DNA of 64,000 nucleotides from an uncultured bacterium (GTDB taxonomy: Bacteria > Krumholzibacteriota > Krumholzibacteriia > JACNKJ01), in the NCBI GenBank assembly GCA_964344565.1, contig CAYFNT010000012.1, forward strand, positions 30,648 to 94,647, read 5' to 3'. Shown piece by piece: positions 1 to 64,000 of the stretch (within the stretch, counting starts at the first letter, position 1; every line of letters begins with the position of its first letter). Under the pieces are notes generated by a model. The model searched no databases. It saw only the letters and a list, made by a program, of their open reading frames with translations, and was not told the DNA's origin. The position numbers and the translations under genes are program-made.

Positions 1-596
1 ATCACGCCTGAGATCGACTTGAGAGGTTCCATCAGAAAACTCGGACGAAGGGTGATGCCCACCCGGCCCGGATCGAGAGCCTCGAAGAGCTTGCCCTGTC
101 CGCTCACGTGCCATCCGCAGTAGCCCGGCGAGTAGCGCAGGCATCGGTTCTCGGCATCGTGGGCCCCGCTTCCGTTCCAAACCCGCTGAGCTTCCGCCTG
201 CAGGCGCGTCGCCGCGATTTCGGCACCCTCCGACGCGGCGCTGTCCAGCATGGAGGCCAGGGGGAACTCTCGATCCTCGAAGAGTTCGTCGATCTTTCCG
301 CTCACCTCGGCGCCCAGGGTGAGTGCGAAGAGGGCCAGGTTCTTCGCTCTTGGATAGATTTCAGCGAGGGGGCTGGACTCCGCGTTGTTCCCGGTTCCGG
401 GGTAGATCTCCGCGAACTCATCTCGGGAGATTTCCTGGAAGGTCCCGCGGCCCTCGGCGCAGCTTCGCAGCAGTTCGAGGGCCTCTTCGGCCAATCCACG
501 AAAGGAGTCCGCCGACCGATGGCCGGGATCGACCCCCTGAGCCCGGAGCAAATCGTCGACGCCGGGGCAGAGCTCCTCGCCGGTCCAGTCCAGCAC
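1..596 (-). CDS. Partial (3' end of window) vitamin-B12 methionine-synthase activation-domain-like protein (Met_synt_B12 family)
   Basis: Minus-strand frame is open from GTG at 596-594 (TAGTG overlap with the stop of the upstream mttB-like gene) to the window edge. The translation ...RCLRYSPGYCGWHVSGQGKLFEALDPGRVGITLRPSFLMEPLKSISGV matches the C-terminal motif block of the MetH reactivation domain (R.APGY...ELL...G.KLTESFAM.P.ASVSG). GC3 is high, consistent with coding. I found it by hand translation; it is absent from the ORF track because it runs off the window. Confidence 0.5.
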   Translation of the reverse strand, partial: MLDWTGEELCPGVDDLLRAQGVDPGHRSADSFRGLAEEALELLRSCAEGRGTFQEISRDEFAEIYPGTGNNAESSPLAEIYPRAKNLALFALTLGAEVSGKIDELFEDREFPLASMLDSAASEGAEIAATRLQAEAQRVWNGSGAHDAENRCLRYSPGYCGWHVSGQGKLFEALDPGRVGITLRPSFLMEPLKSISGV

Positions 597-2062
597 TATC
601 GCCACGGTTCGCGCTCCGGAAGCTTATCCATGCCGTGCCGGCGCGCCTCGGCCTGCATGAGGTCGATCAGTTCATCCTTGGTATCTGCGGGCAGCTCCGT
701 GGGCTGCCAGGCCTCCACCTTGGCCTTCACCTCGGCATTGGCACGCTGGCCCAGGCTGAGCGAGCCCTCCTCCTTCCAGCGGGAGAGGTTGGCGCGCGCG
801 ATGGCGGGGCCGGGCCAGTAGTGCTCCTCGCGCATGTACTTCATGGTGTGCTCGGAAATGAGCAGGTGGCCTTCGGAGAGCATCTCCTCGAAACGCGGAA
901 GGGCGGGGAAGTCCTCTCGAGGCTCCACGCCGCGGATCATTCGCAGGGCCAATCCCGCGATCTCGTTGTCGACCACGAGCTTCTCCAGGCTCTGGCAGCT
1001 CTCGAAGTCGAGCATGCCGGGACCCGAGATGCTGTTCACGCCCGACAAGGCGGCCAGGGTCACGCCCATGGAGCTTTCCAGTCCGGCCTGGGCATCCAGA
1101 TCCTTGGCGTCGCTCAGTCCGATGTAGGCCTGGGTGGGCAGGCCCAGATGCTTGCCGATCTCCGAGTAGGCGCAGTCAATCATCTGGGTCTCCACGGCTC
1201 CCATGGGCGTGGTCTCGTATCGGATATCGAAGGCCGCCGGCGATCCTCCATAGAGCGCGGGACAGCCCGGCGCGGCCAGCTGGCTGATGACGATGCCGCT
1301 GAGGGTTTCGGCGGTGTGCTGCACGATGGAGCCCACCAGGGTGATGGGGGCCATGAATCCCGAGAGCGGCATGGAGATGTACTCCACGGGGATTCCCGCC
1401 CGCGCGCAGTCGATGAGGTTCTGCGAGGTGACCTCGCTCCACTTCAGGGGCGCCGTGGGACAGCAGGAGAAGACCGTCAGGGGCTTCGCGGTCAGCGCCG
1501 CTTCGGATCCGCGCACGGCCAGCTGCAGATTCTTCATCAATTCGAAGGACCCGATGGTGAAGGCGCCGGTGACCACGGGTTTCTCGCCGTAGAGCAGACT
1601 GAGGAAGAGGCGGTAGCTGTCCGAGATTCCTTCCTGAACGTCGGCGGGGATGAAGGCCGTGCTCTGGGCGGCGATGTTGTCCAGGCCCTCCACGAGTTTC
1701 ACGTGACGCACGTAGTCGGCGCTGTCTGGCTTGCGGATCTTCCCGCTCTCGAAATCGAGCAGGTTGATGGCGGCCGAGCCCGGCGTGAAGTGCACATTGT
1801 CCCCGGACATGTCATGGCTGCGCCGTCCGCGGGTATCGAATAACTCGAAAGAGGAGGGGGCGGTGCTCAGCGCCTTGTCGATGAGCTCGCCGGGGAAACG
1901 AACGCGTCCGGCCGCCTCCTCCACCTGGGCGCCGTGGTCGCCCAGGAGCGCTTTGACCTCGTCGTTGTGGATGGCCATTCCCAGCTTCGCGAGGATGTCC
2001 CTCGCCTCGCCGAGAATGCGTTCGATCATGGCCTCGTCGAGAAATCGCAGCTTCGGTCTCAC
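596..2062 (-). CDS. mttB: MttB-superfamily methyltransferase (trimethylamine/glycine-betaine:corrinoid methyltransferase family), non-pyrrolysine type
   Basis: 488-aa ORF with a GTG start at 2062 and an SD GGAAGGAG 7 nt upstream. Full-length similarity to the MttB/MtgB family (e.g. ...CCPTAPLKWSEVTSQNLIDCARAGIPVEYISMPLSGFMAPITLVGSIVQHTAETLSGIV...). There is no in-frame UAG, so it is a Pyl-independent member. Stop TAG at 598-596. Confidence 0.8.
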   Translation of the reverse strand: MRPKLRFLDEAMIERILGEARDILAKLGMAIHNDEVKALLGDHGAQVEEAAGRVRFPGELIDKALSTAPSSFELFDTRGRRSHDMSGDNVHFTPGSAAINLLDFESGKIRKPDSADYVRHVKLVEGLDNIAAQSTAFIPADVQEGISDSYRLFLSLLYGEKPVVTGAFTIGSFELMKNLQLAVRGSEAALTAKPLTVFSCCPTAPLKWSEVTSQNLIDCARAGIPVEYISMPLSGFMAPITLVGSIVQHTAETLSGIVISQLAAPGCPALYGGSPAAFDIRYETTPMGAVETQMIDCAYSEIGKHLGLPTQAYIGLSDAKDLDAQAGLESSMGVTLAALSGVNSISGPGMLDFESCQSLEKLVVDNEIAGLALRMIRGVEPREDFPALPRFEEMLSEGHLLISEHTMKYMREEHYWPGPAIARANLSRWKEEGSLSLGQRANAEVKAKVEAWQPTELPADTKDELIDLMQAEARRHGMDKLPEREPWR

Positions 2063-2113
2063 ACCGGCTCCTTCCGCGTCGGGAAGCGAGCATAGGGGAG
2101 TGGATCCTTTGGA

Positions 2114-3061
2114 TCAATAGAAGCGGCGCTTCAGTTCACCCCAGGGGAGGTTCTCGCGGACCTCGGGCGCGGAAGTGGGGCCCAGACAACTGACCGGCCA
2201 GGCGCCGATGAGGTCGCAATCCGGGTTCGGCGGCGTATGGGGGCCGCAGGGCGAGCCTTCCCACAGGCCGAAATCGCCCGATTCGGGATAGCAGAACAGG
2301 GGATCCAGTCCGATGTTGCCGTCCACGCCCAGGAGTTCGGCCAGGGGACCGATCCAATTGCCGTCGGGATTGCCAAAGAGATCGCAGCACTCCATCTGCG
2401 GAGCGCTCTCGCAGAGGATCGCTTCACTGCCCGTATTGTGCATGAAGATGCAATTCTCGAAGGTGTAGTCATCTCCCTCGTGCAGATTCACCGCGGCTCC
2501 GAGATTGCTGCTGTTGCCGTAGAAGCTGCAGTTCCGGAAATCCGCGGAACCGTTGATGTCGGCCACCGCGCCGCCGAGCTCCGCCGCGTTGCTCCAGAAA
2601 GTGCAGCCCTCGAAGCGTGCATGGGAGTCGTCGATGGCGACGGCGCCGCCCAGAAGGGCTGAGTTCTCTTCGAAGACGCAATCGCGGAAGACCAGGTCTT
2701 CGCATCTCCAGATGGTCGCTCCGCCGCCGTCGTTGGCCACGCCGCCCTTGATGGTGATGCCCTCGATGATCGTGGGGGCGCCCGACAGCTCGTAGCAGAT
2801 CAGGGCGTTTCCCTGATTCCAGGCATCGACGATCACGCAGGACGGATCGCCGGTCTCGCTGCGCAGGGTGATGCCCGAGTCCATGTTGATCATCCAGGTC
2901 TGGTAGTAGCCGCAGGCGATGAGCACGGTGTCGCCGGGCTCGGCCACCATGATGCCGGCCTGGATGCTGGGAATCTCCCCGGGTACGTGAATGGTGTCGG
3001 ATGTAGCCGGAAGGATGATGAGCAGGGCCGCGAGGGCCGTGATGCATGCGCGCTGGGACAT
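2114..3061 (-). CDS. Secreted right-handed parallel beta-helix repeat protein, paralog 1, with Cys-rich C-terminal module
   Basis: The real start is ATG at 3061 (MSQRACITALAALLIILPATS signal peptide; SD AGGAGGA). The upstream extension of ORF 2114..4174 has no protein-like features. PbH1-like repeats (GGA[VI]..D...[FS]..C.F..N). The C-terminal block CCDLFGNPDGNW...DPLFC...SPC...DC.LIG...C...W..LKRRFY is shared with paralogs 2 and 3. Confidence 0.6.
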   Translation of the reverse strand: MSQRACITALAALLIILPATSDTIHVPGEIPSIQAGIMVAEPGDTVLIACGYYQTWMINMDSGITLRSETGDPSCVIVDAWNQGNALICYELSGAPTIIEGITIKGGVANDGGGATIWRCEDLVFRDCVFEENSALLGGAVAIDDSHARFEGCTFWSNAAELGGAVADINGSADFRNCSFYGNSSNLGAAVNLHEGDDYTFENCIFMHNTGSEAILCESAPQMECCDLFGNPDGNWIGPLAELLGVDGNIGLDPLFCYPESGDFGLWEGSPCGPHTPPNPDCDLIGAWPVSCLGPTSAPEVRENLPWGELKRRFY

Positions 3062-3226
3062 CCCAATCCTCCTGAGGTATCGCTCCCAATTCCCACTAAA
3101 CATGGATTTTACATGATCGTGCCAGATAATACTAGACCCCTTGGTGTTGATCATGGAGGATTCTCGAAGAGAAGATTTCGAAGGATCGTGGTGTCCGCTC
3201 AGGGAACTCATCCCAGGAGGTGGAGG

Positions 3227-4888
3227 ATGGAAAGTCGCAGAAACGAGATGGTATTCGGACCTCTGGCGTTTTTCATCGGGGTCGTTCTCTTCCTGCTTCA
3301 ATTCCCTTCCGAGGCTTGGGGCGATCGATTCGACTTCGAGTACAACACCTCCGGAGTCCTGGACCAGAAGCACGATAGCTGGATGGGTGGCGATTACATC
3401 GTCGCGACCATCGAAAACAAGTCGGGTCAATGGCTCAGACTGCGTGAGCTTTCGCTGCCCCTGGGCGTCGATACGCGACTCGATTCCGAGTGGATCGTGT
3501 TCCTGAACGTGCCTTCCGGAGATCCCCCCGGAAATCCCGAGTTCGCGGACTACTCCGGTACCTTCGATCCGGACACGCCACCGCCAGCCTACACCGACAT
3601 CGATCTCTATCCCCATGGCATCCTGGTGGAGCCCGGCACTGCCTTCTCCGTCGGCATCCGAAGCGCCTACATTCCCTACGATCTCTATGTAGGCACCGTC
3701 AAAGCGACCTTTTCCGCCTATACCTTCCGCTGGATCCCGAGGGGCTGGGAATCTCTGGAAGGGGTGCACGCAGTCACGGCCCTGATCCAGGTCTATGCGG
3801 ACTACGTGGACATGTCCGACATCCTCGTCTTTCCGGACGGCAGCGGTCTTTTCCCGACCATCCAGCACGCCATCGCGGCGGTGGATTTTGGCGGCACCGT
3901 ACGACTGGCCGACGGTGTTTTCAAAGGCGAAGGCAACAGCAAGCTGACCTTCTTCGGCAAGGACCTGACCCTGAAATCGGTCTCGGAAGATCCGAAGACC
4001 TGCATCATCGACTGCGAAGGGGATCTGCCCCTTTCGGGGCCATCTACCGGCACGGGCATCATCTTCAACGAGGGCGAAGGTCCCGGTGCGGTGGTGAGCG
4101 GCATCACCATTCGCAATGGAGTCTTCGAAGTGGGGGCCGGCATCCTGGTGGACAACTCCTCCCCGGTCATCCACAACTGCGTCTTCGAGAACGGATTCTC
4201 CGCCGCCGGCGCGGGAGTCTACGTCTACAAGGGATCGCCTGAGATCGTCGCTTGCGTGTTCCGCGACAACTACGCGGAGTGGTCGGGCGGCGGTCTGCAG
4301 ATGGAGTTATCCGACGGCGTGGTCTCGCACTGCCGATTCGAGAGGAACCACGCCGGCAATTACGGGGGCGGCGCGCTCTTCGGCGATTGCGACGGCACGA
4401 GCCTCGAGCACTCCGTGTTCTACGCGAATTGGTCGGATATCTACGGAGGAGCGCTGCTTCTCGGAGGCACCGCCATTTCCATGAGCCAGTGCACTCTGTC
4501 GGAGAATTCGGCGCCCAAGGGAAGCGCCATCTACTTGGAAGGCCAGGGCCCTGACATCTGGATGAGCATCCTCAGCTTCGGAGACTCTCCGCCCCTCTTC
4601 ATCGACGGGCCCCGATCCGTTCCGGATTTCGTCTGCTGCGACATTTTCGGCAACACCGGCGGAGATTGGGTAGGAGAGATCGCAGATCAGCTGGGCACCG
4701 ACGGCAACTTCAATCTCGATCCCCAGTACTGCGGCGAACTGGGCACGGGGGATCTGACCCTCCAGGACGATTCGCCTTGCGGGCCCGGCGGCAACGACTG
4801 CGGTCTTCTCATCGGCGGCGAAACCGTGGAATGCGACGACACCGTTGCGGCCCCGACCACATGGAGCAGATTGAAACAGCTTTATTGA
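3227..4888 (+). CDS. Secreted right-handed parallel beta-helix repeat protein, paralog 2, with Cys-rich C-terminal module ending WSRLKQLY
   Basis: Start ATG 3227 (MESRRNEMVFGPLAFFIGVVLFLLQFPSEAWG signal peptide, SD AGGAGG). ORF 2987 is an upstream extension. Beta-helix repeats (NCVFENG.SAAGAGVYVY.GSPEI..C.F..N...). The C-terminal 85 aa align with paralog 3 at about 80% identity. Confidence 0.7.
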   Translation: MESRRNEMVFGPLAFFIGVVLFLLQFPSEAWGDRFDFEYNTSGVLDQKHDSWMGGDYIVATIENKSGQWLRLRELSLPLGVDTRLDSEWIVFLNVPSGDPPGNPEFADYSGTFDPDTPPPAYTDIDLYPHGILVEPGTAFSVGIRSAYIPYDLYVGTVKATFSAYTFRWIPRGWESLEGVHAVTALIQVYADYVDMSDILVFPDGSGLFPTIQHAIAAVDFGGTVRLADGVFKGEGNSKLTFFGKDLTLKSVSEDPKTCIIDCEGDLPLSGPSTGTGIIFNEGEGPGAVVSGITIRNGVFEVGAGILVDNSSPVIHNCVFENGFSAAGAGVYVYKGSPEIVACVFRDNYAEWSGGGLQMELSDGVVSHCRFERNHAGNYGGGALFGDCDGTSLEHSVFYANWSDIYGGALLLGGTAISMSQCTLSENSAPKGSAIYLEGQGPDIWMSILSFGDSPPLFIDGPRSVPDFVCCDIFGNTGGDWVGEIADQLGTDGNFNLDPQYCGELGTGDLTLQDDSPCGPGGNDCGLLIGGETVECDDTVAAPTTWSRLKQLY

Positions 4889-4923
4889 GATCGGGATGAA
4901 GTCACTCGACCCGGGAGGTGGTC

Positions 4924-6615
4924 ATGGAGGATCGCTCTCGCCCTAGTCTTCCCCTTTGTATGCTGTCCTTGTTGATTCTGCTCGTTCTCATCCCATCCCT
5001 CTCCTGGGGCGAGGTCGTGCAGCTTTCCTCCGGGTCGCCCGAATCGGCGGATGCTCCGCGTGAGCTCCGCTGGGATTTCGAGCACAACACCTCCGGCGTG
5101 CTCGACATGGACGCCACCCACGTCGGAAATGGAAGCAGCTGGCAGGAAGTCACGGCCACCATTCACAACGATTCGGGTCATTGGCTGAGGCTGAGGGAAC
5201 TGTCCTTCCCGGCCATGATCATGGATTGGAAGGGCGAATGGCACTGGCATATCTGGACAGGCATGTCCGGTCCCGGGCCGCCGCCCACAGAACCCGGCAG
5301 TCCTGATTTCACCGGCAGCTTTCCGCCCCCCGAGGGGATCTGGGACTACACCGTCCTGCCTCTGGATGCCTGGGAGATCTACATCGCCCCGGGCGAGTTT
5401 TTCTCCGCGGGATACGGATCCCCGGAAGGCCACCGTGGCCTACGCGACGTGGTCACCGGCGATACCTACAATTGGTGGAACGATGACTGGCAAAGATGCG
5501 AGAACAACGGCTACACGCTGCTGATTCAGATCATGGCCGAGTATGTGGACACGGGCGAGATCGTCGTCTATCCCGACGGTACGGGCCTCTACCCGACCAT
5601 CCAGAAGGCCATCGACGCAGTGCTGCCCGGCGGTACCGTGCTGCTGGCCGACGGAGTGTTCAGCGGTCCGGGCAACATCGACCTGGACTTCGGCGGGAAG
5701 CACCTGACCCTGAAGTCCGTCTCGGAAGATCCATCGACCTGCATCATCGATTGCAGCGACCCACCTCGCGGACGCGAAGCGAGAGGACTGCGTTTCGTTT
5801 CCGGGGAAGGGCCCGATGCGGTGGTCGAATACATCAGCGTGCTCAACGGATGGACCGAAGGCGGACCGGGGATCCGGATCTCGAACAGCTCGCCCACGAT
5901 CCGACACTGCGTATTCGACAACGGATACTGCATCGATGGGGGAGGAATCCTGATCAACAAGGGCTCACCCGAAATCGTCGGATGCACATTCCTGAATGGG
6001 GATGCGGGATACGGGGGAGGCATCCTTTCCCGCTTGGCCTCGCCCAGCATTCGCCATTGTCGATTCGAATCCAATCAGGCGGGTGTCGCGGGAGGCGCCA
6101 TCTACATGGTCGGCTGTCCGGATGCGCTGATCGAGCACTGCGTCTTCTACGACAATACAGCCAAGGACGGCGCGGGCATCTTCCTGGGGAACTCGCCCCT
6201 GCAGATCACCTCCTGCACCTTCGCGGAAAACGAAGCCGCGAACGGAAGCGGAATCTTCGTGGAAGGTGAGGGCCCCGAAATCTGGACGAGCCTCATCGTA
6301 TTCGGACAAGGCGATGCCCTTTACTGCGTTCCCAACGGACGAGCCCTGCCCGAACTCGTATGCTGCGACCTCTTCGGCAACACCGGAGGAGACTGGACCG
6401 GGTGCATCGCGGACCAATGGGGAGTCGACGGTAACTTCAGCGACGATCCACAGTTCTGCGGTGAACTGGGCACGGGAAACCTGACCCTGCAAGATGACTC
6501 CCCCTGCGCTCCCGGCGGCAACGGCTGCGGCCTGCTCATCGGCGGCGAAACCGTGGAGTGCGATGACACCTACGCCGCTGCGACCACATGGAGCAGATTG
6601 AAACAACTCTACTAG
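4924..6615 (+). CDS. Secreted right-handed parallel beta-helix repeat protein, paralog 3, with Cys-rich C-terminal module ending WSRLKQLY
   Basis: ATG 4924 preceded by GGGAGGTG (ORF-track start 4918 is a GTG two codons upstream). Signal peptide MLSLLILLVLIPSLSWG. Collinear with paralog 2 across the N-terminal domain (WDFEHNTSGVLD...WLRLRELSFP), the beta-helix region and the C-terminus. Confidence 0.7.
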   Translation: MEDRSRPSLPLCMLSLLILLVLIPSLSWGEVVQLSSGSPESADAPRELRWDFEHNTSGVLDMDATHVGNGSSWQEVTATIHNDSGHWLRLRELSFPAMIMDWKGEWHWHIWTGMSGPGPPPTEPGSPDFTGSFPPPEGIWDYTVLPLDAWEIYIAPGEFFSAGYGSPEGHRGLRDVVTGDTYNWWNDDWQRCENNGYTLLIQIMAEYVDTGEIVVYPDGTGLYPTIQKAIDAVLPGGTVLLADGVFSGPGNIDLDFGGKHLTLKSVSEDPSTCIIDCSDPPRGREARGLRFVSGEGPDAVVEYISVLNGWTEGGPGIRISNSSPTIRHCVFDNGYCIDGGGILINKGSPEIVGCTFLNGDAGYGGGILSRLASPSIRHCRFESNQAGVAGGAIYMVGCPDALIEHCVFYDNTAKDGAGIFLGNSPLQITSCTFAENEAANGSGIFVEGEGPEIWTSLIVFGQGDALYCVPNGRALPELVCCDLFGNTGGDWTGCIADQWGVDGNFSDDPQFCGELGTGNLTLQDDSPCAPGGNGCGLLIGGETVECDDTYAAATTWSRLKQLY

Positions 6616-6705
6616 TAGGGGAGGGATTCGGCTATAATCTGATGCGTGGGGACCCCCGCGAACCGGGGCGATGACGCCGGGTACCCGTGAACAGGGGAAA
6701 GCCGA

Positions 6706-7917
6706 ATGCGTCCTGCGCAGCTCAAATCGATCCTCGCAGTCGCCCTCCTGGCGACCTTCGCGATCCTGCCCCTCAGGATCGACGTCGAGCCCGACGCCTC
6801 CGACCCGATTCCGAAACTCCCAGCCCATCACAACTGCCGTTTCTGGGGGGGCGTCTCCACGGTGCTCGACTCGCTCATGCTCCACGACCAGATCATCGTG
6901 CAGCCCCAGTCCCTCGAGAATCTCAGTCCCAGCAATCCCAACGGATGGGCGCTCGCACATTTCCCGGGAGAGGGCGAGCATCCGGTGATCCGGCGCGGAC
7001 CCCACCCGGCCATCGAGGATCCTCTCTACGACATGGCCGTGGCGAGGGCCGGCGCCGATTCGGCGCGCATCGTCATCGGACACGTGCGCAACTGCACCAG
7101 CGGACTCTGCGACATTCCCAATCCCCATCCATTCTATCGATTGTTCGGAGGGAAGCACTGGTTCCTGGGGCACAACGGCAGCATCGACAAGGAAGTGCTC
7201 CTGGACCTGATCCGCCCCGACTTCCTGGCGGCCAATCCGCCGGTGAACGGCTCGGACTTCGAGGAGTGGGTCGACAGCGAGCTGTACTTCCTCTATATCC
7301 TCCAGACCCTCGAGGACCACGACTGGCAGATGGCGCCGGCTCTGGGCGAGGTGGTGGAGTGGCTCAGGGTTCGCATCATCGGCGACATCGAGCAGCTCAA
7401 TTTCGTCATGACCGACGGTGAGACCCTCTGGGCCTATCGCGAAGGCATCGCCCTCTTCTACCACTTCAACACCGACGGCATCGTCCACTCGGCGGTGGCC
7501 TCCAAGCATCCCCCCGAGGAGCAGGGTCCCTGGACCGAGATGGTGGACGGCCAGCTCATCACCCTGCGGCGGGGCATTCCGCCCATCCTGCAGAACGTGG
7601 AGGATTTCTTCACCCACACCCAGGCCGGCGAAACTCCCCTGCCGTCGGCGAAGCTTTCGGCCTGGCCCAATCCCTTCAATCCCAGCACCACTCTGCGCTG
7701 GACCCTGCCCGAGCGGGTCCATTGCCGGGTGAGCATCCACGAGGTGAGCGGCCGGGAAGTGGCCGAACTGGCCGAGGGCGTCATGGAGGCGGGGGAGCAC
7801 GAGCGGGGCTGGACGGCCCGGGACGAGCGGGGCCGGCCCCTCTCCAGCGGGGTCTATATCCTGCGGCTCAGGGCGGGACAGCTTTCCGCCTCCGAGAAGC
7901 TCGTTCTTCTTCAATAG
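6706..7917 (+). CDS. Secreted class-II glutamine amidotransferase-like Ntn hydrolase (YafJ/GATase_4-6 type) fused to a T9SS type-A C-terminal sorting domain
   Basis: Signal peptide MRPAQLKSILAVALLATFAILP. Candidate nucleophile Cys in HHNC|RFWGG, then WALAHFP, VIGHVRNCTSGLCDIPNPHPF and FLGHNGSI motifs collinear with E. coli YafJ. C-terminal 85 aa: WPNPFNPSTTLRWTL...SGVYILRLRAGQLSASEKLVLLQ (Por_Secre_tail / T9SS type-A CTD). Confidence 0.7.
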   Translation: MRPAQLKSILAVALLATFAILPLRIDVEPDASDPIPKLPAHHNCRFWGGVSTVLDSLMLHDQIIVQPQSLENLSPSNPNGWALAHFPGEGEHPVIRRGPHPAIEDPLYDMAVARAGADSARIVIGHVRNCTSGLCDIPNPHPFYRLFGGKHWFLGHNGSIDKEVLLDLIRPDFLAANPPVNGSDFEEWVDSELYFLYILQTLEDHDWQMAPALGEVVEWLRVRIIGDIEQLNFVMTDGETLWAYREGIALFYHFNTDGIVHSAVASKHPPEEQGPWTEMVDGQLITLRRGIPPILQNVEDFFTHTQAGETPLPSAKLSAWPNPFNPSTTLRWTLPERVHCRVSIHEVSGREVAELAEGVMEAGEHERGWTARDERGRPLSSGVYILRLRAGQLSASEKLVLLQ

Positions 7918-7995
7918 AAAGCCTTTCATTCCCGGGCCGATTGCCTATACTGCGGCCATCCGATTTCTCCCCCAAAACGCACGGAAGGAGCAGGG

Positions 7996-10356
7996 ATGGC
8001 CCTGGAATTCGGTCCTCGCCGCGCCCGAACTCTGAAGGTCCTGGACGCCATGGGCGGGATGGATCCCGCGCTGAACCCTCAGGACGCGCCTCACTGGGAG
8101 CGCTTCGATCTCATCTACCGCTCTCTCTGCGCCGTGCTCTTCAACTTCGTGCCCATGAGCGGCCATCCCGGCGGCTCGATCTCATCGGGCCGATTCGCCG
8201 CCTCCCTGCTTTTCCGCTGGATGGACTACGACCCTTCCGATCCCGAGCGGGCCGAAAACGATCTCATTTCTTACGCCGCGGGACACAAGGCCCTGGGCGT
8301 CTACGCCATGTGGGCCCTGCGCGACGAGGTGATGCGCCTGGCGGCTCCCGAACTGCTTCCCGGCGACGTCCGCCAGCGACTGCGCCTGGAGGACCTGCTC
8401 GGCTTCCGCCGCAATCCCGCCACCGATACGCCCTTGTTCAGGGAGTTCGGCAGCAAGGCCCTGGACGGACATCCCACGCCCGCCACGCCCTACCTCAAGC
8501 TGGCCACCGGCGCCTCGGGCATCGGTTTCGCCTCCAGCGTGGGCCTGGGCTTCGCCGCCCGCGACGCCTGGGGTGCGCAGGCGCCCAAGGTGCACATCGT
8601 CGAAGGCGAGGGCGGCATGACCGCCGGACGGGTGAGCGAATCCCTGGCCGCCGCCGGCACCGCGTCCCTGGACAATCTCATCCTGCATCTGGACTGGAAC
8701 CAGGCCTCCATCGATTCGGACTGGGTCTGCCGCGAGGGCGATCGTCCCGGCGACTACGTGCAGTGGGATCCTCGCGAGATGGCCTACCTCCACGACTGGA
8801 ACGTGCTCGAGGTGGCCGACGGGAGCGACCTCGCTCAGGTTCACGCCGCCCAGCGTCTTGCCCTCGACATGGACAGTGGGCAGCCCACGGCCATCGTCTA
8901 TCGTACGGTGAAGGGCTGGCGCTACGGCATCGAGGGGAAGGCCTCCCACGGCGGTGGACACAAGTTCGGATCGGAGGGCTACTACGAAGCCCTCCAGCCC
9001 CTCTCGGAGGCCGCGGGCGTGGCCTTCCCGGCCTGTCCCGACACCAAGGACCCGGCGGATGTCGAGGCCGCCTACTGGGCCACCCTCGAGAGCTTCCGCG
9101 CCCTCATCGAGTCCGAAGGCGACATGCTCGCCTTCCTGGGCGGGCAGCTCGCCGAATCGCGCCGCCGTCTGGAAGACCGGTCCCGCGACTCGGCCAAGAA
9201 CGAAATGCGCCTGGACTCGGTTTGGGAGCGGGCCGAGGCCCAGGGACTCGAGGCGCCCGAGGAGCTCAGCCTTGAAATCGGCGCTTCCGCCACCCTGCGC
9301 GGACAGCTTGGAAAGATCCTCAACTGGTACAACCACGCCTCCGGCGGAGCCATCCTCTCGGCCGCCGCGGACCTCCTGGGATCCACCAGCGTGCTCACCG
9401 CCGGCAAGGGGTTCGGCGAGGGCTTCTACCACAGCGCGAACAACGCCGGGAGCCGCATCCTCTCGGTGGGGGGCATCTGTGAGGACGGCATCAGCGGCGT
9501 CATGAGCGGCATCTCCGCCTACGGCTCCCACCTGGCCGTGGCCAGCAGCTACGGCGCCTTCATCGCGGCGCTGGGGCACGTCTCGGCCCGCCTGCATGCC
9601 ATCGGCATGCAGGCCATGACCGAGCGCATGCCCGAGGAGCCCCTGCGCCCCCTCATGCTGGTCTGCGCCCATGCGGGCATGAAGACCGGTGAGGACGGTC
9701 CCACCCACGCCGACCCGCAGGCACTGCAGCTCCTGCAGGAGAACTTTCCCGCGGGATCGGCCCTTACCCTGACGCCCTGGGATCCCCAGGAGCTCTGGCC
9801 CCTGCTCACCCGGGCCCTTCAGATCCGACCGGCGCTCATCGCGCCCTTCGTGACCCGGCCGGGCGAGAACATCCTGGATCGGGAAGCCCTCGGCCTGGCG
9901 CCGGCCGCCGAGGCGGCTCAGGGGCTCTACCGACTGCGCGCGCCCAAGGGTCGCCCCGACGCCACCCTCGTGCTGCAGGGAAGCGGAGTCACCTACGCCT
10001 TCCTGGAAGGGGCCCTGCCCCTGCTCGAGAAGGAGGGGGTGGACCTCGAGCTCTTCTACGTGGCCAGCGCCGAACTCTTCGACGCCCTGCCCGTGGAGAA
10101 GCAAAGGGAGATCTATCCGGAGGAGAAGGCCCGAGCGGCCATGGGCATCACCGGCTTCACGCCGGCGACCCTGCATCGCTGGATTCTGTCGGAAGCGGGA
10201 CGCGCCGCGACCCTGCATCCCTTCCGGGGCGGGCACTACCTGGGCAGCGGTCAGGCCGACAAGGTCATCGCCCAGGCCGGCATGGACGGGAAGAGCCAGG
10301 CTCAGGCGGTGCTGCGCTACGTGGAATCCCGGGCGGGGACGGCCTCCCGGAATTGA
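7996..10356 (+). CDS. Transketolase-family thiamine-diphosphate-dependent enzyme (786 aa, longer than canonical transketolase)
   Basis: GHPGGSISSG and AAGHKALGVYAMWAL (TPP-binding N-terminal motifs of transketolase), and GEDGPTHADPQALQ (pyrimidine-binding domain GEDGPTH motif). The 684-aa antisense ORF 8182..10236 is rejected. Confidence 0.6.
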   Translation: MALEFGPRRARTLKVLDAMGGMDPALNPQDAPHWERFDLIYRSLCAVLFNFVPMSGHPGGSISSGRFAASLLFRWMDYDPSDPERAENDLISYAAGHKALGVYAMWALRDEVMRLAAPELLPGDVRQRLRLEDLLGFRRNPATDTPLFREFGSKALDGHPTPATPYLKLATGASGIGFASSVGLGFAARDAWGAQAPKVHIVEGEGGMTAGRVSESLAAAGTASLDNLILHLDWNQASIDSDWVCREGDRPGDYVQWDPREMAYLHDWNVLEVADGSDLAQVHAAQRLALDMDSGQPTAIVYRTVKGWRYGIEGKASHGGGHKFGSEGYYEALQPLSEAAGVAFPACPDTKDPADVEAAYWATLESFRALIESEGDMLAFLGGQLAESRRRLEDRSRDSAKNEMRLDSVWERAEAQGLEAPEELSLEIGASATLRGQLGKILNWYNHASGGAILSAAADLLGSTSVLTAGKGFGEGFYHSANNAGSRILSVGGICEDGISGVMSGISAYGSHLAVASSYGAFIAALGHVSARLHAIGMQAMTERMPEEPLRPLMLVCAHAGMKTGEDGPTHADPQALQLLQENFPAGSALTLTPWDPQELWPLLTRALQIRPALIAPFVTRPGENILDREALGLAPAAEAAQGLYRLRAPKGRPDATLVLQGSGVTYAFLEGALPLLEKEGVDLELFYVASAELFDALPVEKQREIYPEEKARAAMGITGFTPATLHRWILSEAGRAATLHPFRGGHYLGSGQADKVIAQAGMDGKSQAQAVLRYVESRAGTASRN

Positions 10357-13300
10357 TCAGCTCCTCACCTTGCTGACCTCGCCGAGCTTCACCCGGACCC
10401 GGTGCTTGGCGCCGTCGTCCTCCAGGGGCAGGACGTCATCCTGCAGACTCCGGCCGTCCAACTCGATGGACTCCACCCGGCCGCTTCCCTCGACCTCGAT
10501 CTCGTAGATGGCCCGCCCGAAGCGGTAGGAAAGCTTGAAGCCCTTCCATTCGGCCGGGATGCTCGGGGACAGGCGCAGGCGCGAACCGGCCAGATCCAGT
10601 CCGAGCACGTCCTCCAGCCAGACGCGGAAGTACCAGCTGGCGGCGCCGGTGTACCAGGACCATCCGCCCATGCCCAGGTGTCCCTCGAGGCGATAGACGT
10701 CGGCGGCGATGACGTAGGGCTCCACCCGATAGCGGTGGGCGCTCTCGCCGTCGTAGGCGTGGCTGATGGGATTGAGCAGGTCGAGGATCTCCACGGCCTC
10801 CTCGCCCCGTCCCCGCAGGGCGAAGGCCTTGGCCAGCCAGGTGGCGGCGTGGGTGTACTGTCCGCCGTTCTCCCGCACGCCCGGCGGATAGCTCTTGATG
10901 TAGCCCGGGTCCATGTCCCACTTCTCGAATGGGGGCGCGAAGAGAAGCACCAGTCGGTCCTCCCGGCGCACCAGTTCCTCCCGCGCCGAATCCAGGGCGC
11001 GGTCGGTGCGTTCCGGATCGCCGAGTCCCGAGATGGCGGCCCAGGACTGGCTGAGGGAATCCAGGCGGGCCTCCTCGCTCCACTTGGAGCCGAGGGGAGT
11101 GCCGTCGTCGAAGAAGGCGCGCAGGTACCAGTCGCCGTCCCAGGCGCTCTTCTCCACGTTGGCGGCGAGCTGTTGCGCGCGACCGAGGTAACCTTCGGCC
11201 TCGTCCTCCCGGCCGAGGCGCCGGCAGATGCGCGCGAAACTCTGCAGCACGTCGCCGAGGAACCAGGCCATCCAGACGCTCTCACCCTTGCCGCCGATTC
11301 CCACGCGATTCATGCCGTCGTTCCAGTCTCCGCTGCCCATGAGGGGCAGTCCGCGCTCGCCGAGGTTCAATCCCTTCTGGATGGCCAGACGGCAATGCTC
11401 GAAGAGGGTGGCGCTCTCCACGGTCTCTGCGGGCTGCACGAAGATCTCGTGCTGCTCCTTGGTGAGAGGCGCGGCCTCCAGGAAGGGCACCTGTTCGTGG
11501 AGAATGGCCTCGTCGTCCATCATTTCCACGTAACGCGCCGTGACGTAGGGCAGCCAGAGCAGGTCGTCCGAACAGCGGGAACGGATGCCCGCGCCGCTCT
11601 GGGGATGCCACCAGTGCTGCACGTCGCCCTCCCGGAACTGGCGCGCGGCCGCACGGAGGATCTGCTCGCGCACGAGCTGGGGCGAGTTGTGCAGCAGGGC
11701 CATGGAATCCTGGAGCTGGTCGCGGAAGCCCACCGCGCCGCCGGACTGATAGAGGGCCGAGCGTCCCCAGATGCGGCAGCTCAAGGCCTGATAGGGGAGC
11801 CAACGATTCAGCATGATGTTCGCGCGATCGTCGGGGGTCTCCACCTGCACGGAGCCCAGGAGCTTGTCCCACCAATCGGTGGTGGCCTCGTAGCTCTCCG
11901 CCCGCCTCTGCGCGTCGGCGAAGCGGGCGACCAGAGCCATGACCTCTTCCCTGGACGCGCCCTGTCCGAGGAGGATGCAGAGCTCCCGGTCCTCGCCCGG
12001 ATCCAGTTCGAGGCTCAGCTGCATGGCGGCGCAGGGATCCAGGCCCGCGCCCGTGCGCCCCGAAAGTCCCTCGCCCTTCAGCGCGGCGGGGTCGGCCGGG
12101 CGACCGTTGCGGCCCAGGAACTCCACCCGGTCGCCCGTGTGATGCTCGGCCCGCGGGCTCATGGCCGCGAAGGCGAGGCGATGTCCGAAATCGGAATGGT
12201 AGCGGTTCCTCGCGAAGAGGATGCCCGCCTTCTCTTCCCACTGGGTGACCACGTGCAGCTGGGTGTCCTCGCGGTTCTCGCCGAGGGTCCACTCGGTGTA
12301 GTAGGTCACCGAGAGCTTGCGGCGACGGCCGCTGTTGTTGCGAAGCCGCAGTCGCTGCACGCGCAGGGGCAGTCCTCCGGCGTCGTCCATGGGCACGAAG
12401 GTGAGCAGGTCCTGCTCGATGGCGTGGCTGTTGTGCTCGAAGCGGGTGTAGCCCGCTCCGTGTCGGATACGGTAGGGCTCGATCTCGCGGATGGGCAGGG
12501 GAGTGGGGGACCAGAGCCGTCCCGACTCCTCGTCGCGAATGAAGATGGCGTCGGAGGGAGGATCCGAAACGGGATCGTTGGCCCAGGCGTTCAGACGATT
12601 CTGCTGGCTGTTGCCGAACCAGCAGAATCCGCCGCCCGACTCGCTCACCATGGCGCCGAACTCGGGATTCGCCATCACGTTCACCCAGGGCGCGGGGGTC
12701 TGCTCGCCCTCGTTCAGGGTGATCACGTACTCGCGCCCGTCTGGAGTGAAACCGCCCAGGCCATTCTCGTGGACGAGTTCCTGATAGGGCAACTTGAAGG
12801 AGGGTTCTTCGGGCAGGGTCTTGAAGCTGCGGGGAGCCGTCTCCGCGCTCCATTTCACGGGCAGGCCGAACTGCTGGGGCAGGGGACCGCGGGCCGCCAC
12901 CAGGTGCACGTGGGACGCGGAGAGCAGCAGGTGAAGGTCGTCCTCCGAAAGCTGATCGGCCCTGCGCAGGAAGACGCCGCCGGGGGTGTCCACGCCCGTG
13001 TACATGCTGTTGGCCTGCACCAGGCGCATGAGCTGTTCCTGGAGCGGCTTGTCGTAGCTTGCGCCCTCTTCGTTGAGGATGACCAGATCGGCGACGAGCC
13101 CGTTCTTCCTCCAGTAGTTGTGAGCGAGCAGGAGCTGGCGCACCAGGGACATGTCGCGCACCTGCCCCACGCTCACGGCCACGATGGGCAGGTCTCCCGA
13201 GATGCCGTGGGCCCAGAGGTTCCGCTGGCCCAGGCGGTTCTGCCGCAGACGATCCTCGGGGGCCCGGAACTGTCGGCTGGGATAGAGCACGTGTGCAGCC

Positions 13301-16300
13301 AGCTGCTGGAAGCGGCGGGCCTCGTCGGGCTGGATGCGCAGGTGACGGAGCTGAAGCTGGGCGTGCCGCCAGGCCAGCTCCAGTTCTCGGGCGATGGCCT
13401 TCTCGTCGCCGTAGCGATCCAGGACGGCCAGCACGCCGTCGCGGGTCTCCGAAGCCGCGAGCAGCAGATTGAATCGCACCCGCGCCTGGGGCTCGAGCAC
13501 GATGGACTTGCGCAGGCTGAAGATGGAGTCGAGTACCCGACCCTTGCCGCCGGAAAGGGGCGCGCCCAGTGCGGCAGGATCGGAGGCGTCCCGTCCGCGC
13601 CAGAGGAAGCTGCGACGGTCCGTCTCGTACTGGAGTCCGGCCTCTGTCCGGTGTTCGAAGACCAGACGGTGCCCCGCCCAGATGGCTTCGCCGTCCGCGT
13701 CCTTGGGACGCCGCTGGGCCAGCAGCGCTTCCGCTTCGGGAAGGAATTCCGTTTCCACGAAGAGCTTCGAATAGGCCTGGTGCTGACGATCCGCCCTGTG
13801 CTCGGCCAGGGCGAGTTCGTAGAAGCTCGTGATCTCCAGGCGGCGCGTTGATGCCGTACGATTGCTCAGGGTGATCTGCCGGATTTCGAGATCGTCCTCG
13901 GGCGCCACGATGATCTCGGTCTCGCAGTGGATTCCGTGATCCAGGCGCCGGAATCGCGCGCGATCCGCGGCGAAGTTCACGCTGAACTCCCCGCCCTCAT
14001 CGCCCAGCGGCTGGAAGGTATTGCTCCAGACCTCCCCGCTTTGCTCGTCCCGGAAGAAGCAGAAGCTGCCCCAGTGATCGCGGGTTCCGTCGGCCCGCCA
14101 GCGGGTGAGATTGACGCCGTTCCAGCGCGAGTACCCGCCGCCGGCCGCCGTGAGCATGATGTTCATGTTGCCGTTGCCCAGCAGCAGGGTCTGGGGCGTG
14201 CGCGTGTGGGGCGTCTCGAAGTTGCGGGTGGCCGGAGCCACGTCGGCCGGAAGCATGCGCGTGGCGGTCCACTGGCGCAGGGGAACCTTGTAGAGTGGCG
14301 GAGCCACGGGGATGCGCTCGTAGAGCAGGGGCTCGGTGGCCTCGACCCGTGGATCGGCATGGAAACGATCCTGGAGGATGCCGTCGAATAGGAAGTTGCT
14401 CAGGGCCAGGAAGCCCATGGCCTGATGATGGATCATGTAGGCGTGCACCACCACGCCGTGTTCTCCGGCCCGGCGTCGCTGGCGTCCGTAGTCGATGGAT
14501 TCGAAGAAGCCGTAGTGCCCGTAGAGGTCGTTGGCCTCCAGCTTGCGCAGGTTGGCGATGGACTCCTTGGGCTTGAAGGGCACGGCCAGCAGGGTCGAAT
14601 AGGGGGAGACCACGAGGTCATCGTCGAGACCGCGCTTGAGCCCCAGGCCGGGGGAGCCGAAGGCCTTGTACTGATAGGTGTTCTGCGCGTCCAGATCGCT
14701 GAAGGCCGATTCGGAGATTCCCCAGGGCACCTTCTGCTGGTTGCCGTAGTGGATCTGCTGGTCCACCGCGTCGCTGCAGGACTTGTCCAGGAGCGATTTC
14801 TCGAAGACCCGCTGGAAGAGCGTGGGCATGAGGTACTCGAACATGGTGCCGCCCCAGCTGAGCAGCACGCGTTTGCGATTGACCATGCCGTAGGGCCTCG
14901 AAAGGGACAGCCAGTGATCGGCGGGCACGTCGCCCCGGGCGATGGCCACGAAGCTGGTGAGGCGGGCCTCGCTGGCCAGCAGGTCGTAGTAGGAGCCGTC
15001 CAGGGTCTCGTCGCCCACCTTGTAGCCGATGGAGAAGAGGCGCCGCTCGCGATCGTAGAGGAAGCGCATGTTCATGCCCGAGGCGAGTTCCCGCGCGCGC
15101 TCGATGAGGCGCTCGGCCTGCTGCATGCGCAGGGCCGCCCTCTCGTGGCATGCGCGGAAGCTGGCTTCCAGACGTTCGATCCAGCGGCGACTGCTGTCCT
15201 GGATCTCGTCCACCGTGGCCAGGGCGAAGATGCGGTTCAGCGCGGGCACCGAGGTGCTGGCCAGTTCGGCCATGGAGGGCGCATGGTCGAGCAGGGCTTC
15301 CCAGTCCGCCTGCCCTTCCTCGCCCAGATGGGGAAGAAGTTCCTGGGGCACTTCGGCCAGCAGTTCCATCCAGGCCAGGTATCGGTCGGCGAGGATGGAC
15401 AGGCTCTCGAGGTCTTCCCGCAGCTTGCCGTTCCAGTAGGACGCCTCGGCCACCTCTCCGCGGCTGCCCATGCCGGCGCCGAGGATCAACTCGCCCGCAT
15501 GGCGCGAGGCCTCGCGGATCTGTCCGAGGCGGCTGAGCAGCTTGCCCGATGGGCGCGAGAGCAGGCGGTCCAGAGCGTCCAGCACCTGCAGGGGTTCGGC
15601 GGCCAGGCGCGAAGGATCGATGCTCTCCATGAGCAGTCGCAGGGAGTCGTTGGGTCCGCTGAAGGAGGCCTCGCGCAGGAGCGGCCGCTCGTAGATCTCG
15701 CGAATGCCGGGACCCAGGGCCCAGAGGCTGCCCAGGAGGTTTCCGCTGTCCACCGTGGACACGTAGCGTGGCTCCAGGGGATGCAGGTCGTTCAAGTCGT
15801 ACCAGTTCAGCAGGTGTCCATGGTAGCGTTCGAGCTTGTCGAGGCTGTCGAAGGTTCTCTCGATGCGATCCACCGCATCGTCGGGGCGGATGAAGCCGAA
15901 GTCCTGGGCGGCCAGGGAGGACAGCATCCAGAGTCCGATGTTGGTGGGACTGGTGCGCATGGCCAGTCCGCCGTCGTAGGAGACCTGGTAGTTGTCCGGC
16001 GGGAGCCAGTGGGTGTCCTCGCCGATGAAGTCGTCGAAGTAGCGCCAGGTGCGGCGGGCGATGCGGCGGAGGTAGAGGTGATCCTGGCGAGAGAGCTTGC
16101 CGAGGGACTCGTTGGTCCGATCGGGACGGTTGAGCCTGAGCGCCAGGACGGGCCCCGCGAACCAGAGTGCCAGGAAGGGCAGGGCGGGCCAGAGGCCGGG
16201 CGCGTCGGTCAGCAGGATTCCGATGAGGAGCAGCAGGGCCAGGGCCGCGCCCACGGCCACGCGAAGGAGGAAGCCGGCCGACTGTCCCCCCGAGTGGGCC

Positions 16301-19300
16301 TTGGCCATGGCGGCGGTGGTCCACTCGAGCATCTTCTTGCCGCTGATGAAGCGGCGGTGCATGGCGCGGAGGGTGGCGTCGAGGGTCATCCACGACTGGT
16401 GGGGGAGCAGGGCCGTGTCCGAGAGGGTCCGAACGAAATCGTAGCCCAGCTCGCGGCGGGAGAGTTTCATCCACTGGCTCGGGGTCAGAAGCCAGGTGCT
16501 CAGTCGCGTGAGCACCGGGAAGAGCAGGACCAGCGCCGCCAGGATCGCCGTGGCGGCGGCGAGGGCCGCACCGGCGAACCATGACAGGGGCAGCAGGGTG
16601 AGCAGGGCGGGCAGGGCCATGCTGCGGCGTAGATTGTCGAAGACCTTCCAGCGGGACAGGGCGTCCAGGGGGTTGGCCGTCTTCTTGCCGTCGCCGCCGG
16701 GAACCCGGGGGGCCGACCAGTCTGCGATCTGCCAGTCGCCTCGGATCCAGCGGTGCTGGCGCATGGCGAAGGAACGGTAGTCGGCGGGGAAATCGTCGTA
16801 GAGCTCGATGTCGGTGGCCAGGCCAACCCGCACGTGGGCGCCTTCGATGAGGTCGTGGCTGAGGATGGTCTGCTCGGGGAAGCGATCGGTGAGCACCTGA
16901 TGGAAGGCGCGAAGATCGTAGATGCCCTTGCCGTGGTAGGAACCCTCGCCGGCGAGATCCTGATAGACGTCCGAGACAGCGCGGGTGTAGGGATCCGTGC
17001 CCGTGGGATCCGTATAGATGCGCGAGAAAAGGCTGGTCATGGCGCTGGGCAAGCCGGTGCTCACCCGCGGCTGGATGAGCGTGTAGCCGTCGATGACACG
17101 CGTTCCGTCGTCGCTGAGCCAGGGACGATTGAGGGGGTGGGCCAGGGTCTCCACCATGCGCCGCGCGGTGTCGCGGGGCAGTTCGGTGTCGGCGTCAAGG
17201 GTGATGACGAAGCGCACGTTGTCCAATAGGCTCGGATCGCCGGCCTGGATGAGCCCATCGCCGGCCCGGGGTCTTTCACCGCTGAGCAGACGGTTCAGCT
17301 CCTCGAGCTTGCCGCGCTTGCGTTCCCAGCCGATGTATCGACCCTCCGATTCGCACCATTCCCGATCCCGGTGGAAGAAGAAGAAACGGTTCTCGCCGTG
17401 GCGGCGAGCCAGTTCATCCACGGCCTTCTTCGCGTGGGCCAGGATCTCCGCATCCCGAGGCGTGGTTTCCTCGTCGGCGTCGGTGAAATCGCCGAAGAGA
17501 CCGTAGAGCAGGTTGTCGCCGGGATTGGCGAGGTATCGGATCTCGAGCTTGCGGAGTTCCTCGTCGATGACCTGCTCGCTGATGGACAGCATGGGCACGA
17601 CCACCAGGGTGCGGAACTCGTCGGGAATGCCCGTGCGCTTGAAGGACATCTTCGGTAGGGCCCTCGGCGTGAGGCCCCGGGAGATGGCGTAGTTGAGCAG
17701 CTGCAGGGAAAGCTGACTGGCCGGGAATGCCGCCAGGATCAGGATGGGCAGGAGCCAGCCGGCCCCGACGCCGGAGGCCAGACCGACCCAGGCCAGGGCG
17801 ACCAGGAGGGACAGGGTCATGAGGCCCAGGGAACCCAGGTAGATCGGCGAGGCCCTGTGGGTGATTCGCCTGCGGGCGCGACGGCGCCAGGAATCGCGGG
17901 TGAAGAGGCTGTCGAGCAGGGCGGGACGGCCCTTGCCCACGAGCCACCAGCCCACATGGCCGAGCCGCTCCTCGTTCTCCTCGCCCTGGGCCGCGGCGGC
18001 CAGCTCGGTGGCCTTGCGCGCCACTTCCTCCTCTCCGAGCTTCGAGGCGCGGGCGACCTCTTCCACCGCGTCGCGGTAGCTGTCGCGGGTGGAGAAGTCC
18101 ATCTTGGAGAAGTGTCCGCCGGGATCCTGCACCAGTACCTTCTCTACCATGCTCTGCTGCTCGAAGATCTCGCGCCAGTCCAGCAGGGTGAGCTGCCTCA
18201 GGCTGGTGATGGCGTTGCCGATGGAGGCCCGGTCGGCGGCTTGCTCGGACTGCTCCCTCTGCAGCATCTCGGCCAGGGGAATGGCCATCTTCTGTTCCAG
18301 CCAGGTGCGCACGGGCACCAGGGCCGCGTCCTCGTCGAAGAGGTGGCTGGTGATCTGCGAGGCGAAGTGGGGGCTGGGCTCGGGATGCTGCTCGGCCATC
18401 TCGGCCAGGATTCGCAGCAGCTGATTCGGATCGCGCCGGCTCGCGGCCAGCAGGCGGTGGGCCCAGAAGTCGGCGCTCTCGCGCTCGTGGAGGCGACGGT
18501 CCACCCGCTGGGTGAGGCGGCAGAGCCCGGTGAGCAGGGCGATGCGCAGCATCATGGGGAAGGCCCAGAGCTCGCCGATGGTCAGGGGCGAGACCGATTG
18601 ATAGGCCTCGAGGAAATCGCCGATGTTGTGACGATCCAGCCAGCCGTCGGTATGCTGGATCATCTCCTTGGCCATGTTGTAGATGCGCGGCAGGCCCCGG
18701 TGGGGGTCGCTATCCAGCACGGGAAGTTCCCGGTAGAAGCCCTTGGGCAGGTTCAGGCGCACGTCGTTGATCTGGCCCTGCACGATGTAGGCGTTGTCGA
18801 GGATCCACTCGGCCGAGGTGGAGATGCGCTGGTCGAGCTTGGAGACGTCCTCCAGGCCCCGGCGGACCTCCTGGATGACCCGCTCGCAGCGATCCAGACG
18901 CTTGAGCAGCGACTCTTCCTTGCCCCGGCTCGGACGCACCTTGTGGCGGGTGGCCAGCTCTCTGGAGTGTTGCCGGAACTGATTGCTTGTCAGGGGGGTT
19001 TGGCGCGTCTCTTCATCCGGAATCTTGTGCTTTCGGTCCGGATGGAAGGTGAAGATGGAGGGCTGGACCTCGCCGATTCGGCGCAGGATGGGCAGCTCGC
19101 CGGCCAGGGAGGAGAAGCGGGCCTGGAGCATCAACATGTTCTCGCCGGTGACCAGGTAGCGGGCGTAGGTGTTCAGGGGCGCGCGGGCCAGACCGAAGGG
19201 AGCGCCCAGGCCGCGCTGGATGCGGACCTGTCCCGATCGGGATTTCCTCAGAACCGCCACCTTCCGGTAGCCCCGTCGCCTCAACTGCTCCAGCGCCCGC

Positions 19301-19365
19301 GCGGCGTCCTCCTGCTCGCGGAAGAAGCCAAGCAGCACTCCCTGCTTGTTCCTGGATAAACTCAT
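10357..19365 (-). CDS. ndvB: Cyclic beta-1,2-glucan synthase (Cgs/NdvB/ChvB-type; GT84 glycosyltransferase plus C-terminal GH94 glucan phosphorylase-like domain), about 3003 aa
   Basis: One continuous ORF. The probable start is ATG at 19365 (MSLSRNKQGVLLGFF, SD AGGTGAG); the listed 3053-aa ORF starts 50 codons further upstream. GT84 region (FFFFHRDREWCESEGRYIGWERKRGKLEELN, ITLDADTELPRDTARRMV) and GH94 region (GDWNDGMNRVGIGGKGESVWMAWFL, YFESIDYG). Multiple predicted TM helices in the N-terminal third. The size and architecture match Brucella/Agrobacterium Cgs. Confidence 0.85.
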   Translation of the reverse strand: MSLSRNKQGVLLGFFREQEDAARALEQLRRRGYRKVAVLRKSRSGQVRIQRGLGAPFGLARAPLNTYARYLVTGENMLMLQARFSSLAGELPILRRIGEVQPSIFTFHPDRKHKIPDEETRQTPLTSNQFRQHSRELATRHKVRPSRGKEESLLKRLDRCERVIQEVRRGLEDVSKLDQRISTSAEWILDNAYIVQGQINDVRLNLPKGFYRELPVLDSDPHRGLPRIYNMAKEMIQHTDGWLDRHNIGDFLEAYQSVSPLTIGELWAFPMMLRIALLTGLCRLTQRVDRRLHERESADFWAHRLLAASRRDPNQLLRILAEMAEQHPEPSPHFASQITSHLFDEDAALVPVRTWLEQKMAIPLAEMLQREQSEQAADRASIGNAITSLRQLTLLDWREIFEQQSMVEKVLVQDPGGHFSKMDFSTRDSYRDAVEEVARASKLGEEEVARKATELAAAAQGEENEERLGHVGWWLVGKGRPALLDSLFTRDSWRRRARRRITHRASPIYLGSLGLMTLSLLVALAWVGLASGVGAGWLLPILILAAFPASQLSLQLLNYAISRGLTPRALPKMSFKRTGIPDEFRTLVVVPMLSISEQVIDEELRKLEIRYLANPGDNLLYGLFGDFTDADEETTPRDAEILAHAKKAVDELARRHGENRFFFFHRDREWCESEGRYIGWERKRGKLEELNRLLSGERPRAGDGLIQAGDPSLLDNVRFVITLDADTELPRDTARRMVETLAHPLNRPWLSDDGTRVIDGYTLIQPRVSTGLPSAMTSLFSRIYTDPTGTDPYTRAVSDVYQDLAGEGSYHGKGIYDLRAFHQVLTDRFPEQTILSHDLIEGAHVRVGLATDIELYDDFPADYRSFAMRQHRWIRGDWQIADWSAPRVPGGDGKKTANPLDALSRWKVFDNLRRSMALPALLTLLPLSWFAGAALAAATAILAALVLLFPVLTRLSTWLLTPSQWMKLSRRELGYDFVRTLSDTALLPHQSWMTLDATLRAMHRRFISGKKMLEWTTAAMAKAHSGGQSAGFLLRVAVGAALALLLLIGILLTDAPGLWPALPFLALWFAGPVLALRLNRPDRTNESLGKLSRQDHLYLRRIARRTWRYFDDFIGEDTHWLPPDNYQVSYDGGLAMRTSPTNIGLWMLSSLAAQDFGFIRPDDAVDRIERTFDSLDKLERYHGHLLNWYDLNDLHPLEPRYVSTVDSGNLLGSLWALGPGIREIYERPLLREASFSGPNDSLRLLMESIDPSRLAAEPLQVLDALDRLLSRPSGKLLSRLGQIREASRHAGELILGAGMGSRGEVAEASYWNGKLREDLESLSILADRYLAWMELLAEVPQELLPHLGEEGQADWEALLDHAPSMAELASTSVPALNRIFALATVDEIQDSSRRWIERLEASFRACHERAALRMQQAERLIERARELASGMNMRFLYDRERRLFSIGYKVGDETLDGSYYDLLASEARLTSFVAIARGDVPADHWLSLSRPYGMVNRKRVLLSWGGTMFEYLMPTLFQRVFEKSLLDKSCSDAVDQQIHYGNQQKVPWGISESAFSDLDAQNTYQYKAFGSPGLGLKRGLDDDLVVSPYSTLLAVPFKPKESIANLRKLEANDLYGHYGFFESIDYGRQRRRAGEHGVVVHAYMIHHQAMGFLALSNFLFDGILQDRFHADPRVEATEPLLYERIPVAPPLYKVPLRQWTATRMLPADVAPATRNFETPHTRTPQTLLLGNGNMNIMLTAAGGGYSRWNGVNLTRWRADGTRDHWGSFCFFRDEQSGEVWSNTFQPLGDEGGEFSVNFAADRARFRRLDHGIHCETEIIVAPEDDLEIRQITLSNRTASTRRLEITSFYELALAEHRADRQHQAYSKLFVETEFLPEAEALLAQRRPKDADGEAIWAGHRLVFEHRTEAGLQYETDRRSFLWRGRDASDPAALGAPLSGGKGRVLDSIFSLRKSIVLEPQARVRFNLLLAASETRDGVLAVLDRYGDEKAIARELELAWRHAQLQLRHLRIQPDEARRFQQLAAHVLYPSRQFRAPEDRLRQNRLGQRNLWAHGISGDLPIVAVSVGQVRDMSLVRQLLLAHNYWRKNGLVADLVILNEEGASYDKPLQEQLMRLVQANSMYTGVDTPGGVFLRRADQLSEDDLHLLLSASHVHLVAARGPLPQQFGLPVKWSAETAPRSFKTLPEEPSFKLPYQELVHENGLGGFTPDGREYVITLNEGEQTPAPWVNVMANPEFGAMVSESGGGFCWFGNSQQNRLNAWANDPVSDPPSDAIFIRDEESGRLWSPTPLPIREIEPYRIRHGAGYTRFEHNSHAIEQDLLTFVPMDDAGGLPLRVQRLRLRNNSGRRRKLSVTYYTEWTLGENREDTQLHVVTQWEEKAGILFARNRYHSDFGHRLAFAAMSPRAEHHTGDRVEFLGRNGRPADPAALKGEGLSGRTGAGLDPCAAMQLSLELDPGEDRELCILLGQGASREEVMALVARFADAQRRAESYEATTDWWDKLLGSVQVETPDDRANIMLNRWLPYQALSCRIWGRSALYQSGGAVGFRDQLQDSMALLHNSPQLVREQILRAAARQFREGDVQHWWHPQSGAGIRSRCSDDLLWLPYVTARYVEMMDDEAILHEQVPFLEAAPLTKEQHEIFVQPAETVESATLFEHCRLAIQKGLNLGERGLPLMGSGDWNDGMNRVGIGGKGESVWMAWFLGDVLQSFARICRRLGREDEAEGYLGRAQQLAANVEKSAWDGDWYLRAFFDDGTPLGSKWSEEARLDSLSQSWAAISGLGDPERTDRALDSAREELVRREDRLVLLFAPPFEKWDMDPGYIKSYPPGVRENGGQYTHAATWLAKAFALRGRGEEAVEILDLLNPISHAYDGESAHRYRVEPYVIAADVYRLEGHLGMGGWSWYTGAASWYFRVWLEDVLGLDLAGSRLRLSPSIPAEWKGFKLSYRFGRAIYEIEVEGSGRVESIELDGRSLQDDVLPLEDDGAKHRVRVKLGEVSKVRS

Positions 19366-19482
19366 CTCACCTGCCAGATTGCGTGGGAATTCGACGGAAA
19401 GCACTATCGGACGCGATTTTGCGCCATGTCCCCGAAATGAACAAGCTCCAAAACGCCGGGACTCGCCAGGGGGCACGAAAAA

Positions 19483-19503
19483 GGCCCCGGCATCGCCGGG
19501 GCC
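19483..19503 (-). terminator. Rho-independent terminator downstream of tricorn-like gene
   Basis: Perfect 9-bp stem GGCCCCGGC / GCCGGGGCC with a 3-nt loop. On the minus strand it is followed by TTTTTCG. It lies 25 nt after the stop at 19528. Confidence 0.6.
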
Positions 19504-19527
19504 TTTCGCAGCGGGCAAGAATCGGTG

Positions 19528-22500
19528 CTAGTTCTCGTTCTCGTAGGCCTCCCGGCTGCGGTCGGGGGCCGGTCCGAAATCGGGCTTTTCGGGGGGATGC
19601 TTCTTGTGGAGCTTCATGACCTCCTCGATGCCCCGTTCCAGCTGGGCGTCGATGCCGCGGGCCAGATCCTGGGGAAGGTTGTCCACCTCGATGTCGGGAT
19701 CCACGCCGTGGCCCTCCAGTCCCCAGCCGTCCTTGCTGTCCCACCACGCGAACTCCGGATGCGTCACCGCGCCGCCGTCCACGAAGGGCTTCACGCCGCG
19801 GATGCCGACCACGCCGCCCCAGGAGCGCTTGCCGATGACCGGCGCCAGTCCTTCGAGCTGCACGGCCGCCGGGAAGATGTCGCCGTCGGAGCCGGCGTTC
19901 TCATTGGTGAGAACCACGAAGGGTCCGTTGAGCACCCGGTAGGGGTAGGTGCTCATGGTGCCGTAGCGCATGCGGTCCCAGCTGATGATGCTGCGTTGGA
20001 AACGCGCGAGGATGAGCTGGGACACGAAGCCGCCGCCGTTCCAGCGGGTGTCGACGATCATCCCTTCCTTTTCCAACTGCGGGTAGAACCAGGTGTCGAA
20101 CTCGACCATTCCGCGTCCGCCCATGTCGGGGATGTGGATGTAACCGATCTTGCCGTCGGTCTTCTCGAGAACGTACTCGCGGTTCTTCCTCACCCAGTCG
20201 GCGTAGACCAGCTGGAAGTTGTTGTAGATGGGACGCACGACCACGTGGCGCGTGTCCTCCGAGCCGAGGCTGTCGACCACCGTGAGCATCACCTCGCGGC
20301 CCGCCAGATTCTCGAAGGCCGCCTCGAAGGGTCGGTCCTCCGGGAAGGACAGCAGGTTCACCTCGAGGATGTAGTCGCCCTCGTCGACGTCCACTCCGGG
20401 CTCGTCCAGGGGCGAGCGCACGCGATCGGGGTGGCCGCCGCGGTAGATGTGATCCACGCGGAAGGCATCGCCCTCCCGCGCGAACTCGGCGCCGAGCAGC
20501 CCCGTGCCGCGCCATTGCGCGCCGGGCTTGTTGTCCCCGCCCCAGACGTAGGTGTGGCCAGTGGACAGTTCACCGATCATCTCGGCGATGAGATCGCGCA
20601 GGTCGGTGCGTCGGGCCAGGCGGGGCAGCATGCTCGCGTACTGGTCGCGGACGGCTTCCCAATCGAGGCCGTGCATGTTCTCGTCCCAGTAGAAGTCGCG
20701 CAGTCCGCGCCAGGCTTCGTGGAAGATCTGCTTCCACTCCTCGCGGGGATCCAGATCGATGACCGCGCCGCTGAAGTCCACGGCCGCGTCGGAGAGGTCT
20801 CCGGGAGGAGCGGCGGTGCCGACCACGAAGATCTGTCCGCGGCCCTTGCTCACGGCCATCTTGCCGGCGCCGGGCTGCAGGTCGTAGCTGAAGACGCCCG
20901 GCATGAACATGGAGGGCTCGTCCTCGCCGATGCCGTAGCTCATCAGATTCACGCCGCCTCCCGGTCCGCTATCGGCCCAGCTCGTGCCGGCCAATCCAGT
21001 CATGGGCGCGGAGTGGTAGAAGATCTTTCCGGAAACGGCGCCCAGGCCCCAGTAGCCTCCGGCGGGGATGGGAAGCTCGACGAATCGATCCGCGATTCCA
21101 TCGAAGTCGATTTCCACGGGCTCGAGTTTCTCTTCCTCATCCTCTTCATCCTCGGCCTCGTCGTCCTCGCCTTCGGCCTCTTCACCTTCCTCGTCATCGC
21201 TGTCGGCATCCTCGCCATCGGCATCATCGCCGTCGGCGTCTTCGCCCTCGCCTTCCTCGGCATCACCTTCTTCGCCTTCGGCCTCGGAGTCCTCATCCTC
21301 GGTCTCGGCGTCTTCTTCCTCCTCATCTTCTTCCACGGGAGGGATGCCGGCCTGATCCAGGAAGGGATTCTCCACGTCGGGACGAAGGAAGAGCATGTAT
21401 GCCTTGGTGGCCTGGTCGATGATGGTCTCGAAGTCGCGGTTGCCGATCAACGGATCGATACTGCGATTGCTCAGGAAATACAGGTACTTGCCGTCGGGAT
21501 CCCAGGCGGGGGAGTAGTCGTCGGTCATGTCGCCTGTGACGATGTGATCCTCCTGCTCCTGGGTGTCGTAGATATGGATCGTGCCGTTGCCGATCATGTT
21601 GTTGGTGGTGTAGGCGAGCCAGCGTCCGTCGGGACTCCACTCGTATTCGTGGATCTCCCAGCCCTCGCTGTGGGCGATCTCGATGGGATCGGATTCTTCC
21701 GCCTCGAGGTCGATGAGGAAGAGGCCGTGGGTGATGTCGCCGTAGGCCAGCCAACGATCGTCCGGCGAGATGCGGGGCATGAAGTATCCGCCCCGTTCGC
21801 CCGCCGGCTTGATGGTCTTCAGATCGCCTCGGCCCCAGGCGTCGGCGTTGACGAGGGCTTCCTCGCCGCTCTCGTCGGTCACGTAGACCACGCGCTCACC
21901 GTCGTCCATGTAGTTGAAGCGACTCTCGCGAGCGCCGCTGCCTCGGGTGACCGGCAGGGTCACCCCGTCCTCCACCGGAATGGTGAACATCTCGCCGCGA
22001 CTCACGATCATCACGCGCTCGCCGTCGGGGGAGAGTCCGTACTCGGTGAGGTAGAGGCCAGAGTTGGGGTAGCGCTTGCGCGTGAAGCTGCGCTCGCTGG
22101 GCAGGTCGATCTCTAGCGTGGTCTCCTCATCCGTGCTCGGATTGTAGAGGTGGATGTCGCCGGCCAGCCCGAAGACGATGCGGCCAGAAGGACCCATAGC
22201 GGGGAAACGGGCGTCCCAGGTGTCGTGGTCGGTCAGACGCTTGCGGCGGCTGCCGTCGGCCTTCATGGACCAGAGGTTGGCCGTGCCACCCATGTCGCTC
22301 AGGAAGTAGATCTTGCCGCCGAACCACATGGGAAAGAGGTCGATGCCGTCGAAGTCCGTGACTTCCCGGTAGTCCTGCTTTCCGGGATCGCCCACCCAGA
22401 TCTCGGGGGCGGTGCCGCCCCGGTAGCGCTTCCAGGTGCCGCCGCCCCAGGTGCGGGTGAAGGCCCAATCGCCGCTGTCCGGATCGATGGCCAGGAAGTT

Positions 22501-22977
22501 GGCGCGGCCGATGGGCACCTGCATCGCGTCCCCGCCGCGGGCGGGAATCATGTAGATCTCGGGATCGAAGTGTGCGCTGTGACGCGAAGCGCGGAAAAGG
22601 ATCTTCTCGCCGTCGGGCGACCAGCCCACGCAGGTGTCGCCTCCCGGATGCCAGGTCAGGCGTCGAGGCTCTCCGCCTTCCACGGGAATCACGTAGAGAT
22701 CCATGTTGCCGTCGTACTGGGCGGAAAAGGCGATGGTCTTGCCGTCCGGAGAGATGTGGGGGCTGAACTCCCGTCCCTCGTGGGCGGTGATGCGATGGAT
22801 GGATCCCACCCTGTCTCCGTCGATGCGACCGGTCCAGAGATCACCTTCGGCGGTGAAGACCAAGAGGTCTCCGTGGATGTCCGGATTGCCCAGGTAGCCC
22901 GGGCGCGCCCAGGCCGTCAGCGCCGTGGCGAGGATCAGAAGCAAGGCCAGATGGATCCGCATTGAGCCGCTACTCAT
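19528..22977 (-). CDS. Tricorn protease homolog (TolB-like beta-propellers plus PDZ plus S41 C-terminal-processing peptidase domains) with an about 70-aa D/E-rich insertion
   Basis: Signal peptide [20 protein letters not shown]-terminal propeller motifs ([27 protein letters not shown]), PDZ, and S41 core ([16 protein letters not shown]..., [18 protein letters not shown]). Acidic tract [37 protein letters not shown]... at about 21060-21330. The antisense 863-aa ORF is rejected. Confidence 0.8.
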
Positions 22978-23182
22978 CGTTCCTCCTTGGAGAGGCTATG
23001 GGGGCGAACACAAGATGGGGGGACGCGAAGGAGCGCCGTTCCCGGCGGGAACGGCGGAATCGCGAAATGGGATGATCCGGAACGACCGGATGCTGCGCTC
23101 CCCCGTAAGAGCGATACGATAACGCTTCCCGTGAAAAGAAGTTACCGGAATGCTGGGGTTATTCTCAAGAAGTCCGCCAATG

Positions 23183-23191
23183 TGCTATAAT
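23183..23191 (+). promoter_or_regulatory. Extended -10 promoter element TGcTATAAT upstream of the CotH/LTD/CTD gene
   Basis: TGCTATAAT at 23183-23191 in an AT-richer divergent intergenic region, about 70 nt upstream of ATG 23262. The same 9-mer recurs upstream of the GH57-CTD gene (38541) and as GGCTATAAT upstream of the GATase-CTD gene (6631). Confidence 0.4.
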
Positions 23192-23261
23192 AATGATCTC
23201 GAAATCGAGGCGGGGTCTTCGATACCGGGCATTCAATACAATCGCAACCAAAGGTCCACCA

Positions 23262-26200
23262 ATGAGTTCGGCGCGTATTCTCAAGTCGATTCTTGGGGCG
23301 CTGGCGCTTCTCCTTCTGCTGGTGCCGCAGACGGAAGCCCAGTCCGCCCCCCAGGACTATTTCATGAGCATCGATCCGGACAGCCTCGATTACATCTACG
23401 AGAACTATTGGTTCGACCACTACGTGCCCTGCACCATCACCATCGATGGACAGCTCTGGCCCGACTGCCGGGTGCGAATCCGCGGAGATTCCTCCCGCGA
23501 GCTGCCGAAGAAGTCCCTCAAGATCAAGACCGATGGCGCTCTCTTCCCCAACGGCAACGACGTGATGAATTTCAACGCCGACTGGTATGACCCTTCCTAC
23601 ATGCGGGTCGTGATGGCCTCCCGATTCTTCGAGTCGGCGGGGGTGCCTTGCTTCTCGGCGGAGCACGGGCGGCTCCACCTCAACGGGAGTTTCTGGGGTC
23701 TCTACGTAGTCATCCAGAACATGGACGAGCTCTTCCTGCTGGAGAACGGGCTCGATCCCACCGGAAACCTCTACAAGGCGACCAAGGACGGCGCCTCCCT
23801 CTTCTACGGCGAGCCCGTGGAGCTGCGATGGGAGAAGAAGTCCAACGATCTCGGACCCTGGGACGATCTCTACTCGCTCATCGACAGCCTGCACTTCGTG
23901 CCCGACGATCGCTTCGGCAGCTGGGCGGTGGACAATCTCGAGATCGACGAGATCGCCAGCATCCTGGCCTCCAACGCACTGCTGGCCAACGGGAGCACCT
24001 ACTACCACAACTACTACATGTACCACGACATCAACGGCACGGGTAAGTGGTCCATGTTCCCCTGGGATCTCGACAAGATCTTCGCCCAGTACGGCGAAAG
24101 CTATCCCTATCATCGCTCGAGCACTTCCTGGCTCCACGACAATCCCCTGGTCGAGAGGTTCTTCGTCACGGATTCCACCTTCGACCTCTTCCACGCGCGC
24201 CTGGACGAACTCGTGGACACGAGCTTCAATCCGGATTTCTTCTACCCCCTCATGGACAGCCTTCAGCTGGTGCTGGAGGAGTCGGTGTTGAACGACGACA
24301 CCGACGACATCCAGAACATCGAGGACTGGTACTGGGTCCTCAACAACGAACGGGTCGTGGGCATCGAGGGGCGCATCGTGGACACGCAGGACCAGCTGGA
24401 CCATTTCCCGCGGCCCATGCGCGTGGAGCCCACGCCCCATTCCTACCAGGATTCGATTCCCTTCAACTGGAATTCCGCCACGGATCCCGACGGGGATCCG
24501 GTGACCTACACCCTCAAGTACTCCCTGAACTACACCTTCCCCGAGGGTTCGACCTACGTGCACGAGGACATCGCCGACACCACCTACACCCTTCGCATGG
24601 CGCCGCCGGAGGGCAACTACTACTGGCGGCTCTACTCCTGCGACGGCGACTCCCTGCACAATGTCGAGGGATGGGACTCCCACGGAACCTTCCGGGTTGA
24701 CCAGGGCACCGTGCTGCCGCCGGTGATTTCCAGCAACATGACCCTCACCAGCTACGGCTCGCCCTACTTCGTCAACGAGGATCTGGTGGTGGAGTCGGGC
24801 GTGACCCTGACCATCTACCCCGCCGCGGAAATCCGGCTCGCCGAAGACGCGAAAATCACCGTTCGCGGCGTCATGGATGCCGAGGGGACCGCGATCAATC
24901 CCATCATGTTCCGCCGCGACATCTTCCAGGACGAGCGTTGGGGCGCGCTCTGCTTCGACTGGGCCGACGGACCGTCCCTCCTGAAGCACGTTAACATCGA
25001 GGGCACCTCGGTGGGGGGCGACTACGTCTGGGAAAAGTCGGCCGTCTCCAGCTATCGCACCGATCTGGTTCTGGACCACGTGACCTTCGACAACTGCCGG
25101 CAGAGCGTCTACTCGCAGGAGGCCGATCTCGTCCTTCGCGATTGCCTCTTCCTGGACACCAATCAGCTTGAGATCCTCAACGTGAAGTACGGAACCGCGG
25201 CCATCGAACGATGCGAGTTCCACAACGCCGGGGTCGACGGCGACGCCCTCGACTTCGACACCGTCGACTACGGGCTCATCAGGGACTGCCGCTTCACCGG
25301 CCTTCCCGGCAGCGACGATCTCATCGATCTGGGAGACGAGTGCGTGGAGGTCGTGCTGGAAAACAACGTGATCGTCGGCGCGCCGGACAAGGGTGTGTCG
25401 GTGGGCGAGAAGTCCCACGCGCTGCTCTTCCGCAACTTCATCGCCGATTGCGCCATCGGCGTGGCCGTGAAGGACTCGTCCGTCTGCGATCTCGATCGGA
25501 ACACCTTCCGCGAGAATCTCACGGCCCTGTCGGTCTATGAGAAGATCTTCGGATCGGGCGGAGGATTCGCCTACGCGGACAACTGCATCTTCTCGGCCAG
25601 CATCAGCGACGACGTGGCCGTGGACGCCCTCTCCACCGGAGAGGTGAACTACTCCCTATCCGATACCGAAGCCCTGGAGGGACTGGAAAATCTCTTCGAG
25701 GATCCCCTCTTCCGTGATCCGGCCGGTGGAGATTTCCGACTGCAGCCGAACTCCCCCTGCGTGGATTCGGGCGATCCGGCCAGTCCCCTCGATCCCGACC
25801 AGACCCGGGCCGACATGGGAGCCTACTTCTACGATCAGGCGCCCCTGGCCCTCGTGATCAACGAGATCAACTACCACTCGGCCCCGGACTACGACTGTCA
25901 GGACTGGGTGGAGCTCCACAATCCCCTGGACATTCCCGTGGAGGTCGGCGGCCTCAAGTTCAAGGACGCCGGACACAGCTTCGTCATTCCCGAGGGTACC
26001 CTCATCGGCGCGCACAACTACCTGGTGATCGCCGAGAACCGAAGCGCCTTCGAAAACTTCCACGGCAGCCTTCCCAACCTTGTGGGCGATCTCGGCTTCG
26101 GTTTCAGCGGAGCGGGGGAAATCCTTCTGCTCACGGGCGCCGACGACACGGTCTACGATTGGGTCATGTACGACAGCCAGCCGCCCTGGCCCCTGGAACC

Positions 26201-26627
26201 GGACGGGCAGGGGCCCACCCTGGAGCTCATCGACTACGCCAGCGACAACACGCTCCCGGAGAGCTGGGGCGCGTCCATGGGGCACGGCACGCCTGGAAGA
26301 ATCAACAGCCTCACAGATCCCACGGCGGTGGAGTCGGACCCGGTCCCAGGGGTGACGAGTCTCGCGGAGGTCTTCCCCAATCCCTTCAATCCCCATTGCA
26401 CGGTTCGCTTCAGTCTGGCCGACGATGCGAAGGTTCGCCTGAGCGTCCATGATCTGCGGGGCAGACGGGTGGTCACCCTTGCGGACGAGTCCCTGCGAGC
26501 CGGTCGGCACGAGCGGAGCTGGGACGGTCTCGACGAGCGGGGGCGGCCCAGCGCCAGCGGCATCTACTTCCTTCGTCTCCAGGCGGAAGAGCTCCGTTTG
26601 TCCAAGAAGCTGGTGTTGCTGCGATAA
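23262..26627 (+). CDS. Giant secreted multidomain protein: CotH kinase-like domain plus parallel beta-helix region plus lamin-tail domain (LTD) plus T9SS type-A CTD
   Basis: Start at MSSARILKSILGALALLLLLVPQTEA (signal peptide). ORF-track start 23193 would overlap the -10 element. CotH motifs (WYDPSYMRVVMASRFFESAGVPC, GLYVVIQNMDELFLLENGLDPTGNLYKA, YYHNYYMYHD, KWSMFPWDLDKIF). Beta-helix repeats (about 24700-25700). LTD (LVINEINYHSAP..DWVELHNP...GEILLLTGADDTVYDWVMY). C-terminus FPNPFNPHCTVRFSL...SGIYFLRLQAEELRLSKKLVLLR. Confidence 0.75.
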   Translation: MSSARILKSILGALALLLLLVPQTEAQSAPQDYFMSIDPDSLDYIYENYWFDHYVPCTITIDGQLWPDCRVRIRGDSSRELPKKSLKIKTDGALFPNGNDVMNFNADWYDPSYMRVVMASRFFESAGVPCFSAEHGRLHLNGSFWGLYVVIQNMDELFLLENGLDPTGNLYKATKDGASLFYGEPVELRWEKKSNDLGPWDDLYSLIDSLHFVPDDRFGSWAVDNLEIDEIASILASNALLANGSTYYHNYYMYHDINGTGKWSMFPWDLDKIFAQYGESYPYHRSSTSWLHDNPLVERFFVTDSTFDLFHARLDELVDTSFNPDFFYPLMDSLQLVLEESVLNDDTDDIQNIEDWYWVLNNERVVGIEGRIVDTQDQLDHFPRPMRVEPTPHSYQDSIPFNWNSATDPDGDPVTYTLKYSLNYTFPEGSTYVHEDIADTTYTLRMAPPEGNYYWRLYSCDGDSLHNVEGWDSHGTFRVDQGTVLPPVISSNMTLTSYGSPYFVNEDLVVESGVTLTIYPAAEIRLAEDAKITVRGVMDAEGTAINPIMFRRDIFQDERWGALCFDWADGPSLLKHVNIEGTSVGGDYVWEKSAVSSYRTDLVLDHVTFDNCRQSVYSQEADLVLRDCLFLDTNQLEILNVKYGTAAIERCEFHNAGVDGDALDFDTVDYGLIRDCRFTGLPGSDDLIDLGDECVEVVLENNVIVGAPDKGVSVGEKSHALLFRNFIADCAIGVAVKDSSVCDLDRNTFRENLTALSVYEKIFGSGGGFAYADNCIFSASISDDVAVDALSTGEVNYSLSDTEALEGLENLFEDPLFRDPAGGDFRLQPNSPCVDSGDPASPLDPDQTRADMGAYFYDQAPLALVINEINYHSAPDYDCQDWVELHNPLDIPVEVGGLKFKDAGHSFVIPEGTLIGAHNYLVIAENRSAFENFHGSLPNLVGDLGFGFSGAGEILLLTGADDTVYDWVMYDSQPPWPLEPDGQGPTLELIDYASDNTLPESWGASMGHGTPGRINSLTDPTAVESDPVPGVTSLAEVFPNPFNPHCTVRFSLADDAKVRLSVHDLRGRRVVTLADESLRAGRHERSWDGLDERGRPSASGIYFLRLQAEELRLSKKLVLLR

Positions 26628-26747
26628 ACCGTTGATTCTGCGGCCATTAACCGACCTATCATTCTTTTTAAGACAAATCTCTCCAGATCCGCTAGACTTC
26701 TAGTGGGGACAAGGATTTCCCCAGTGTCTCATGCGGAAAGGAGAACC

Positions 26748-27356
26748 ATGAATTCCGCGGTTCCTACGACTCCCGAACGGAAACTGATTCTCAAGGACGG
26801 CAGCGAGGTTTGCATCCGTCCCATCCTTCTGGAGGACCTTGACGCCATCTGCGAGTTCTTCGCGGCCCTCCCGGAGGGGGACCGCGCCTACCTGCGCTTC
26901 GACGTCACCGATCGTCAGGTCGTGGAGGATCGTCTGCGCGAGATCCAGAACTGGGGGCGCCTGAAGCGCCTCGTGGCCTGCGCGGGCGAGAAGATCGTCG
27001 GCACGGGAGTGCTAGAACTCAAGGATTCCGAGAAGGAGTTCGATCTGGCCGAGGTCCGTCTCATCGTGGGCCATGACTATCAACGACGGGGCCTGGGCAT
27101 GCTTCTGGCGCGCGAACTCTACTTCCTGGCGGCCCGAGAGAGGATCCGCGAGGTGCGCGCCCGCGCGCTTCGTCCTCAGGAGGCCGCGCTCTCGATCCTG
27201 AGGCGACTAGGATTCCATGAAGTCGAGGTTCTCGAAGACGCCGCCGTCGATCGATATGGCAAGAAGCAGGACGTGATCGTTCTCGCCTGCCCCCTGGAGG
27301 GTCTCTGGAACGAGATGGAGATCCTCGTCGAGGACTTCGATATCCAGCATGGATAG
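26748..27356 (+). CDS. GNAT-family N-acetyltransferase
   Basis: ATG 26748 with SD AAAGGAG. Acetyl-CoA-binding motif region RLIVGHDYQRRGLGMLLARE. Confidence 0.7.
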   Translation: MNSAVPTTPERKLILKDGSEVCIRPILLEDLDAICEFFAALPEGDRAYLRFDVTDRQVVEDRLREIQNWGRLKRLVACAGEKIVGTGVLELKDSEKEFDLAEVRLIVGHDYQRRGLGMLLARELYFLAARERIREVRARALRPQEAALSILRRLGFHEVEVLEDAAVDRYGKKQDVIVLACPLEGLWNEMEILVEDFDIQHG

Positions 27357-27449
27357 CCGCACTTGAACCGAAGGCCCTTCCCATCTAGAGTGACGTGGCC
27401 GTAACCGGCCCGGGCGCCGAAGGTCCGGGCCGTTTTCTGGGGGAAGGGC

Positions 27450-28844
27450 ATGGCGGACTCCGATACCACGAAAAGCTCCGGCACATCCGCGCCGAGAGCC
27501 GCCCAGTACACCGAGGGGAGCGTGATCCGCTCGGTGCTGAACATGGGCTTTCCCTCCATGATCGGATTCGCCGCCACCAACGTCTACGACATCGTGGACA
27601 TGTTCTGGGTGGCCAAGCTCGGCGCATCCAGCGTGGCCGCCGTGACTCTCTTCTTCTCATTCTACTGGGTGATCAGCTCGGCCAACATGATCGCCGGGGC
27701 AGGATCCGTGGCGGTGATTTCGCGCCGTTTCGGCGAGGACGACATCCCCGGCACCGAAGCGGCCATCAAGGAATCGATCCTGCTCAAGCTGGGTCTCGCC
27801 TTGATCGTGGGCTTCGTGGGATACGGATTCCTCTGGCCCGTGCTCAGGCTATTGGGCGCGGAGGGCGAGATTCTGAGGCTCTCGGCCAGCTACGGCAGCG
27901 TGCAGCTCCTGGGCCTCGGCGTGAGCTTCTCGAGCTTCACCATCTACACGGCGCTCAGGAGCGTGGGAGAGCCGCGCAAGGCCATGGTGCTCATGATCGC
28001 GGGTGTGATCCTGAACATCGCCCTGGATCCCTTCCTCATCTTCGGCTGGGGGCCCTTCCCGCGGCTGGAAGTGGCCGGCGCGGCCTGGGCCTCGATCATC
28101 TCCTACGGCTTCACCTTCATCGCCGGCCTGTTCATGTTCTACGGCGGGTTCAGTTCCGTGCGCCTGCATCTGCGCGGGGCCGACCGCGTGAGGCTGAGCC
28201 GCATGATGCACATCCTGCGCATCGGCCTGCCCGCGGGCTTCAACAGCTTCTCCTTCTCACTCGGCCGCGCGGTGATCATGCCCATGGTGGCGGCCTTCGG
28301 CGCCAACGTGGTGGCGGTCTACGGCATGTCCATGCGGGTGACGGCTCTGGGCATCATGATCATCGTGGGCATGGGCCTCGGGCTCTCGGCCCTCATCGGC
28401 CAGAACCTCGGCGCCGGCAAGCCGGAGCGGGCCTGGGACACATCCATCGCCTCGATCCGCTTCCTTGTGGGCGTGACCAGCGTATTCTCGCTGATGGTGA
28501 TCCTGCTGGCGAGGCCCATCACCGGGGCCTTCTTCCAGGATACGGACATCCTCGCCATGGGCGTTCCCACCCTTCGCATCTTCGCCCTGGCCCTGCCCTT
28601 CGCCGCCCTGGGCATCACCTTCGACATTTCATGCAGCGGCGCGGGCGAGAACCGGGCGCCCATGCTCTTCTCGATGCTCCACACCTGGGTCCTGCAGATC
28701 CCCTTCATCCTCATCGCGACGAAACTGCTCGGGCTAGGTTATCAGAGCGTCTGGTGGGCCATGCTGCTTTCGGGCGTGATCGGACCGGGCTTCTTCTGGT
28801 TCACGTATTTCCGGAGAAGGACTTGGCTGGCGAGGAAGGTTTGA
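27450..28844 (+). CDS. MATE-family multidrug/oligosaccharidyl-lipid efflux transporter
   Basis: 464 aa with 12 predicted TM helices and a typical MATE N-terminus (IRSVLNMGFPSMIGFAATNVYDIVDMFWVAKLG). Confidence 0.85.
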   Translation: MADSDTTKSSGTSAPRAAQYTEGSVIRSVLNMGFPSMIGFAATNVYDIVDMFWVAKLGASSVAAVTLFFSFYWVISSANMIAGAGSVAVISRRFGEDDIPGTEAAIKESILLKLGLALIVGFVGYGFLWPVLRLLGAEGEILRLSASYGSVQLLGLGVSFSSFTIYTALRSVGEPRKAMVLMIAGVILNIALDPFLIFGWGPFPRLEVAGAAWASIISYGFTFIAGLFMFYGGFSSVRLHLRGADRVRLSRMMHILRIGLPAGFNSFSFSLGRAVIMPMVAAFGANVVAVYGMSMRVTALGIMIIVGMGLGLSALIGQNLGAGKPERAWDTSIASIRFLVGVTSVFSLMVILLARPITGAFFQDTDILAMGVPTLRIFALALPFAALGITFDISCSGAGENRAPMLFSMLHTWVLQIPFILIATKLLGLGYQSVWWAMLLSGVIGPGFFWFTYFRRRTWLARKV

Positions 28845-28849
28845 ATTAC

Positions 28850-28901
28850 GAACTGTGAACTATGAACTGTGAACTATGAACTGTGAACTATGAACTATGA
28901 A
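28850..28901 (+). repeat. Heptamer tandem repeat (GAACTRT)x7 immediately after the MATE stop codon
   Basis: GAACTGT GAACTAT alternating, 7 full copies from 28850 to 28898. It forms the left arm of a larger imperfect palindrome around the 28906-28928 hairpin. Confidence 0.8.
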
Positions 28902-28905
28902 TAAA

Positions 28906-28928
28906 CCCTCCTCGAATCTCGAGGAGGG
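28906..28928. terminator. Bidirectional rho-independent terminator between convergent MATE gene and hdr/kor operon
   Basis: Perfect 10-bp inverted repeat CCCTCCTCGA / TCGAGGAGGG. It is followed by TGTTTCGTT on the plus strand and TTTATTCATA on the minus strand. Confidence 0.65.
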
Positions 28929-28934
28929 TGTTTC

Positions 28935-28962
28935 GTTCTCAGTTCTCAGTTCTCAGTTCTAG
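28935..28962 (+). repeat. Heptamer tandem repeat (GTTCTCA)x4, inverted relative to the GAACTRT array
   Basis: GTTCTCA GTTCTCA GTTCTCA GTTCTAG. AGTTC is the reverse complement of GAACT in the upstream array. It overlaps the stop codon of the small Zn-ribbon ORF. Confidence 0.8.
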
Positions 28963-29087
28963 TCTTTTCCTTCAGGCAACGGCCTTACGCTATTGCTATG
29001 GCACTCCGGGCAGGACCTTTCCTTGGGCACCTTGGGGTCGTAGGGACCCTGGTACTTATGCCCGCAGCTCAGGCAGTGGAAGGTCAC
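28959..29087 (-). CDS. Small Zn-ribbon protein (FmdB-like CxxC...CxxC), 42-47 aa
   Basis: Hand-translated minus-strand ORF (V/M)TFHCLSCGHKYQGPYDPKVPKERSCPECHSNSVRPLPEGKD*. GTG start at 29087, or TTG at 29102 overlapping the hdrA-mvhD stop. High GC3. Too short for the ORF track. Confidence 0.35.
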   Translation of the reverse strand: MTFHCLSCGHKYQGPYDPKVPKERSCPECHSNSVRPLPEGKD

Positions 29088-29094
29088 GGTGGAC

Positions 29095-31590
29095 TCAGCC
29101 AATGGGCACCTCCTTCCCTTCACCCTGGCGACGCTCGAGGATCTTGGCGCGCTGTTTCTCCTTGCGGGCCGAAACCTTGCCCATTTCCTCGTCCAGGATG
29201 CGCTGGGTCTCCTCGATCTCCTCGAGGGTGACGAACTTGCGCATGCGGTCCAGGTCCTTCATCACCTTGGCGAACTTGCTTCCCTGGGCCGCGCTGATCC
29301 ACTCGAGCTGCAGGCGTTCGGGCCTGATGCCGAGCTTTTCGAGGCGGTTCCAGAGCTTCTCCACGCGTTTCTGCGTCCACTGCACCGCGTTGATGTAGTG
29401 GCAATCGGAGAAGTGGCAGCCGCTGACCAGCACCATGGACGATCCCTGGCGGAAGGCTTCGAGCACGAAGTCCTCGTCCACGCGACCCGAGCACATGGTG
29501 CGGATGAGCCGCGCATGGGCCGGATACTGGGAGCGATTGGTTCCGGCAAGGTCCGCGCCCGGATAGGAGCACCAGTTGCAGGCGAAGGTGACCACCTTCT
29601 CGTGGGCCTTCTCCGCGCAGATGGCTTCGATCTGAGCGTAGATCTGGTCATCGTCGTAGTGACGCATCTTGATGACGTCGGTGGGACACTCCGAGGCGCA
29701 GGTTCCGCAGCCGGCGCAGGCTGCTTCGATGACCTCGGGGAAGATCCCGCCCTTCTTGTCGGGCTTGGTGATGGCCCCGTAGGGGCAGACCGTGGCGCAG
29801 ATTCCGCACTGGGTGCAGTAGGTGTGATCGATCACCGAGGTGATGGCCTCGATGGTCACCTTCCCCGCATTCAGCAGAATGCTGGCCCGGCTCGAGGCCG
29901 CGCTGGCCTGCGTCACCGAGTCCTTCACGTCCTTGGGGAACTCGTTGCAGCCCGCGAAATAGACGCCGCGGCTAGGAGCGTCCACCGGCTTGAGCTTCGG
30001 GTGGCTCTCCATGTAGAAGCCGTCCGAGGTGTTCGAGAGATTCAGCAGCTTCTTGATGATGCCGCCGTCCCGCCGCGGGATGAGCCCCGTGGCCAGCACG
30101 ACCATGTCCAGTTCGTGCTTCTCGAGCTTGCCGGTGGTGGTGTTCTCCACGGTGATCTTGAGGTTGTTCGTTTCCGGATCCTCCTCGATGCCGCCGGGAA
30201 GACCGCGAACGTAACGCACGCCCTCGTCCTTGCTGCGCCGGTAGAGATCCTCGAATCCCTTGCCGAAGGCCCGAATGTCCATGTAGAACACCGAGCTCTC
30301 GCTGTCGGGATAGTGATCCGCCAGAAGCAGGGTGGACTTGACCGTGTTCATGCAGCAAATGTTGCTGCAGTAGGGATTTCCCTTGGGGGACAGGTCCCGC
30401 GAGCCCACGCACTGGATGAAGCCGATACGCTTGGGACGCTCCTTGTCCGAGGGTCGCATGAAGTGACCTTCGGTGGGGCCGCCCGCGCAGATCAGCCGTT
30501 CGAATTCCATCGAGGTGATGACGTTCGGGTAGCGCGTGTATCCGTATTCGTCGTACTCGGTGGGGTCGTAGACGTCCGCGCCGGTGGCCACGATGATCGC
30601 GCCCACCTCGACGTTGATGAACTCGTCCTCCATGTCGTAGTCGATGCAGCCCTTCTCGCAGACTTCCTTGCACTTGCCGCAGGCGATGGGATTGGTGCCC
30701 AGGCAGTTGTCCATGTCGATGAGGAAGGACGAGGGCACCGACTGCGGGAAGGGGATGTAGATAGCCTTCCGGCTGGAGAGACCCTCCTGATACTCGTCGG
30801 GAACGGCCACGGGACAGACCTCGACGCAATCGCCGCAGGCGGTGCACTCGGTCTCGTCCACGTACTTGGCCTTCTTGCGCACCGTCACGTGGAAATTGCC
30901 CACGAATCCGGTGACGTTTTCAACTTCGCTGCTGGTGAGGAGCTTGATCTTGGGATGCCGACCGACATCCATCATTTTGGGCCCCAGAATTCATATAGAG
31001 CAATCCATTGTGGGATAGGTCTTGTCCAACGCGGCCATGATCCCACCGATGCTCGCCTCCTTTTCCACCAGATAGACGTAGTGTCCCGCATCGGCCAGGT
31101 CGAGCGCGGACTGTATTCCCGCGACTCCCCCTCCAACGACCAGTGCGGCTTTCGTCACCGGAACTTCGGTCTCGATCTGAGGCTCCAGGAAGCGGGCCCG
31201 GGCCACGGATGAGGCGACCAGGTCCTTGGCCTTGGCGGTGGCCTCGCCTTTCTGCCCCGAGTGCACCCAACTCACGTGTTCGCGGATGTTCGCCATCTCC
31301 AGGAGGTAGGGGTTCAGTCCCGCCTCCTTCAGGCAATTCCGGAACGTGGGCTCGTGGATCTTCGGGGTGCAGGAGGCCACGACGACGCGATTGAGCTTGT
31401 GCTCGTGCACCGCCTTGATGATCTCCATCTGCCCGGGATCCGCGCAGGTGTACTTGTTTCCCACCACCGCCACCACATCGGGCAGGGTTGCCGCGAATTT
31501 CGCGACCTCCGCCGTGTCGACCGTGCCGGCGATGTTCTTTCCGCAATCGCAGACGAACACGCCGATGCGAAGGTCCTGCGGTTTTACCAT
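29095..31590 (-). CDS. hdrA: Heterodisulfide reductase subunit A (HdrA) fused to a C-terminal MvhD/FlpD domain; candidate selenoprotein with in-frame UGA (30993-30991) decoded as Sec
   Basis: ORFs 30991..31590 and 29095..30975 are collinear. They are separated only by TGA plus 15 nt in the same frame: ...[12 protein letters not shown][UGA][18 protein letters not shown]. This aligns with the canonical HdrA ...FPT.DCSMCILAPKMV..GRHPNIKL, with the UGA exactly at the second Cys of the redox CxxC. The N-terminal 4Fe-4S domain ([12 protein letters not shown]) and FAD site ([20 protein letters not shown]) are present. The C-terminal 140 aa are an MvhD domain ([15 protein letters not shown]...[10 protein letters not shown]). 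Confidence 0.75.
30953..30970 (-). ncRNA. Candidate bacterial SECIS-like hairpin about 23 nt downstream of the hdrA UGA
   Basis: mRNA GGAUG-UCGGUCGG-CAUCC: a 5-bp stem with an 8-nt loop containing GGU, beginning 23 nt 3' of the UGA. The position is compatible with a SelB-binding SECIS, but it is weakly defined. Confidence 0.25.
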
Positions 31591-32735
31591 GAACCATTAC
31601 CTCCATCGATGGACTCGGCCACCACCGTGGCGAAGTCGCGGATTTGGAGACTGCTCAATCGATCATCCTTTTCGCTGGCCTGGGCGCAGCGCAAATGAAT
31701 CTGGCATTTGGGACAGGCCGTGACGAGGGTCTCGGCCCCCGCGTCGGCCGCCTCGCGGAGACGCTCGGTCTGGATGCGCTTGGACACCGCGTTGCAGTGC
31801 ATCCAGCCTGAGGTGCCGCAGCAGACGCTGTCCTTTCCGTGATGCTCCATCTCGTGGAAACTCTCGCCGAAGATCTCGCCGAGGGCCGCCCGGGGCGCTT
31901 CGTATTCGCCCAGGTGCCGGCTGAGACGACAGGGATCCTGGAATGTCACCTCGCCCTTCAGGCCGCCGAATTCCACCCCACCATTCTCGCCCTTCCGCGC
32001 GAGGTATTCGGAGAGGTGAAGCGCCTCGTAGGGCACCTCGCCGGCGAGTTTCGGGTAGATCTCCCGCAGCATGAAGACGCATTCGGGACAGGACGAGACC
32101 ACCGTCTTCGCGCCGGCGGCCGCGATCTTCTCCACGTTCTTACTGGCGAGCCGGGCCGCGCTCCTCTCGTCGCCGCTCCAGTACAGGTCATGGCCGCAGC
32201 AGAGCTCGTCGGGCAGCAGCACGGGCTCTTCGCCCAGGGCATTGAGCACGCGGAGGGTGTCCTTGCCGATGCGCTGGGTGTCGGTGCCCAGATGCGTGTA
32301 GTAGCTGTCGTAATAGGGGAGGCAGCCGGTGAAGTAGAGCAGCTCGCCCTCGCCGGCCGTCTTCGCCTCCTCGGGCACCCATCCCAGGCGCTTCTGCTCG
32401 CGGCCGTTCTGGCTCATGATGCGCATCATGTGCTGGAAGACCGCGCCGTGGCTGCAGGCAGGGTCCGCGCCGTCGGCGCGCAATACCTCGCGTCCCTTGC
32501 GGGTGAACTGGGAATAGTCCACTTCTGAGGGACAGACCAGGCTGCAGAGCATGCAGGTGAGGCAGAGGTTGAACTTGGCCGGGGCCTGTCCTTCCGGGGC
32601 ATGCACCGCATGGGTCACCACCATGCGCGGCGAGAACTCCTCGTCGTATCGGGAGACGGGGCAGACGCCCGTGCACTTGCCGCAGTCCTGACAGAGCGTG
32701 GCATGAGTCTCGCGGAGGGCTTCCCTGAGGATCAT
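31584..32735 (-). CDS. HdrD-like Fe-S oxidoreductase (HdrC-type 2x[4Fe-4S] plus two HdrB-type CCG domains)
   Basis: The real start is ATG 32735 ([21 protein letters not shown]); the 511-aa ORF-track version carries a spurious N-terminal extension. Motifs [12 protein letters not shown] and [12 protein letters not shown] (ferredoxin), then LCCGHDLYW and VCCGTSGW (CCG domains). The stop overlaps the hdrA start (ATGGTAA). Confidence 0.75.
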
Positions 32736-33172
32736 CACTTCACCTCCGTGAGCTGGGGGACGGCTCCGATGGGGCCGCGAGGTCCGCTGGCTTCGAGCTG
32801 ATCGCGGAACTCCTGGACCGTTTCGAGGATCCGATCCGCCTTTCCCGGAGGGAAGAAGCGCACCCTGAAACGACTGGATTCCACACCGAGCATGTCCAGC
32901 ATGGGATCCACCCGACCGATGGTGTTCTCGAGCATCGCCGTGCCCGTGCCGTAGTGGCAGTCGCCCTCCTCGCAGGCCGCGATGAAGACGCCGTCGGCGC
33001 CCGACTCGAAAGCCTGCAGCACGAAGGAGGGATGGATGCGCCCCGTGCAAAGACTGCGGAGCACCGCGCTGCCCTCGGGCAGTTCGCGCTCCTCCTCCAG
33101 ACCCAAGGGGAAGCACCACTTGCAGGAGAAGATCATGAGGCGAGGTTTCCAGTTGCCTTCGATGGTTTTCAT
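32735..33172 (-). CDS. mvhD: MvhD/FlpD-like (methyl-viologen-reducing hydrogenase delta subunit family) small Fe-S protein
   Basis: The real start is ATG 33172 (MKTIEGNWKPRLMIFSCKWCFPLG..., SD GGAGGTGA). It shows the MvhD signature with conserved Cys (CKWC...CTGRI...ACEEGDCHY). ATGA overlap with the downstream gene. Confidence 0.7.
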   Translation of the reverse strand: MKTIEGNWKPRLMIFSCKWCFPLGLEEERELPEGSAVLRSLCTGRIHPSFVLQAFESGADGVFIAACEEGDCHYGTGTAMLENTIGRVDPMLDMLGVESSRFRVRFFPPGKADRILETVQEFRDQLEASGPRGPIGAVPQLTEVK

Positions 33173-35169
33173 GAGCTCACCTCCACGCTCTCCCTGAGAA
33201 GGGCGTCGATCTCCCGGCGGACGAAGTCGTTCCGGAAGTATCCCGGAACCATGGCCTGGGTGGGACAGAGGGGCACGCAGTTTCCGCATCCCTTGCAGCG
33301 GTCCGCGAGCACCCTCGCCACCTGGACGTCCTCGCCCCGGTGCTCCATGATGATGGCCTCGTAGTCGCAGCCCTTTAGGCAGTCCTCGCAGCCGCGGCAG
33401 AGCTTCTCGTTCACCTGGCAGACCAGGCTCGAGAGCTTCATGCCCAGGCGTTCGACCACCTTCTTGCCTTCGCGCCGGCTCTTCCATTCCAGAGCCACCG
33501 GTTCGGGAAGGAGGGGGAGCGGGAACTGCTCGTCGTTGTCGGGAATGCGCAGGAAGAGCGGCACGCTGTGCTCGCTCTCATCGAAGGAGAGCAGGCCGAT
33601 GCGGTAGCGGCAATCGCCCGCGCAGGTCTGGCACTCGTCGCAGGGCCCGCAGCGGAGGCAGCGTCCGGCTTCGGCCACCGCCATGTCCTGGGCGAAACCG
33701 AGTTCGACCTCGTCGAAACCGCCTCGCTTCTCCACCGGCAGTTCGGGTTGCACGGCCCGCCTGCGCTCGGAGGGCAGGGGAGGCTGCACGCCCACCTCGA
33801 TGGGACGGGAGGATTCGTCGCCGAAGGCGCGCCCCTCCAGCCAGGCGTGGGCGGCCTTGGCGGCGCGGTGCCCCTGGGCGATGGCGCCGATGACCGTGTC
33901 GGGTCCCAGCACCAGGTCGCCCGCGGCGAAGACGCCTTCCACGTCGGTCATGAGGCTCGCGGAATCGGCCTCGAGGGTGCCCCAGCCGCTTTTCTTGAAG
34001 GGCAGGTCCTCGGGCAGCAGGTCGAGGTTGGCTTCCTGGCTGATGGCCGGAACGATGAGGTCGGCCTCCACCGTGAAGGTGTCGTCCTTGATGGGCACGG
34101 GACGGCGGCGTCCGCTCTCGTCGGGCTCGCCCAGTTCCATGCGCTGGCAGAGAAGCCCCGTGACCTTGCCCTTCTTGCCGACCACTTCCAGCGGTCCGGC
34201 CAGGAAGGTGAAGGTGACGCCCTCGTTCTCGGCCTCGACCACCTCCTCGGGCACGGCGGGCATCTCATCCTTGGTGCGCCGGTAGACCACCTCGACCTTC
34301 TCGAAGCCGAGGCGGCGGGCGGTGCGGGCCGCGTCCATGGCGCTCATGCCGCCGCCCACGACGATCAGGCTCTTCCCCTTTGGAATGGCCTTGCCGCGGC
34401 TGGCCATACGCAGGAAGGTGAGGCAGTCGAAGACGCCCGAGTTCTCCCGCTCGCCGGGCACGTTCATCTTCTTGCCCAGGGCGGCGCCCAGGGCGAGGAT
34501 GACGGCGGCGTAGCCTTCGTCGCGGATTTCTTCCAGGGTGATGTCCTTGCCCACGCGCAGGCCGGTCTTGATCTCCACGCCCAGGGATTCGATGTGGGCG
34601 ACTTCGCCCGCCACGATCTCGCGGGGCAGGCGGAAGGAGGGGATGCACTGAACGAGCATGCCGCCGGCGGTCTCGTCGGACTCGTAGACCGTGACGCCGT
34701 AGCCCAGGTGAGCCAGGTCGAAGGCCGCGGCCAGTCCGGCCGGACCCGCGCCGATGACGGCCACCTTCTCCGGTCTGCTACCGGCCACGCGCGCCGGCGC
34801 CGGACCCGGATTGTCCAGCTCCCAGTCGGCCACGAAGCGCTTGAGCAGCCGGATGGCCAGGGGGTCGTCCAGGTCGCTGCGTCGGCAGTTCAGTTCGCAG
34901 GGATGGGTGCAGACGCGTCCGCAGATGCCGGGCAGGGGACAGTCCTTGCGCACGAGTTCCACCGCCTCGCGGAACTTGCCGTCGGCGATGAGGCCCACGT
35001 AGCCCTTCACGTTCACGCCGGCCGGACAGGCCGCGTGGCAGGGGGAGGCGTCGATGCGCTGGAGCAGGCGGGGACCGTAGCGTCCTCCCAGATCCATTTG
35101 GATACCGCCCGTTTCCAGGGCCTGCCAGAAACTCTCCGGGAATCCCGATTTCCAGAGGGGCTTGACCAA
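33169..35169 (-). CDS. GltD/NfnB/SudA-like NAD(P)H:acceptor oxidoreductase (FAD/NAD binding, N-terminal 2x[4Fe-4S]) with C-terminal ferredoxin-like extension
   Basis: TTG start 35169 with SD GGAGGA 6 nt upstream. N-terminal CHAACPAGVN...CPLPGICGRVCTHPCELNC. Two Rossmann motifs (VAVIGAGPAGLAAA, LIVVGGGMSAMDAA). C-terminal CLRCGPCDECQTCAGDC and CRGCEDC...CKGCGNCVPLCP. Confidence 0.75.
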   Translation of the reverse strand: MVKPLWKSGFPESFWQALETGGIQMDLGGRYGPRLLQRIDASPCHAACPAGVNVKGYVGLIADGKFREAVELVRKDCPLPGICGRVCTHPCELNCRRSDLDDPLAIRLLKRFVADWELDNPGPAPARVAGSRPEKVAVIGAGPAGLAAAFDLAHLGYGVTVYESDETAGGMLVQCIPSFRLPREIVAGEVAHIESLGVEIKTGLRVGKDITLEEIRDEGYAAVILALGAALGKKMNVPGERENSGVFDCLTFLRMASRGKAIPKGKSLIVVGGGMSAMDAARTARRLGFEKVEVVYRRTKDEMPAVPEEVVEAENEGVTFTFLAGPLEVVGKKGKVTGLLCQRMELGEPDESGRRRPVPIKDDTFTVEADLIVPAISQEANLDLLPEDLPFKKSGWGTLEADSASLMTDVEGVFAAGDLVLGPDTVIGAIAQGHRAAKAAHAWLEGRAFGDESSRPIEVGVQPPLPSERRRAVQPELPVEKRGGFDEVELGFAQDMAVAEAGRCLRCGPCDECQTCAGDCRYRIGLLSFDESEHSVPLFLRIPDNDEQFPLPLLPEPVALEWKSRREGKKVVERLGMKLSSLVCQVNEKLCRGCEDCLKGCDYEAIIMEHRGEDVQVARVLADRCKGCGNCVPLCPTQAMVPGYFRNDFVRREIDALLRESVEVSS

Positions 35170-35206
35170 GCTTCCTCCTCAGGCGGCCGGCCGGGCCGGC
35201 GCGATT

Positions 35207-35758
35207 CTAGCCCACGGGGGCCAGGAGTTTTTGTCCTTCCTCGAAGCCCGTCGCGAAGGCCTTGAGGTTGAGTTCGATGGTGCTTCCGGGCACCGAGCTC
35301 TCCACCGCTTTCTCCACCGCTTCCCGGTCGACGATGCCCGTCACGGCCGTGGTGAATCCCACCACGACGATGTTCTGGACGATGCGGTTGCCCAGTTCCT
35401 CGGCCAGTCGCGCCGCCTGAATGCCGTAGGCGTTCACTTCCGGACGATCGTGGGGGCTCACCAGGTCGCTGTCGTAGACGAGGATCGCGCCGTCCTTGAG
35501 CTCGTCGGCGTACTTTTCGTAACCCTCGCGACTCAGCGCGATGAGCACGTCGGTGCCGGTGAGATAGGGATAGGCGATGAACTCGTCGTCGACGACCAGG
35601 GCCGAGGCGCAGGCGCTGCCTCGAGCTTCGGGGCCGAAACTCTGCGTCATGGTCGAGTGGATGTTGCCGAAGATGGCCGCCGCCTTGCCGAAGATGTATC
35701 CGGTCAGAATGACGCCCTGGCCGCCGTAGCCGGTGATGCGAATCTCCGTCCTAGGCAT
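35207..35758 (-). CDS. 2-oxoacid:ferredoxin oxidoreductase gamma subunit
   Basis: Start ATG 35758 (MPRTEIRITGYGGQGVILTGYIFG, SD AAGGAGGA); the listed 205-aa ORF has a spurious extension. POR/KOR gamma family. Confidence 0.8.
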   Translation of the reverse strand: MPRTEIRITGYGGQGVILTGYIFGKAAAIFGNIHSTMTQSFGPEARGSACASALVVDDEFIAYPYLTGTDVLIALSREGYEKYADELKDGAILVYDSDLVSPHDRPEVNAYGIQAARLAEELGNRIVQNIVVVGFTTAVTGIVDREAVEKAVESSVPGSTIELNLKAFATGFEEGQKLLAPVG

Positions 35759-36668
35759 GGAGCTCCTCCTTGCACATTTCGCAGGCTTCCTCGTGGAGGT
35801 AGTACTTCTCGCCGAGCGTGGCATCGTGCTGCTCCATGCTCTTCATCCTCCAGGTGGGACGATCCCGGTCGACGAATCTGCCCACCGTGATCTTGTTCTG
35901 ATAGCCGATGTCGATCTCCCGCGGATCGGCTCCGTGCTGGATCTCGGCGTTGTCGTGGTAGAAACGCATGAGATCGTAGCCGCTGCCCAGCTTGTTGCGT
36001 CGCGCGTAGAGCGTGGAGCAGGGCGCGATGGCCTCCACGAAGCTGAAGCCCGGCTTGAGCAGGGCCTCCTTCAGGGAGTCGGTCAGTCGCCGCACGTGCA
36101 GGGAGGTCCAGCGCGCCACGTAGGTGGCGCCGCAGGCTTCCATGAGGTGGGGAAGGTTGAAGGGCTGCTCGTAGGCTCCGTGGGGAGTCGTCGAGGTGTT
36201 GGCCGTATGGGGCGTGGTGGGGGCCACCTGCCCGCCGGTCATGCCGTAGATGAAGTTGTTCACGCAGACCACGGTGATGTCCATGTTCCGCCGGGCGGCG
36301 TGGATGATGTGATTGCCGCCGATGGCGAAGAGGTCGCCGTCGCCGCTGAAGACCACGACCTTGAGCTTGGGGTTGGCCAGCTTCAGGCCCGTGGCGAAGG
36401 GGATGGCCCTGCCGTGGGTGGTGTGATAGCTGTCCAGCTTCACGTAGCCCGCCACGCGGCCCGTGCAGCCGATGCCCGAGACGATGGCCACGTCGTCGTA
36501 GTCGATGCCGGCCTTGTCGATGGCCTCGGCGAAGCACTTCACCACGGTGCCGATGCCGCAGGTGGCGCACCAGATGTGCGGCAGCCGGTCGGCCCTCAGC
36601 AGGTGATCCATGGGGTGGCGATCTTCCTCCACCGCGTCGTAGCAGGCGTCAATCGTCTTCTCGCTCAT
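35751..36668 (-). CDS. 2-oxoacid:ferredoxin oxidoreductase beta subunit (TPP-binding)
   Basis: Start ATG 36668 ([13 protein letters not shown]). The 661-aa ORF-track version is an extension through the alpha gene in another frame. Motifs WCATCGIG, GIGCTGRV and FSGDGDLFAIGGNH (TPP-binding). Confidence 0.85.
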   Translation of the reverse strand: MSEKTIDACYDAVEEDRHPMDHLLRADRLPHIWCATCGIGTVVKCFAEAIDKAGIDYDDVAIVSGIGCTGRVAGYVKLDSYHTTHGRAIPFATGLKLANPKLKVVVFSGDGDLFAIGGNHIIHAARRNMDITVVCVNNFIYGMTGGQVAPTTPHTANTSTTPHGAYEQPFNLPHLMEACGATYVARWTSLHVRRLTDSLKEALLKPGFSFVEAIAPCSTLYARRNKLGSGYDLMRFYHDNAEIQHGADPREIDIGYQNKITVGRFVDRDRPTWRMKSMEQHDATLGEKYYLHEEACEMCKEELHA

Positions 36669-37825
36669 TTCGCCGCCTCCTCGATGGCCCGGAGAATGTC
36701 CTCCGGGTTGTGCACGGTGCCTCCCATGTGGGGGACCAGTATGGTTTCGGCCTTGCCCTCGGCGCAGCGTTCCACCTCGAGGCTGATCTGGCCGTAGTTG
36801 ATCTCGGGGACCACGATGGCCTTCACCTGTTCGGCGAGTTCCTTCACCCGCCAGTCGGGGAAGGGCCAGACGGTGAGCAGACGAACCGTGCCCACCTTGA
36901 TGCCCTTGGCCCGCGCCGCGTCGATGGCCGCGCGGGAGACCCGCGAGGTGATGCCGTAGGAGAGCAGGATGACCTCGGCTCCCTCGACCTCTTCCTCCTC
37001 GAGCATCACGATGTCCCGGGCATTGTCGCGGATCTTGTCGCAGAGCCGCCGGACCAGGGTGTCCTGCACATTGGCGTCCATGGCGGGATAGCCGCGATCG
37101 TCGTGGGTCAGGCCCGTGATGTGGTAGCGGTGCCCCTCGCCGGCGTGGGCCATGGCGGGGATCTGATCCTCTCCGACCTCGTAGGGCAGGTACTCGCCCT
37201 TGGGCTTGTCGGTCATCTTCCGGGGGAGGATCTTGATCTGGTCCGCCTCGGGAATGACCACCCTCTCGGTCATGTGGCCGATGCACTCGTCGAGCATCAC
37301 GAAGACCGGCGTGCGGTACTTCTCGGCGAGGTTGAAAGCCTTGATGGTCAGGGTGAAGGCTTCCTGGGGACTCTGCGGCGCGAGGGCGATGATCTCGTAG
37401 TCGCCGTGGCTGCCCCAGCGGGCCTGCATGATGTCCTGCTGGCCGACCATGGTGGGCAGACCGGTGGAGGGACCGGCGCGCTGCACGTTCACGATGACGC
37501 AGGGCGTCTCGGTCATGGCCGCCAGGCCGATGTTCTCCATCATCAGGCTGAAGCCCGGTCCGCTGGTCACGGTCATGGACTTCGCGCCGCCCCAGGTCGC
37601 GCCCAGGATGGCGGTGACCGAGGCGATCTCGTCCTCCATCTGGATGAAGGTTCCGCCGAGGGTCGGAATGCGGCGGGCGTAGCGCTCGACCACTTCCGTG
37701 GAGGGCGTGATCGGATAGCCCGCGACGAAATCGCAACCGGCGGCCAGGGCGCCTTCGGTGCAGGCGTGGTCGCCGTCGAGGTAGTGACTGCCCGTGAGCA
37801 CTCGCTTCGGATCAGCTAGCTTCAC
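36665..37825 (-). CDS. 2-oxoacid:ferredoxin oxidoreductase alpha subunit
   Basis: GTG start 37825 with SD GGGGAGGTG. POR/KOR alpha family ([29 protein letters not shown]). ATGA overlap with the beta gene. Confidence 0.85.
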
Positions 37826-38102
37826 TTCGCACCTCCCCTTCCTTCTTCTCCGGCAGGACGAAGATGGCGAAGTCGGGGCAGATCACTTCGCAGAGGTCGC
37901 AGTCGACGCATCGATCGGCCTGCTTCACTTCCGGATAGTGATAACCCTTGGCATTGAACTCGGCGGACATGACGAGCACGTCCCGCGGACAGAACTCCGC
38001 GCAGAACTCGCAGCCTTTGCAACGTTCGATGATGATGTGGATGTCGCCACGCGGGACTTTGATATCGTGGACATCGAGGGGCTCGCGCCAATACCGCGGC
38101 AT
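37812..38102 (-). CDS. 2-oxoacid:ferredoxin oxidoreductase delta subunit (2x[4Fe-4S] ferredoxin)
   Basis: 96 aa with [12 protein letters not shown] and [12 protein letters not shown]. First gene of the delta-alpha-beta-gamma cluster. Overlaps the alpha-subunit start. Confidence 0.8.
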
Positions 38103-38254
38103 CTTGTCCTCTTCCCGGTGAGGGTGGAAGAGCGAGGTTAGTAACCGCTTACTCCGACCCTTACCCTGAGCTGGAAGTGATGCTTCCCCACAAGTCGAAC
38201 CGAGGAGAAGCCGGGCCGACAGAACGATCCAAGGACCGTCTTTATTTAGAGTTA

Positions 38255-38283
38255 AAGATACACGGGTCTTGAGATCTTGTAAA
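38255..38283 (-). promoter_or_regulatory. Candidate sigma70-type promoter for the kor-hdr operon (TTTACA-N17-TATCTT on minus strand)
   Basis: Found in the AT-rich stretch of the 470-nt divergent intergenic region. -35 TTTACA (38283-38278) and -10 TATCTT (38260-38255) with a 17-nt spacer. Confidence 0.3.
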
Positions 38284-38492
38284 CATCAAAATGGCGCCAG
38301 GAATACGAGTTTTCCCCAATTTTCAGAGAAAGGGAAACTCGACGATGGCCCTTCGAGCGCTCCGTTTCGGTAGGACGAGATCTCTCACGATGGCAGCGTC
38401 TGGGGCCTGCCTCAGAGTCGGCAGGAAGGGCCCTCGGCAAGTTTCCAATTGGACCGTGGACGGTTCCTCAGCTCAGGCAGCGATGGCAGGTT

Positions 38493-38506
38493 TGTACACG
38501 TGTACA
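38493..38506. promoter_or_regulatory. 14-bp perfect palindrome TGTACACGTGTACA (LacI/GalR-type operator architecture) upstream of GH57-CTD gene
   Basis: TG..CG..CA spacing identical to the cre/LacI-family 14-mer. It lies 68-81 nt upstream of ATG 38574 and about 35 nt upstream of the TGCTATAAT element. The same sequence recurs at 54934 and 62221. Confidence 0.5.
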
Positions 38507-38540
38507 CATCTGGCCGGTAGCGGGCAGCGGGCCGTGGATT

Positions 38541-38549
38541 TGCTATAAT
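38541..38549 (+). promoter_or_regulatory. Extended -10 element TGcTATAAT for the GH57-CTD gene
   Basis: TGCTATAAT at 38541-38549, 25 nt upstream of the ATG. SD AAAGGA. Confidence 0.45.
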
Positions 38550-38573
38550 CGAATCCCAGCCCGAAAGGACACC

Positions 38574-41500
38574 ATGCGCAAGGCACTGCTTCTCCTGTTC
38601 CTCGCCGGGGCGAGTCTGGCTTCCACCGGCGTCCACACGACCTACCTCTGGCACATGCATCAGCCCATCTACTGGCCGGACGAGAGCGTTTGGACACCCG
38701 GACGTTACCAAACCGCCTACGAAACCCTCCTTGGCGGCTATTGCCAGAACGACCTGGCCGAGATCTTCGGCAAGGACGACCGCATCGGCGACTACCAATG
38801 GTATCCCCGGGATGCGGTGGCCAGCATGCTGGACCTGCCCGAGGCGGGAGCGCAGGTGTCCTTCGCGGGGGCGCTGGTCGAGAACATCGAGAGCCTGGCC
38901 GAGGCAGGCTGGGACGGTGGGGTCTACGCGAGCGACTGGACCTCGCACTACCGCGAGGCGAGGGGCTGGACCACGAGCGCCGGCGAGCCCAGGCTGGAGC
39001 CGCTGGTGGTGGGATTCCATCACGCCATCGCGCCGCTCATGGACGATGTGGCTTTCCGCATGGAGCTCGCCTGCGCCAAGGCCATCTACGACGAGGCCTG
39101 GGGCGACTCGAATTTCTCGCGAGGTTTCTTCCCCGCCGAGATGTGCTTCAGCGAGCGCCTCATTCCCGCCCTGGTCGACGCGGGCCTCGACTGGTCGGTG
39201 GTGGGGGATCTGCATATCGCGCGGGCCTGCGAGAACTATCCCTATCAGGCGAATCTGGACAACTGCGACCCGCCCAACCGGGCCGACCAGGTGAATCCGC
39301 CCCAGAGCGACTGGACCAACCACAGCATTCCACGGGGCGTGACGCTCAAAGTGCCCTACCCTTACGGCTTCACGCCGCACCGGGCCGAGTACGTGGACCC
39401 GTCCACTGGCGAGGTTTCGAACCTGGTGGTGGTGCCGGCCGCCAACGCCATGAGTTGGGACGAGGGTTACGGCATGTTCGGCACGGGTTCCATCGACGCC
39501 ATCGCCGGGAGCAACGATCCTGCGCATCCCATGCTGATTCTGCTGGCCCATGACGGCGACAACGCCTGGAGCGGCGGACACAGCTACTACTACGAATCGG
39601 TGCCCAACTTCTCCCACGCCGCCGCGGACGCGGGCTACACGCCGAGCACGGTGGCGACCTATCTCGAACATCATCCGGTTCCGCTCGACGACGTGGTGCA
39701 TGTGGAGGACGGCGGATGGGTGAACGCCGACGGCGACTTCGGCAGCCCGCAATTCATCAACTGGAACTGGCCGCCGGTGGACGCGGCGGGGAACTTCGAC
39801 ATACCCGGCGGATGGGCGGAGGACGAGCGCAACTGGGCCGTGCTCACGGCGGCGCAGAACGTGGTGGAATCCGCCGAGGCCGTGGGCGGCGCGCCCGATC
39901 CCGAGCGCGTGGTCTTCCCCTTGAGCGGGGCCAGCGCCGTGGAGCGGGCCTGGCATTTCCTGCTGGCGGGCTACGAGAGCGGCTACATGTACTACGGCTC
40001 GTCGCTGGACATGGAAGTGAAGGCCACCCTCGCCTGCAATGCGGCCCTCGAGGCGGCCCTGCCCCTGGCCGAGAGCGGTGCCGATATCGTAGCGCCCAGT
40101 ATCTGGCTGCCCCAACGCCTGCCATGGAATCCGGGCGGCAAGGGCGGCGGCAGCCTCTGGGGATATCCCGGCGGCGCGGGCGCGGACATGAGCCGCGACT
40201 TCTTCGTCTGGACCTTCATCCACGACATCTCGGGACTCTCGCGTGTCGAGATCATGGTCCGCGAGGATCTGGACGGCCACAACGATCCCGGCAGCCACGA
40301 CAACGAAATCTACGCGGGGGGGCCTGAGGTGGGCGCCTGGTCGGCCCTGCCCATGAACCATCGCGCGATGCCCCTGGGCGAGCCCTGGGACATCCCGGGC
40401 ATCGATTTCACGGTGCTGCCCGAGCGCATCGCCGACGAGTACTGGATCGAATTGACGGGCTACGGCGATGTGCTGCTGGACTACTACGTGGAGGCCGAGG
40501 ATTCTCTGGGCAACGTGAAGAGGAGTCCCATCCAGCACGTCTACGTGGGCACGGGCGACGCGGGCGGCGACGGTTCGGCATGGTGGGAGCCCGAACTTCC
40601 GGAAGCCGGCGATTGGATCACCGTCTACTACGATCCTGCCGGTGGACCCCTGGACGGCGCGGCGGAGATCATCCTGCACCACGGCATCAACGGCTGGCAG
40701 GAAGTAGGTGATACGCCCATGGACTGGAACCTCGTCGACGAGCACTGGCATAAGGGCATCCAGCTGCCTGAGCACGCGTCGAGTTTCGAGTTCGTCTTCC
40801 ACGACGGCCTCGGCAACTGGGACAACAACGGCGGCGCCGATTGGATCGTGCCCGTGAGCGGCGGAGGCGGCGGCTTCGTCATGGACGGCCTTCTCGATGA
40901 GGGCGTATTGCAGATCTCCGGCGACGGGATGAACCTCTGGGTCGCCCGCGAAGGCGACCAGCTCTATCTCGCGACCGAGGGTACCGGCGCGACGGGGCTC
41001 GATCACTTCCTCTTCCTGCTCGACGAACCGGGCGCTCCAGTTTCCGCACCCTGGGCCAAGGCGGGACAGGTTCTGCCCTGGGCCTACTATCTCGGGGCCG
41101 AGAGCTCCAACGGCTGGTTCGCTTGGTTCGATGCTGGCAGCAATGTGCAGATCGGTCCCGAGTTCTCATCGGCCCAGGGCGAGGTGCTCGAAGGATTGCT
41201 CGATCTCGACTCGCTCTTTGCATCCGTTCCGCCGGAAAGCCTCTGGGTGGCCGCCGCGGGATACGACGATCCCGACGCAGGTTCCCTGATTGCCCAGGCG
41301 CCCTTCGGCGACGGCGACGGCGACATGGAAGCGCACGAGTACTATCTACTCCTGGACCTGTCCACCCGGGTGGACGAGTCGCCCGAGGCGCCGCTCGCGG
41401 TCTCGCTTTATCCGAATCCCTTCAACCCGGATGTCCGCCTGAGTTTGGACAGCCCGGATGGTGACCTGACAATACGCATCTATGACCTGGAAGGCCGCTA

Positions 41501-41660
41501 CGTCGCGACCCTCCACGAGGGGCTTGCTGCGGAGGGTCGCCACATTTTGGGTTGGAACGGACAGAATGCGCGCGGGTACCCCTGCCCTAGCGGGATCTAC
41601 CTGTTCCAGATCAGCTGTGGAACGGAGGCTCGAAGCTTGAAGGGTCTGCTCCTGAAATAA
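38574..41660 (+). CDS. Secreted GH57-family alpha-glucan hydrolase (amylase/pullulanase-like) with starch-binding module(s) and T9SS type-A CTD
   Basis: Signal peptide MRKALLLLFLAGASLAS. GH57 motif TTYLWHMHQPIYWP. CBM25/26-like module (GDWITVYYDPAGGPLDGAAEIILHHGINGWQ). C-terminus YPNPFNPDVRLSL...IRIYDLEGRYVATL...SGIYLFQISCGTEARSLKGLLLK. The antisense 864-aa ORF is rejected. Confidence 0.8.
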   Translation: MRKALLLLFLAGASLASTGVHTTYLWHMHQPIYWPDESVWTPGRYQTAYETLLGGYCQNDLAEIFGKDDRIGDYQWYPRDAVASMLDLPEAGAQVSFAGALVENIESLAEAGWDGGVYASDWTSHYREARGWTTSAGEPRLEPLVVGFHHAIAPLMDDVAFRMELACAKAIYDEAWGDSNFSRGFFPAEMCFSERLIPALVDAGLDWSVVGDLHIARACENYPYQANLDNCDPPNRADQVNPPQSDWTNHSIPRGVTLKVPYPYGFTPHRAEYVDPSTGEVSNLVVVPAANAMSWDEGYGMFGTGSIDAIAGSNDPAHPMLILLAHDGDNAWSGGHSYYYESVPNFSHAAADAGYTPSTVATYLEHHPVPLDDVVHVEDGGWVNADGDFGSPQFINWNWPPVDAAGNFDIPGGWAEDERNWAVLTAAQNVVESAEAVGGAPDPERVVFPLSGASAVERAWHFLLAGYESGYMYYGSSLDMEVKATLACNAALEAALPLAESGADIVAPSIWLPQRLPWNPGGKGGGSLWGYPGGAGADMSRDFFVWTFIHDISGLSRVEIMVREDLDGHNDPGSHDNEIYAGGPEVGAWSALPMNHRAMPLGEPWDIPGIDFTVLPERIADEYWIELTGYGDVLLDYYVEAEDSLGNVKRSPIQHVYVGTGDAGGDGSAWWEPELPEAGDWITVYYDPAGGPLDGAAEIILHHGINGWQEVGDTPMDWNLVDEHWHKGIQLPEHASSFEFVFHDGLGNWDNNGGADWIVPVSGGGGGFVMDGLLDEGVLQISGDGMNLWVAREGDQLYLATEGTGATGLDHFLFLLDEPGAPVSAPWAKAGQVLPWAYYLGAESSNGWFAWFDAGSNVQIGPEFSSAQGEVLEGLLDLDSLFASVPPESLWVAAAGYDDPDAGSLIAQAPFGDGDGDMEAHEYYLLLDLSTRVDESPEAPLAVSLYPNPFNPDVRLSLDSPDGDLTIRIYDLEGRYVATLHEGLAAEGRHILGWNGQNARGYPCPSGIYLFQISCGTEARSLKGLLLK

Positions 41661-41710
41661 GGACTCGGGATGAAAGTGGCCACCTGGGTGATTCGATCCT
41701 GGAAGAGAGA

Positions 41711-43171
41711 GTGGTTTTGCGGATTCTGATCCTGATAATATCAATGATGACAAGCGGATCTGTATACGCACTAACTCTCGATGCAGCGAGGGAGTTTCTG
41801 CAGTGCCTTCGATCATCCCCTGATTCAGCTGAGCAGTTTGTGCATCCCGACGACTTGAAGATTTCTCGTCGATTGGGAATCACCTATCCCGAATCGCAAT
41901 CGAAGGCACTGATCTCCTGGGGATTGACCGAAGAAGAGAGGCGGCGATTGTCCCAGACGACAATCGAGCAGCAGATCCGAATCGATCAGCTGGAAGACGG
42001 CTACTCCAGACTCATCCTCTTTCCAGACGATACCATCGCGTCGCGCTCATGGATCTTCAAGGATGGCAAGCAGGTATCGTCCATCCTCTACAAGGTGAAG
42101 GATTGGGTGCTTCGCGAGTCGAAACATTTCAGGTTTTATCTGAGTGATCCGTCGCGATTCCATGATAAGAATGTCGAGGTGCTCGAGGCATTTCTGGTGG
42201 AGACGGCTGAGTTGCTTGGAATCACGGAATCCCGACTGGAGCGGCTCGAGGACGAGAAGATCATCTATTGCTTCTGCCAGAATCAGGAAGAGATCCGTGA
42301 TCTGACGGGCTTCTTCGCGAGGGGGATGTACATTCTCTCCCATGATCTAATCGTGTCGACCTACAGTTCACACGCCCATGAACTCGCTCATCTCTTGATC
42401 AACTACAGACTTGGCACTCCGCACCTGTTCACTCATCCCATGCTCCTGGAAGGCTTCGCCGTCGCAAGGGGAGGGAGAGGGGGCAGGGCTCCGCGGATTC
42501 AGCATCAATTGGGTGCTTTCTTGCATCGATCCGGTTGGGTGACTCCGGATGATCTGCTGGATGCTGCCTCCTTCTTCCGGCTCAACGCATCCATTTCCTA
42601 TCCGGGGAGCGCCCTGTACAACGAGTTCCTCATCGAATGTCTGGGCATCGAGAAGTACCTGAAGCTCTACCTGGAGTCGGGCGGCGATGCCGAACGAGTC
42701 TCATATCTACGGATCTCTTCAAAGGATTTGCCGGATGAATCCCGCTGGCTGGCCTATCTAGATTCTCAACCCACGATAGGGGCTGTCGCACCGTCGGCTG
42801 GTGCGTTTCCTTCAACTTCGGATCCAGTACTGTTCGAGAACGATCCCGATGCTGATCGCTATAGGTTCGTCCTGCCCGAAGTCGCGGTTCTGGTCGATGG
42901 CTCTGAAGTATCCGACTACAGGAGCTTCCTGTTCAAAGAACTGGTCCCGGACAGGCCCTACTCCGGAGGCCGGTACCTGTTGACCTGTTCACGTGCGGAA
43001 GTCGGGCTGTACGACCTATACACGAATACCATGATCGCCCACTATGCGGCTGCGTTCGCGGAGAATTCTATCGAGATACCCGAGAACGATGGTCGGTACA
43101 GCTTCACAATCGAGGCGGACTTGTTCGATCTGGACATCGATCCACCCCGTTTCGAGTTGGCGAGAGAGTAG
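41711..43171 (+). CDS. Secreted hypothetical protein with HExxH motif (possible zinc metallopeptidase-like); low-GC island
   Basis: GTG start 41711 gives the signal-peptide-like MVLRILILIISMMTSGSVYA. Motif SSHAHELAHLLINYRLG. GC is about 52% versus about 66% for its neighbours. No recognisable family. Confidence 0.5.
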   Translation: MVLRILILIISMMTSGSVYALTLDAAREFLQCLRSSPDSAEQFVHPDDLKISRRLGITYPESQSKALISWGLTEEERRRLSQTTIEQQIRIDQLEDGYSRLILFPDDTIASRSWIFKDGKQVSSILYKVKDWVLRESKHFRFYLSDPSRFHDKNVEVLEAFLVETAELLGITESRLERLEDEKIIYCFCQNQEEIRDLTGFFARGMYILSHDLIVSTYSSHAHELAHLLINYRLGTPHLFTHPMLLEGFAVARGGRGGRAPRIQHQLGAFLHRSGWVTPDDLLDAASFFRLNASISYPGSALYNEFLIECLGIEKYLKLYLESGGDAERVSYLRISSKDLPDESRWLAYLDSQPTIGAVAPSAGAFPSTSDPVLFENDPDADRYRFVLPEVAVLVDGSEVSDYRSFLFKELVPDRPYSGGRYLLTCSRAEVGLYDLYTNTMIAHYAAAFAENSIEIPENDGRYSFTIEADLFDLDIDPPRFELARE

Positions 43172-43203
43172 GCCGCGCTACGTCGATTCAGTGAACCTGG
43201 CCT

Positions 43204-45273
43204 TCAGAGTTTTTCCAATCGCAGCCGATAGCCGAAGACCGCCGGCTTGCCCTTGCCGAGGGTCACGGGAACGCAGACGGCGATCCAGGAACCCTGGTAG
43301 ACGCGCTCGAAGCCGTCCTCGGACATGCTCACCGTTTCGATGGGCTCGCGCCAGATTCTCAAGCCCTCACCCTCGATGATCACCGACAGGCCCGACCACT
43401 CGTCGCGCAATTCGAAGGTCGAGGACGGCGACTCCCAGCCGCGACTGCGAAGCTGCGGCTCGTCGGCCTTCGCGCCGTCCACGAGGAAGTAGCGATCGTG
43501 GGCCTCCGGCGCCAGGAAGTTGAAGTTCCATCCCGAGGCGAAGGTGAGGTTCTTCTCGGTCTCGCCGATGTATTTGAGCTGGTAATCCACTTTCAGGGCG
43601 CGGCCCTCGTCGTCCCAGCGCAGGCTCTTTCGGATCTTCAGGCTGGCATCGTCCAGCTCGCCGGATGACCTCAGCCGCAATTCTCCCTGGGGATCCTCCG
43701 GAACTTCGGCCGAGAAACACCAGGATCGCAGATCGAGCAGGCTCGTCTCGTAGGGGGCCGAATCCGCGCCCGCCTCGTAGATTCGATCCTCGAGACCGGC
43801 TCGGGTGTGCGGATCGTAGACGAGCAGCTTCTCGAGGCCGCGCTCCTTGGCGGCCTTGACCTCGTGGATGGAGAGGGAACTGTCTTCGTCCGGCGAGAGC
43901 GCGTCGGCGACATCGCGATGATAGAATTCGCGGCGCCTGGAGAGCGTGTTGGTCACGGGAAAGGGTTTCTCGAGGAAATCGAGTTCCCTGACCGTACCGC
44001 CGTCGTCGGGCTTCAGGAAGAGCTGGGCATGGGGGCTCGTCCAGTGGATCTCCTCGCGGCCGTCCATGTCGAGGTCGCGCCGAGCCATCGAATAGCCGTT
44101 CGCGGCCAGCATGGCCTCGGCGCGCACGATGCGCTCGAAGACGGCTTGCCGGAGGTGGGGCAGGTAGAGTCCGCCGAAGAGACCGTGCCAGTAGGCGCAG
44201 TTGCACTGGGACTGTAGAACCTGGTCGCGAGCCTGCTCGCGCAGGGCATTGGGAATGCCCTCGGCCGTCTCGCAGCGTTCGCTGGCCAGGAGCATTCGCT
44301 TGTGCATCCAGTGGCTTTCCGGGTACTTCACGAAGAAGTTGCGCCAGAAACCGCCGCGCAGGAATGGGGCGTCATCGGGACGGTCGCCGAGGCTCAGGCC
44401 CAGATTGTGGAAGCGCTCGGCCGCCTTTTCCGGCAGGGACCACTCGCCCATCTCCTGATAACTTCCCGTGGGAAGGTAGGCGCTGCCGCGGGGCTTCCGT
44501 TCGTCGAGCCATTGGGAATAGAGCACCGTGCGCGCGAGTTCGCTCTCCTCGAGGTAGGCGAAGAGCTCGTCGAGGTAGCCTTGCTCGTAGCAGTGTTCAT
44601 GGGTGCCGCGCCAGAGTCCGAACTTCTCGCCGTCGTCGAAGAGCACGCCGAGACCGTTTTCCGGCAGGGCCGCGAGATGCTCGTTCAGCTCCGGGATAGG
44701 GCGGAAAGGGATGAGATAGCGCAGGGCCATGGAAACGGGAAAGATCGCTACGGCGCGGCCGCCTTCCTCGCTGAGGAAGTGTCCGTGCAGGGCCTCGGGC
44801 GCGAACCCCGCTCCGAGGAAATGACTGTCGTCGAGCAGGACATAGTCCACGCCCTCCTCGGCCAACACCCGAGGCAGGTGAGGTTCCCATATCCGCTCGG
44901 CCAGCCAGAAACCGCGGGGGCGAACGCCGAAGAGCTTCTCGACCTCGCCCTGCATGCGGCGGATCTGAGCGCGTTGATCCCGCTCGGGCAGCACGCTGAG
45001 GATGGGCTCCCAGTAGGCTCCGCCGACGACCTCGGCCTGTCCGGCCTCGACCAGAGCGCGCAGTCGTTTCAGATACTCGGGGCGCGCGTTCTTCATCCAC
45101 TCCAGCAGGGGGCCGCTGGTGTGGAAGCTCATCTTCACCGAAGGATGCTTCTCGAGTACGTCGAAGAAGGGCCCGTAGGCGCGCTGAAAAGCGTCTTCGA
45201 TCACATGACCGAAGTTGCCGACGGGCTGGTGGTTGTGCACGCCGAGGGCGAGAGAGGCGCGCGCCGGCATCAT
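43204..45273 (-). CDS. GH57-family 4-alpha-glucanotransferase/alpha-amylase-like enzyme (cytoplasmic)
   Basis: LALGVHNHQPVGNF (GH57 region I), no signal peptide, 689 aa. Last gene of a 7-gene minus-strand operon (43204-52694) with overlapping stop/start codons. Confidence 0.8.
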   Translation of the reverse strand: MMPARASLALGVHNHQPVGNFGHVIEDAFQRAYGPFFDVLEKHPSVKMSFHTSGPLLEWMKNARPEYLKRLRALVEAGQAEVVGGAYWEPILSVLPERDQRAQIRRMQGEVEKLFGVRPRGFWLAERIWEPHLPRVLAEEGVDYVLLDDSHFLGAGFAPEALHGHFLSEEGGRAVAIFPVSMALRYLIPFRPIPELNEHLAALPENGLGVLFDDGEKFGLWRGTHEHCYEQGYLDELFAYLEESELARTVLYSQWLDERKPRGSAYLPTGSYQEMGEWSLPEKAAERFHNLGLSLGDRPDDAPFLRGGFWRNFFVKYPESHWMHKRMLLASERCETAEGIPNALREQARDQVLQSQCNCAYWHGLFGGLYLPHLRQAVFERIVRAEAMLAANGYSMARRDLDMDGREEIHWTSPHAQLFLKPDDGGTVRELDFLEKPFPVTNTLSRRREFYHRDVADALSPDEDSSLSIHEVKAAKERGLEKLLVYDPHTRAGLEDRIYEAGADSAPYETSLLDLRSWCFSAEVPEDPQGELRLRSSGELDDASLKIRKSLRWDDEGRALKVDYQLKYIGETEKNLTFASGWNFNFLAPEAHDRYFLVDGAKADEPQLRSRGWESPSSTFELRDEWSGLSVIIEGEGLRIWREPIETVSMSEDGFERVYQGSWIAVCVPVTLGKGKPAVFGYRLRLEKL

Positions 45274-46661
45274 TCCCCGTCCTGGTCGATGGGGATGACG
45301 ACGACTGAGCCGGGACTCTCGATAGTGCCGGCGGGAATCGGATCTTCCATGGCAGTTTCATTGGCGGCCGCGAGAATTGCGTAAACACCCAATCTAGAAA
45401 GCACCGGCACACTTCCTTCTCCGCCAAGTTCCGGGTAGAGCAGACTCCAGGGGATGGCAAGCTCAAAGGCATCAGTGGAGCGGTTCATGTTTACCACTTC
45501 CACAGGCGTGGCGTACCCAGTACTCGGATCAACTACTGCCATGGTCGGTGGACTATCTCCGTATGCACAGGCGATGAACTCGATGCCGAAATCCGGAACG
45601 GATGAGAAATCGATGTTCTTGTTCATGTATGAGAGTGGGGCCGTGTAGTCCTCTTCCCCGTTTAGCAAACCAAGATCATTCAGGCCAGTCTGGGCACCAT
45701 AGTCTACGTCTAGATAGAAGAGGACGGCATTCGTCCAGGCGGTATTGAACTCACCTGAGAGACCCAAGTATAAAGTATCGCCAGTCCAACTGGTATGAAG
45801 GGAATCAAGCTCCCATCCCACTATCCACCAAGGGCTATCGACGTTGTTGCCGTCGAAGGCTTCCCAGCCCTCGTCGATGATTCCGTCGATAGTTCTCTCG
45901 TTCCAGGGTTGGTCGGGGTTGGCGCTCTCCAAGGGCTCGCCGAAAGCGAAATCGAAACTCGCAACCTGCCCGCCGGACACGCGCACCTGTTCGGTGAGGC
46001 TGCCGTATCCGTTGGCCGTGGCGATGAGCGTGTAGAGGCTGTCGGCGAGGTTGGCGAACTCGTAGTCGCCACCGTCGGCCTGGACCGTCCAGAGCTGGGC
46101 GTCGCCGTGTTCGTTCTCCGCCCAGATCTCGACGGTCGCCGCCGGCGGATCGGGACCCTCGAAGCTCATGCCGCCGGCGATGCCGCCGGTGGCCAGATCG
46201 AGTTCGTGGGAATAGCGCAGGGACTGGTCGTTCATCCAGATCTTGTAGAATCCCGGAGGACCTTCTGTGGAGATCACACAATGGGCGGGATCACCGCTCT
46301 GGAAGACCAGCAGGCCCTCTTCATCGGGGCTGGAGCCGAAATTCTCTGGTTCCCAACTCGCTCCCGTCGTGAACTTGAAACGGATCTCGGTGTCGCTCCC
46401 ATAATCCGATTCCAGTACCGAAACCCAGATCGACCAGACATAGTCTGCCTCAAGGCTCAGATAGTGTCTCGGATCCGTCGGATCCCAGTTCACGCCTGAG
46501 AAATCGCCATTGATTTGAATGTCGGGGAACTCGGATACGTACTCCGAAGGCGGCGCGCCCGGGGCCTCCAGGACGGGACCCTCCGGATTGGGCAGGCAGG
46601 CAGCCATGAGAACCAGCACGATGAAAGCGGGTGCGATGCGTTGCATGCTCACTCCGATCAC
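45270..46661 (-). CDS. Lipoprotein of unknown function (candidate surface glucan-binding protein)
   Basis: Signal peptide plus lipobox (AFIVLVLMAAC). 463 aa with no recognisable catalytic motifs. Operon context with CBM48 proteins. Confidence 0.55.
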   Translation of the reverse strand: MIGVSMQRIAPAFIVLVLMAACLPNPEGPVLEAPGAPPSEYVSEFPDIQINGDFSGVNWDPTDPRHYLSLEADYVWSIWVSVLESDYGSDTEIRFKFTTGASWEPENFGSSPDEEGLLVFQSGDPAHCVISTEGPPGFYKIWMNDQSLRYSHELDLATGGIAGGMSFEGPDPPAATVEIWAENEHGDAQLWTVQADGGDYEFANLADSLYTLIATANGYGSLTEQVRVSGGQVASFDFAFGEPLESANPDQPWNERTIDGIIDEGWEAFDGNNVDSPWWIVGWELDSLHTSWTGDTLYLGLSGEFNTAWTNAVLFYLDVDYGAQTGLNDLGLLNGEEDYTAPLSYMNKNIDFSSVPDFGIEFIACAYGDSPPTMAVVDPSTGYATPVEVVNMNRSTDAFELAIPWSLLYPELGGEGSVPVLSRLGVYAILAAANETAMEDPIPAGTIESPGSVVVIPIDQDGE

Positions 46662-47059
46662 TTCACCACGAGCAGTGAGTTGGTGAAGCCGCCCTCAGAG
46701 GCGGTGGATGGATTGTTGGGATCGGTGTTCCAGGTGTTGTTGTCGATGACGAACTTGTACTGGTAGCGACCGGGGGGAAGGTCCACAACGATGGTCCAGA
46801 TACCGTCCCCGTCGGCATCCTCCATGCGACCGATTGTATTGTCGTAGCGAGCGCTGGGGCTGGCCGTGCCACCCCACCAATTGCCCTCCCAGTTCCCCGC
46901 CAAGGTTACGATGGTCGCGGCGGGAGCCTCATAGGAGAACAATACGCCTCCGTCCACTGGATGGGGAGGTGGCAGGCGCTTCTTGACGATGTTCATGCTG
47001 CAGCCGGATGCCAGGACTAGCATCGGCAGAAGCAGGGGAAAGACTCTCTTAGAAATCAA
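46658..47059 (-). CDS. Small lipoprotein consisting of a CBM48/AMPK-beta-like glycogen-binding module
   Basis: Lipobox LVLASGC. Motif GRYQYKFVIDNNTWNTDPNNP (CBM48/CBM20-like YKF.VDG.W..DP). Confidence 0.65.
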   Translation of the reverse strand: MISKRVFPLLLPMLVLASGCSMNIVKKRLPPPHPVDGGVLFSYEAPAATIVTLAGNWEGNWWGGTASPSARYDNTIGRMEDADGDGIWTIVVDLPPGRYQYKFVIDNNTWNTDPNNPSTASEGGFTNSLLVVK

Positions 47060-49106
47060 AACGCGCCTCCAGGGTCAGCAACCTGGCCTCGCTGAGCGCC
47101 GTTTCAGCTCGATCGACCACGCGGCCGAGGCCCAGATAGGACTCCTTCATGGCCGTATCGTTCAGGCCGTTCTCGGCCAGAAACTCGCGTCTGCCATGGG
47201 GGAGGAACTGCTTGCTCAGGCCGTCGAGCCAGTAAGGATCGACACCCCAGCCCAGCGCGAGATAGCTGCGCTTGTTCAGGTGGTAGCTGATTTCCAGGAA
47301 GCTGGATCCGTAGCCGTGGGAGATGTCCAGGAAGTCCTGATCGTAGCGGGCCATCCTCTGATTGAACAGGAAGGACCATTCCTTGTGGAAACGCCAATCG
47401 AGCTCGACGATCACTTCCCAGTAGAGCGGTTTGCGATCGAGCCGAGTGGAGGCCACGGTGTGGGACAGGTTCAAGAGCATGTCGCCGGCGCTGCCCTCGT
47501 CCAGCAGCATCGCGATTCGCTGATTCAGCCGCGAGGTGCTTCCGTATCCCAAGGTGGTGTAGGCGTCCAGGGGAAGCTTGTCACCCGTGATCCAGCTGTT
47601 GCCGTATCCCACTTCGCCCGCGGCGAAGATGAACTGGTCACCCCAGCCAAGTCCCTCATCGTAGTAGTACTCCGACTGTTCGAGATCGATGCTGTAGTCC
47701 AGTCGTTTCGACTTCCAGGCGATCTCGCCTCCGTAGTGCAGCGCTCTCGCCGATAGCTCCTCGCCGCTTTCGACGAGGATGTTCCGATTCTCCTGGAAAC
47801 TGTGCTTGGCGGAGACGTGGATTCCGAAGGGGAGGAGCGTGTGGCCGGCGAACACGAGGCCGCGGGTCTCCTGGATCTTCCAACTCACTTCGGCCTGCTC
47901 GTTCCAGTTGAATTCCTCCCCCGCCCTGGCTTCCCACTGACGGTCCTTGGCCTGAAGCTTCGACTCGCCCTGGATTCCCTCGATCTCCAGGTTCGACTCG
48001 CCCAGTTCAACTCGATAGCTGAGCGCGTGGAGAAAGTTGTTCTGGACCGTGCGGTAGTAGTAGTAATCGGCAAGGCCGACCATTTCCCCGTCCCAATCCT
48101 GGTACCAGAGGTTGCCCGGCGTGAGGCCGCGGGTCGCATGCCCGAGATAGAGCACTCGGCCGGGACCCAGGCCCCGTGAGAGCTGAAGAACCCAATCGTC
48201 CCGGAAGCCATCGTCCTCGTTGCGATTGTAGTTGATCACATTGTCGAGTTCCTCGCCCTCCTCGACGGTCCGGTCAGGATCTCCCGGACGCCAGGGATTG
48301 GCCACGCTCGCATCGGCCACCATCGCCTTCAGGTCGAGGCCGAGGGGCAGGGTGGCGCGCAGGAGTCCGCCTCTCGCCCCGTAGCCATAGTCATAGCCGT
48401 ATGTGCTCACATCCCCGATCAGGGCGGCGGCTTCGTCGCTGAGGAATGTGGCTTCATTGTCGAATAGCGTGAAGGTGAAGGCCGGTCTCGTCAATACGAG
48501 GCGCGCGCGTTGGAAATTCAGGGCCGTCCGCCACATCTCCGACGGATTGGCGATGTTGTCGGCCGAAAGCTCGACGCGTCCCGCAAGGGATGGGTTGAGT
48601 TCCACGTCGAAAGCCATATTGAGGCTGTGAGTCGGTTTCTCGATGAGAACCCGATCGTTCTCGCTATCGAGAGCCTCGGCCTCGAGCCGGGCATAGTAGA
48701 ATCCGTCGACGTAGAGTTTGCTGTTGAGGGGCGAAGGCTGAGGCCCGCCGCCCGCTTCGACGACTTCGCCCTGAGCATCGACCTTGATCATCGAGTTGCC
48801 GTAGTCTCCGCCAGTCTGGGTGTTCGAAGGGTCGGTGATCCAGTTGCCGTCGACCACGAACTTGTACTGGTGTTCTCCCGGTCCGAGGGGAAGCACGAGA
48901 GTGAAAACGCCATCGCCATCGTTTCCAAAGATGTTGGCGTTGGTGTTCCAGCCGTTGTACTCACCCGCCCAGGCCACGTTGCTCGCGCCGTCATCCCGGT
49001 AGGTGAAGAGGATGCCGTCATCGACCTTCCTGGGGAAATCGGAAGCCAGGGAAGGCAAGGCCAATAGGAGCAGGGCCAGTGACAGTAGTTTGCTCAGTCT
49101 GTTCAT
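47049..49106 (-). CDS. Outer-membrane beta-barrel protein with N-terminal CBM48 glycogen-binding module (candidate alpha-glucan porin)
   Basis: Real start ATG 49106 (MNRLSKLLSLALLLLALPSLASD signal peptide); the 762-aa ORF-track version has a spurious extension. CBM48 motif GPGEHQYKFVVDGNWITDPSNT. About 580 aa with alternating amphipathic segments ending ...ARLLTLEARFDF, a C-terminal Phe as in OMPs. Confidence 0.6.
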   Translation of the reverse strand: MNRLSKLLSLALLLLALPSLASDFPRKVDDGILFTYRDDGASNVAWAGEYNGWNTNANIFGNDGDGVFTLVLPLGPGEHQYKFVVDGNWITDPSNTQTGGDYGNSMIKVDAQGEVVEAGGGPQPSPLNSKLYVDGFYYARLEAEALDSENDRVLIEKPTHSLNMAFDVELNPSLAGRVELSADNIANPSEMWRTALNFQRARLVLTRPAFTFTLFDNEATFLSDEAAALIGDVSTYGYDYGYGARGGLLRATLPLGLDLKAMVADASVANPWRPGDPDRTVEEGEELDNVINYNRNEDDGFRDDWVLQLSRGLGPGRVLYLGHATRGLTPGNLWYQDWDGEMVGLADYYYYRTVQNNFLHALSYRVELGESNLEIEGIQGESKLQAKDRQWEARAGEEFNWNEQAEVSWKIQETRGLVFAGHTLLPFGIHVSAKHSFQENRNILVESGEELSARALHYGGEIAWKSKRLDYSIDLEQSEYYYDEGLGWGDQFIFAAGEVGYGNSWITGDKLPLDAYTTLGYGSTSRLNQRIAMLLDEGSAGDMLLNLSHTVASTRLDRKPLYWEVIVELDWRFHKEWSFLFNQRMARYDQDFLDISHGYGSSFLEISYHLNKRSYLALGWGVDPYWLDGLSKQFLPHGRREFLAENGLNDTAMKESYLGLGRVVDRAETALSEARLLTLEARFDF

Positions 49107-49114
49107 GTCGGACC

Positions 49115-50650
49115 TCAGAACCATGTCTTGAGGGTGAGCTTGAATTCGTCGCGCATCCGTCCACCCGACTCGAAATCGCTGTCGTTCACCAATTCGCCCC
49201 AGTCCCCGTAGTTTTCGGGACCATAGGAGAGGAAGAATTCGAGATTGTCGTGAGGACGGTATTGAATCTGTGTGTAGAGCATCGAACGCGCCTCGATGGC
49301 GTCGCTGGCCACCATGAACCTGTTGTACCATTTCCACTGCGTGGTGAGGTTCAGAGTGGTTTCGAGTCCATAGATGCGTTTCTCGCTGCGGGTGTCCCAG
49401 TCCTTGATCTTGAACTGGGTTTTCAGCCAGGCCAGGCGATTCTCCACGATGAGTTCCACGAGCCAGTCGTAGTGCTTATAGTGGACGCCCTGCCAGGTAT
49501 CGTCGAAACGCTGGTGGCTGAGGTTCACCTTGAAGCCGTTGATGAACTCGACGTAGACGTTCTGGTTCATCCAGCGTTTCGGATCATTGGTCAAGAGCAG
49601 CGTGCGACCATCATCGATGGAATCGTAGATGTAACGATCCACGCGCCGCTTGGCGCCCCATTCGAGTGTGTAGGTGATCGCCCTCTGAGGCAGGATGTAG
49701 TAGCTGTGAAGGTTGTAGCCGACCTCGTTGGTGGCGTCGCCGCCCTGATAGTTCTTGTAGTCGGGCCCCAGGCGCCAGTAGCTGAGATTGACAGTGTAGT
49801 GGCCGAGTGCGTGATTGCCCATCTGGAAGTTGCGCATCTCGGCTTTGATCGCCGCGTCCCTTGGGACGGCGGCCTCCAGCCATGCGAAGGGCTTGCCGCC
49901 GTGCCAATCGGGTAGGTCCCAATGATCGTCGCCGATGGTCTCGGAGGGCACCCGGCTGGCAGCGTACTGGGCCGAAAAATCGGCCACGGGGCTGACCCAT
50001 AGGAAGTCGCCGCTGATCACGCTGTTGTACTGCTTTGTGAAGTCGGTGTCGACGTCGGCGTAGTTCTTCCGAACATAGGACATGCCGAGGTAGGATCCCG
50101 AATCACCCAAACGCCGGGTTCCCCGGAGGAGATGGACGTCATCGGTGACTTCGATGGCATCGGTTCCGTAGTCATCCTGCGAGGAAAAATCGCTGAAGAC
50201 GTAGACACCGTACCAGGGATCGGCCCACCCCTCCATGCGCAGGCCTTGGGCGTTGTCGCCGTCCTTGACGTTGTCTTCCTTGACCAACTCCAGCAGATGG
50301 TTTCCGATCCAGAAGCGCTTTTCGCGGGTGAAGAGGAAGGCTTCGGCGGCCTTGGGCCCGTCCTCGACGCGATACTTGAGATGCCCCTCGTAGAGGAAGA
50401 AGGCCGGTTGTGGCGCTGAGTTGTTCCAGCGGTCCCAGCGCGAACCCAGCTTTGCCCAGAGTTCGCCGCGATGGGACAGGTTCGCCCGCAGCTTCATTTC
50501 GAAGTAATTGCTGGGGCGCCAGAGGTCCCAGCTCTGGTCGTCGTTGACCCGCGTGCCGCCCACATTGCTTTCCCAGTAGCCCTCGAGCACCGTGGCTGCC
50601 TGCGCTGAGACCGAGCCGAGAAGAAGGATCAGAAGGAGCGCTCGCTTCAT
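49115..50650 (-). CDS. Outer-membrane beta-barrel protein (C-terminal ...FKLTLKTWF), unknown specificity
   Basis: Signal peptide MKRALLLILLLGSVSAQA. Tyr/Trp/Asn-rich alternating pattern and a terminal aromatic residue. Confidence 0.55.
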   Translation of the reverse strand: MKRALLLILLLGSVSAQAATVLEGYWESNVGGTRVNDDQSWDLWRPSNYFEMKLRANLSHRGELWAKLGSRWDRWNNSAPQPAFFLYEGHLKYRVEDGPKAAEAFLFTREKRFWIGNHLLELVKEDNVKDGDNAQGLRMEGWADPWYGVYVFSDFSSQDDYGTDAIEVTDDVHLLRGTRRLGDSGSYLGMSYVRKNYADVDTDFTKQYNSVISGDFLWVSPVADFSAQYAASRVPSETIGDDHWDLPDWHGGKPFAWLEAAVPRDAAIKAEMRNFQMGNHALGHYTVNLSYWRLGPDYKNYQGGDATNEVGYNLHSYYILPQRAITYTLEWGAKRRVDRYIYDSIDDGRTLLLTNDPKRWMNQNVYVEFINGFKVNLSHQRFDDTWQGVHYKHYDWLVELIVENRLAWLKTQFKIKDWDTRSEKRIYGLETTLNLTTQWKWYNRFMVASDAIEARSMLYTQIQYRPHDNLEFFLSYGPENYGDWGELVNDSDFESGGRMRDEFKLTLKTWF

Positions 50651-51516
50651 CTCGCTACCTCCCGGCTACCGAAGATGGGTGAGAGCGAGAAGGTTAGGGT
50701 GTTGCCCAGGCGCCCACGGCTCTGGAATGCGAAGTCCATGTTCCAGCGTGCTGCCCTCAGGCCGAAGCCGGCGGTGGCGTAGCGCCCGGTGGTGCCGCCG
50801 CGAATGTGGAAGGCGTCGAAGAAGCGAAGCTCGGAGCCGAAGATGAGTTCGGCTTCCCGTCCGGGGATCGACCTGTACTCGAAGAGCAAGGCGAGATTGC
50901 TCCTCCAGAGGTAGGTGGCGGCCAGGCGGCTCTCGCTTCTCGCCATGCCCCAGGATTCCCCTCCATCGAGCATCTCGATCTCGCTGGCTGCAAGACTCTT
51001 CGCCAGGATCGCGAAGGACAGGTTCCTGCTGTAGGGAAGCAGGACAGAGGCGTCGAAGGTGAAGCCGCGCATGGAATCGATGAGGTCGCTGCCGTCGTAG
51101 CCGGGTACGTCGAGGATCAGACCCCGGAACCGCATGCCAATGCCCAGGTTCCGTCCTAGGAACTTGATACTCCAACCCGCCCCCAGGCTGATCTCGTCTT
51201 CCACCCAGAGATCGCTCAGTCCGTATCGATGCCAGGCGACCGAGAGTCCTCCCGAGCGATAGGGCTGCAGCCAGGCCGCCGTCGATGAACGCACGCCACT
51301 GCCGTACCAGTCGTGCAGCAGGAAGTGTGCGCCTGCTCCCTGCAGATAGGGGAGCCGCGCCGGATTCGCGAGGGATGAGGCCGCATCGGTCTCGATACCC
51401 GTGGCGTTGCCTCCCAGGGCCTCCGAACGTCCGTCCAGTACGATCTGCGAGAAGAGCTCGGCTTGAGTCGATGAAGCGAGGGCCAGTACCCCGAGAAGGA
51501 GCAAGAGTCTCTTCAT
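50647..51516 (-). CDS. Putative PorP/SprF-family T9SS outer-membrane protein (cognate partner of the adjacent type-B CTD cargo)
   Basis: Real start ATG 51516 (MKRLLLLLGVLALASSTQA). N-terminus ELFSQIVLDG...SLANPARLPYLQGAG resembles the PorP/SprF FSQY...NPAyaG signature. Size (about 290 aa) and beta-rich composition fit. It lies immediately downstream of a type-B CTD protein. Confidence 0.45.
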   Translation of the reverse strand: MKRLLLLLGVLALASSTQAELFSQIVLDGRSEALGGNATGIETDAASSLANPARLPYLQGAGAHFLLHDWYGSGVRSSTAAWLQPYRSGGLSVAWHRYGLSDLWVEDEISLGAGWSIKFLGRNLGIGMRFRGLILDVPGYDGSDLIDSMRGFTFDASVLLPYSRNLSFAILAKSLAASEIEMLDGGESWGMARSESRLAATYLWRSNLALLFEYRSIPGREAELIFGSELRFFDAFHIRGGTTGRYATAGFGLRAARWNMDFAFQSRGRLGNTLTFSLSPIFGSREVAR

Positions 51517-52694
51517 CGCAGAACCGCCATGGGAAGGAGGAAACGGTCCACGCCCTCGATCTCCACTCGCGCGTAGTAGAGGCCGGGTTCCTGCAATTCG
51601 CGCTCCTTGTTGCGCCCCTCCCAATAGAAGTCCAGCTGAACATCCGAATCGCCCAGAACGACGAACTCTCGCGTGAGGAAATGGATGCGTCGACCCGTGC
51701 CGTCGTAGACGTCTCCGAAGATTCGATCATGCACCAGTTCGAGAATCGACTCGGTAGTGAGGTTGTGGGAGATGAACATTCGGAAGTGGGCTATATCATG
51801 CAGCCCGTCGCCGTTGGGGCTTATGGCATCGACGAGGCTTTCGGGCTCGGTGGCGCCGATGCTCGAATTGCCCGGATTGAAGAAGAACTCCATGGGTGGG
51901 ATATCGCTGATGACGTCCGCGCTGCGCCACGAGGGTGCCACTCCGATGTCGGGCAACCCATCCAGGTCGCGGTCGGGTCGGAGGATGATGAAATTGTCAA
52001 GGAAGGCGATCTCCCCGGAGTTCTCTGGCATTCCGGGCAGATCGAAGAAACTCGAATTGTCGGGTGCGCAGTCCGGGCCTGACTGTCCGTCGGAACCCGA
52101 AACCACGACCGCGACCAGCCCGATCTCGCGTCCGGCGGGGATGAGCCCGTCGTGGCCGGGGAAGACCTCGGCCCAGGGGATCGCCGCCTCCATCGAGGCG
52201 AAGGGTCGCCCTTGGTTGAAACTTGCAGAAGCGATGAATTGGCTGTTCACCACCAATTGCTCTGCGCTGGTCTGGTCGCCGGTCTGCACTCGCCACATCT
52301 GCGGATCGGTATTCGTGTCCCAGGTCGCGAGGAAGAGGTCTGGAGCCTGGTTCAGGAAGCGCAGCTTTCGTCGCCAGCCCGTGGTGACCAGGTCCATGTC
52401 GGGGATGCCGCTGGAAGGCGTGGTGTCGAAGAACAACATGATGTTGTTGCCCCAGCATCGACCGTCGACGGCGACGAAAAGGGAGTCGGTGTTCCAGGTG
52501 GCACGAATCTGATTGATGTCGTTGTTTTCGCCCCAGCGGGAATCGAAGGCGAGTTCTTCCCCGGGGTTGAAGAACACTTCCTCGGACTGGAAGTCCGAAC
52601 TGTCGCCGTCGATGACTATGCTGCGATCGGTAGCCGTGTAAGCCTGGGCCGAAATCGCAAGTCCGATCAAGAGGCAGGTGGACAATCGCCGCAT
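51513..52694 (-). CDS. Secreted protein with T9SS type-B C-terminal sorting domain (gliding-motility-type CTD); N-terminal putative carbohydrate-binding domain
   Basis: Signal peptide MRRLSTCLLIGLAISAQA. C-terminus ISPNGDGLHDIAHFRMF...DRIFGDVYDGTGRRIHF...FYWEGRNKERELQEPGLYYARVEIEG matches the type-B CTD pattern (SPNGDG.ND.F.I...I.....G..V...........W.G.......PG.Y.Y...). First gene of the operon. Confidence 0.6.
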   Translation of the reverse strand: MRRLSTCLLIGLAISAQAYTATDRSIVIDGDSSDFQSEEVFFNPGEELAFDSRWGENNDINQIRATWNTDSLFVAVDGRCWGNNIMLFFDTTPSSGIPDMDLVTTGWRRKLRFLNQAPDLFLATWDTNTDPQMWRVQTGDQTSAEQLVVNSQFIASASFNQGRPFASMEAAIPWAEVFPGHDGLIPAGREIGLVAVVVSGSDGQSGPDCAPDNSSFFDLPGMPENSGEIAFLDNFIILRPDRDLDGLPDIGVAPSWRSADVISDIPPMEFFFNPGNSSIGATEPESLVDAISPNGDGLHDIAHFRMFISHNLTTESILELVHDRIFGDVYDGTGRRIHFLTREFVVLGDSDVQLDFYWEGRNKERELQEPGLYYARVEIEGVDRFLLPMAVLR

Positions 52695-52801
52695 GATCCC
52701 TCCCAGGAAAGCGAATCGACAAGCTAACAGATCGCCTATCCATCATCAAGGGTGGTCGACACGGGCCTGGGAACTTGGTAGGAATAGGGGCGGGAGGCCC
52801 C

Positions 52802-55078
52802 ATGAGAACCACCCTGATCGCTCTGATCTCGATACTGTCGGCGGTCCACGCCGAGACTCCGCTGGAAGGCGGCGTGCCCTTCGCGCCCCTGGCGCCCGGT
52901 GAGCTGAGCCGCGAGGTCATCCTGTCCGGCGGCGGGGCCACGCACTTCGCCTGCGAGAGCCACGACGAGCACCGCCGCGCCTACCACGGTCTCTACAATC
53001 GCATGCACGAGTTCCTAGACGGCTGGCGATTCCGCGTGGGGGAGCGGATCCTTCATCCCGCTGACGGTTCCCTCGAACTCTGGCCCTGGACCTTCCATCG
53101 CAGCTACGAAGGCGGGCCGATCGAATCGCTCTTCATGCCGAGGGGTATTCCCGGCGTGATCGTCTCGCTCTCCGGCGCGGCCGGAAACTGCGAGTTCGAA
53201 CCCCACATCGACATGCGTTTCATATGGGACGTTCCCCGCCCCGACTACGAGGTCGAATGGAACGAACGGCTGGGCGCGCTCTTCATCCGCCGAGTCGAAT
53301 TCGAACCGCCGGCGGAAGTGCCACGAGTCGTCGCCATCGTGCCGGGATTCTGGTCCACCTGGCGCTACGCCGACGCCTGGCTTCCCAACGACTACACCCG
53401 CGACAAGGCGCGCCGGGCCATGGAGAAGGCGAACCCATGGATCCCGGGCAGCTTTCACCTGGAGCTTTACGAGGGCGACGTGGCCGATTTCGCCGTGGGC
53501 CTCGGCGCCGATGAACGCGAGGCCTTCGCCGTGGCCCGCGATCTGCTCGACAGGCAGGATCTGCTGCGCGCCGAAGCCCGCGACCACTTCACGGAGCTCT
53601 CGACACGCGTCCCCCGCACCAGTGATGAACGCCTGAACAAGGCTCTCACCTGGGCGCGCTACTCCATGGACCAGCTCATCATGAACTCGCGGGGACCGGG
53701 CATCTACGCGGGCTACCACTGGTTCACCAACTACTGGGGACGCGACACCTTCATCTCGCTGCCGGGCGCCTGCCTGGTCAGCGGCGACTTCGAGCGGGCG
53801 CGCGCCATCCTGGCGAGTTTCGCAGACTATCAGCTCACCGATCCGTCGAATCCGCGCGAAGGGCGCCTGCCCAACATCGTGAATCCCGACAATCTGCAGT
53901 ACGCGGGCGTGGACGGTACCTGGTGGTGGGTGAGGGCCCTGCGCATCTATCTGGACTACACCCGCGACCTGGACTTCATGCGCGAGATGCGTCCGGTGGT
54001 GGACCGGGCGATTGCGGGCGCGCTGCGTCACGCGGTCGACGAACACGGCCTGCTCACCCACGGCGATGGCGAGACCTGGATGGACGCCGGCGGCGAGGTC
54101 AATCCGCGCTCGCCCCGCGGCAACCGCGCCGTGGAAGTCGAGGCCCTGTGGATCGACGGCCTAGATTCGGCCGCCCTTTTCGCCCGTGTGGACGGTGACT
54201 CGGCCGCGATGCGCCGCTACCAGACCCTCGCCGACAAGGCGCGGGCATCATTTCTCGAGTTGTACACCCGGGTGGACGGATTGGGACTCGCCGACCATCT
54301 GAATGTTGACGGAAGTCAGGATCTGCAGATCCGGCCGAATCAGCTGCTTGCGATTACGATTCCAAGAGGCTCTCCACGGAAGAACAGGATCTGGGGAGCG
54401 GAATGGATTCCCGAGGCGATCGAACTCGATGTCGTGAAAACGGTGATGCAGCATCTCGTCAGGGAAAACGGAGTCACTAGTTTGAGCCCATCGGATGATT
54501 CGTGGATTCCTCGACATGTGGATTGGACCAGAAGTCATTTCGATGACGCATACCATAACGGTGACGTGTGGCTATGGCTTTCTGGCGCTGCGATGGAAGC
54601 TAGAGAGGTGGCGAATTGGAGTTTCTATCATCGCACGAGGGAGCAAATGAATGTCCTGATAGAGGACACCATTGAGCATGGGGCCCTAGGTAGCCTCCGG
54701 GAAATCCGTGATGGAGAGCTTTCCCTGAAGGAGGACTATGGGGGCGCTACCAGCCAGGCCTGGTCACTCGCGGAGTTGCTTCGGGTTCAGTTCGAGTCGG
54801 TTCTAGGAATCAAACCTCTCCTCCTGGACAGGTTAGTCCTGTGGGATCCGGCTTCGGTCGGTCTGCATGCCCGAGTATTCTTGGGTGGTCAGGAATGGAG
54901 TGTTTCGCTGGAGGAAGAGAAGCCTTCGAATATTGTACACGTGTACAATGGGTGGAAGTACGTAGGTGGAACATGGCCCGACGGAATCAATGGCTGGGAA
55001 GTACAATCTCCCAATCGTAGCCCAGAGACATTGACCGAGCAGGGGCTGCCCTACAGGGAGTCCGGTGAGGTTTGGTAG
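52802..55078 (+). CDS. Secreted amylo-alpha-1,6-glucosidase / glycogen-debranching enzyme (GDE_C family)
   Basis: Start ATG 52802 (MRTTLIALISILSAVHA signal peptide, SD GGGAGG). GDE_C motifs GYHWFTNYWGRDTFISLPG and YHNGDVWLWLSG. The 3' 830 nt have markedly lower GC (about 52%). Contains the ATTGTACACGTGTACAAT palindrome at 54932-54949. Confidence 0.8.
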   Translation: MRTTLIALISILSAVHAETPLEGGVPFAPLAPGELSREVILSGGGATHFACESHDEHRRAYHGLYNRMHEFLDGWRFRVGERILHPADGSLELWPWTFHRSYEGGPIESLFMPRGIPGVIVSLSGAAGNCEFEPHIDMRFIWDVPRPDYEVEWNERLGALFIRRVEFEPPAEVPRVVAIVPGFWSTWRYADAWLPNDYTRDKARRAMEKANPWIPGSFHLELYEGDVADFAVGLGADEREAFAVARDLLDRQDLLRAEARDHFTELSTRVPRTSDERLNKALTWARYSMDQLIMNSRGPGIYAGYHWFTNYWGRDTFISLPGACLVSGDFERARAILASFADYQLTDPSNPREGRLPNIVNPDNLQYAGVDGTWWWVRALRIYLDYTRDLDFMREMRPVVDRAIAGALRHAVDEHGLLTHGDGETWMDAGGEVNPRSPRGNRAVEVEALWIDGLDSAALFARVDGDSAAMRRYQTLADKARASFLELYTRVDGLGLADHLNVDGSQDLQIRPNQLLAITIPRGSPRKNRIWGAEWIPEAIELDVVKTVMQHLVRENGVTSLSPSDDSWIPRHVDWTRSHFDDAYHNGDVWLWLSGAAMEAREVANWSFYHRTREQMNVLIEDTIEHGALGSLREIRDGELSLKEDYGGATSQAWSLAELLRVQFESVLGIKPLLLDRLVLWDPASVGLHARVFLGGQEWSVSLEEEKPSNIVHVYNGWKYVGGTWPDGINGWEVQSPNRSPETLTEQGLPYRESGEVW
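54932..54949. promoter_or_regulatory. 18-bp perfect palindrome ATTGTACACGTGTACAAT (candidate LacI-family operator) about 150 nt upstream of the malE-like gene
   Basis: Perfect palindrome with the TG-N4-CG-N4-CA core. It also contains a TACAAT -10-like hexamer. It lies inside the 3' end of the GDE gene and upstream of the ABC transporter genes. Confidence 0.5.
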
Positions 55079-55097
55079 ATTCGCAAGGAGAGTTACT

Positions 55098-56342
55098 ATG
55101 AAGAGAGTTCTCGCAATGCTGCCTTCAGTGGCTGTTCTTCTACTTCTCGCCTGCGGCGGCGGAGGGTCCGACGGCAAGCTCTTCATCTGGGAGCAGATGG
55201 ATCCCAGCGAACAGGAACTGCTCGATGAACACCTGGCGCGTTTCATGGAGATGCATCCGGACATCGTCGTCGAGCGCGTGCACTACGAAACCGAGCAGTT
55301 ACGCACCCAGTTCCAGAACGCGGCCCTCGCCGGCGCGGGCCCCGAACTTGTCTACGGACCCGCCGACCAGGTGGGGCCCTTCTCGACCATGGGGCTCATC
55401 GAACCCCTGGACCAGCACTTCAGCCAGGCCAAGCTCGACTCCTTCTACACCGACGCACTGCCTCGCCTCGCCCGCCGGGGCGACGATACGGCCAAGCTCT
55501 GGTGCCTGCCCGACCAGCTGGGGAATCACCTCACGCTATGCTTTAACAAGGCGATGGTACCCCATGCGCCCCAATCGTTTAAGCACTTGGTTGAGATGGG
55601 AAAATACTGGACCAAGGACGAGGACGGCGACGGCCGCCCCGAGACTTACGGCCTGGTCTTCAACCAGAAGGAGCCCTTCTGGCTGGTGCCCTTCCTGGGC
55701 GGATTCGGAGGTTGGGTGGTGGACGAGCAGGGCAACCCGACCCTCGACAGCCGGGCCATGGCCAGCGCCCTCTCCTATGTGCAGTTCCTCAAGTTCGACG
55801 AGGGCATCATGCCGCGCGAGGCCGACTACGAGGTGGCCGACGCGCTTTTCAAGGAGGGCAAGGCGGCCTTCATCATCAACGGACCCTGGTCCTGGCAGCA
55901 GTATCTCGACGCGGGAATCGACCTGGGCCTGACGCCCATCCCGACGCTATTCGGCGGGGGATGGCCCGTACCCATGGTCAGCGCCAAGGGCTACAGCCTC
56001 AACGCCAACCTGCGGGGCGAGAAGCGCGAGCAGGCCCTGGCCCTGCTCGACTACCTCACCAGCGAAGCGGTGCAGGTGGAGAAATCCGCGGCCATGGGCA
56101 TGATCCCCAGCCGCAAGAGCGCGGCCGAAAAGGCCGAGGGCAGCCATCCACTGGTGGGGCCCAGTCGCGCGCAGATCGAGAAGGGGCGGGCCATGCCGGT
56201 CATCCCCGAGATGCGGGCCATCTGGGACGTCATGCGTCCGGCATACCAGGAGGTTCTGGGCAATCGGCTGGAACCTCGCGAGGCGGCCGTCCAGATGCAG
56301 GAGCAGGTAATCAAGAAGATCGAGGAAATGGGCGGAAACTAG
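55098..56342 (+). CDS. ABC transporter substrate-binding lipoprotein, MalE-like (maltose/maltodextrin family 1 SBP)
   Basis: ATG 55098 with SD AAGGAGAG. Lipobox LLLLACGGGGS. SBP_bac_1-type sequence. Confidence 0.8.
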   Translation: MKRVLAMLPSVAVLLLLACGGGGSDGKLFIWEQMDPSEQELLDEHLARFMEMHPDIVVERVHYETEQLRTQFQNAALAGAGPELVYGPADQVGPFSTMGLIEPLDQHFSQAKLDSFYTDALPRLARRGDDTAKLWCLPDQLGNHLTLCFNKAMVPHAPQSFKHLVEMGKYWTKDEDGDGRPETYGLVFNQKEPFWLVPFLGGFGGWVVDEQGNPTLDSRAMASALSYVQFLKFDEGIMPREADYEVADALFKEGKAAFIINGPWSWQQYLDAGIDLGLTPIPTLFGGGWPVPMVSAKGYSLNANLRGEKREQALALLDYLTSEAVQVEKSAAMGMIPSRKSAAEKAEGSHPLVGPSRAQIEKGRAMPVIPEMRAIWDVMRPAYQEVLGNRLEPREAAVQMQEQVIKKIEEMGGN

Positions 56343-56349
56343 CCGCCGT

Positions 56350-56378
56350 TTGACAGGGGCAATGCGGGACCCTACTCT
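56350..56378 (+). promoter_or_regulatory. Candidate sigma70 promoter TTGACA-N17-TACTCT upstream of GH13 amylase gene
   Basis: TTGACA at 56350-56355 and TACTCT at 56373-56378 with a 17-nt spacer, about 35 nt upstream of ATG 56414. Confidence 0.45.
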
Positions 56379-56413
56379 GTTCGGATTCCCGAAGCCCATT
56401 CCATGGAGGCCTC

Positions 56414-59311
56414 ATGCGAAGCGCTATCCTGATTCTCGCCACGGCAATCATATGTCTGGCTCCCGCCGCGATGGCGACCACCGTCACCTTCCACATGGCG
56501 GCCCCGGCAGCGGGTCAGGTCTACCTGGCCGGCACCTTCAACAACTGGAGCGCCAACACCGACATGCTGAGCGACGAGGATGGCGACGGCGTCTTCAGCA
56601 TCACGGTGGAACTCGATCCGGGCGAGTACCAGTACAAGTTCGTCATCGACGGCACCTGGAAGGAAGATCCCCATGCCGCCGACTACGTGGACGACGGTCA
56701 TGGCGGGCGCAACGGCATCGTCGCGGTCGAGGGTGAGGCCATGGAGGTCGGCAACCAGGACGCTCCGGAGAAGAAGCCCGCGGTGAAGAAGCGCGCGCCG
56801 GCCGGATCCCGCGATGTGACATTCAAGCTCGAGCCCAAGATCGGTGGCGTCAGCGAGGTCTACGTCGCCGGCTCCTTCAACGACTGGAACGCCTCGGCCG
56901 ATCGCATGACCGACGAGGACGGCGACGGCGTCTACGAGGTCACGATCTCGCTGCCCAAGGGCGAGCATCCCTACAAGTTCGTGGTGGACGGCAACTGGAT
57001 GGCCGACGAGAACGCCGAGGACTTCATCGACGACGGATTCGGCGGACAGAACTCCATCGTTCTCGTGGGCCTGAGTTCGGAGGACGGCATGAAGCTGCGC
57101 CGAGTACCCTTCATCTTCACGACCGCCGACGAGTACGGAGCGGTCTATCTGGCCGGAACCTTCAATGACTGGAATCCCGGCAAGACCCTCATGGAAAAGG
57201 GAGAAGGCGAGTGGCGCCTGGACCTGCTGCTTCCTCCTGGCGAACATCTCTACAAGTTCGTGGCCGACGGCAAGTGGATCACCGATCGCGATCGCGGCGA
57301 TGCCTTCGTCGATGACGGTCACGGCGGCGAGAACAGCGTGGTGATGGTGGACGACCGCTTCGAGGCCATCGACCGCAAGGTGGGCGACGGCAAGATCGAA
57401 GAGGGCTCCCTGCGCTTCACCCCCGACTTCCCCGATCTGAACCGGTCGGATCCCTCCATCATCGAGGTGAATTTCCGCACTGCGGCCGGCGACGTGGAGA
57501 AGGTGGAGATCGTGGTGGACGGCAAGGTCAAGGCCATGCGGAAGGCAGCCTCCGACGCCGCCGAAGATCTCTGGCGCGCCGACGTGCCCGTGCTCGACGA
57601 CAACGTGTCCCTCGCCATGAGTTTTCTCATCCACGACGGAGGGGAAAAGGTGAAGTTCGGCTACGGCGGTCTGGGCGGCGGGCCCATCCGCGTGCGTCCC
57701 GGCCAGCTCGAGACATTCTACACCCCGGCCTGGGTCGCCGACGGCGTCTTCTACCAGATCTTCCCCGACCGCTTCTTCAACGGCGACAAAGCCAATGATC
57801 CGGACTTCAGCGAGGAATTCTACAAGGGTCTCAACAAGCTTCCGGCCAGCGGTAAGACCAACGACGAGTACTTCCACCTGGAAGAGAACTGGAACGACTA
57901 CCGCGGTCTGACGCGCAGTGCCTATCGCACCGACGGCAAGCCCGATTACTACAGCTTCTACGGCGGCGACATCGAAGGCGTGCGCCAGAAGCTGGACTAC
58001 CTGGTCGATCTCGGCGTGAGCATCATCTACTTCAACCCGGTCACCCTGGGCAAGAGCAACCACAAGTACGACGCCGGCGACTACATGACATTGGATCCCC
58101 ACTTCGGATCGAAGGCGGACTGGAAACGCTTCATCGCCGAGGCCCACGACAAGGGAATCCGCGTGGTGGTGGAGGCCGTCTACAACCATTGCGGCGACAC
58201 CCACTGGGCATTCCAGGACTGCGTGAAAAAGGGGCCCGACAGCGAATACTGGCAGTGGTACGAATGGAAGAACTGGCCTCTGCCCGAGCAGGGCAGCTAC
58301 GAGGCCATCCAGTACTACGATTGCTGGTGGGGCTTCGGGCTTCACCCGAATCTGAACTTCGACAAAACCCGCATTGCCGAGCAGGAGAACGGCGTGCGGG
58401 ACATCGCCGAGGGCGATCCCAACTGGCCGGTGGTGAACCACCTGCTCGACGCCACGGAGTTCTGGCTCACCGAGATGGACGTGGACGGCTTCCGCATGGA
58501 CGTGCCCAACGAGGTGCCCTTCTGGTTCTGGAAGCTCTTCCGCGAGCGCGTTCGCTCCATCAAACCCGACGCCTACCTCGTGGGCGAGCTCTGGAGCACA
58601 GCTCCCGAGTGGGTGGGCAACGACACCTTCGACGCCGTGATGAACTATCGCCATTTCAAGGATCCGGTGAACAACTGGATCGGCCACGGCCGCGGCAACG
58701 CCCAGAGCTTCGAGGCCGGGCTAGCGCCGGGCCGCACCGCCTATCCCAGCCAGGCCGTGCGGGTGATGATGAACCTCATCGACAGCCACGACACCGTGCG
58801 CTTCATCACCACAGCCGGCGGCGACCGCCGGCGCCTGAAGCTCGCCGCGCTGTTCCAGATGAGCTACATGGGCGCGCCCCACATCTGGTATGGCGACGAG
58901 ATCGGCATGGAGGGTCAGCGCGATCCGGACTGTCGACGTCCCTTCTACTGGACCTACGAGGAGGATCCCGGCCGGGTGGAGATGCGCGATTTCTACAAGA
59001 GCGTCACCCATCTGCGTCGCGACAACTCGGCCCTGCGCCGCGGCGACTTCCGTCTGGCCCTGGCCAAGGGCAAGGACTACGCCTTCATGCGCGAGGACTC
59101 AGCCGGCGCTTTCCTGGTGGTGCTGCACAATGACGCGACGCCCGGCTCGGTGGTCGTGGACCTCGGCGCCCTGGGATACTCGGACGGCATCCGGTTCGGT
59201 TCGGCCGCCGGCACCAAGCGCGCACCGGTCTCGCAGCGGTACAAGGTCGAGGGGGGTAAGATCAGCATCCAGATGGAGGCCCTCGAGGGCATCATCCTCC
59301 GGAAGCTCTAG
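56414..59311 (+). CDS. Secreted GH13 alpha-amylase/neopullulanase-type enzyme with three N-terminal CBM48/E-set glycogen-binding modules
   Basis: Signal peptide MRSAILILATAIICLAPAAMA. Three repeats of ..GEYQYKFV(I/V)DG.W..D... GH13 regions YQIFPDRFFNGD, GGDIEGVRQKLDYLVDLGVSIIYFNPV, DGFRMDVPNEV, YLVGELWS and LIDSHDTVRF. Confidence 0.85.
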   Translation: MRSAILILATAIICLAPAAMATTVTFHMAAPAAGQVYLAGTFNNWSANTDMLSDEDGDGVFSITVELDPGEYQYKFVIDGTWKEDPHAADYVDDGHGGRNGIVAVEGEAMEVGNQDAPEKKPAVKKRAPAGSRDVTFKLEPKIGGVSEVYVAGSFNDWNASADRMTDEDGDGVYEVTISLPKGEHPYKFVVDGNWMADENAEDFIDDGFGGQNSIVLVGLSSEDGMKLRRVPFIFTTADEYGAVYLAGTFNDWNPGKTLMEKGEGEWRLDLLLPPGEHLYKFVADGKWITDRDRGDAFVDDGHGGENSVVMVDDRFEAIDRKVGDGKIEEGSLRFTPDFPDLNRSDPSIIEVNFRTAAGDVEKVEIVVDGKVKAMRKAASDAAEDLWRADVPVLDDNVSLAMSFLIHDGGEKVKFGYGGLGGGPIRVRPGQLETFYTPAWVADGVFYQIFPDRFFNGDKANDPDFSEEFYKGLNKLPASGKTNDEYFHLEENWNDYRGLTRSAYRTDGKPDYYSFYGGDIEGVRQKLDYLVDLGVSIIYFNPVTLGKSNHKYDAGDYMTLDPHFGSKADWKRFIAEAHDKGIRVVVEAVYNHCGDTHWAFQDCVKKGPDSEYWQWYEWKNWPLPEQGSYEAIQYYDCWWGFGLHPNLNFDKTRIAEQENGVRDIAEGDPNWPVVNHLLDATEFWLTEMDVDGFRMDVPNEVPFWFWKLFRERVRSIKPDAYLVGELWSTAPEWVGNDTFDAVMNYRHFKDPVNNWIGHGRGNAQSFEAGLAPGRTAYPSQAVRVMMNLIDSHDTVRFITTAGGDRRRLKLAALFQMSYMGAPHIWYGDEIGMEGQRDPDCRRPFYWTYEEDPGRVEMRDFYKSVTHLRRDNSALRRGDFRLALAKGKDYAFMREDSAGAFLVVLHNDATPGSVVVDLGALGYSDGIRFGSAAGTKRAPVSQRYKVEGGKISIQMEALEGIILRKL

Positions 59312-59320
59312 GGGGCTCCC

Positions 59321-60226
59321 TTGGCCGGCACGAGCATGAGCGGAAAAGGGCGGGAGGCGCGGCTGGCCGCGGCCTTCGCCCTGCCCGCCCTCGTGGCCAT
59401 GATGACCGTGGTGCTCTATCCCTTCCTCTACAACGTCTATCTGTCGATCACGGACATGGGCCTCTACACCTGGCGGGATCCGAGCATCCAGAGCCCCATC
59501 TGGAAGAACTACACCGAGGTGTTGCTCAATCCGGAACTCTACGGCGTCTTCCTCAAGACCGTGCTCTGGACGGGCATTAACGTGTTCTTCCACGTGGCGA
59601 TCGGCATCTTCCTGGCGCTCATCCTGAACCAGGCCCTGCCGGGAAAGACGCTTTTCAGGGTGCTGTTGATCCTTCCTTGGGCCATGCCCCAATACATCAG
59701 CGCGCTCACCTGGAAGGGCATGCTCAACTACGAGTGGGGGGCGATCAACGCGCTACTCGGCAAGATCGGTCTACCGGCCATCGCCTGGTCCAGCGATCCC
59801 TTCTGGGCCTTCATGGGCCCGCTCATCACGAACATCTGGTTGGGCTTTCCCTTCATGATGATCATCGCCCTGGGCGGCCTGCAGGCGATTCCTCCCTCGG
59901 TCTACGAGAGCGCCGAGGTGGACGGCGCGGGGCCGGTGCGCAGGTTTTTCAGCGTGACCCTGCCCATGCTCAAGCCCGTGCTGGCGCCGGCGGTGATGCT
60001 CGGCACCATCTGGACCTTCAACAACCTGAACGTGATCTGGCTGGTGAGTAACGGAGGCGAACCGGGGGATCGCACGCATATCCTGGTGAGCTATGTCTAC
60101 AAGGCCGCCTTCACCTACTACCGCTACGGCTATGCGGCGGCTTTCAGCATGCTGATCTTCCTGGTGCTCTTCGGATTCGTCTGGGCGCAGAACCGCCTGG
60201 GCAAGGCCTCGGAGGTGAGCTGGTGA
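59321..60226 (+). CDS. Sugar ABC transporter permease (MalF-like)
   Basis: Six TM helices and EAA-loop region (binding-protein-dependent transport system inner membrane component). ATGA overlap with the next permease. Confidence 0.8.
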   Translation: MAGTSMSGKGREARLAAAFALPALVAMMTVVLYPFLYNVYLSITDMGLYTWRDPSIQSPIWKNYTEVLLNPELYGVFLKTVLWTGINVFFHVAIGIFLALILNQALPGKTLFRVLLILPWAMPQYISALTWKGMLNYEWGAINALLGKIGLPAIAWSSDPFWAFMGPLITNIWLGFPFMMIIALGGLQAIPPSVYESAEVDGAGPVRRFFSVTLPMLKPVLAPAVMLGTIWTFNNLNVIWLVSNGGEPGDRTHILVSYVYKAAFTYYRYGYAAAFSMLIFLVLFGFVWAQNRLGKASEVSW

Positions 60227-61062
60227 TGCGCGGGCGCGGACGAATCGTGAAGCTCTTCCTCAGCTATGCCGTGCTGATCCCCGCGGCGCTGGTGAGCGTG
60301 TTTCCGATTCTGCAGATCCTGAACATCTCGCTGAGGCCCTCGGACCAGTTCGCGAGCACCAGCCTGGGCTTGATTCCCGATGGGGCCACCCTGCGCGCCT
60401 ACGCGGTGATGCTCTTCGAGAAGGACTTTCCCCTGTGGATGATGAACAGCCTCATCGTGTCCCTGGCCACGACCATCATCGGCATCGCCCTGGCCAGCAC
60501 CGCGGGCTACGCCTTCAGCCGTTTCCGCTTCCCGGGGCGACGGGCCGGCCTCATGATCTTCATGGTGAGCCAGATGTTTCCCGCCACCATGCTGCTGCTG
60601 CCCCTGTTCATCCTGATGCGTCGTCTCGGCCTGGTGGACAGTTTCATCGGCGTGACCATCGCCTACGTGGTCACGGCCCTGCCATTCTGCGTGTGGACCA
60701 TGAAGGGCTACTACGACACGATTCCCCGCGAGCTGGAAGAGGCGGCCTGGGTGGACGGCACCAGCGAACTCGGTGCCTTCTTCCGCGTGTCCCTGCCGCT
60801 GGCGAGTCCCGCACTCGTGATCACCGCGCTCTTCAGCTTCATGACCGGCTGGAACGAGTTCATGGTGGCGCGGGTGCTGCTGTCATCGAAACGACTCTTC
60901 ACCCTGCCTCTCGGACTCGAAAACCTCACCGGCACCTTCTCCACCGAATGGGCGAACTACGCCGCCGGCAGCCTCATGGTCTGCATTCCTGTGGTTGTTC
61001 TGTTCGTGGTGCTCAGCAAGTATCTTGTGGGAGGGTTGACCCTGGGAGGAGTGAAGGGGTAG
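60223..61062 (+). CDS. Sugar ABC transporter permease (MalG-like)
   Basis: 279 aa with an EAA motif region (EAAWVDGTSELGAFFRVSLPLASPALV). Confidence 0.8.
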   Translation: MMRGRGRIVKLFLSYAVLIPAALVSVFPILQILNISLRPSDQFASTSLGLIPDGATLRAYAVMLFEKDFPLWMMNSLIVSLATTIIGIALASTAGYAFSRFRFPGRRAGLMIFMVSQMFPATMLLLPLFILMRRLGLVDSFIGVTIAYVVTALPFCVWTMKGYYDTIPRELEEAAWVDGTSELGAFFRVSLPLASPALVITALFSFMTGWNEFMVARVLLSSKRLFTLPLGLENLTGTFSTEWANYAAGSLMVCIPVVVLFVVLSKYLVGGLTLGGVKG

Positions 61063-61125
61063 TCGTCAGTCTCCAGTCTCCAGTCGCCAGTCTCCAGTCT
61101 CCAGTCGCCAGTCTCCAGTCTCCAG
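61063..61125 (+). repeat. Heptamer tandem repeat (TCKCCAG)x9, equivalently a 21-mer x3, filling the gap between convergent malG-like and phosphorylase genes
   Basis: TCGTCAG TCTCCAG TCTCCAG TCGCCAG TCTCCAG TCTCCAG TCGCCAG TCTCCAG TCTCCAG, running from immediately after the TAG stop (61062) to 5 nt before the TGA stop of the minus-strand gene (61131-61133). The core CAGTCTC is related to CAGTTCT of the 28935 array. Confidence 0.8.
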
Positions 61126-61130
61126 CAAGA

Positions 61131-62804
61131 TCAGTAGTATAGGTCGCGATACTCCCGGACCATGCGATCGGCGCTGAAGCGCTCGGGCAGGGTTGCGAGG
61201 GAGCGGCGGATGCGCGCGACCCATGCGAGCGGGACGCCGCTCTCATCGCGGTCGTAGAATTCTGGCAGGACCTGTTCTTCCAGTACGCGGAACAGGGCTT
61301 CGCGGTCGCGGCGATCCTGTTCGTCGGCGTCACCGGGCTCCTCCCGATCGCTGATGGCGAAGCCGTTCTCGCCGTCATAGGCCTCGTCCCACCAACCGTC
61401 CAGAATCGACAGGTTCAGCCCACCGTTCAGCGCGGCCTTCATGCCGCTGGTGCCGCTGGCTTCCAGGGGGCGGCGGGGCGTGTTCATCCAGACATCGACG
61501 CCGGCCACGAGCTTGGCGGCGAGCTCCATGTCATAGTTTTCCAGGAAGAGGATCTTGCCGCGGAAAGGGGCCTCGCCGCAGAGGGCGATGAGCCGCGCCA
61601 TGATGTCCTTGCCCGGCTCGTTGTGGGGGTGGGCCTTGCCCGCGAAGAGGAACTGCAGGGGGCGTTCGGTCGATTCGAGCAGGGCGGACAGGCGCTCGGG
61701 ATCGTCCATGAGCAGCATGGCACGCTTGTAGGGAGCGAAGCGGCGGGCGAATCCGAGGGTGAGGGCGTCAGGATCGAGTCCTTCTTCCGCGCCTTTCAGT
61801 ACAGCGGGCACTCGCGCAGGCAACCAGTCGATGAGTTCGCGACGCAGTTCACAACGCCGATTCCAAAGGGCGGCATCGTCAAGGTCGGCTAGGTCTGCGG
61901 CCTTCGGGGAGGTCCAGGTGCTGCCGTGTACACCATTGGTCACGTGTCCTATTTCGGTCGATCCCTCAAGGCCGTCCCACATGCCGCGTGCCACTTCGCC
62001 GTGTAGCTTCGACACGCCGTTGGAACTGCCGGACATGCGCAATGCCAGCGTGGTCATGCAGAACTGGGAATCGTCGCCATGACGGCCGAGAGCCAGGAAC
62101 TCATCCACGTCTGTCTCGCAGGATTCGATGAAAGGAGCGAGTAGCTCGGCGACCATCGTGGCCTCGAAGCGGTCGTGTCCCGCATCCACTGGAGTGTGGG
62201 TGGTGAAGTGCAGGCGCGATTGTACACGTGTACGGTTTTCGGCGAAGTCGCCGTCGAACTGCTGGGCGAGGGCCAGGGCGGCGAAGGCCACGTGTCCTTC
62301 GTTCAGGTGAATCTCGCAAGGCTCGATGCCGAGAGCCCCGAGAGTGTAGACGCCGCCGACTCCGAGCAGGTATTCCTGCAGCAGTCGCATGCGGCGGTCG
62401 CCGCCGTAGAGGTGATCGGTGAGTGCGCGCAGTTCATCCGAGTTCTGGGGATGATCCGCGTCGAGCAGGTAGAGCTCGCCGCCATGGCGCGTCTCTTCCC
62501 AGACTTTGAAGTGAAGGGTGCCCGCACCCGACTCGAGAGAACCCTCCATGATGAAGCGAAGTCCCAAATCCTCCGGGCTACGACGGTCGTATTCTTCCCG
62601 CTGACGTCCGCCTTCGCCAATGACCTGGCGAAAGTACCCCTCGTGATAGAAGAGCCCCACGCCGACCAGGGGCAGATCGAGGTCGGCCGCGGCCTTCAGG
62701 TGGTCGCCGGCCAGGATGCCCAGGCCGCCGGAGTAGGTGGGCAGGTCGGCCCGCAGGCCGAACTCCATGCTGAAGTAGGCGACGAGGTTCTCAGGATTCG
62801 ACAC
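61131..62804 (-). CDS. Alpha-glucan (glycogen/maltodextrin) phosphorylase, GT35 family, short form (557 aa)
   Basis: [45 protein letters not shown] (phosphorylase N-terminal signature) and the pyridoxal-phosphate region (…[25 protein letters not shown]). Confidence 0.8.
62219..62235. promoter_or_regulatory. Partial copy (15/18) of the ATTGTACACGTGTACAAT palindrome inside the phosphorylase coding region
   Basis: gATTGTACACGTGTACgg. The 14-mer core matches 13/14. It lies about 570 nt into the minus-strand gene. Confidence 0.3.
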
Positions 62805-62908
62805 GCTATGACTCCTCAGGGAAGAAGCGCTTTCTAGCGTAGATCATGCCGGCCGTCAAGGTCCTCGATGAGTCTGAGGGCTGCAGCTTTCCCGAGCATT
62901 TGATTCAG

Positions 62909-62916
62909 TGTATAAT
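62909..62916 (+). promoter_or_regulatory. -10 element TGTATAAT upstream of low-GC secreted beta-helix gene
   Basis: TATAAT at 62911-62916 preceded by TG. SD GAGGAGGA at 62930-62937, then ATG 62946. Confidence 0.45.
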
Positions 62917-62945
62917 TCTAGGGTGCTGCCGAGGAGGATTGCGGT

Positions 62946-64000
62946 ATGAACAAGTTTCTTTCAACTATAGCAATGATGCTGATTTTGGCATCACTAACCA
63001 TGGCCGCTGATCGCATGGCCGTGGTCGATGGATACTGTTTCCTACAGGACCAGAGTGACCATAGCGGGAGCAAGGTGGTTTTTCTGGCAGATTCACCTTC
63101 GGCAGAATCAGATAGCGTATACACCGACCAGGAAGGTTTCTTCGAACTCGGTCTTGAGGAGGGGCTCTATTGGGTGTCTTACTCTCACGATGGATTCTCT
63201 TCCTATAGTATCCCAAACCATGTCGTCATCACCTCTCATGTGACCCTTCCAGATGTAACCCTTGCGAACATGGTAGAGGAGGTCTCAGGTGATGTCAGCG
63301 GCTATTGGGGAATGGAACACCAAACCTACTACGTCATCGGTGATGTGATAGTACCGGAGGGTGATTCGCTGTTCATTCTTCCCGGTACCGATGTTCTGTT
63401 CTTAGATGATACTGAGCTATGGATCGATGGATACCTTGAGGCTTGCGGGACACAAACAGATAGTATCGTGTTTTCTTCATCCTCAGAGAGTCCAGGGCCT
63501 GGGATATGGGAGGGGCTGAAGTTCAACCGCGAATCAAGTCTTGGGGGTGGCGGCAAGATTTCCTACTGCCTTTTCGAGTACGCGAGTTTGCATACTGCGA
63601 CTAACTACGGTGGAAACTACGACTCACTCCTGGTGGAAAACTCAGCTTCTCGTTTTTGCGTCTATGGCTTGATCGTTGGCGGCGACAATCTGCTCGTACA
63701 GAGATTTCAAAGCAGGTATTGCACATACGGGGCCTACCTCAACCTATGGGGATGTGAGGTATCTGATTGTGAGTTCAGCTTCAATTCGACTGGCATGTTT
63801 TTAGAGGAAGGCCTGGCCACCCATAACTTGATCGCATCTAACAGCGGTCCCGGAGTAACGAAAATCGGCGGAGATCTTGTCGGCAATTCAATTGTCAATA
63901 ATGGTGGACTAGGGGTTAGCGTTTCCTACGCATTCGGATCTATTCAGGGCAACAGGATCTCGAGTAATCAGGGAGGTGTCGGGCTATACAATCAGTGGGG
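62946..64000 (+). CDS. Partial (continues beyond window) secreted protein with carboxypeptidase-regulatory-like / beta-sandwich N-domain and parallel beta-helix repeats; low-GC (about 48%)
   Basis: Hand-translated: MNKFLSTIAMMLILASLTMAADRMAVVDGYCFLQDQSDHSGSKVVFLADSP...LYWVSYSHDGFSS..., then repeats such as GNSIVNNGGLGVSVSY and GNRISSNQGGVGLY. There is no stop through position 64000. It is absent from the ORF track because it is open-ended. Confidence 0.6.
   Translation, partial: MNKFLSTIAMMLILASLTMAADRMAVVDGYCFLQDQSDHSGSKVVFLADSPSAESDSVYTDQEGFFELGLEEGLYWVSYSHDGFSSYSIPNHVVITSHVTLPDVTLANMVEEVSGDVSGYWGMEHQTYYVIGDVIVPEGDSLFILPGTDVLFLDDTELWIDGYLEACGTQTDSIVFSSSSESPGPGIWEGLKFNRESSLGGGGKISYCLFEYASLHTATNYGGNYDSLLVENSASRFCVYGLIVGGDNLLVQRFQSRYCTYGAYLNLWGCEVSDCEFSFNSTGMFLEEGLATHNLIASNSGPGVTKIGGDLVGNSIVNNGGLGVSVSYAFGSIQGNRISSNQGGVGLYNQW

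What the first reader, a model, noticed from the sequence alone, without database searches (positions are those of the whole stretch)
50647..52694. T9SS type-B CTD cargo gene immediately followed by a PorP/SprF-like gene
The C-terminus of the 393-aa protein fits the type-B (gliding-motility) CTD pattern (ISPNGDGLHDIAHF...GRRIHF...WEGRN...PGLYYARVE). In Bacteroidota, type-B cargo genes are characteristically followed by a dedicated PorP/SprF-family gene. The downstream 290-aa outer-membrane protein with the FSQ...NPA N-terminal motif is in exactly that position. Together with three type-A CTD proteins (6706, 23262, 38574), this indicates a complete T9SS repertoire in a high-GC, apparently non-Bacteroidota genome.
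Basis: partly seen in the sequence, partly recalled or inferred. Interest (0 to 1): 0.6.

Follow-up and report, generated by a model that had tools for sequence, protein, structure and literature searches.

The report
Starch-binding protein with PorV-like partner barrel
The two genes are real, but they are not a gliding-type (type-B) cargo with a PorP/SprF partner; they are the first two genes of a conserved, unannotated six-gene outer-membrane cassette for starch/glycogen use in uncultured relatives of Bacteroidota, in which a probable starch-binding surface protein is paired with its own PorV-like barrel.

Summary
A 393-aa gene (51513-52694, minus strand) overlaps by 4 bp a 289-aa gene (50647-51516), and the quoted motifs are present.

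- A393: CHU_C scores 13.8 bits (cut-off 27). TIGR04131 has no hit, and hits only 1 of 35 family members.
- Its C-terminal domain is a FlgD-Ig/type-A-like CTD. It is homologous to the window's three other CTDs and folds like the PorU, PorZ and mirolase CTDs.

B290 follows A393 in 45 of 47 species-level genomes (Cloacimonadota, Eisenbacteria, Krumholzibacteriota). Four more conserved genes follow, two of them carrying CBM48, next to amylases and a sugar ABC transporter.

Best reading: a T9SS-exported α-glucan-binding protein tethered by a dedicated PorV-like carrier, within a SusC/D-independent starch-capture module. No T9SS core gene lies in the window, so "complete T9SS" is unproven. T9SS in non-Bacteroidota FCB phyla has already been proposed.

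The parts
51513..52694 (-). A393: secreted 393-aa protein. It has an SPI signal peptide, a CBM9/CBM74-like beta-sandwich N-domain (residues ~23-245, nt 51960-52628), a linker, and a C-terminal FlgD-Ig/type-A-like T9SS CTD (residues ~285-393, nt 51516-51842).
50647..51516 (-). B290: 289-aa, 14-stranded FadL-fold outer-membrane barrel of the PorV/PorQ lineage, with an N-terminal hatch carrying NPA. Its start overlaps the A393 stop (ATGA).
49115..50650 (-). C511: 511-aa secreted protein of an undescribed family, inferred to be an outer-membrane beta-barrel. Its start overlaps the B290 stop (ATGA).
   Evidence: No Pfam, NCBIfam or PDB sequence hit, even with a family profile. Signal peptide, no Cys, 15% aromatic residues, ends ...KTWF. 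Present in 40 of 43 syntenic loci.
47049..49106 (-). D684: 685-aa secreted protein with an N-terminal CBM48 (glycogen/starch-binding) domain and a ~570-aa undescribed C-terminal part ending in a beta-signal-like ...LTLEARFDF. Inferred to be an outer-membrane barrel.
   Evidence: AMPK1_CBM at 49.9 bits. Family scan finds only CBM48, X25 and CBM53. PDB hits cover only the CBM48. Termini. Present in 38 of 42 loci.
46658..47059 (-). E133: small CBM48 lipoprotein (lipobox LASG|C). The true start may lie slightly downstream, since the public contig calls it as 121 aa.
   Evidence: Pfam AMPK1_CBM, CBM_48 and X25. Lipobox. Gene call in L001. Present in 39 of 42 loci.
45270..46661 (-). F463: lipoprotein (lipobox MAA|C) with a CarboxypepD_reg-like domain and a second copy of the A393-type N-domain (residues 272-443).
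   Evidence: Pfam. N-domain HMM hit, E 3.7e-8. Lipobox. Present in 31 of 37 loci.
43204..45273 (-). GH57 alpha-amylase/4-alpha-glucanotransferase, the last gene of the minus-strand string. Its start overlaps the F463 stop.
   Evidence: Pfam Glyco_hydro_57, AmyA-A_glucT_m and AmyA-gluTrfs_C. Junction.
52775..62804 (.). Divergent alpha-glucan catabolism/uptake genes: GDE_C amylo-1,6-glucosidase (52775-55078 +), solute-binding protein (55065-56342 +), GH13 with three CBM48 domains (56414-59311 +), two ABC permeases (59321-61062 +), and a phosphorylase-like gene (61131-62804 -).
   Evidence: Pfam and NCBIfam scans. The same neighbours occur in L004, L006 and most other loci.
38574..41660 (+). Secreted GH57 + CBM53 enzyme with a type-A CTD (TIGR04183 at 25.3 bits, above the cut-off of 23), a probable T9SS-exported amylase of the same locus.
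   Evidence: Its CTD is also found by the A393 CTD profile.

Best explanation
A393 and B290 are the first two genes of a conserved six-gene outer-membrane module for alpha-glucan (starch/glycogen) capture in non-Bacteroidota members of the FCB superphylum.

A393 is exported to the periplasm by Sec. Its C-terminal Ig-like CTD then takes it across the outer membrane through a type IX secretion system. Its N-terminal CBM9/CBM74-like beta-sandwich binds alpha-glucan at the cell surface.

B290, a minimal PorV-family FadL-fold barrel made in fixed stoichiometry by translational coupling, acts as A393's dedicated carrier or anchor. It binds the CTD and holds A393 on the outer membrane. This is analogous to PorV carrying type-A cargo, PorQ holding PorZ, or SprF holding SprB.

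The following genes would bind the glucan and pass the oligosaccharides made by the locus's secreted GH13/GH57 amylases to the periplasm, where the solute-binding protein and ABC transporter take over. These genes are C511, D684 with CBM48, the CBM48 lipoprotein E133, and the lipoprotein F463 with a second A393-type domain.

Shown: the gene structure, the folds, the family relationships, the synteny and the glucan context. Inferred: T9SS dependence, CTD-B290 binding, glucan binding by the N-domain, and barrel and channel roles for C511 and D684.
For: Operon: ATGA stop/start overlaps link A393 to B290 and B290 to C511.

Synteny: B290 follows A393 in 45 of 47 loci. C511 is present in 40 of 43, D684 in 38 of 42, E133 in 39 of 42 and F463 in 31 of 37. 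The loci span Cloacimonadota, Eisenbacteria and Krumholzibacteriota, and an amylase or SBP lies within 10 kb in 35 of 51.

Natural experiment: all 45 A393 homologues with a CTD have B290 downstream, both homologues without a CTD lack it, and there are no mixed cases.

Context: CBM48, GH13, GH57, GDE, a phosphorylase-like gene and a sugar ABC transporter.
Against: No T9SS core gene is in the window, and the rest of the genome could not be searched.

The window's own A393 reaches no CTD model at E<=0.1 apart from CHU_C at 13.8 bits. B290 is below the curated cut-offs of every PorV-type model (44 vs 90, 21 vs 250, 18 vs 220 bits).

FlgD-Ig domains also occur in proteins unrelated to T9SS.

The N-domain has no sequence-level link to any CBM family, and glucan binding is untested.

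The two CTD-less homologues lack the whole cassette, not just B290.

C511 and D684 are called barrels only from termini and composition. My strand-periodicity test could not separate barrels from soluble beta proteins.
Confidence: 0.55

Rival explanations
1. One reading: A393 is a type-B (gliding-motility class) CTD cargo, and B290 is its cognate PorP/SprF-family protein.
For: The gene arrangement (cargo followed by a FadL-fold barrel) mirrors sprB-sprF. CHU_C gives a weak hit (E 0.065) and hits 10 of 35 family members (best 1.5e-7). PorP models hit 7-8 of 29 B290 relatives (best ~1e-7). PorP-like and PorV proteins share one fold (PMC9143113).
Against: Both family tests fail for the window proteins. 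TIGR04131 hits 1 of 35 members against 13 of 35 for type A. The PorV/PorQ model hits 29 of 29 members with far better E-values. The A393 CTD is homologous to this organism's TIGR04183-positive CTDs. The motif is generic FlgD-Ig.
Confidence: 0.06
2. B290 is a FadL/CymA-style substrate channel of the glucan locus and has nothing to do with T9SS. It would take up maltodextrin, cyclodextrin or some other small molecule. The A393 C-terminal Ig domain would be only a structural spacer.
Against: Sequence profiles single out PorV and not FadL: the PDB hit to PorV has E 7.9e-12 against 0.17 for TbuX, and NCBIfam PorV-type models hit 29 of 29 members against 1 of 29 for FadL. The Ig domain is always at the extreme C-terminus and is homologous to bona fide type-A-like CTDs of the same genome. 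Translational coupling and the 45/0/0/2 co-occurrence of CTD and B290 suggest a physical pair. FadL channels carry hydrophobic molecules, not sugars (established knowledge).
Confidence: 0.2
3. B290 is simply the organism's general (housekeeping) PorV, the shuttle for all type-A cargo, and happens to be encoded next to A393.
For: PorV is the closest family and the closest structure. The window holds several other CTD cargoes that would need a PorV.
Against: B290 scores 21 bits against the PorV equivalog cut-off of 250 and is much shorter than PorV. In 45 of 47 genomes it is locked into the starch cassette rather than next to porU. The B290 profile also retrieves separate, longer PorV-Pfam-positive proteins (P0048, P0049, 344-349 aa) in other contexts. 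Whether the same genomes hold a second PorV was not testable here.
Confidence: 0.1

Closest known systems
PorV (T9SS type-A cargo carrier; F. johnsoniae PorV, PDB 6H3I and 8GL6) and the PorQ-PorZ / PorV-PorU pairs of the P. gingivalis attachment complex
   Same: A 14-stranded FadL-fold barrel. PorV is the best sequence-profile and structural match to B290. These barrels bind Ig-like CTDs. The A393 CTD resembles the PorU and PorZ CTDs, which PMC11285876 describes as non-cleaved forms.
   Different: B290 is ~60-110 residues shorter, falls below all curated cut-offs, and is encoded with and translationally coupled to one specific cargo inside a carbohydrate-utilisation cassette. It occurs outside Bacteroidota. 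CTD binding was not shown.
Type-B CTD cargo with a cognate PorP/SprF-like protein (SprB-SprF, PG1035-PorP; Gorasia et al. 2022, PMC9143113)
   Same: The same logic: a cargo gene sits next to the gene for its own FadL-fold barrel, which anchors the uncleaved cargo on the cell surface.
   Different: Neither protein belongs to those families by HMM. The CTD is type-A/FlgD-Ig-like and the barrel is PorV/PorQ-like.
Sas6 / CBM74 of the Ruminococcus bromii amylosome, and CBM9
   Different: There is no detectable sequence similarity. The N-domain is ~220 aa against ~330-357 aa for CBM74. Sas6 is anchored through a dockerin in a Gram-positive bacterium, whereas A393 would be anchored through a CTD and a barrel in a diderm. 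Ligand binding is untested.
Bacteroidota starch utilisation system (Sus: SusC/D transporter, SusE/F/G surface proteins)
   Same: One locus combines surface glycan-binding proteins and lipoproteins, outer-membrane proteins, amylases and downstream uptake and catabolism for alpha-glucan.
   Different: The cassette has no SusC-like TonB-dependent transporter and no SusD. The outer-membrane components are undescribed families plus a PorV-like barrel, and inner-membrane uptake is by an ABC transporter.

Membership tests
T9SS type-B CTD (TIGR04131 Bac_Flav_CTERM / PF13585 CHU_C) | Score at or above the curated cut-off of the type-B models | tested here: not met
   CHU_C scores 13.8 bits against 27 (E 0.065). 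There is no TIGR04131 hit at E<=1. In the family, TIGR04131 hits 1 of 35 members and CHU_C 10 of 35.
T9SS type-B CTD (TIGR04131 Bac_Flav_CTERM / PF13585 CHU_C) | A cognate PorP/SprF-family gene lies adjacent | tested here: not met
   The adjacent barrel has no PF11751 or TIGR03519 hit and belongs to the PorV/PorQ lineage.
T9SS type-B CTD (TIGR04131 Bac_Flav_CTERM / PF13585 CHU_C) | Secretion by T9SS independent of PorV, with the CTD retained | not testable with these tools
   This needs genetics or proteomics.
T9SS type-A CTD (TIGR04183 / PF18962 Por_Secre_tail) | Score at or above the curated cut-off | tested here: not met
   The window protein has no hit at E<=0.1. 13 of 35 relatives hit TIGR04183 (best E 2.9e-4) and 3 of 35 hit PF18962. 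The window protein carries a lineage-specific insertion (helix 314-324) inside the CTD.
T9SS type-A CTD (TIGR04183 / PF18962 Por_Secre_tail) | Homology to accepted type-A CTDs, position at the extreme C-terminus, and an Ig-like beta-sandwich fold | tested here: met
T9SS type-A CTD (TIGR04183 / PF18962 Por_Secre_tail) | The genome encodes the T9SS core (SprA/Sov, PorK/L/M/N, PorU/V...) | not testable with these tools
[quoted passage not shown]
PorP/SprF family (PF11751 / TIGR03519) | HMM match at or above the cut-off | tested here: not met
   No hit for the window protein at E<=1. Only 8 of 29 (TIGR03519, best 1.6e-7) and 7 of 29 (PF11751, best 3.8e-7) relatives hit.
PorP/SprF family (PF11751 / TIGR03519) | A 14-stranded FadL-type outer-membrane barrel | tested here: met
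   The AF2 model has 14 long strands and an N-terminal hatch. This feature is shared with PorV and FadL, so it does not discriminate. A structural comparison with PorP models could not be run because afdb50 was unavailable.
PorV/PorQ family (NF033709; PorV NF033710; PorQ NF033711; PorV2 NF052325) | Score at or above the curated cut-off | tested here: not met
   44 bits against 90, 21.1 against 250 and 17.7 against 220.
PorV/PorQ family (NF033709; PorV NF033710; PorQ NF033711; PorV2 NF052325) | Significant, family-wide sequence similarity, with PorV as the closest solved fold | tested here: met
PorV/PorQ family (NF033709; PorV NF033710; PorQ NF033711; PorV2 NF052325) | Binds the CTD of cargo and docks on the SprA/Sov translocon | not testable with these tools
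   No multimer prediction or experiment was available. Indirect support comes from the 45/0/0/2 co-occurrence of the CTD with B290 and from translational coupling.
FadL/OMPP1/TodX superfamily (PF03349) | A 14-stranded barrel with an N-terminal hatch carrying a conserved NPA | tested here: met
CBM74 / CBM9 carbohydrate-binding modules | Sequence membership in the family | tested here: not met
   No Pfam, NCBIfam or PDB sequence hit covers residues 23-245, even with the family profile.
CBM74 / CBM9 carbohydrate-binding modules | A beta-sandwich fold of the CBM9/CBM74 type | tested here: met
CBM74 / CBM9 carbohydrate-binding modules | Binds alpha-glucan | not testable with these tools
   Only context supports this: the alpha-glucan locus, and recurrence of the domain in F463 and in large CTD proteins next to GH13 genes.
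Sus-like polysaccharide utilisation locus (Bacteroidota) | An adjacent SusC-like TonB-dependent transporter and SusD-like lipoprotein | tested here: not met
   No Plug, TonB_dep_Rec or SusD hit occurs in any cassette protein or family.

The most novel reading that the evidence does not exclude
The six-gene cassette encodes a previously undescribed, SusC/D-independent outer-membrane machine for starch/glycogen capture and import, shared by Cloacimonadota, Eisenbacteria and Krumholzibacteriota. A T9SS-type CTD and a dedicated minimal PorV-like barrel would tether a new family of starch-binding module at the cell surface. Two unknown outer-membrane proteins, one fused to CBM48, would form the glucan conduit. 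This would make cognate cargo-carrier pairing an ancestral, general T9SS principle, extended here to PorV-type barrels and type-A-like CTDs, rather than a peculiarity of Bacteroidota type-B cargo.
Probability: 0.35. Interest if true: 0.75.

Novelty: new variant of a known kind. Interest (0 to 1): 0.55.

Why it matters
Cloacimonadota, Eisenbacteria and Krumholzibacteriota are uncultured and are common in anaerobic digesters, sediments and soils. How they seize polysaccharides at the cell surface is unknown.

A conserved module built almost entirely of unannotated families would give a concrete, testable model for starch and glycogen capture without SusC/D. The module comprises a rare CBM9/CBM74-like domain, a minimal PorV-like barrel, two unknown outer-membrane proteins and CBM48 lipoproteins.

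It would also extend the 'each cargo has its own FadL-type carrier' rule of type IX secretion. So far that rule has been shown only for type-B CTDs and PorP-like proteins in Bacteroidota. Here it would cover PorV-type barrels, type-A-like CTDs and other phyla.

It also yields a candidate new CBM family for biochemical characterisation.

If the rival holds and B290 is only a FadL-like channel, the locus is still an undescribed starch-utilisation cassette, but the link to T9SS falls away.

Tried and rejected
- Type-B CTD / PorP-SprF assignment: rejected by the HMM tests.
- Structural comparison of B290 with PorP/SprF, PorQ and PorV models in AFDB: the afdb50 library was not available, so there is no structural test against PorP.
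- Sequence-profile searches of C511 and of the D684 C-terminal part against the PDB and Pfam: nothing was found beyond the CBM48 of D684.
- hhalign of C511 against D684 and B290: only a weak C-terminal similarity (probability 22%) and a signal-peptide match, so no relationship could be claimed.
- Counting amphipathic period-2 segments to show that C511 and D684 are barrels: the soluble control A393 scored as high as the barrel control B290, so the test does not discriminate and was discarded.
- Promoter and terminator scan of the operon: no promoter-like site, and terminator-like sites at the chance level, so it was uninformative.
- Looking for names or organism labels for the exact window proteins: they are present in NCBI, ENA and Logan but carry no names.
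- Literature searches for T9SS or starch loci in Krumholzibacteriota, Eisenbacteria and Cloacimonadota, and for PorV-like paralogues: no description of this cassette turned up. The library is limited to open-access papers and preprints, so prior work cannot be excluded.
- T9SS core genes: none is among the window's genes, and the rest of the genome was out of reach.

Full report
**1. Observation**

- A393 is 51513-52694 (393 aa) and has a signal peptide.
- The downstream gene starts at the ATG at 51516 and ends at 50647. It is therefore 289 aa, not 290.
- Every quoted motif is present in the translations.
- The A393 stop codon overlaps the B290 start codon (ATGA). The B290 stop overlaps the start of the next gene in the same way, and F463/GH57 also overlap. 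The genes form a translationally coupled operon.
- The window is about 63% G+C.

These are real genes:
- A393 has 39 homologues in the large protein collection.
- Relatives occur in 52 species-level genomes.
- Both proteins give confident AlphaFold2 models: pLDDT 86.2 for A393, and pLDDT 83.4 with pTM 0.81 for B290.

**2.

For A393, the only hit in Pfam or NCBIfam is CHU_C at 13.8 bits, against a cut-off of 27 (E 0.065). TIGR04131 gives no hit. Across 35 family members the counts are:

| Model | Members hit |
|---|---|
| FlgD_ig (Pfam) | 18 |
| CHU_C (Pfam) | 10 |
| Por_Secre_tail (Pfam) | 3 |
| PorU C-terminal region (NCBIfam) | 22 |
| TIGR04183, type A | 13 |
| TIGR04131, type B | 1 |

A profile of the family against PDB sequences finds only the C-terminal domain. 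Its hits are streptococcal C5a peptidase (E 3e-5), flagellar FlgD (1e-4), the PorU CTD (0.006) and the PorZ CTD (0.18). So the SPNGDG...WDG.D..G..V..G.Y motif is a generic FlgD-Ig signature. It does not diagnose a type-B CTD.

A profile built from the A393-family CTD alone finds the extreme C-termini of the window's three other CTD proteins: 23193-26627 at E 4e-12, 38574-41660 at 2e-8 and 6706-7917 at 2e-7. Two of these pass TIGR04183 (29.6 and 25.3 bits, cut-off 23) and the third is marginal at 21.6 bits. A393 therefore carries the same type-A/FlgD-Ig-like CTD class as this organism's other predicted cargo.

For B290, neither PF11751 nor TIGR03519 (PorP/SprF) gives a hit. The hits are PorV/PorQ family at 44 bits (cut-off 90), PorV at 21 bits and PorQ at 18 bits. 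I built a 29-member family alignment from syntenic genes and scanned every member:

| Model | Members hit (best E) |
|---|---|
| PorV/PorQ family NF033709 | 29 (2.5e-20) |
| PorV2 NF052325 | 23 |
| PorV NF033710 | 18 |
| PorQ NF033711 | 18 |
| TraF_2 (Pfam) | 16 |
| Toluene_X (Pfam) | 16 |
| PorP TIGR03519 | 8 (1.6e-7) |
| PorP_SprF PF11751 | 7 |

Structure points the same way:
- The family profile's best solved relative is F. johnsoniae PorV (6h3i_F, E 7.9e-12).
- The model has 14 long strands behind an N-terminal hatch.
- Foldseek ranks PorV first, including the CTD-substrate-bound 8gl6 (TMq 0.75).

The 'NPA' motif is the hatch motif of the whole FadL superfamily and is nearly invariant in this family.

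**3. What surrounds the pair**

The minus-strand string continues after B290:
- C511 (49115-50650) has no family hit.
- D684 (47049-49106) has an N-terminal CBM48.
- E133 (46658-47059) is a CBM48 lipoprotein.
- F463 (45270-46661) is a lipoprotein with a CarboxypepD_reg-like domain.
- A GH57 amylase/4-alpha-glucanotransferase (43204-45273) ends the string.

Divergently transcribed are an amylo-1,6-glucosidase, a solute-binding protein, a GH13 enzyme with three CBM48 domains and two ABC permeases. A phosphorylase-like gene follows on the minus strand. Upstream of the cassette lies a GH57+CBM53 enzyme with a type-A CTD. This is an alpha-glucan utilisation locus.

The same order recurs in a Krumholzibacteriota MAG and in a 3.7-Mb Cloacimonadales genome whose A393 homologue is only 40% identical. 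Across the 52 species-level loci I counted presence where enough downstream sequence exists:

| Gene | Present |
|---|---|
| B290 | 45 of 47 |
| C511 | 40 of 43 |
| D684 | 38 of 42 |
| E133 | 39 of 42 |
| F463 | 31 of 37 |

An amylase or a solute-binding protein lies within 10 kb in 35 of 51 loci. The loci come from Cloacimonadota, Eisenbacteria, Krumholzibacteriota and MAGs labelled Gemmatimonadota. None of the 52 record titles names a Bacteroidota organism.

**4. The A393 N-domain**

Residues ~23-245 are the best-conserved part of the family, with many invariant Trp and Asp residues. They match no Pfam, NCBIfam or PDB sequence.

The domain is modular. It recurs in F463 (residues 272-443, E 3.7e-8) and in 1,356-1,511-aa CTD proteins beside GH13 genes in other genomes.

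It is also rare. An exhaustive HMMER search of 1.84 billion representative proteins finds 184 hits at E<=1e-3 and 64 at E<=1e-10.

**5. Link between the CTD and B290**

Among A393 homologues with a strong N-domain match and enough downstream sequence, all 45 with a CTD have B290 directly downstream. Both homologues without a CTD lack it, and there are no mixed cases. The caveat is that the two CTD-less copies lack the whole cassette.

[quoted passage not shown] Type-A cargo leaves the translocon bound to PorV, and type-B cargo leaves bound to alternative carriers (PMC10994853).

**6. Most likely mechanism (confidence about 0.55)**

- A393 is a surface alpha-glucan-binding protein exported by T9SS through its type-A-like CTD.
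- B290, a minimal PorV-family barrel, holds it on the outer membrane and is made with it by translational coupling.
- C511 and D684 have signal peptides, no cysteine and a terminal Phe. D684 also shows an alternating hydrophobic beta-signal. They are inferred to be outer-membrane barrels that pass oligosaccharides inward.
- E133 and F463 are surface or periplasmic glucan-binding lipoproteins.
- The GH13 and GH57 enzymes cut the polymer, and the SBP/ABC system imports the products.

Shown: the folds, the family relationships, the coupling, the synteny and the context. Inferred: T9SS dependence, the CTD-B290 contact, ligand binding, and the roles of C511 and D684.

**7. Rivals**

- B290 is the housekeeping PorV (0.1). 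It is too short, scores far below the equivalog cut-off, and is locked into the cassette.
- The type-B/PorP reading (0.06).

**8. The 'complete T9SS' claim**

No T9SS core gene is among the window's genes, and the rest of the genome could not be searched. The claim is therefore unproven. It would not be surprising if true, because T9SS has been reported as possibly present in other FCB phyla, including Cloacimonadota, Gemmatimonadetes and Fibrobacterota (PMC11285876).

**9. Novelty**

The T9SS cargo-plus-carrier idea is known. New here are three things: the pairing of a PorV-type barrel with a type-A-like CTD protein, the rare CBM-like domain, and the six-gene, SusC/D-free cassette conserved across three or more candidate phyla. 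The exact window proteins carry no source name in the collection queried, and I found no description in the searchable literature. I rate this a new variant of a known kind, with interest 0.55.

Noticed in passing
window 29095-31590 (minus), stop codon at 30991-30993: An HdrA2-like heterodisulfide reductase is split into 199-aa and 626-aa ORFs by a single in-frame TGA within ...[17 protein letters not shown].... From my own knowledge of HdrA sequences, this is where a conserved Cys or selenocysteine sits. It is probably a selenocysteine codon rather than a broken gene.
   Followed up: partly
window 10357-19518 (minus): A 3,053-aa protein carries GT2, glucoamylase-like and GH94 supersandwich and catalytic domains. 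From my own knowledge, this is the architecture of a cyclic beta-1,2-glucan synthase.
   Followed up: no
window 23193-26627 (+) and 6706-7917 (+): These are unusual predicted T9SS cargoes. One combines a CotH kinase domain, a lamin-tail domain and a beta-helix with a type-A CTD. The other combines a class-II glutamine amidotransferase (EgtC-like) domain with a marginal CTD.
   Followed up: no
L059 10001-14291; L061 7365-11044: Other PorV-family barrels retrieved with the B290 profile also sit directly beside genes for large secreted proteins. One (P0048, PorV-Pfam-positive) neighbours a 1,064-aa FG-GAP protein with a Por_Secre_tail. The other (P0050, no precomputed Pfam hit) overlaps by 4 bp an 879-aa S8 peptidase gene. 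'Cargo plus its own PorV-like barrel' may therefore be a recurrent arrangement.
   Followed up: partly
window 45270-46661 (minus), residues 272-443: The sixth cassette gene, the lipoprotein F463, contains a second, divergent copy of the A393 N-domain (E 3.7e-8). The cassette thus displays this module twice, through two different anchoring routes: a CTD and a lipid anchor.
   Followed up: partly
window 51516-51842 (A393 residues ~305-327): The window protein and its 90%-identical relative carry an insertion (HNLTTESILELVHDRIFG, modelled as helix 314-324) inside the CTD that other family members lack. This probably explains why the window protein itself misses the CTD HMMs.
   Followed up: no
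window 41711-43171 (+): A 486-aa ORF lies between the CTD-bearing GH57 enzyme and the cassette. It has no Pfam hit but is called as a gene (475 aa) on the public contig.
   Followed up: no
L018 (QMVM01000200.1, 4.4-kb contig): The A393-B290-C511 genes occur on a short contig binned into a 'Methanosarcinales archaeon' MAG. This is almost certainly a mis-binned bacterial contig.
   Followed up: no
L006 5211-7568 and the other Cloacimonadota loci: In Cloacimonadota the solute-binding protein of the locus is fused to an ABC permease domain (~750-800 aa, SBP_bac_1 plus BPD_transp_1). In the window the two are separate genes.
   Followed up: no
window 596-2062 (minus) and 3-623 (minus): An MttB-like trimethylamine methyltransferase homologue lies next to a B12-dependent methionine-synthase activation-domain protein. 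With the HdrA, Kor-type and Fe-S oxidoreductases at 29-38 kb, this indicates an anaerobic lifestyle.
   Followed up: no
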